Shown: in pieces, positions 1 through 16,378 of the stretch
How positions within the stretch are numbered: the first letter of the stretch is position 1
Layout: every line of letters begins with the position of its first letter
Origin: Promethearchaeota archaeon
Lineage (GTDB): Archaea; Asgardarchaeota; Odinarchaeia; Odinarchaeales; JBHLKK01
Direction: 5' to 3'
Length of the DNA stretch: 16,378 nt
Assembly (NCBI GenBank): GCA_048939465.1
Contig: JBHLPL010000037.1
Location: 1 to 16,378 of the forward strand
The notes under the pieces: generated by a model
Seen by the model: the letters and a program-made list of their open reading frames with translations, nothing else
Databases searched by the model: none
What the model was told of the DNA's origin: nothing
Made by a program: the position numbers and the translations under genes

Positions 1-1
1 C

Positions 2-103
2 TGGGGAAAGATTAAATCGGATGCCCTGTGGGTAGATGTTATAGCAGATGCAACGATTGCCTTCCCAATGATTGTCGCATCTGCTATGAAACGCTTAAAA
101 TAG
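2..103 (+). CDS. dys: Deoxyhypusine synthase, C-terminal fragment (5' truncated by the window)
   Basis: Frame from nt 2 reads WGKIKSDALWVDVIADATIAFPMIVASAMKRLK*, matching the conserved DHS C-terminus (WGKI...DATIAFP). Not in the ORF track. Confidence 0.85.
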   Translation, partial: WGKIKSDALWVDVIADATIAFPMIVASAMKRLK

Positions 104-134
104 TGTCACATCTAATACTCTTTGTCCAGCAAAT

Positions 135-166
135 GTTATTAGCCCAAAAATCATTGAGCTAATAAC
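135..166. repeat. Perfect 9-bp inverted repeat (GTTATTAGC-N14-GCTAATAAC); possible terminator or operator
   Basis: Arms at 135-143 and 158-166, in the gap between dys and the 209 ORF. Confidence 0.5.
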
Positions 167-208
167 GCTACAAACATCTAGAAAATCTTCATAGGAAGGA
201 AGATCATC

Positions 209-1459
209 TTGACTGAGATATCATTAGATGAATTGTATTCTTGGTTTGTCGGAAGGACGAGGGGGAAGCTCGGACCAACTCAGAAAAGGGGAGAGCAGAT
301 CTGCAACAAGATTGAAGGGATCCTTGCTCGTGTGGAGGATACTGCTGAGAAACTACTAGTAAGCAAAGATCGAGATGCCTACAGGGGCGCTGAGCAAGAT
401 CCTAAGAGACATGAACTTGCTGTTCGCTCTGCCGATAAGCTCTCCGAAAAGGTAATCGAGAAAATCAAAGAACTCGAAATCCCAGAGAACACAACGTATG
501 ACAACCTCAAAGATCTGGGCGAGAAACTAAAAGGGCTTTTTGCCTTTGTAAATGGGGCAGGTAGACGTTGGGTTCCTAAAATGAGTCCGTGGTTTAAGTC
601 TGAATTGAAAGACATCGACTACTTCCTAAAAAAACTCACTCAAACATCAAAAGAGCTGCAAAACTTCATTCACATTGAATATCGAGAAGTGAAAAGAATC
701 GAGGATGTCATGAATTCAATAAAAGATCTGAAGGCTTTGGTCGACGACAATAAGGTTATTGAAACAGAGGTGGGAAAGGCCCGTAAGAAGTCAGAAGATC
801 TGGAAAGAACGATATCAAGCCTTAAAACGGACCTAGTCGATTTAATGGAGACCGGGAAAAGCAAGGATTTGACTGAGATAAAAAAAAGTGAAGCCGGTTT
901 GAGACGAATGTTCAATCGATATTTTCGCCCCCTTGTAAAGCCTCTTAGAAAGCTCAGAGTGAGTATTGAAAGAGAACAGTACTCTATGAGTATGGAACAG
1001 CAATCCGCTATGAGCGAATACCTAAACAATCCCTTTGCAACCTTCTTGAATGAGGAGGAGGGATATCCTCTTCTGAAGGCCATTTTAAGCGGCCTCCGAT
1101 CCAGTTTGGTGGATAAAAAGCTTTCCATGAAACCTAGCAGAACGAACAAAGCACTGAGACAGATAAAAGAAATCTTTGAAGACAATACCTTAATCGATCT
1201 CCAAAGGAAAGGCAAGAGTATGACTATGTTAAAAACCAAACTTGAAACTGAATTGGAATTGGTTGAGCACCGAAAGAAACAACTGAAACTTCAGGAAGAT
1301 ATCGGAAGAGTAGAGAAAGAGAAAAAGGACATAGAAGCTAGGTCTTCGAATCTACAAGACGAATTTGATAGAAATCAGGAAAAAACGTCCCGCCATAAGA
1401 AAGAGATAGAAGAAATCATTCGGAAAGTAGTCAGAGAAGATATTACAATCAAAATTTGA
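209..1459 (+). CDS. Uncharacterised 416-aa Lys/Glu-rich coiled-coil protein
   Basis: Long ORF, TTG start after purine-rich AGGAAGGAAG. Heptad-like charged segments at about aa 160-235 and 335-405. No Walker A motif and no TM segment. Confidence 0.8.
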   Translation: MTEISLDELYSWFVGRTRGKLGPTQKRGEQICNKIEGILARVEDTAEKLLVSKDRDAYRGAEQDPKRHELAVRSADKLSEKVIEKIKELEIPENTTYDNLKDLGEKLKGLFAFVNGAGRRWVPKMSPWFKSELKDIDYFLKKLTQTSKELQNFIHIEYREVKRIEDVMNSIKDLKALVDDNKVIETEVGKARKKSEDLERTISSLKTDLVDLMETGKSKDLTEIKKSEAGLRRMFNRYFRPLVKPLRKLRVSIEREQYSMSMEQQSAMSEYLNNPFATFLNEEEGYPLLKAILSGLRSSLVDKKLSMKPSRTNKALRQIKEIFEDNTLIDLQRKGKSMTMLKTKLETELELVEHRKKQLKLQEDIGRVEKEKKDIEARSSNLQDEFDRNQEKTSRHKKEIEEIIRKVVREDITIKI

Positions 1460-1490
1460 TTCTGTTTTCCTTACGTCATGGGGGGTAATT

Positions 1491-2171
1491 GTGAAGACTG
1501 GTCTGAACTCGCTAAAAATGCTGAAAATATCCTTATCGACCTTTTTTCTTAGGCTTCTGCACAAAGTATACAACAGACCTCGTATTTGGAAAATCATGGA
1601 TAGACTTTTCTATGTTCACCCGACTGTATTCATGCCCCATTACACGTTTACAAGCAAGTTCTTGGCGATGAACTTGAGGGTTGGAGAATCCGCAAAAGTC
1701 TTGGATCTTGGCACCGGCGTAGGAATCCAAGCCATATTCGCTGCAGAAAACGCAAGTAGAATTATTGCAACCGATATTAACCCTCATGCAATCAAATGTG
1801 CCAAAATCAACGTGAGTTTCAACAATCTAGAACACAAGATTGAGGTAAGAAAAGGCAACATGTTTGAACCCGTGAAGGACGAGAAATTTGATGTAATACT
1901 TTTCAATCCTCCGTACCTGAGTAAGAGACCCAAAAACATGCTTGAAAGAGCATGGTTTTGTGGTGAAAAAAATGAGCTTATTGGAGAATTTGTTACAGAT
2001 GCCAGAAAGCACTTGACGAATCAGGGGTACGTGCAAATTCTGTACTCTACCTTGGGCAATTTAGCATTTCTTTTAAGGAAGTTTGACGAGGAGGGGTATA
2101 AGGTGGAGAAAATCGCTGAGAAGAATACATATTTCGAAAAATTCGTCATATACATCGCCAGATTAAACTGA
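1491..2171 (+). CDS. Class I SAM-dependent methyltransferase, HemK/PrmC (N5-glutamine/N6AMT1-like) family
   Basis: Motif I VLDLGTGVG, IIATDINPHA, post-II DVILFNPPY. The GTG start has an SD-like GGGGGT; an alternative ATG lies at 1518. Confidence 0.85.
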   Translation: MKTGLNSLKMLKISLSTFFLRLLHKVYNRPRIWKIMDRLFYVHPTVFMPHYTFTSKFLAMNLRVGESAKVLDLGTGVGIQAIFAAENASRIIATDINPHAIKCAKINVSFNNLEHKIEVRKGNMFEPVKDEKFDVILFNPPYLSKRPKNMLERAWFCGEKNELIGEFVTDARKHLTNQGYVQILYSTLGNLAFLLRKFDEEGYKVEKIAEKNTYFEKFVIYIARLN

Positions 2172-2177
2172 TTTCTT

Positions 2178-2342
2178 CATGAGGCCCCCTATCACAAACT
2201 AACACTCGACGGTGATGTTAATGCTGGAATCAGTATTTTGAAAACGATCACCTTCAGGGCAGGAAATGTCCGTAGAGCCTGCAAGACATATCCCGGTAGG
2301 GAATGGATGAAACAGGAAGCCCTACCTGAAAGGGTAGGGTAG
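2178..2342 (+). pseudogene. tnpB: Degenerate 3' remnant of an IS200/IS605 tnpB
   Basis: Reads HEAPYHKLTLDGDVNAGISILKTITFRAGNV...MKQEALPERVG*, matching the TnpB tail CxxCG-x2-DRDxNAAxNIL...MKQEA. Zn-finger Cys residues lost, no start codon, and it ends inside the right-end hairpin. Confidence 0.7.
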
Positions 2343-2347
2343 TTCAC
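2255..2347 (+). mobile_element. IS200/IS605 right end / omegaRNA-like scaffold (module C)
   Basis: GAA-GCCCTACCT-GAAA-GGGTAGGGT-AGTTCAC (stem 2319-2340, end TCAC 2344-2347). Upstream GGGCA-GGAAA-TGTCC hairpin and CCTG/CAGG pairing. Confidence 0.75.
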
Positions 2348-3321
2348 GGGTCCTTTATTCCTTCTCTCGTTATCAAAAAAACAGCTTCACCTTCTGGCAT
2401 ATTGGGAGAGTCAATCAGTCTGCAGATTCTTCTATTACCCTTGCTGCGCCTGAGATACAACCTCGTTTGCGGAACATGTGCAAGTATATGTCCACCAACA
2501 GGTTGCGTTGGATCTCCGAAGTAAACATCGGGCCTAGCCATCACCTGATTAGTTATGAACACTGCTACGTTATGGATGTCTGCCATTCGTTGAAGAGTAT
2601 GGAGGTGCTTATTCAGTTTCTGCTGTCTTCGCGCTAACATTTCCCTGCCAATGTATTCTGCCCTAAAATTGCTCATGACGCTATCTATGATCACTAATTT
2701 GATGTCTTTTTCCGGGATTATGTCTGAAGCTTGTTGTGTCAGGAGCATTTGATGATCGGAATTATAAGCTCTTGCGCACAGAACGTTTTTGAAAATCTTC
2801 TTGACATTAAGTCCTAGGCCTTCTGACATCTCCCGTATACGCTCCGGACGAAAAGTCCCTTCACAATCAATATAAAGCGCTTTTCCGGCTACTCCTCCCT
2901 GGTCTGAAGGCAATTGCACGTTTACTGAAAGTTGATGCGCAATCTGGGTTTTCCCAGTTCTAAATGGTCCAAAGACCTCGGTGATTGCTTGAGTCTCTAC
3001 GCCTCCCCCAATTAAATCATCTAAGCCCTTAGAACCGGTTGAAATACGCCCTACTTCCTGTCGCTTTTTATATAGAGCTTCTGCAGTTTCAAAACCGATC
3101 TCTAAAACACTTCTCGCTGATTCGATAATCTTCTGTGCTGTAGCTTTGCCGATATCTGCTGCAGCTGCCAACTCATCAGGTGAGGCTACAGCTACAGCCT
3201 CAACAGTCTTAAATCCTGATTCACCAAGACGCTTCGCTATTGACGGTCCTACTCCAGATAGATTTGTAAGCTCAAAAGCTTCTTCCTCCTCTTTAGTCTC
3301 ATCCTCTTCTGCTTTTTCCAA
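2344..3321 (-). CDS. radA: DNA repair and recombination protein RadA
   Basis: HhH N-domain (LSGVGP), FxxA motif (GFETA), Walker [33 protein letters not shown]. Start reassigned from 3435 to TTG at 3321, which has GGAGG about 10 nt upstream. Confidence 0.97.
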
Positions 3322-3370
3322 TGAGCTTTTTCCCTCCAATACCGGCGTTCTTCGGTAATCACTTAACGTA

Positions 3371-3411
3371 AAAGATTTATTAAGCCTTCGGCTATTATTG
3401 ATTAAATCTTT
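3371..3411. promoter_or_regulatory. Face-to-face BRE/TATA-like elements for divergent radA and OSTC-like genes
   Basis: AAAGATTTA (3371-3379) and its reverse complement TAAATCTTT (3403-3411) flank AGCC-TTC-GGCT (3383-3393). Confidence 0.55.
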
Positions 3412-3438
3412 AGTTGTTTGGTCGTGCGGTGGCATACA

Positions 3439-3873
3439 ATGGTATGGTGGCCGAGATTCATTCGAAGGCCGAAACTAAGGCTAAAGAAACCCAGGCTTGA
3501 ACTCCCAAAAGCGCCATCTCCTACGGTATGGTACGTCATTTGTGCAGTAGTTATTCTATTCATACTTGCCGGAGGAATATACAACATAGTAAATCAACCT
3601 TTACCTTTTGGGTCGAATCCGGATACAGGCGATCCGATGCTGATTCTTCGCCCTCCTTATGGTACCATAAGTGATCAATTCGTGCTGGAGGGGATGATCG
3701 GAGGAATCCTCATATTCTGTGGATTCGCAGGCTTTGTTGTCATATATGAGAGCACGAAGCATGTTTATAACCCCAGCTATGCGCTAATGCTTCTCATTGC
3801 TGGGATAGTCATGATAATACTTGCATATATCGGTGCAGAGTGGATAATTGTTATAAAAACAACATCCGCTTAG
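3439..3873 (+). CDS. Oligosaccharyltransferase accessory subunit, DC2/OSTC-like (OST3/OST6 TM-domain family)
   Basis: Three TM segments. PKLRLKKP...[12 protein letters not shown]...DQFVLEG...GFAGFVVI parallels eukaryotic DC2 (PNLKLKKP...GGIIYDVIVEP...QYIMEG...GLGFIIL, recalled). No thioredoxin domain. Start at ATG 3439 preferred over 3418. Confidence 0.8.
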
Positions 3874-3877
3874 CAGC

Positions 3878-4489
3878 TTACCATGGCACGCTTTTCAAAC
3901 TCGCTTTATATGCAATAGCATTCGCTGCGAGGTGTATTAGAGGCGTTAACACCAAGATTATAACTAGATAGGTCCAGGGCAGAGGTGTAATGATATAGCC
4001 GAACAGCAACGCCACTGCAACGAAATCCAGTTGGTCGAGGAGCGGTGCCGATTTTCCCCGTTCCAAGTCCATTCTTCTTTTGATAAAAGATCCCAAGAGA
4101 TCACCTAACAAGGCGCCTAGAGATATCAGAAACACTCGAAGAATTGAGGAATTGATTATCCTTCCCACTACTGTTGCGTCTATACCGAGCTGATACTGTA
4201 TTATTAGGGACTGCATGAGTCCATTCAAAGGATTGGCAATCAGCAGCTGCAATAGCCCGGCGGAGAATCCGATCGACAACCCACCAATAAATCCTCTTAT
4301 GGTCTTGCCGTCGCCAAATATCCGACGTTTATCTGTGAATTTCCGTCCTAGGTCTATCGGTCTTCCACCCCCCGTTACAACAGCAAAACCATTTGCTACA
4401 TATGCAGGAACTATGTAATATATTGAAAGAAAGATTATGACACCTAGGTCGCCCCATAAGTTACTCATTATGCCGAGAACCTCACTCAC
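3878..4489 (-). CDS. carS: CDP-archaeol synthase
   Basis: PAYVAN...GGGRPID.G......GDGKT.RG, GDLLGSFIKRR, LLDQLDF motifs. Start could be GTG 4489 or ATG 4468. Confidence 0.93.
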   Translation of the reverse strand: MSEVLGIMSNLWGDLGVIIFLSIYYIVPAYVANGFAVVTGGGRPIDLGRKFTDKRRIFGDGKTIRGFIGGLSIGFSAGLLQLLIANPLNGLMQSLIIQYQLGIDATVVGRIINSSILRVFLISLGALLGDLLGSFIKRRMDLERGKSAPLLDQLDFVAVALLFGYIITPLPWTYLVIILVLTPLIHLAANAIAYKASLKSVPW

Positions 4490-5201
4490 GCTTTTCTTTA
4501 TCCTCCAGGGGTTTCAGCCCCTCGTTTGTGAGTACGCAATATGTAAATGTTTCTCTATCTCGTGGATGTCCAACAAGCTCTACTTTGCGTTTTCTTGAAT
4601 AGTCTGAGACTTCCAAAAGCAGAGATAACGTGGTCCAGTGTTCTAGAACTTTCTTCCCTACTGGCACAATATCGACTACACCATCAACCATGACATCTCT
4701 TACTTGATTAGTCAAAAGAATAGCAGTCCCATACTTTTTGGCCAAACCCAGAAGCACCGCCAGCTGTCGATTGAGTTCACGGCTTAACGCAAAGTTCCTT
4801 TGAGAGTTACCCAACTCTACTCTGTAAAGTGCAGTGATAGTATCAAAGATTACTAGCTTGACTTTAGGTACTACGTACTTCTCAACGTTATCCACTATAT
4901 CGGATTGCTCTGCAAAGGTTATTGGCTTAAAAACTACTATCTCCTTGGCGACAATATCAAAATTGGTTCCTGAAATCTGTTGAAGTCTTTTTGGCGAGAA
5001 AGAGTTCTCCGTGTCGACATAGAGTGTTCTCCACCCGGAGGTTGCTGCATTTACAGCTGTCTGGATTGCGAGGGTAGTTTTCCCACTGCGTGCTTTGCCA
5101 TACACATGAGTTAGTGTTCCTGCCCTGAAACCTCCATTAAGGAGCTTATCGATATTCTTGGCTCCGGTGGAAAGCAGTCCTATGTGTATTTCATTCGGCA
5201 T
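4482..5201 (-). CDS. radB: RadB / RadA paralog
   Basis: RecA core without HhH domain: STG...D.LL.GG, Walker A GKARSGKT, YVDTE, Walker B IFDT-ITALYR, TNQV. Confidence 0.85.
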   Translation of the reverse strand: MPNEIHIGLLSTGAKNIDKLLNGGFRAGTLTHVYGKARSGKTTLAIQTAVNAATSGWRTLYVDTENSFSPKRLQQISGTNFDIVAKEIVVFKPITFAEQSDIVDNVEKYVVPKVKLVIFDTITALYRVELGNSQRNFALSRELNRQLAVLLGLAKKYGTAILLTNQVRDVMVDGVVDIVPVGKKVLEHWTTLSLLLEVSDYSRKRKVELVGHPRDRETFTYCVLTNEGLKPLEDKEKRE

Positions 5202-5382
5202 AGATGACCCTCGTATTATCTTTGCTGATTTGCATTCCTTTTAAATATGTAGCATTTAGCAAGTTCTGAAACTCATTTAAATAATACTGGTCATAACTTT
5301 TTGCTATCTTTCCAATCCGAAAGACATTTAACTACAATAATATTACAGAATACCAATTAGGCCAAGGAGTGCCTAGCAAGTC
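5202..5382. promoter_or_regulatory. AT-rich divergent promoter region (radB / aglB)
   Basis: TATA-like TTTTAAATA at 5239-5247 and ATTTAAATA near 5275-5283. Individual boxes cannot be assigned to a gene with certainty. Confidence 0.45.
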
Positions 5383-8300
5383 ATGTCACCCTCGAATGCG
5401 TTAAAGAGTATTGCAAATGCATTCAGATCCGTATTCCATAAACCCAAGGTAGAGATTAAGTTAGGCAATATTGTTCTTTACTTGGGACTGGGTCTTATCT
5501 TCTTGGTGGCACTCCTATTACGCCTTTTTCCTGCAGCGCTTTATGATCCGCTTTTGAAAGCTTTTGACCCGTGGTTTCAATATCGTTGCGCCGAATATTT
5601 GGCTGATAATGGCCTTTTCTCCTGGTTTACATGGCATGATCCCCAATCTTGGTATCCTTGGGGAAGAGACATACCCGGAAACGCATTCCCGGGACTACCC
5701 ATGGCTGCGGCTACAGTCTTTTACCTTCTTCAATCGATAGGAATATCTGTTGATATTTACACTGTTTGTTTCTTCCTGCCCGCATTCCTAGGAGCTACAA
5801 GCTGCATTGCCATGTATTTTCTAGGAAAAGAAGTCGGGGGGAGGAAGGTGGGCATTTTTGCAGCTCTACTTCTAGCTTTCATTCCTGCTCACATACAAAG
5901 AACCGTCGCAGGGTTTTTCGATAACGAAACCATAGGCATACTTACAATGGTTTTGACAGCATATTTCTTCTTGCATTCCTTCAAGCACGCATCGCCCCTT
6001 TCGGCGGTAGCTGCAGGACTAAGTCTGGGTTATCTTTCAATAACTTGGGGTGCATACCAATATCTCTTCTATCTTCTGGCCTTGTTCGCTATTCTGCTTA
6101 TGTTGGCTCGCCGCTACACTTCTCGTCTTCTAATGTCCTACAGCATTACTACATGCTTAGCAATCTTTATAGCTTCAAGGTTCCCGGTGAACGGAGGTGT
6201 CAACTTCATCTTCTCCGGAACGGGATTCATCGCCATAGGCGTTTTGGCTATTATGGCCTTATATGAGATTTTTCTCCGACTAAGGGAGACGAGATTCTAT
6301 GAATGGCTAAAGGCGAACCGAGTGAAAATAACCATGGCTATCACGGGCAGTATCTCTGCGGCCGTCATTGGCCTGTGGGTGATAGGACAGCTACCTGTAT
6401 TAATTGGTTTTTTGGAATCGGTTTTTTCTCTGTCCGCAAGATTTTGGTCCGTACTCAATCCCCTATCCCGTGAACAGGTCTTCCTTGTTGCCTCAGTTGG
6501 TGAGCATGCAACGACCACTTGGGCAGTCTTCTATTACTACCTGCACGTACTCGTTTTTCTGGTTCCCGTGGGGCTCTATTTTTCGTTTAAGCGCCTCCAA
6601 AATGAAGATCTGTTTATAATACTATTTTCAATAACCTCGTTATACTTCGCAGGTTCTATGATACGTCTACTCCTAATTTTGGCCCCTATCGTGAGTTTGC
6701 TGTCTGCAATAACCATTGTAAACATACTGAAACCCTTTGCCACAATTCTCGGTGAACAACCAACGGTTATCAGGCGAAGGAGGAAAAGAATAACCAGAAT
6801 GGTTGGTAGGGAATACGCTGTGGCATCGTTCGGACTAATCTTCATCCTGTTGACGCTAACAACTTGGCACTCTGTTGTTGTCACCCAACAGCTGTCCACT
6901 CCCGAAATGGTGGGGCTTGGCACTTTTGATGACTGGCGAGAATCTTTTCAATGGATGAGAAACAATCTCGATCAGAATGTCAGGGTACTGTCGTGGTGGG
7001 ATTATGGGTACTGGATAACGACCCGTACGAATAAGACTACATATATTGACAATGGCACGCTAAATTCCACACAGATTGCGTGGATGGCACGTGCCTTGAT
7101 ATCAAATGAAACTGAGGCTCTGAAGATATTCCGCATGTACGATGTAACTCATGTTCTAGTACATTTTGGATACTTCGTTACTGCTCTCAGTGGGGATGAG
7201 GGAAAATGGATTTGGATGGTACGAATTGCCCAAGATCACTTCCCTGATGTAATTAATGAAAGTGAATACTACGTGCAAGGTGAAGGACCAACGTTGAAGT
7301 TCTTCCAATCTCTAATCTACAAACTCGTCTTCTATGAGGAGCCCGGAGACTATTACTACAGTTCCTATGTTGAACAGATCATGAGCCAACAAGGTTATCC
7401 GTCATACGTAGGGTGGCCATCGAGCCCAGAGTGGCGGTTTATTGGAGCGGAGGCTATTTGGCCTGCATTTAGCGAGACGTATGTCTCCACCAATCACCTC
7501 GTCAAGATATTTGAATTAAATTATGATGTTCTTGATTATAACTTGACGATAACTGACACGGACATCTATCGAATAACGACTGAGAATAAAACAGCCGCTT
7601 TAGTTGATGTCAAAAACTCCGGCTCACTCCCCATGAATGTTGATCTTAACGCCAGTAACGTCCTTGCCAACGGGACAGCTATTTCTGATATGGGCGGAAG
7701 TGCGCAAATAGCTGAGGGAAGTTCCTACCTGCTGCCCGGCGAGACTTGCGTTGTGAAGATTAACTTCGGTATTAATGCGACAGAGGGCGAGGCATGGAAT
7801 TTCACCATGGGGACTGTCCAGTACTACGGGAACGCTCAGGATACATCTAACGCGACTGTTCGTCTCAATCAAACAATAAACATGGATCTCATAGGTGCAA
7901 ACGCCTACAGCAATGAAACAGTGATTCTGGATATTAACAATACTGGCGCAGAATATCTCGAAATAACCCAGGCCGAAGTGAATGGGACTAGTAGTGGAAT
8001 CTCCATAGCAAGCGACACAATCTTATATCCCGGACAAAATGAGACCTACAGAATCGTCATAAATCTGGCTACTAATCCGGACCTAAATCTGAATGAAACT
8101 AATTTCATAAATATTACGATCTTCACGTGGGAAGGTGTTAACCAAACTGTTAACGCGACCGTTCAAATACCTCCAGACTACTCTATTTTGATCAGAAATG
8201 CAACTGCTTATAGTAATGAGACCATATTCATAACGATTGAGAACACAGGCAACTATTCTATCACGCTAAATGCCTTCAATGTGAGTACGACAAATGACTC

Positions 8301-9108
8301 GGCACTAGTGCTTGGGGGAGGAATAGTAGGTATCAATGGAACCAAAACAATAGAGGCGAGTGGAATAACTCAATTCGAGCTCATGTGGGACCCAGCGGAT
8401 CTCAATCTCAATCAAAGTGAAATAATAAACACAACCGCCTTCACACTAGAAGGTATCAACAGCACGATGACGGGTCTGACAGTTCTTTTGCCGACTGGCT
8501 ACAATCTGTCCATTACACAATTAATCGTATATGACAATGCGACGGCTTTCATTACCGTGAACAATACTGGCAATTATTCTATAACAGTAAATACAATCTA
8601 CTTCTTTAACACCACATTTCCGTCTCCACTGGCATTTTCCAATATTACAGCTATAAATGGAACCATGACTATTCTACCGGGCGAGATAACTGAATACATG
8701 TGTGTCTGGGATCCGTTTATATTCAATGCAACAGAAGGAACCGATACGAACTCAACAGTGCTGATATATGAAGGATTCAACGTCTCGGCGTATAACACAA
8801 CTCTGGATTCTCAATACGCCATGGGGATTGCCAATGCTACGACTCATGTCTACAGTAATGGCACCATCGTGCTAAATATAACGAATAACGATTTCTATTC
8901 AATACACAACATAACAATACAAATAAAAAACGCAACGACCGGTGAGGTAATATTTACATACTTCTGGCAGGTTACCATAGATTCGTTTGGCTGGGATACA
9001 GTAACTTTCGACTCCGGTCTATTACTAACTGCAGGCGAAGACGTAATAATCCAAGCAAAATCAATCGAGGGCGCGAACGATCAACGAACGAAAACAGTCG
9101 AGCTGTGA
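5383..9108 (+). CDS. aglB: Oligosaccharyltransferase catalytic subunit AglB/STT3 with a long C-terminal repeat extension
   Basis: Multi-TM N-half. Motifs FDPWFQYR, GFFDNE, SVGEH, WWDYG, DNGT and DK motif DEGKWIWM. Confidence 0.95.
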   Translation: MSPSNALKSIANAFRSVFHKPKVEIKLGNIVLYLGLGLIFLVALLLRLFPAALYDPLLKAFDPWFQYRCAEYLADNGLFSWFTWHDPQSWYPWGRDIPGNAFPGLPMAAATVFYLLQSIGISVDIYTVCFFLPAFLGATSCIAMYFLGKEVGGRKVGIFAALLLAFIPAHIQRTVAGFFDNETIGILTMVLTAYFFLHSFKHASPLSAVAAGLSLGYLSITWGAYQYLFYLLALFAILLMLARRYTSRLLMSYSITTCLAIFIASRFPVNGGVNFIFSGTGFIAIGVLAIMALYEIFLRLRETRFYEWLKANRVKITMAITGSISAAVIGLWVIGQLPVLIGFLESVFSLSARFWSVLNPLSREQVFLVASVGEHATTTWAVFYYYLHVLVFLVPVGLYFSFKRLQNEDLFIILFSITSLYFAGSMIRLLLILAPIVSLLSAITIVNILKPFATILGEQPTVIRRRRKRITRMVGREYAVASFGLIFILLTLTTWHSVVVTQQLSTPEMVGLGTFDDWRESFQWMRNNLDQNVRVLSWWDYGYWITTRTNKTTYIDNGTLNSTQIAWMARALISNETEALKIFRMYDVTHVLVHFGYFVTALSGDEGKWIWMVRIAQDHFPDVINESEYYVQGEGPTLKFFQSLIYKLVFYEEPGDYYYSSYVEQIMSQQGYPSYVGWPSSPEWRFIGAEAIWPAFSETYVSTNHLVKIFELNYDVLDYNLTITDTDIYRITTENKTAALVDVKNSGSLPMNVDLNASNVLANGTAISDMGGSAQIAEGSSYLLPGETCVVKINFGINATEGEAWNFTMGTVQYYGNAQDTSNATVRLNQTINMDLIGANAYSNETVILDINNTGAEYLEITQAEVNGTSSGISIASDTILYPGQNETYRIVINLATNPDLNLNETNFINITIFTWEGVNQTVNATVQIPPDYSILIRNATAYSNETIFITIENTGNYSITLNAFNVSTTNDSALVLGGGIVGINGTKTIEASGITQFELMWDPADLNLNQSEIINTTAFTLEGINSTMTGLTVLLPTGYNLSITQLIVYDNATAFITVNNTGNYSITVNTIYFFNTTFPSPLAFSNITAINGTMTILPGEITEYMCVWDPFIFNATEGTDTNSTVLIYEGFNVSAYNTTLDSQYAMGIANATTHVYSNGTIVLNITNNDFYSIHNITIQIKNATTGEVIFTYFWQVTIDSFGWDTVTFDSGLLLTAGEDVIIQAKSIEGANDQRTKTVEL
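7537..9105 (+). repeat. Five tandem ~100-aa beta-rich (Ig-like/CARDB-like) repeats in the AglB tail
   Basis: Units begin YNLTIT / NMDLIG / YSILIR / YNLSIT / YAMGIA and share (A/V)YxNxT..I.I.NTG.Y.I, LxPG and terminal EGxN. DNA echo: aacacaggcaactattctatc vs aatactggcaattattctata. Confidence 0.7.
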
Positions 9109-9111
9109 TGA

Positions 9112-9288
9112 CTATTCCCTTTCTTTCATGAGTTGTTTTTTCAACATTCTTCGGTATTTGCCATAAGGATCAATAACAGAGAATTTCGAAGGATGCGGCA
9201 TGCGAAGGCTACCCCCACAATATGGACACCGATTCTGCTTTAGCGTATAAGCCTCGCATTTGTTACACTTTCGCAGTAGCTTACCCAT
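9112..9288 (-). CDS. nop10: H/ACA RNP protein Nop10
   Basis: CxxC..YTL...CPxCGG...PHPSKFSxxDPYGKYRR. Start moved to ATG 9288. Confidence 0.95.
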   Translation of the reverse strand: MGKLLRKCNKCEAYTLKQNRCPYCGGSLRMPHPSKFSVIDPYGKYRRMLKKQLMKERE

Positions 9289-9307
9289 CTTTCCTGTACC
9301 TCGATTC

Positions 9308-9332
9308 AATCTAATTAGATTATGGATTAATC
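9308..9332. promoter_or_regulatory. Two adjacent palindromes upstream of nop10
   Basis: AATCTAATTAGATT (9308-9321, perfect 14-mer) and GATTAATC (9325-9332). Confidence 0.35.
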
Positions 9333-9336
9333 ATAT

Positions 9337-9588
9337 CTAAACCACTCCTCCCCTGCAGAAGGGGCTTATGACTGTACTTGACCGCATTTCCCTTCCAGGT
9401 TTTTCCTCGCTACGCATGAAATCGGGGGGGGGGTGGTTGCAACGCCCCAGCCCAGCAATCCGCATGTAGCATCGGGCTTAAAGGTTTGCCCAATCTATCC
9501 TCTCGTAGGTCATTAACCCTTTCAACATCAGAGAGTGGTGTGCCTTTAGACTTACTAACACCCATAGCACAAACCTATTCAAGAATCG
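9337..9588 (-). ncRNA. Structured RNA candidate ending in an IS200/IS605 right-end-like hairpin (omegaRNA-like module B)
   Basis: Minus strand ends TAAG-CCCCTTCT-GCAG-GGGAGGAG-TGGTTTAG. Internal stems CTCTC/GAGAG, TTGGGC/GCCCGA, GCTAC/GTAGC and a G-rich/C10 helix. Loop AAACC can pair with terminal GGUUU. Confidence 0.5.
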
Positions 9589-9700
9589 CTCAATTGCTCT
9601 CCTCCCTTCCGGAAGGAGTCTCCTTGAGGTGGTTTAGAATAATGTCATGTGAGCTTACTCTTCATAGCGTTGGTCCTAGCCCACTGAGTTACTGGGGAGA
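9589..9700 (-). mobile_element. IS200/IS605 right-end / omegaRNA-like remnant (module A)
   Basis: CAAGGAGACTCCTTCCGGAAGGGAGGAG aligns to CAAGAAGACTCCATCCGAAAGGATGGAG at 16342-16369 with 5 mismatches in 28 nt, including a compensatory T-A/A-T swap. The 5' hairpin loop CUCAG can pair with terminal UUGAG. Confidence 0.6.
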
Positions 9701-9708
9701 AGGAAATA

Positions 9709-10500
9709 CTATCTCTTGAAGCTGCCCTCTCCTCCTCCGTCTTTGACGACTGCTATTACTTTTTCGACAGTCGCGGCTAGAACCCTCTCGGCAACCTTGT
9801 AGTTTTGAGCGAAGACTTCAACTCTATACCGTGGTGACCCGACCAGGTATATGCTGGTTTCACCCTCCTCCCCCTCGTTTCCGGCCTTTAACCCCTCAAT
9901 GAGCGCCTTCTTGATAACATCAATTCCATCTGATTTAAGACATCTCAACTCAAGATTTCCAGATACCTTGACTCTTGGAACCTCAACATAGGCGTCTACA
10001 ATCTCGCCTAGGACATCGGCCCATTTTTTAGTAATCCCAATTTTCAATAACACACCTATTCCCTTTTCCTTGACCTCCTCTAATCCAGTATATATGTCTC
10101 CATACTTGTCCTCGATCTTCCATCCTACTTCTTTGTACCCTTCGTCCAAGGTTTTACCTAATTTGCTGGCTGCAATCTCGAGCAAATTCTCGGCCTTTTG
10201 TGCCCTTTTCCATTCTTGAATCTTACTTCGTCTTTGTTGTTCTGTGGTCCTTCTTAGGGATAGATCAATATGTCCCTTAGACTTCTCCACTCTCAGAACT
10301 TTTACAACAACTTTTTGCTTTTCTCGGACATGATTCCGGATGTTTTTGACCCAGCTTGACGCGATTTCGGATATGTGTATCATACCCTCCACATCGCCAT
10401 ACTCATCGAGGGTTACATACGCCCCGTGAGATAGTACTCTGTTAACTGTTCCCATAATTATATCTCCAACTTCAGGAACTTCTTGCCTTTTTCTTACCAT
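9709..10500 (-). CDS. eif2a: Translation initiation factor 2 subunit alpha (aIF2alpha)
   Basis: S1 domain (GAYVTLDEY, IHISEIASSWVKNIR, IDLSLRR) and C-terminal GSPRYR. SD AGGTGA upstream. Confidence 0.97.
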   Translation of the reverse strand: MVRKRQEVPEVGDIIMGTVNRVLSHGAYVTLDEYGDVEGMIHISEIASSWVKNIRNHVREKQKVVVKVLRVEKSKGHIDLSLRRTTEQQRRSKIQEWKRAQKAENLLEIAASKLGKTLDEGYKEVGWKIEDKYGDIYTGLEEVKEKGIGVLLKIGITKKWADVLGEIVDAYVEVPRVKVSGNLELRCLKSDGIDVIKKALIEGLKAGNEGEEGETSIYLVGSPRYRVEVFAQNYKVAERVLAATVEKVIAVVKDGGGEGSFKR

Positions 10501-10543
10501 TGACGGTCACCTACGTTGTGATAAGACACGATAATTCACACCA

Positions 10544-10559
10544 CTTATAAGAATTCTTT
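10544..10559 (-). promoter_or_regulatory. Putative internal promoter for aIF2alpha
   Basis: Minus strand AAAGAATTCTTATAAG (BRE-like plus TATA-like), 44-59 nt upstream of the start. Confidence 0.45.
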
Positions 10560-10595
10560 AATAACAGAAAGTCTGCTATTTTGGTGATGGAACGA

Positions 10596-10790
10596 TCAGT
10601 CCAGAACGGATATTATTACAGTCGTTACTCTCCCTTTCCCGCCAGTGGGTTCAACCAGAACCTTTCCGCATGCCTCACAGTTCACAACTGTCTTGGCACA
10701 TCCGAAGACAATCTGCTCTGTTTTACATTCCGGACATCTGACTCTAAGGAATTTGCTTCTTGGGAAAGGTATGAGTTCTCTACCAGACAC
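10596..10790 (-). CDS. rps27e: 30S ribosomal protein S27e
   Basis: PRSKFLRVRCPEC...Q.VF......V.C..CG..L.EPTGGK. Confidence 0.97.
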   Translation of the reverse strand: MSGRELIPFPRSKFLRVRCPECKTEQIVFGCAKTVVNCEACGKVLVEPTGGKGRVTTVIISVLD

Positions 10791-10802
10791 TTCTCCATCC
10801 CC

Positions 10803-11078
10803 CTAGACTATTTCCAACTTTCTTAATCGCATACCTTCTCTATGATGTATGTATCCACATTCGCTGCATCTGAATTTTAGCGATTGTTTCTTAGTGGTCT
10901 TCGCGACCTTCTTTGGAACTGGTTTGGGTTGACTACCGTACCCTGCTTTTTTGCGAGCGTATCTTCGAGCACCCGCAGCTAATGTTCGATCTTTTCCCCT
11001 CTTATACAATGAGACTGTGTGACTGGAATGCTTCTTGCATTTTGGACAATATGTTCTAATGTTCTTGCTAATTCTCAT
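10803..11078 (-). CDS. rpl44e: 50S ribosomal protein L44e
   Basis: TYCPKCKKH...GYGSQPKP...KTTKK..L..RC.ECG. Confidence 0.97.
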   Translation of the reverse strand: MRISKNIRTYCPKCKKHSSHTVSLYKRGKDRTLAAGARRYARKKAGYGSQPKPVPKKVAKTTKKQSLKFRCSECGYIHHREGMRLRKLEIV

Positions 11079-11635
11079 GATGATTCACTCCACTTCTGTG
11101 CAATTTTGGTGGCAACGCCTCGGTTCATTAATACTATTGCATTATTTGCAGGTAGAATCGCTACGTCATCAGACTCAAACGGCCCGTATGTCCTTAAATC
11201 TGCTCCTACAATGGCGGGAATTGATCGAAGTAACCGTACTATTAAGTATTTCGGCTCGTCTTTCACGTTTTTTGTTATTTCTTCTCCTTTAAAAACTAGT
11301 AGTTGCTCTAAGCATTTGTTGACGCTGTCTATTATGCTTTTATGCATCTCTTCCTCCGCAACGGTGAGCTTGTCCAAATTGATTTCAGATCGGCTCTTTA
11401 ATACATTAAGTATTTTCGCCATACGAAGGTCAAAAAGATCTTTCAGCATAAAACGCAAATTCTCTAATTCCCTTTTTGTGAGTTTCCATACAAGTGTGTC
11501 TCGACCCACCTCATCCAGTACCTTTTCAAGATTGAATACGTATTCTTGGATTTTGCTATAGAAATCGTCGGGTAGCTCCCGAAGGTATTCATCTTCTTTT
11601 TCCTTAGTCCATAATTCATATATCTCGTTGTACAA
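11075..11635 (-). CDS. gins: GINS complex subunit (Gins15/Gins51 type)
   Basis: LP.DFY, R..KI helical A-domain and C-terminal B-domain (IPAIVG.D...YGPF...DVA.LP..NA.VL...G.A). Start reassigned to TTG 11635, just after the priS stop and with GAGGAG upstream. Confidence 0.88.
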   Translation of the reverse strand: MYNEIYELWTKEKEDEYLRELPDDFYSKIQEYVFNLEKVLDEVGRDTLVWKLTKRELENLRFMLKDLFDLRMAKILNVLKSRSEINLDKLTVAEEEMHKSIIDSVNKCLEQLLVFKGEEITKNVKDEPKYLIVRLLRSIPAIVGADLRTYGPFESDDVAILPANNAIVLMNRGVATKIAQKWSESS

Positions 11636-11636
11636 A

Positions 11637-12884
11637 TTATTCTCCTCTCGGAAAAGTCGCTGCTCCCTTACACAATAGATAGATCCCTGCAGACATAGGG
11701 AGCCTGACTTCTTCTTCTTTGTATGGGCCGAATACTTCATCCCCTATGCGAAACTCCGGTGCATGCTTAACGTAAACAATGATTTCTCCTTGGAAAACCT
11801 GACTATCCTTGAATGGATCAAATCGTTCCAGATCAAAAAAGGTTAGAGGAATCACTTTAAACCCCGTCTTACCATGCAAAGATGTTGGTAGTCTCATCAA
11901 ACGATGTATATCTTTCGTAACTGGCTCATCTATCCTAACGCTCGCTCTATGCGCTGCCATCTCAATAAGTTTGTACCAAGTTTCGATATCTACTCCCCTT
12001 ATAACGTCCCAAAATGGCTGTTTGCTTTTCAACCCCCGAAGTATTTCTTCTTTATTCTCTAAGATAAGTTTGAGTTTTGCTTCACTAATTCCTTCAATGC
12101 TTTGCGGGCTTTCCAGATTCTCAACATAGGCTTGAAACATTCTAGCAATCCTTCCGCGCCATCCAGTATCTTCAGTTCTTGGTCCAACAATGACTTTTGA
12201 TCTTCGTCTTCCAACCTTCTCGTGCAGACCATGGAGTTTCAAGTCAAGACCAGTGACTTTCATGTAGTCCACTATTTCCTGTCTTGCTTGAGAGTCCATT
12301 TTTCTGATCGTATCTTTCTCAATGTGAATATGATATCCTCTGTGACCCGAGAAACTGATCTCAATTTCACTCTTACTGAATCCGAAATCCGGTACCAGAT
12401 ACTCTTCTACTGCTTTGACAACCTCGTTCTTGGTTACTGCCAAACACTCTTCACAAACCCATCGTGTTTCTTCGATTCTGCTAGAATCGCATTTTGGACA
12501 TTTTTCTGGCTTTTCTCCTCTATTCCTCTCACCGCAGTCCTTGCATTTCCAGAGATCGTGTTGTTGCTCACAAGGCGTTGGTATATGGTCTGCATCTATA
12601 TCAAAAACCAGGTCACAACCCAACCATTCTTTTTCGTTCATTTTGGGCGCTCTGGGATCATCATAATACGCTGCTGAATAATACGCATCAGATGGTGCAT
12701 CTTGCCTTAAGTATAAGCGTAATTCCTGCTCATTTTTGAATCCTATGTGCCGTATAACTGAATCCTTGTCAAAATAAAAAAAGCCGAATTCACGTTTAAT
12801 AAGCTCCTTGGGGCCTTTTACTGAGTCAGCAGACCTACTGTAATACTCTGCGAATTTTGCTTTAAGAAAATCCTCGACTCTCAT
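11637..12884 (-). CDS. priS: DNA primase small (catalytic) subunit
   Basis: REFGF, LVFDIDAD, FSGHRGYHIH, IDEPVTKDIHRLMRLPTSLHGKTG. Confidence 0.96.
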   Translation of the reverse strand: MRVEDFLKAKFAEYYSRSADSVKGPKELIKREFGFFYFDKDSVIRHIGFKNEQELRLYLRQDAPSDAYYSAAYYDDPRAPKMNEKEWLGCDLVFDIDADHIPTPCEQQHDLWKCKDCGERNRGEKPEKCPKCDSSRIEETRWVCEECLAVTKNEVVKAVEEYLVPDFGFSKSEIEISFSGHRGYHIHIEKDTIRKMDSQARQEIVDYMKVTGLDLKLHGLHEKVGRRRSKVIVGPRTEDTGWRGRIARMFQAYVENLESPQSIEGISEAKLKLILENKEEILRGLKSKQPFWDVIRGVDIETWYKLIEMAAHRASVRIDEPVTKDIHRLMRLPTSLHGKTGFKVIPLTFFDLERFDPFKDSQVFQGEIIVYVKHAPEFRIGDEVFGPYKEEEVRLPMSAGIYLLCKGAATFPRGE

Positions 12885-13921
12885 TTTGCCTTTAGACTCC
12901 TTCTCTTCAGTCTATAGAATCCCAAAGGATGTTTAACCCTGTCGCAGATGGGGTCTCCTTTGGGGCACAAACCGTATGTTCTGAGAGTACTACATGAAGG
13001 CGGGGTATATTTTGTGCGTCCCCCACGAAGTCCCCCGATGTGCTCAACTTGATAACGTGCAATTTCCTCCCTGAAGTCTGGAGCCGATCTGTAAATCTCG
13101 ATAATGCGGTCTGTGGGGGTTCCAATTCTTATCAGAAACGTGGTTATTGCGAATCTTCCTTGGTGTGACAAACTCTTGCTTTCTGAAATCGCCGATATTA
13201 ACTGCTTCATACAGGGCGGAAATGCCTCTCTCCTAACAGGCCCCTCCATATCACCATATTCTCGGATTCTTCTTCGATGTTTTTTCCATAACTCCTTTAG
13301 CCGCAGAGTCGCGTCTTGAACTTCTGAGGGAACATCTTCCAGTCTTGGAGGATCGGGAATCTCACGCTCTATTATTCTCCACTTCACCGCTTCAGCTACT
13401 AATCTTACAGTCTCCCTTTTCTCCAAAAACACAAATCCTTCTGAAATGCCTCTGTTTATCAGTTTCCAGCGGATATCATGGAACTTTGGAGCGAATTCGA
13501 GATAATCGGAGAAATGCATTTTCCAGTCATATAAGACGTCATCGATAATTCGCCTTGTCTTACTTATGCCCCATCCGAAAGTTTTAGTCGTTATCCAAAT
13601 GATTTTATCGTCTTCTTCAGGTTCCAAAAGAGTTTGAGCTCTTTTTGATTCGAAATCTGCCCACCTTGCCTTCAATAGGTTGTCGCCAAGCAGAACTATC
13701 AGTAAACGCGCCACGGGAAACGAGAGGATTTCATTAGTATCTGTTTGCCATGAGATTACTTCCCCACCATGTTCTACGGCATCCACCACTCTCTCCTTTG
13801 CTCGTTCTATGACTTCCTTGTAGTCATTGGCGAGCTTCGATATACTAATATCCAGCGTTTTGACTAGTTCTGCTGCTTCATTTGTCCATGGATACTTGGC
13901 CAAATCTCGCTTACTTAACAT
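12881..13921 (-). CDS. priL: DNA primase large subunit
   Basis: KYPW, FPPCM, GRFAITTFL, YQVEHIGG, PPSC...GLC.....C (four Fe-S Cys), HPL.FY. Confidence 0.95.
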   Translation of the reverse strand: MLSKRDLAKYPWTNEAAELVKTLDISISKLANDYKEVIERAKERVVDAVEHGGEVISWQTDTNEILSFPVARLLIVLLGDNLLKARWADFESKRAQTLLEPEEDDKIIWITTKTFGWGISKTRRIIDDVLYDWKMHFSDYLEFAPKFHDIRWKLINRGISEGFVFLEKRETVRLVAEAVKWRIIEREIPDPPRLEDVPSEVQDATLRLKELWKKHRRRIREYGDMEGPVRREAFPPCMKQLISAISESKSLSHQGRFAITTFLIRIGTPTDRIIEIYRSAPDFREEIARYQVEHIGGLRGGRTKYTPPSCSTLRTYGLCPKGDPICDRVKHPLGFYRLKRRSLKAK

Positions 13922-13955
13922 TCTCTTATCACAAAAACCAAATGCGAGTCTCTAA

Positions 13956-14708
13956 TCACTCGGATTCTATTCGAGGGGCAAGATAATATACTATCCTCCC
14001 CCCATTCAATAACACGAAATCGAGTCTGATTGGCATGTTTGTAGAGTATTGCAGTTCGACAATATCTGTTGTGGCAGCTGCCTTCATAATATCTGACAAG
14101 TAATCAAGCGCATACATTGCCTTGGATTCCTCTTTAACATTCATCTCCAGCAAGGCATCACTTTTCTTGTTAAGCTTTATCTCTAGCTCTCCTGTATCTC
14201 CTGACGCGAATAATCCCAGCTCTTTGTTTGATGTCACCATTCTTATGTGGTCGCTAATTATGGCAGCATCATCAATGGCCTGTCTCAGTACGTCTGTGGT
14301 GACCTTTGCAAAGGCGTTAAACTCTATTTTGGGCGTGGGTAGTTCTTCCATTTGCAGATCTAAAAGCGCAAGGCTAAAAGTCCTCGTTGCTTTGCCCTTA
14401 AAACGCGCATTTAACCTATTTGTCTTTTCATTTAGACTCAGTTCAAGGGAATCCCCACTTCCTCCCCTACGCATTATTTTAGTCATTTCATCCAAATTGA
14501 TACCTAATTGAATCTCCTTTGAACATCGGTAGTCATCAATCGCGCCTTTGGGCATCTCGAAATCGATCATGGCGATATGGGACGGATCCATAGCCTTCAT
14601 CCTGATCCCCCCAGGAGCAGCGGTAAAATTCGCCTCATCCACAAGTGATGACAATGCCTCAACTATGCTCCTCCACAGTTTTGCATCACCAAACAACATT
14701 TGAAACAT
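13956..14708 (-). CDS. pcn: DNA polymerase sliding clamp PCNA
   Basis: AMDPSHIAMID, YALDYL, C-terminal YYLAPRIE. Start moved to ATG 14708 (MFQM...) with GAGGGAAAG upstream. Confidence 0.97.
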   Translation of the reverse strand: MFQMLFGDAKLWRSIVEALSSLVDEANFTAAPGGIRMKAMDPSHIAMIDFEMPKGAIDDYRCSKEIQLGINLDEMTKIMRRGGSGDSLELSLNEKTNRLNARFKGKATRTFSLALLDLQMEELPTPKIEFNAFAKVTTDVLRQAIDDAAIISDHIRMVTSNKELGLFASGDTGELEIKLNKKSDALLEMNVKEESKAMYALDYLSDIMKAAATTDIVELQYSTNMPIRLDFVLLNGGRIVYYLAPRIESE

Positions 14709-14826
14709 GACTTTCCCTCTAATCGTTTCTGCGAGATTAATGGAGACTATCAAAGTGCCACTTCAACTACTAATACACCTCAGAGATATATACATTATGC
14801 TGCGACAGGGCGGCCTTACATTTCTA

Positions 14827-15147
14827 TTATTCATTTTGCGTAAATCTCTTCCTTAACTCATAGACTTCCATGTATATTGTCAGATCCAAATCATCCATGT
14901 TTTGGATGATACTTGCACCTATCTCAAAACTCCCGTCTTCCTTCCTATGAATATCGCCCATGGCGCGTATGATATTTCCTATTTCCGCCCCCCTGTCTGT
15001 CTTGACCACGATAGAACCGGAACCATCATCCAAAACCACAAATCCTGGTCTGGAGTCTACTACTCGCCCAACGACTCTAACTCTAATATCATTTGGAGAA
15101 ATATCTTTAATGACTCTCCATTTTGCAGGGGGCCGCCTATCTGTCAT
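14827..15147 (-). CDS. Single OB-fold protein, RPA14/RPA3-like small replication protein A subunit
   Basis: RR.PA....I..I....RV...G.V......LDDGSG...V......G...R..G..., as in Thermococcales RPA14. Start at ATG 15147 preferred. Confidence 0.78.
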   Translation of the reverse strand: MTDRRPPAKWRVIKDISPNDIRVRVVGRVVDSRPGFVVLDDGSGSIVVKTDRGAEIGNIIRAMGDIHRKEDGSFEIGASIIQNMDDLDLTIYMEVYELRKRFTQNE

Positions 15148-15261
15148 CAGATTCGTCACTCTCAAATCACATTCGGTGGTCTCAGAACCGTGGTCTATCA
15201 CAGACCACCCTTGGTTAGAAGGGGGACCTGTATTAAGTTTTTTCCTGCAAGAAGAAGAGTT

Positions 15262-15738
15262 CTACAACGTTTCTCGAAGCGCTTTCAAGAGGATTCGGTA
15301 CATATGTACTTTTCTTCTGCTATCTATTGCAATCATTCCGTAGGTTTTCACTCCCAGCATTTTTTCCACGCGATCCGGTGACAATACGCCATCTATATCC
15401 TGTTTATTGGCGATTCCGAAGATCTTACCGCCCTTAAGTTTTTTCAGCCACTTGAGCATTCTCTTTGCACTCAACACGTTTTTTGGAGTGGAGTCTGTGA
15501 CCAATAGAGTGATTTTTGAACCTCTTATCAAATCTTCAATCATAAAACCAAATCTATCCTGTCCAGCAAAATCAAATATCGAAATTGTGGCATCAATCTC
15601 TCTTAAAGAAGCAGTTGCGAAGTTTATTCCGATAGTGGGATCATACTTTTTTGTGACTCTTTTTCCACTTATCAGTTTTGCGATGGTAGTCTTTCCAACA
15701 CCGCCAGGACCCACTACTGACACTTTTAAAATGTTCAT
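15262..15738 (-). CDS. Small Ras-superfamily GTPase (Arf/Rab-like, Asgard-type)
   Basis: G1 GPGGVGKT, G2 PTIG, G3 DFAGQ, G4 NKQD, G5 xIAI. No lipidation motif. Confidence 0.9.
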   Translation of the reverse strand: MNILKVSVVGPGGVGKTTIAKLISGKRVTKKYDPTIGINFATASLREIDATISIFDFAGQDRFGFMIEDLIRGSKITLLVTDSTPKNVLSAKRMLKWLKKLKGGKIFGIANKQDIDGVLSPDRVEKMLGVKTYGMIAIDSRRKVHMYRILLKALRETL

Positions 15739-15907
15739 ATGTCATCCTTCCTCTAATTCTAACCCGCGCGTCATTTCTTTTAAGAATTCGTACTATTTGG
15801 AGAATATGCTGATATTACCGAATTATTACTGAAGAGTAGGCGGGAGCAACTTCCAAATCTTTTTAAATAGAATTGCTCTTTCTCGTATCCTACAGGAAGG
15901 AGGAAAT

Positions 15908-16249
15908 GTGGATTTCTGTCCAGAATGTGGCGGGTTACTACTTCCGAAGAAGGAGGGTGGAGAAGTAGTACTCAAATGTCGGAAGTGCAATTACGTTCGC
16001 AGCTTAGGTTCTGCTAGTGGAGAATCTAACGAAGAGTATACTCTACCGCAACACATACCTCACTCGCCAAAAGACAAGACTGTAATTATAAAAGAAGAGA
16101 TAAAAACGATGCCCACCACAAAAGCAGAGTGTCCTAAATGTGGTTGTAAGAAAGCCTATTACTGGCACGTTCAGACGAGGAGTGCTGATGAGGCAACGAC
16201 TTCTTTTTTTAGATGTACAAAATGCGGTCACACATGGAGAGAGTACTAG
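15908..16249 (+). CDS. tfs: Transcription factor S (RpoM/TFIIS-like)
   Basis: Two Zn ribbons and QTRSADE with the acidic DE pair intact. GTG start with GGAGG; TATA-like TTTTTAAATA about 40 nt upstream. Confidence 0.95.
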   Translation: MDFCPECGGLLLPKKEGGEVVLKCRKCNYVRSLGSASGESNEEYTLPQHIPHSPKDKTVIIKEEIKTMPTTKAECPKCGCKKAYYWHVQTRSADEATTSFFRCTKCGHTWREY

Positions 16250-16264
16250 CGAGTTGTCTTCTCA

Positions 16265-16377
16265 AAATCTCTCTAGTGAGAGACTGCATCCTCCCGCAGG
16301 CTTTTACCTTCAGAATGATTTGACCTTTATCTTCCTCTCCGCAAGAAGACTCCATCCGAAAGGATGGAGTAGTTCAC
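16265..16377 (+). mobile_element. IS200/IS605 right end / omegaRNA-like remnant (module D), no tnpB ORF
   Basis: GAAG-ACTCCATCC-GAAA-GGATGGAGT-AGTTCAC (perfect 9-bp stem 16349-16370). Upstream hairpins TCTCTC/GAGAGA and CTGC/GCAG. Confidence 0.72.
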
Positions 16378-16378
16378 A

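Follow-up and report, generated by a model that had tools for sequence, protein, structure and literature searches.

Four related hairpins in an Asgard archaeal genome (Odinarchaeia) are very probably the subterminal hairpins of three non-autonomous elements of the IS200/IS605 type. The elements are real but largely ordinary, and their kind, the palindrome-associated transposable element (PATE), has already been described in print. Membership in element families, the tnpB-bearing parents, the target motif (TAM), exact empty sites and the absence of the elements from congeners were directly observed.

The window, which is the whole 16,378-nucleotide stretch that was analysed (JBHLPL010000037.1:1-16378), comes from a Promethearchaeota archaeon MAG (GCA_048939465.1) of 1.96 Mb and an estimated 91% completeness. 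A previous sequence-only reading had reported four orphan right-end modules of one architecture, parked at the 3' ends of core genes. The hairpins are indeed present, as follows.

2316-2347, plus strand: hairpin C; GAAG, stem 2320-2327/2332-2339 with loop GAAA, then TAGTTCAC at 2340-2347
16345-16377, plus strand: hairpin D; GAAGA, stem 16350-16357/16362-16369 with loop GAAA, then TAGTTCAC at 16370-16377
9589-9622, minus strand: hairpin A, the left-end hairpin of family F2 (9599-9618); GAGA, stem 9618-9611/9606-9599 with loop GGAA
9337-9368, minus strand: hairpin B, the right-end hairpin of family F2 and its terminus; TAAG, stem 9364-9357/9352-9345 with loop GCAG, then TGGTTTAG at 9344-9337

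Profile and covariance-model scores for these hairpins are far above chance. The covariance model R1, built from the hairpin module, gives D 72.8 bits and A 35.4 bits. Folded as RNA, C (z = -4.0), D (z = -6.9) and A (z = -2.95) are better than shuffled sequences; B, a decayed copy with one mismatched (C-A) pair, is no better than shuffles (z = -1.1). The compensatory stem changes that had been noted are seen among family members in the family alignments. The original observation is therefore confirmed in part, and its interpretation is partly supported: A is a left end (LE) in the same element as B, and D is a fusion of a left end with a right end (RE). Instead of four orphan right ends, the window contains the ends of three IS200/IS605-derived elements. 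An ORF search of the 16,378-nt window yielded no intact copy of either tnpA or tnpB, in agreement with the earlier claim. A scan of the window against Rfam (E up to 1) gave no match, and no tRNA or tmRNA was found there.

Three elements, their families and their parents

Profiles of two families, F1 and F2, were built for nhmmer from copies in the same genome. Full copies number 14 for F1 and 18 for F2; the 1.96 Mb contain about 85 LE matches and 44 RE matches, together with at least 18 copies in which the two ends are fused ("minis"). In F1, F2 and the A-B element, the LE and RE hairpins are direct rather than inverted copies, and there are no inverted terminal repeats. Alignments of complete family members reveal a conserved TATA-like motif ~20 nt past the LE hairpin. 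TTTAT or TTCAT is located exactly at the LE flank in 37 of 85 LE matches; this count, like the gene-context counts below, is a rough figure, because it rests on approximate hexamer-scored ORF calls. With direct hairpins, a TAM, insertion without duplication, shared ends and short length, the LE/RE families of this genome appear to be IS200/IS605-derived PATEs. With the R1 model, the three genomes known for the genus yield 52, 15 and 30 copies, respectively, and other Asgard genomes only patchy matches.

The proposed IS200/IS605 origin holds, because the genome contains tnpB-bearing parents and a tnpA-tnpB element with the same ends. The F1 parent is a tnpB-only element on contig C2, whose RE aligns with element C and the F1 RE. 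The F2 parent is a tnpB broken between two contigs, C70 and C55, with one part at an end of each; its LE and RE match F2, and the right end homologous to that of B stands after tnpB on C55. Thus, tnpB-linked homologues, for which the sequence-only reading had recommended a search, exist for the families of both C and B. A third contig (C105) carries an insertion sequence in which tnpB directly follows tnpA. Its RE hairpin is of the same kind (loop TTTA), and its terminus is TAGTTCAC, as in F1. A mini lies immediately before this element, whose LE is not sharply delimited. The tally is three tnpB genes and only one tnpA found, in a genome estimated to be 91% complete. The D-E-D residues are kept in both family parents, as judged for the C2 TnpB by alignment to ISDra2 TnpB and for the C70-C55 TnpB by reading the sequence. 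The C105 TnpB has G at RuvC-II, which fits a published rearranged clade and not a dead one. At 301 nt, 47 nt and ~173 nt (a remnant), the window elements are too short to encode a transposase.

The features of the three elements are the following.

2175-2347, plus strand: element C, a 5'-truncated insertion sequence with the last ~50 codons of tnpB followed by the RE; ~173-nt remnant
2175-2240, plus strand: tnpB 3'-end remnant, reading LHEAPYHKLTLDGDVNAGISIL, zinc-finger/RuvC-III region (from BLASTP and DNA alignment to the tnpB-linked RE)
2236-2347, plus strand: F1 right end with the omegaRNA-scaffold region; stems 2257-2271 and 2278-2316, terminal hairpin 2320-2339, TAGTTCAC at 2340-2347
2344-2346, minus strand: radA stop codon TGA, within the terminal TTCAC of element C; the radA ORF is 2344-3435
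9337-9637, minus strand: F2 PATE containing hairpins A and B, 301 nt, complete but decaying (nhmmer, F2 profile alignment)
9575-9583, minus strand: TATA-like motif, degenerate CTTGAATAG versus CTTAAATAC in the family; a conserved block in the F2 alignment and the LE list, presumed to be a promoter
16326-16330, plus strand: TTTAT, the TAM to the left of D; this is the LE-flank motif, and 16326 is also where the loose ends of other copies start
16331-16377, plus strand: element D, a 47-nt terminal-only PATE; F1-type left arm, single hairpin 16350-16369 and RE tail TAGTTCAC

The decayed tnpB tail that had been recognized beside C is confirmed by BLASTP: 14 of 22 residues are identical to residues 340-361 of the C2 TnpB, spanning the RuvC-III motif. 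The remnant begins right after the methyltransferase stop codon (2169-2171), in frame with the methyltransferase. The right end of C corresponds to F1 profile positions 113-224 (90.3 bits, nhmmer), conforms to the F1 alignment and consensus fold, and has a fold z of -3.0. It supplies the stop codon of radA. In the congener G002, which lacks the element, radA ends GIKDP-TAA at the same codon.

Hairpins A and B are the LE and RE of a single 301-nt F2 PATE that matches F2 profile positions 1-298 with 280 bits, rank 11 of the 18 full copies (nhmmer). Its RE terminus is TGGTTTAG rather than the consensus TAGTTTAC, ending in TTTAG and not TTTAC, and its poly-C/G tract is expanded. The flank, TTATT, deviates from the consensus target motif. 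Given this flank, the weakened TATA-like motif and the changed terminal base, this copy may no longer be mobile.

Element D aligns with 17 other fused-ends copies and retains only the last hairpin, with no scaffold. A contig from another study extends 621 nt beyond the end of the window, past D.

The claim that the hairpins are right ends carrying a putative omegaRNA segment survives for C and B, which keep a segment homologous to tnpB 3' ends and tnpB-linked right ends, with conserved stems, and fails for A, a left end, and D, which has no scaffold. At most two of the four hairpins, as judged from their sequences, could therefore yield an omegaRNA.

Insertion history and proposed mechanism

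Neither of two congeners, G001 and G002, has element C, the A-B element or D at the orthologous locus, and both genomes hold many copies elsewhere. Specifically, the A-B element is missing from the orthologous spacer of G002, and D is absent downstream of the TFS gene in both genomes. The window elements are thus recent insertions and not the conserved, domesticated modules that had been envisaged. For another F2 copy, which is present in G001, G002 has the exact empty site with no target duplication, and a second empty-site case was found in addition. Such presence and absence between species suggests that the elements have been mobile. Contigs from four DNA runs of three other studies read through both C and the A-B element, differing from the window in no more than single positions and the poly-G length; none joins across either element, and thus no excision allele was seen in these runs.

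We propose that a tnpB-carrying element inserted antisense onto the radA stop codon, and that C is what is left of it. This element would later have lost its left end and most of tnpB through deletion; lacking a left end, the remnant cannot transpose. The A-B element would have arisen by deletion from a tnpB-only element, of which it retains the LE, the TATA-like motif and the last ~150 nt, comprising the tnpB 3' end and the RE, the site of the omegaRNA scaffold. D probably arose by deletion between nearly identical LE and RE hairpins, or was copied after such a deletion.

The elements presumably move as single strands, with their hairpins recognized by the one Y1 TnpA of the genome, that of C105. 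This enzyme would cleave just behind TTYAT at the left end and just behind TT(C/T)AC at the right end; the element would then be inserted on the 3' side of a further TTYAT, with no duplication. The TATA-like motif may act as an internal promoter. An omegaRNA from B or C might be loaded onto TnpB in trans and cause sites left empty to be cut again, in line with the homing model in the literature.

On the opposite strand, stop and start codons are present in the target and end motifs, which accounts for the harmless position of the elements at the edges of essential genes such as radA. The reverse strand of the F2 left end reads GAGGTGG, 5 nt and ATG, which might support translation. No IS605 element inserted at a Shine-Dalgarno sequence or start codon was found in a literature search, and the 3' end of 16S rRNA, sought for its anti-Shine-Dalgarno sequence, was not found in the assembly.

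Alternative roles and significance

The sequence-only reading had proposed that the modules may be protein-less guide RNAs, which would arise when host genes are read through and would serve, in trans, a TnpB, a TldR-like dead TnpB or a Fanzor-like protein; on this view they would be kept to the benefit of the host or of the element. The scaffold region in C and B, the three TnpB genes of the genome and the location of all three window elements, each downstream of a gene in the same orientation, are consistent with this role, and trans use of PATE omegaRNAs has been proposed in print (10.1101/2023.03.14.532601). We nonetheless consider it improbable. The status of A as a left end and of D as scaffold-less speaks against it, as does the lack of the elements at orthologous congener loci. 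The full elements have a TATA-like motif of their own and, by a rough count, 13 of the 18 F2 copies run opposite to the genes on either side, so host read-through is not a general source of RNA. No nuclease-dead TnpB, for which a search had been suggested, was found; the family parents keep D-E-D, and the G of the C105 protein fits the rearranged clade. When the 16-nt guides past the right ends were searched for a second genomic target, only matches with two mismatches were obtained, at about the chance rate. The few matches with one mismatch or next to a TAM are internal F2 repeats caught by a loose pattern. Simple IS debris, the alternative that had been offered alongside the guide RNAs, comes nearest to the truth.

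Trans use of PATE omegaRNAs by TnpB, as part of the elements' own homing, is plausible. It is a further and very improbable step that C and the PATE right ends are transcribed and loaded in trans onto the TnpBs of the genome, such that TnpB at the target of C could influence radA. If so, the genome would carry a repertoire of ~45 guides, and the guide of C would cover the last radA codons. A single base, TTCAC at the end versus TTCAT in the target, would alone shield the C locus from cutting, and TnpB there could affect radA expression or repair, beyond transposon homing.

It is highly unlikely that the hairpins serve mainly as 3'-end signals of upstream genes, as terminators or mRNA-stabilizing structures like bacterial REP. 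Within the window, C, the A-B element and D do each follow a co-oriented gene by 33-80 nt, and roughly 12 of 18 minis are downstream of a co-oriented gene. However, the same genes lack the hairpins in congeners, F2 copies are largely antisense, and the excess in convergent spacers is as expected from purifying selection on insertions. In addition, archaeal termination depends on oligo-T tracts. A location at gene 3' ends therefore describes the window elements and does not extend across the families, as judged by the orientation of neighbouring genes. Chance hairpins of no common origin, to which only the poor folding of B lends itself, are ruled out by the family alignments, in which homologous copies number in the dozens, and by scores that range from 35 to 280 bits.

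For IS200/IS605-derived elements, the consequences are few beyond annotation. Masking as PATEs is the appropriate treatment of these repeats, rather than annotation as small-RNA genes or terminators, and they also explain contig breaks in the MAG. An Asgard genus is seen to carry an expanding IS200/IS605 population, with ~85 ends, three tnpB and one tnpA. Because the TAM (TTYAT), scaffolds and cognate TnpBs are defined, the system is ready for testing whether archaeal omegaRNAs are used in trans.

Comparison with known systems

The REP/REPIN sequences of bacteria, with their RAYT proteins, are short hairpin repeats in spacers that are related to IS200/IS605 ends and are presumably moved by one Y1 transposase. 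The present elements do not belong to this class, despite the mini just upstream of tnpA: the 18 minis examined are each single in a stretch of 68-70 nt, not inverted doublets, and the sole Y1 transposase gene is followed by tnpB in an ordinary tnpA-tnpB element rather than being a lone domesticated gene.

TldR proteins are nuclease-dead, domesticated TnpBs with guide RNAs (Wiegand et al. 2023 preprint, PMC10705468). The likeness that had been suggested lies in a TnpB-type scaffold RNA used away from the mobile element. A TldR-like system was rejected, since none of the TnpBs proved to be dead, the loci are not conserved and the guides lack a match at a second site.

VNG_R0052 of Halobacterium salinarum is a PATE-derived RNA of fused LE and RE that has been shown to be expressed (Gomes-Filho et al. 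2015, PMC4615843). As in D, IS200/IS605 ends are fused in an archaeal intergenic spacer, and the RE hairpin has a conserved tetraloop. The loops here are GNRA-type and not UUCA, and D is known from genomic data.

Many PATEs encode omegaRNAs, for which TnpB would have to come from a different element (2023 preprint 10.1101/2023.03.14.532601). As described there, LE and RE are common to tnpB-only and tnpA-bearing elements of one genome, and one tnpA serves many non-autonomous copies. Our case differs in its archaeal host, with a presumed TATA-box promoter, and in being known from sequence.

The PATEs of Haloquadratum walsbyi include 52-bp terminal-only forms of HqIRS46 and ISHwa23 (Dyall-Smith et al. 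2011, PMC3119063). Like the elements described here, they are gene-less, lack inverted terminal repeats, have near-terminal IS605-type palindromes, and insert at a short target oligonucleotide without duplicating it. Their terminal-only forms were made by deletion between two similar hairpins, and the 47-nt D is the counterpart of the 52-bp form. The present elements differ in their Asgard (Odinarchaeia) host, their target TTYAT and ends TT(C/T)AC, and in their longer forms, which retain the scaffold region from the 3' end of tnpB as well as a TATA-like motif.

Hairpins and repeat families

The window is the entire 16,378-base contig C73 of an assembly of 1.96 Mb (152 contigs, 43% G+C, estimated completeness 91%), and its gene content fits an archaeon. 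Hairpins A to D and the genes located by coordinates are as follows.

Features of the window
209-1459 (+), 416-residue protein
2316-2347 (+), hairpin C
2344-3435 (-), RadA
5383-9108, 1241-residue membrane protein, presumably an AglB-type oligosaccharyltransferase
9337-9368 (-), hairpin B
9589-9622 (-), hairpin A
9709-10500 (-), aIF2-alpha
14827-15201 (-), 124-residue protein
15908-16249, TFS
16345-16377 (+), hairpin D

The window also encodes CDP-archaeol synthase, RadB, a small Ras/Arf-like GTPase and, by Pfam, GINS. Two further ORFs presumably encode both primase subunits, and another presumably PCNA. The 124-residue protein, which lies in a DNA-replication gene cluster with GINS and the putative PCNA and primase ORFs, has weak Pfam matches to Ten1 (CST complex) and RPA3, and may be a small RPA/CST-like subunit of an Asgard archaeon. 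The 416-residue protein is rich in lysine and glutamate, has no Pfam match and is probably a coiled-coil.

All four hairpins lie where the sequence-only reading placed them. Hairpins C and D have a common plan: GAAG(A), an 8-bp stem and a GAAA loop, followed by TAGTTCAC. Hairpin A consists of GAGA, an 8-bp stem and a GGAA loop, and hairpin B of TAAG, an 8-bp stem with one C-A mismatch and a GCAG loop, followed by TGGTTTAG. Hairpins C, D and A outperform shuffled sequences in folding by a wide margin; hairpin B does no better than the shuffles.

BLAST against the organism's own genome places each of the three hairpin spacers within a dispersed repeat. Alignment of these repeats defines two families, F1 (~222 nt, 14 full copies) and F2 (~298 nt, 18 full copies). 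Both begin immediately 3' of TTTAT or TTCAT and consist of a left-end hairpin, a TATA-like motif ~20 nt on (conserved as TTTAAATA in F1 and CTTAAATAC in F2), a structured body and a right-end hairpin, which is followed by the terminus TAGTTCAC in F1 or TAGTTTAC in F2. Profile searches detect ~85 left-type and ~44 right-type ends genome-wide, and more than 90% of ends in this genome are without tnpB. Stem covariation among family members is present and modest, as expected if the hairpins are read by TnpA.

Elements in the window and their parents

The hairpins had been described as four orphan right ends. That count does not survive, because A is a left end that forms one F2 copy with right end B (9337-9637, -), and D consists of fused ends. 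The A-B element scores 280 bits against the F2 profile and is included in the F2 alignment. It is worn, with TTATT as its flank, CTTGAATAG as its TATA-like motif, an expanded poly-C/G tract, one broken pair in the right-end stem, and G, not C, as the final base. The length of this tract (9399-9433) differs between metagenomes; one mangrove sample lacks 7 bases at 9424 and has an extra C behind 9399.

Hairpin C belongs to the final ~112 nt of an F1 element (profile positions 113-224, 90 bits) that has no left end. Upstream is a stretch still legible as the end of TnpB, with 14 of 22 residues identical to residues 340-361 of the TnpB on contig C2, including the LD-DVN RuvC-III motif. This remnant starts right after the stop codon of a methyltransferase gene, in the same frame. 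The methyltransferase ends in RLN-stop in the window (2160-2177) versus KHIAEST-stop in G002, one of two congener genomes (G001 and G002). The final codons of this gene were apparently altered by the deletion in which C lost its left end and most of tnpB.

In element D, the left flank and left arm of F1 are joined directly to a single hairpin and the right-end tail TAGTTCAC. The genome carries at least 17 further elements of this kind ("minis"), each ~48 nt long and of either F1 or F2 type. C73 ends one base past D, but the sequence extends for another 621 nt on a contig from a different study, which rules D out as an assembly artefact. Of the four hairpins, only B and C retain the omegaRNA scaffold region, A being a left end and D having just a terminal hairpin.

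Three TnpB genes were found in the genome, as listed here.

TnpB genes and associated ends
C2: TnpB of 383 residues, between an F1-like left end and a right end that aligns with hairpin C
C70 (L004, 3-914) and C55 (L003, 5735-6043): TnpB split over contig ends; left and right ends match F2
C105: tnpA-tnpB element; right-end hairpin of the same kind with loop TTTA and terminus TAGTTCAC, like F1

The two halves on C70 and C55 share 25 overlapping residues, and these contigs are probably adjacent, with the break caused by the repeat. The C105 tnpA is the sole Y1 transposase found in this genome, which is an estimated 91% complete. The C2 TnpB matches ISDra2 TnpB with 209 bits and conserves the D, E and D motif positions; matching DLG, IEDL and SDLN motifs were recognized by eye in the split protein. 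In the C105 TnpB (L002:658-1941), a glycine occupies the position of the RuvC-II glutamate (IIVGDLEV). The same substitution marks a published "rearranged" RuvC-II clade whose members presumably compensate with a different glutamate, so it does not count as evidence that the nuclease is dead. A 48-nt mini lies immediately before the left end of the C105 element.

The attribution to IS200/IS605 was right. Homologues linked to tnpB, whose absence had been named as grounds for abandoning the proposal, are thus present on C2, C70 with C55, and C105.

Mobility and seating on stop and start codons

Loci were compared with G001 and G002, in which the flanking genes are 75-91% identical to those of the window. 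The methyltransferase-radA spacer of G002 is 131 nt long with no trace of C, and homology in radA resumes exactly past the last base of C. Between the 1241-residue gene and aIF2-alpha, the spacer is 136 nt in G002 versus 394 nt in the window, and the F2 copy is missing from G002, while F2 copies are numerous elsewhere in both congeners. Neither congener has element D downstream of TFS; both carry many such minis elsewhere. For the F2 copy on C66, G002 has an exact empty site without duplication and G001 shares the insertion; the copy on C23 has the same pattern. Searched with a covariance model built on the hairpin module, the genus's three genomes give 52, 15 and 30 matches. Five other Asgard genomes have a few, and 18 of the 25 relatives searched have none, among them the sister genus's complete genomes. 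This patchy distribution is the pattern of mobile DNA.

On the other strand, the target TTYAT reads A-TRA-A and the element end TT(C/T)AC reads G-TRA-A. Because both carry TRA, an element landing antisense on a stop codon supplies its own stop at the same position. The window's radA keeps the C-terminal residues GIKDP and takes its TGA from within TTCAC (2343-2347); its counterpart in G002 has TAA at this codon, likewise after GIKDP. At least five other right ends in the genome likewise give a TGA or TAA stop to a convergent gene, with a 4-nt overlap.

Read on the opposite strand, TTCAT gives ATGAA, and at least 10 of the 18 full F2 copies lie directly 5' of, and antisense to, a neighbour's ATGAA start (for example, L076:851-1149 on C66, L077 on C23, and C61:18116-18414). 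Among non-disruptive TTCAT sites, just 13% are start codons. On the reverse strand, a GAGGTGG in the F2 left end stands 5 nt before the ATG. This stretch resembles Shine-Dalgarno-like motifs, which precede 22% of predicted starts versus 4% in background, and might serve in ribosome binding.

Transcription, guide use and known counterparts

Production of the RNAs by read-through from host genes had been proposed. As a design principle this is disfavoured: complete elements carry their own TATA-like motif, and an approximate count of gene contexts puts 13 of 18 F2 copies antisense to the genes on either side and just 7 of 14 F1 copies downstream of a co-oriented gene. The minis are enriched in convergent spacers, an excess that selection against promoter hits would give, which also argues against read-through. 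The organism's own genome offers no second target for the 16-nt flanks, the would-be guides. For an intact element, it is quite plausible that the parent TnpB takes up the omegaRNA in trans and re-cuts the site left empty. The homing model in the literature describes this, as does the existing view of PATEs (10.1101/2023.03.14.532601), and trans use of a PATE omegaRNA is not a new idea.

The finding is real, and the elements belong to an already described kind, the gene-less palindrome-associated transposable elements (PATEs). PATEs of Haloquadratum derive by deletion from IS605-type transposons, and its 52-bp terminal-only PATEs arise through deletion between two near-terminal palindromes (PMC3119063). 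A transcribed fused-ends PATE is known from Halobacterium (PMC4615843), and PATE omegaRNAs that require TnpB in trans have been discussed for Geobacillus (10.1101/2023.03.14.532601).

Follow-up and report, generated by a model that had tools for sequence, protein, structure and literature searches.

A 302-nucleotide gene-less insertion, very probably derived from a tnpB-only IS200/IS605 transposon, between aIF2alpha and nop10 of an Asgard archaeon

Gene-less PATE-like elements "often encode omegaRNAs", and it is in trans that TnpB must use these RNAs (Meers et al. 2023, PMC10055086). In archaea, PATEs have been described from Haloquadratum walsbyi (PMC3119063), while a PATE-derived non-coding RNA and sotRNAs are known from Halobacterium salinarum (PMC4615843). 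The architecture of a TnpB guide RNA has been revealed by the cryo-EM structure of the ISDra2 omegaRNA, in which the nucleotides preceding the guide (-5 to -3) are paired with nucleotides -103 to -105 (Nakagawa et al. 2023, PMC10097598). Here we describe positions 9337–9638, on the minus strand of the window (the whole 16,378-nucleotide stretch of DNA that was analysed), as what is very probably a single gene-less, PATE-like copy derived from a tnpB-only (IS1341-type) IS200/IS605 transposon. An element of this kind is already published, and its biology follows the bacterial and haloarchaeal PATE work.

Like the ISGst PATE-like elements of Geobacillus stearothermophilus (PMC10055086), the window element combines the left (LE) and the right (RE) terminus of a TnpB insertion sequence, contains no protein gene and belongs to a family of many copies. 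It also carries an omegaRNA-type scaffold, which a TnpB encoded elsewhere would have to use in trans and for which the flank beyond the right end would be the guide. It differs from the ISGst elements in its Asgard host, in its unrelated sequence and motif (TTCAT-like) and in still containing the TATA box of tnpB together with scraps of its reading frame. The haloarchaeal PATEs (PMC3119063; PMC4615843) are likewise archaeal LE–RE fusions that originate from tnpB elements of the IS1341 type, and their RNAs overlap tnpB at its 3′ end. However, they belong to a different lineage, have a UUCA tetraloop motif at the right end and have been shown to be transcribed, whereas our element is described from its nucleotide sequence. 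The Rfam family HgcC does not match the window element.

The genes for aIF2alpha and Nop10 are part of a PriS-Gins51-L44e-S27e-aIF2alpha-Nop10 cluster on the minus strand, identified from the open reading frame listing and Pfam. The distance of about 420 nucleotides between them, pointed out in a preliminary description of this DNA, is exactly 420 nucleotides by the coordinates of the reading frames. The orthologous gap measures about 163 nucleotides in the genus mate G002 and about 30–40 nucleotides in two genomes of the same taxonomic order. The 302-nucleotide unit does not occur in the corresponding spacer of G002 and is therefore an insertion rather than native spacer, the G002 spacer being too diverged to give the boundaries of the empty site at base level. 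Upstream of nop10, about 50 nucleotides of its own sequence are retained, alignable with G002, and the element sits in the sense orientation of the operon. The features, all on the minus strand, are the following:

9709–10500, minus strand: aIF2alpha gene (open reading frame listing and Pfam)
9680–9696, minus strand: CCCA/UGGG hairpin in the native spacer, outside the element and beyond the repeated unit; other copies are without a counterpart
9638–9642, minus strand: left-flank TTATT, at the position of the TTCAT target/transposon-adjacent motif of the family, degenerate in the window copy
9337–9638, minus strand: whole element, 302 nucleotides, PATE-like; 5′ end T/CTAAACC, 3′ end GGTTTAG (family consensus GTTTAC)
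9589–9628, minus strand: left-end imperfect hairpin, with a basal stem CUCAA/UUGAG, an internal loop, an upper stem CUCCUUCC/GGGAGGAG and a GGAA loop
9576–9583, minus strand: TATA-like box CTTGAATA (family consensus CTTAAATA), in conserved alignment columns and inside the first of two stretches previously proposed as guides ("guide 1")
9508–9553, minus strand: strongly conserved block of leftover tnpB coding pieces (parent positions 814–825 and 861–881)
9337–9503, minus strand: omegaRNA-type scaffold plus right end (covariance model R1)
9487–9483 with 9343–9339, minus strand: closing helix AAACC:GGUUU of the scaffold
9478–9449, minus strand: stem AGCCCG/UGGGCU with an inner hairpin
9448–9426, minus strand: stem GGGG..CCCC
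9419–9369, minus strand: long stem
9365–9344, minus strand: right-end hairpin
9317–9336, minus strand: flank ATATGATTAATCCATAATCT directly 3′ of the right end, at the omegaRNA guide position, about 30–50 nucleotides before the nop10 ATG
9112–9288, minus strand: nop10 gene (open reading frame listing and Pfam)

That the central 300 nucleotides of the spacer are a dispersed repeat was first shown by a BLAST search of the spacer against relatives. Searches of the element's own genome (G000) with blastn and an nhmmer profile gave 18 full-length copies, 292–308 nucleotides long and 70–78% identical. More copies are present in the genus mates G001 and G002, several further families of the phylum have copies as well, and five genomes of another family contain relatives of 335 nucleotides. 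When the copies are aligned together with their flanks, the ends of the family are sharp, with (T)CTAAACCACC at the 5′ end and GGAGTAGTTTAC at the 3′ end, and the sequences beyond are unrelated from one copy to the next. Left and right flanks of the same copy are also unrelated, and no target-site duplication was found in them. A TTCAT-like 5′ flank, a shared motif of the sort the preliminary description had looked to, is present in most copies; the logo of the left flank over 34 copies reads T-T-C/T-A-T, and TTCAT is likely to be the target motif. Inside the element there is no protein gene, only overlapping chance reading frames of 42–77 amino acids.

The subterminal hairpins of the left and right ends are alike and are 88–94% paired across the copies. 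The left-end hairpin is 88% paired over 27 copies, with a compensatory change from G-C to U-A at columns 25/36. Two hairpins with an identical 3′ arm had already been noticed, and the arm, GGGAGGAG, is indeed present in both, at 9618–9599 (with the GGAA loop) and at 9365–9344 (the right-end hairpin). Apart from these end-hairpin arms, which match over 18 nucleotides at 83% identity, direct repeats are lacking in the spacer.

Shorter forms of the family occur as well. Two mini derivatives of about 100 nucleotides, consisting of the first 45 and last 60 nucleotides of the element, are located at G000:C84:8667-8767 and C41:8644-8744. In the same genome, the left-end hairpin module (the first 70 nucleotides of the element) is matched in isolation at more than 40 places, and truncated copies are also present. 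Several related gene-less families with common end hairpins are suggested.

The parent insertion sequence was reconstructed from two contig ends. On contig C70, the first 75 nucleotides of the repeat lie directly upstream of a tnpB reading frame that runs off the contig, while at the other contig end, on C55, the last 145 nucleotides of the repeat start where the zinc-ribbon domain of TnpB ends. The two pieces, C70:1-1001 and C55:5721-6043, overlap by exactly 77 identical bases inside tnpB, and the assembly break between them falls at a repeat. Joined, they give a tnpB-only insertion sequence of 1246 nucleotides, which follows a TTCAT, begins with CTGAGAC and ends with GTAGTTTAC. In the parent TnpB, 381 amino acids long, the D-E-D triad is intact and a CxxC..CxxC zinc ribbon is present; the stop codon is located 14 nucleotides before the right end. 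An intact ortholog from G001 (G001:C109), 82% identical, passes Pfam PF07282 and PF01385 and matches solved TnpB and Cas12f structures. The nearest relatives of TnpB are filed in GenBank under 'Candidatus Borrarchaeota'. Protein matches in the genome comprise six TnpB and one Y1 transposase (TnpA).

Both ends of the element, LE (model positions 1–75) and RE (model positions 158–301), match the C70+C55 tnpB element and G001:C109. The consensus of the mini-element is collinear with the parent, containing LE plus the TTAAATA box, two scraps of tnpB (814–825 and 861–881) and the 3′ 150 nucleotides; the unit is thus an internally deleted tnpB element. Comparison with the parent shows that internal deletions have removed nearly all of tnpB and have left the LE hairpin, the TATA box, the two scraps and the 3′ segment of about 165 nucleotides. 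In the parent, this 3′ segment overlaps the end of tnpB and forms the omegaRNA scaffold and the right-end hairpin. The TTAAATA box of the parent is situated about 25 nucleotides upstream of the tnpB start and aligns to the TATA-like box of the element, which would be the former tnpB promoter. The block at 9508–9553 is probably the 5′ part of the element RNA. The same LE hairpin is found upstream of tnpB in C70, C2 and C105. On C105, the TnpA (PF01797, E = 3e-37) is located inside an IS605 with end hairpins closely similar to those of the element, a likeness by which it may be linked to the element ends.

A covariance model (R1) was built from the 3′ 165 nucleotides of 30 copies. The window copy matches it with 123.9 bits (E = 4e-39) and has 39 of the 46 pairs intact, compared to 40 of 46 in the parent insertion sequence. 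R1 matches 22 places in G000 and further copies in 14 of 100 relatives. Their distribution over seven families of the phylum is patchy, as a mobile element would lead one to expect. In G001, G026, G034 and G058 the matches coincide exactly with the 3′ end of a full-length tnpB gene (protein identity 67–82%). The other matches are gene-less units of 300–340 nucleotides, which keep only about the last 45 codons of tnpB. The suspected TnpB omegaRNA-type content is therefore borne out, as a scaffold with covariation that is homologous to the 3′ end of tnpB genes.

In a model-based alignment of 56 sequences, which was fitted to the model and so somewhat favours the structure, 90% of the cells are paired, versus 36–44% when the partners are slid. 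Compensatory double changes are present in 36 of the 46 pairs (273 cells), and none of 500 shuffles reaches any of the five measures. One pair, for example, is GC in 28 sequences and AU in 22, another UA in 26, AU in 20 and GC in 4. In a MAFFT alignment made independently from 27 near copies, the structure is 90.5% paired, versus about 45% for slid controls. The closing helix (columns 159–163 with 305–309) is 92.5% paired among the near copies and 82% when distant copies are included, and its variable pair covaries, being UA in 19 copies and CG in 3. An alternative partner for the closing helix, at the 5′ terminus of the element, is mismatched at the variable position in 21 of the 27 copies. 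Since the G-U pairs are conserved across the family, the fold is specific to the sense strand of the operon, as had been proposed from the window copy.

For the 3′ part of the spacer, the preliminary description had drawn a hairpin UUGGGC/GCCCGA with a loop containing AAACC, which would pair with the terminal GGUUU as a pseudoknot. The AAACC:GGUUU pairing stands, being conserved and covarying, but the enclosing hairpin is only 56% paired and is not conserved. Instead, AGCCCG pairs with a downstream YGGGCU at 91%. With the enclosing hairpin not conserved, a nested closing helix is the better way to depict the long-range pairing, unlike the pseudoknot of ISDra2. In other respects the element resembles the ISDra2 omegaRNA (PMC10097598): a multi-stem scaffold is located at the 3′ end of tnpB, pre-guide nucleotides pair with a 5′-proximal segment, the 3′ guide would come from the flank, and the five-nucleotide transposon-adjacent motif (TAM) is the transposon target site. 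Similarity between the two RNA sequences is undetectable, and the TnpB proteins are distantly related (E = 9e-4). Within the scaffold, a C-rich run at 9424–9442 lacks 7 nucleotides in the contigs of two other metagenome runs, a strain-level length variation inside the element.

Directly after GGUUUAG come the 20 nucleotides 9336–9317, the second of the previously proposed guides, which do occupy the guide position in the variable flank after the right end. Similarity within the family stops abruptly at GTTTAC and the flank differs for each copy. From TnpB biology, this stretch would act as the guide. Its full 20-nucleotide match in the genome is found at its own locus only. Likewise, when other targets for the 20-nucleotide flanks of the copies were sought in the genome, each flank matched its copy's own locus only, except for one that leads to a decayed footprint (see below).

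Beyond the identity, parent homology, conserved structure, boundaries and flank motif established by these comparisons, the element most likely works as published TnpB and TnpA biology would have it. Transcription of the unit would start at its own TATA box or reach it by read-through from aIF2alpha, which is possible given the sense orientation of the element in the operon, and the RNA would fold into the conserved scaffold. A TnpB from elsewhere (that of the C70+C55 element) would bind this RNA in trans, with the flank 9336–9317 as the guide. The complex would then cut an element-free site bearing a TTCAT-like motif, after which the element would be restored by recombination. The Y1 transposase (TnpA), of which the gene on C105 is the sole one found, would move the element as single-stranded DNA via the similar end hairpins. 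The window copy deviates from the family in having TTATT rather than TTCAT, a G rather than a C as the last base, one change in the TATA box, one stem with a C-rich insertion and 7 broken pairs among the 46 of the scaffold, and may be inactive.

The alternative that survives best is an inert relic, that is, a mini-transposon lacking a usable guide RNA or mobility, which persists as its deletion brings no benefit. We consider this a real possibility, though a rather doubtful one. The degenerate flank motif, the changed terminal base and the broken pairs are what a relic would have. Several metagenome studies of sediment and mangrove have yielded contigs with the element at this locus, and contigs from four metagenome runs showed no joint of a precise excision, which also fits a relic. 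An exact element-free allele of the site was not found either. Two metagenome contigs skip 9311–9710 and appear to contain the different spacer of a relative. At another locus the element has decayed in G000 to a footprint. Against a relic, the scaffold of the window copy is as intact as that of the parent, and the lengths of the copies are held at 292–308 nucleotides despite 22–30% divergence. Orthologous insertions in different species of the genus are still 78–87% identical, about as much as the flanking coding DNA (83–86%), which hints at constraint on these insertions rather than proving it.

The footprint, at G000:C139:9824-9870, is 24 nucleotides long and retains both termini (CCCAAACCA and GAGGAGCGGTTTAC), while G001 and G002 hold a full copy of 307 nucleotides there. 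It is evidently the product of decay via internal deletion and not of precise excision.

A more far-reaching proposal would make of the dispersed cassettes a selected, scattered guide set for one or a few TnpBs guarding about 20 or more loci, with left ends that double as donors of ribosome-binding sites or promoters for genes starting with ATGAA. This is speculative and, in our judgement, improbable; if true, it would be a host-transposon arrangement undescribed for IS200/IS605 elements. Co-option by the host in a narrower sense, with the element as a promoter or ribosome-binding-site donor for its neighbours or as a structured leader for the regulation of nop10, we regard as more improbable still. 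In its favour, in 8 of the 18 copies of G000 and in the parent insertion sequence a long opposite-strand reading frame has its ATG right next to the left end, the reverse complement of the left end, GAGGTGGTTTAG-ATG, is Shine-Dalgarno-like, the TATA box is near-palindromic and the window element is located inside an operon in sense orientation. However, the left end of the window copy faces the 3′ end of aIF2alpha and not a gene start, and the native sequence of about 50 nucleotides upstream of nop10 has been kept. The ATG-abutting pattern is weaker outside G000 and can also be explained by the TTCAT target (reverse complement ATGAA) together with selection against insertion inside genes.

The copies with ATG-abutting left ends are located on C61, C23, C116, C66, C59, C139 and C27, in addition to the parent insertion sequence on C70. 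Clear cases among the abutting reading frames are FAD-oxidoreductase-like (MKEIDVLIVGAG), nucleotidyltransferase-like (MKAIIPAGGYGTRL) and CBS-like (MKVEEIMT). To such genes the element may supply a Shine-Dalgarno sequence, perhaps also a promoter.

Derivation from a tnpB-only transposon also has to be weighed against a conventional miniature element with terminal inverted repeats, moved by a cut-and-paste transposase. The window copy does have a perfect 10-nucleotide terminal inverted repeat (TCTAAACCAC and GTGGTTTAGA), but the terminal complementarity is interrupted in most copies (at pair 8/305, 21 of the 27 have a mismatch), the flanks are without target-site duplication and the full-length relatives encode TnpB and not a DDE transposase, so that such an origin is very hard to sustain.

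Searches for other RNA families were also performed. Rfam, with families such as HgcC and HEARO, gave no match at the gathering score over the whole window and nothing relevant in 9150–9850 at E-values up to 10; an unrelated RNA family, which the preliminary description had weighed, did not emerge. The search for tRNA and tmRNA genes returned none, and folding of the spacer as a single sequence was uninformative (z = -0.57). Signal recognition particle RNA and RNase P RNA, considered for GGAA/AGCA-like and GAGGAAA-like motifs, were rejected, both genes being located elsewhere in the genome. A C/D or H/ACA guide RNA next to nop10 was likewise discarded, its boxes being unconvincing and the sole C/D match having an E-value of 8.2.

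The preliminary description had read the spacer as a tandem array of two scaffold–guide units, modules A and B, each with a loop-to-end pseudoknot, in a form between omegaRNAs and CRISPR arrays; the hairpin arm GGGAGGAG common to both and the two five-nucleotide complementarities are present, but the spacer lacks an internal repeat of scaffold length and contains one scaffold and one guide position, so that this reading can hardly be upheld. The repeated unit is single, 302 nucleotides long, and the two modules have only the end-hairpin arms in common. Module A, rather than a scaffold unit, is the transposon left end plus the tnpB promoter, occurring once per copy and, in the parent, upstream of tnpB. 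Of the pseudoknot assigned to it, the CCCA/UGGG hairpin at 9696–9680 exists, but this supposed partner loop belongs to the unique flank and has no equivalent at the other copies. The other half, UUGAG (9593–9589), pairs with CUCAA (9628–9624) in the basal stem of the left-end hairpin. "Guide 1" (9588–9569), which includes the TATA-like box, is the same conserved stretch in all copies and is therefore not a guide. Like CRISPR and tandem guide arrays, the element would specify a guide-bearing RNA for a RuvC-type nuclease of the TnpB/Cas12 lineage; unlike them, it has no tandem repeat units.

With the tempting "proto-CRISPR array" removed, the 420-nucleotide oddity inside a conserved cluster of translation genes is now explained by a gene-less tnpB derivative. 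A well-structured Asgard family of TnpB guide RNAs is documented, including the parent nuclease, about 20 gene-less cassettes in G000, the likely TTCAT motif and a scaffold model. It could serve for genome annotation and for choosing a compact archaeal pair of TnpB and omegaRNA.

Elsewhere in the window, the plus-strand gene at 5383–9108, which converges on nop10, encodes an AglB/STT3 oligosaccharyltransferase of 1241 amino acids. Its carboxy-terminal part of about 550 residues is dense with N-x-S/T sequons and contains repetitive Ig-like stretches. At the end of the contig (16333–16378, plus strand), a further IS200/IS605-type end hairpin is present, CTCCATCC-GAAA-GGATGGAG-TAGTTCAC, which probably accounts for the assembly break at that point.
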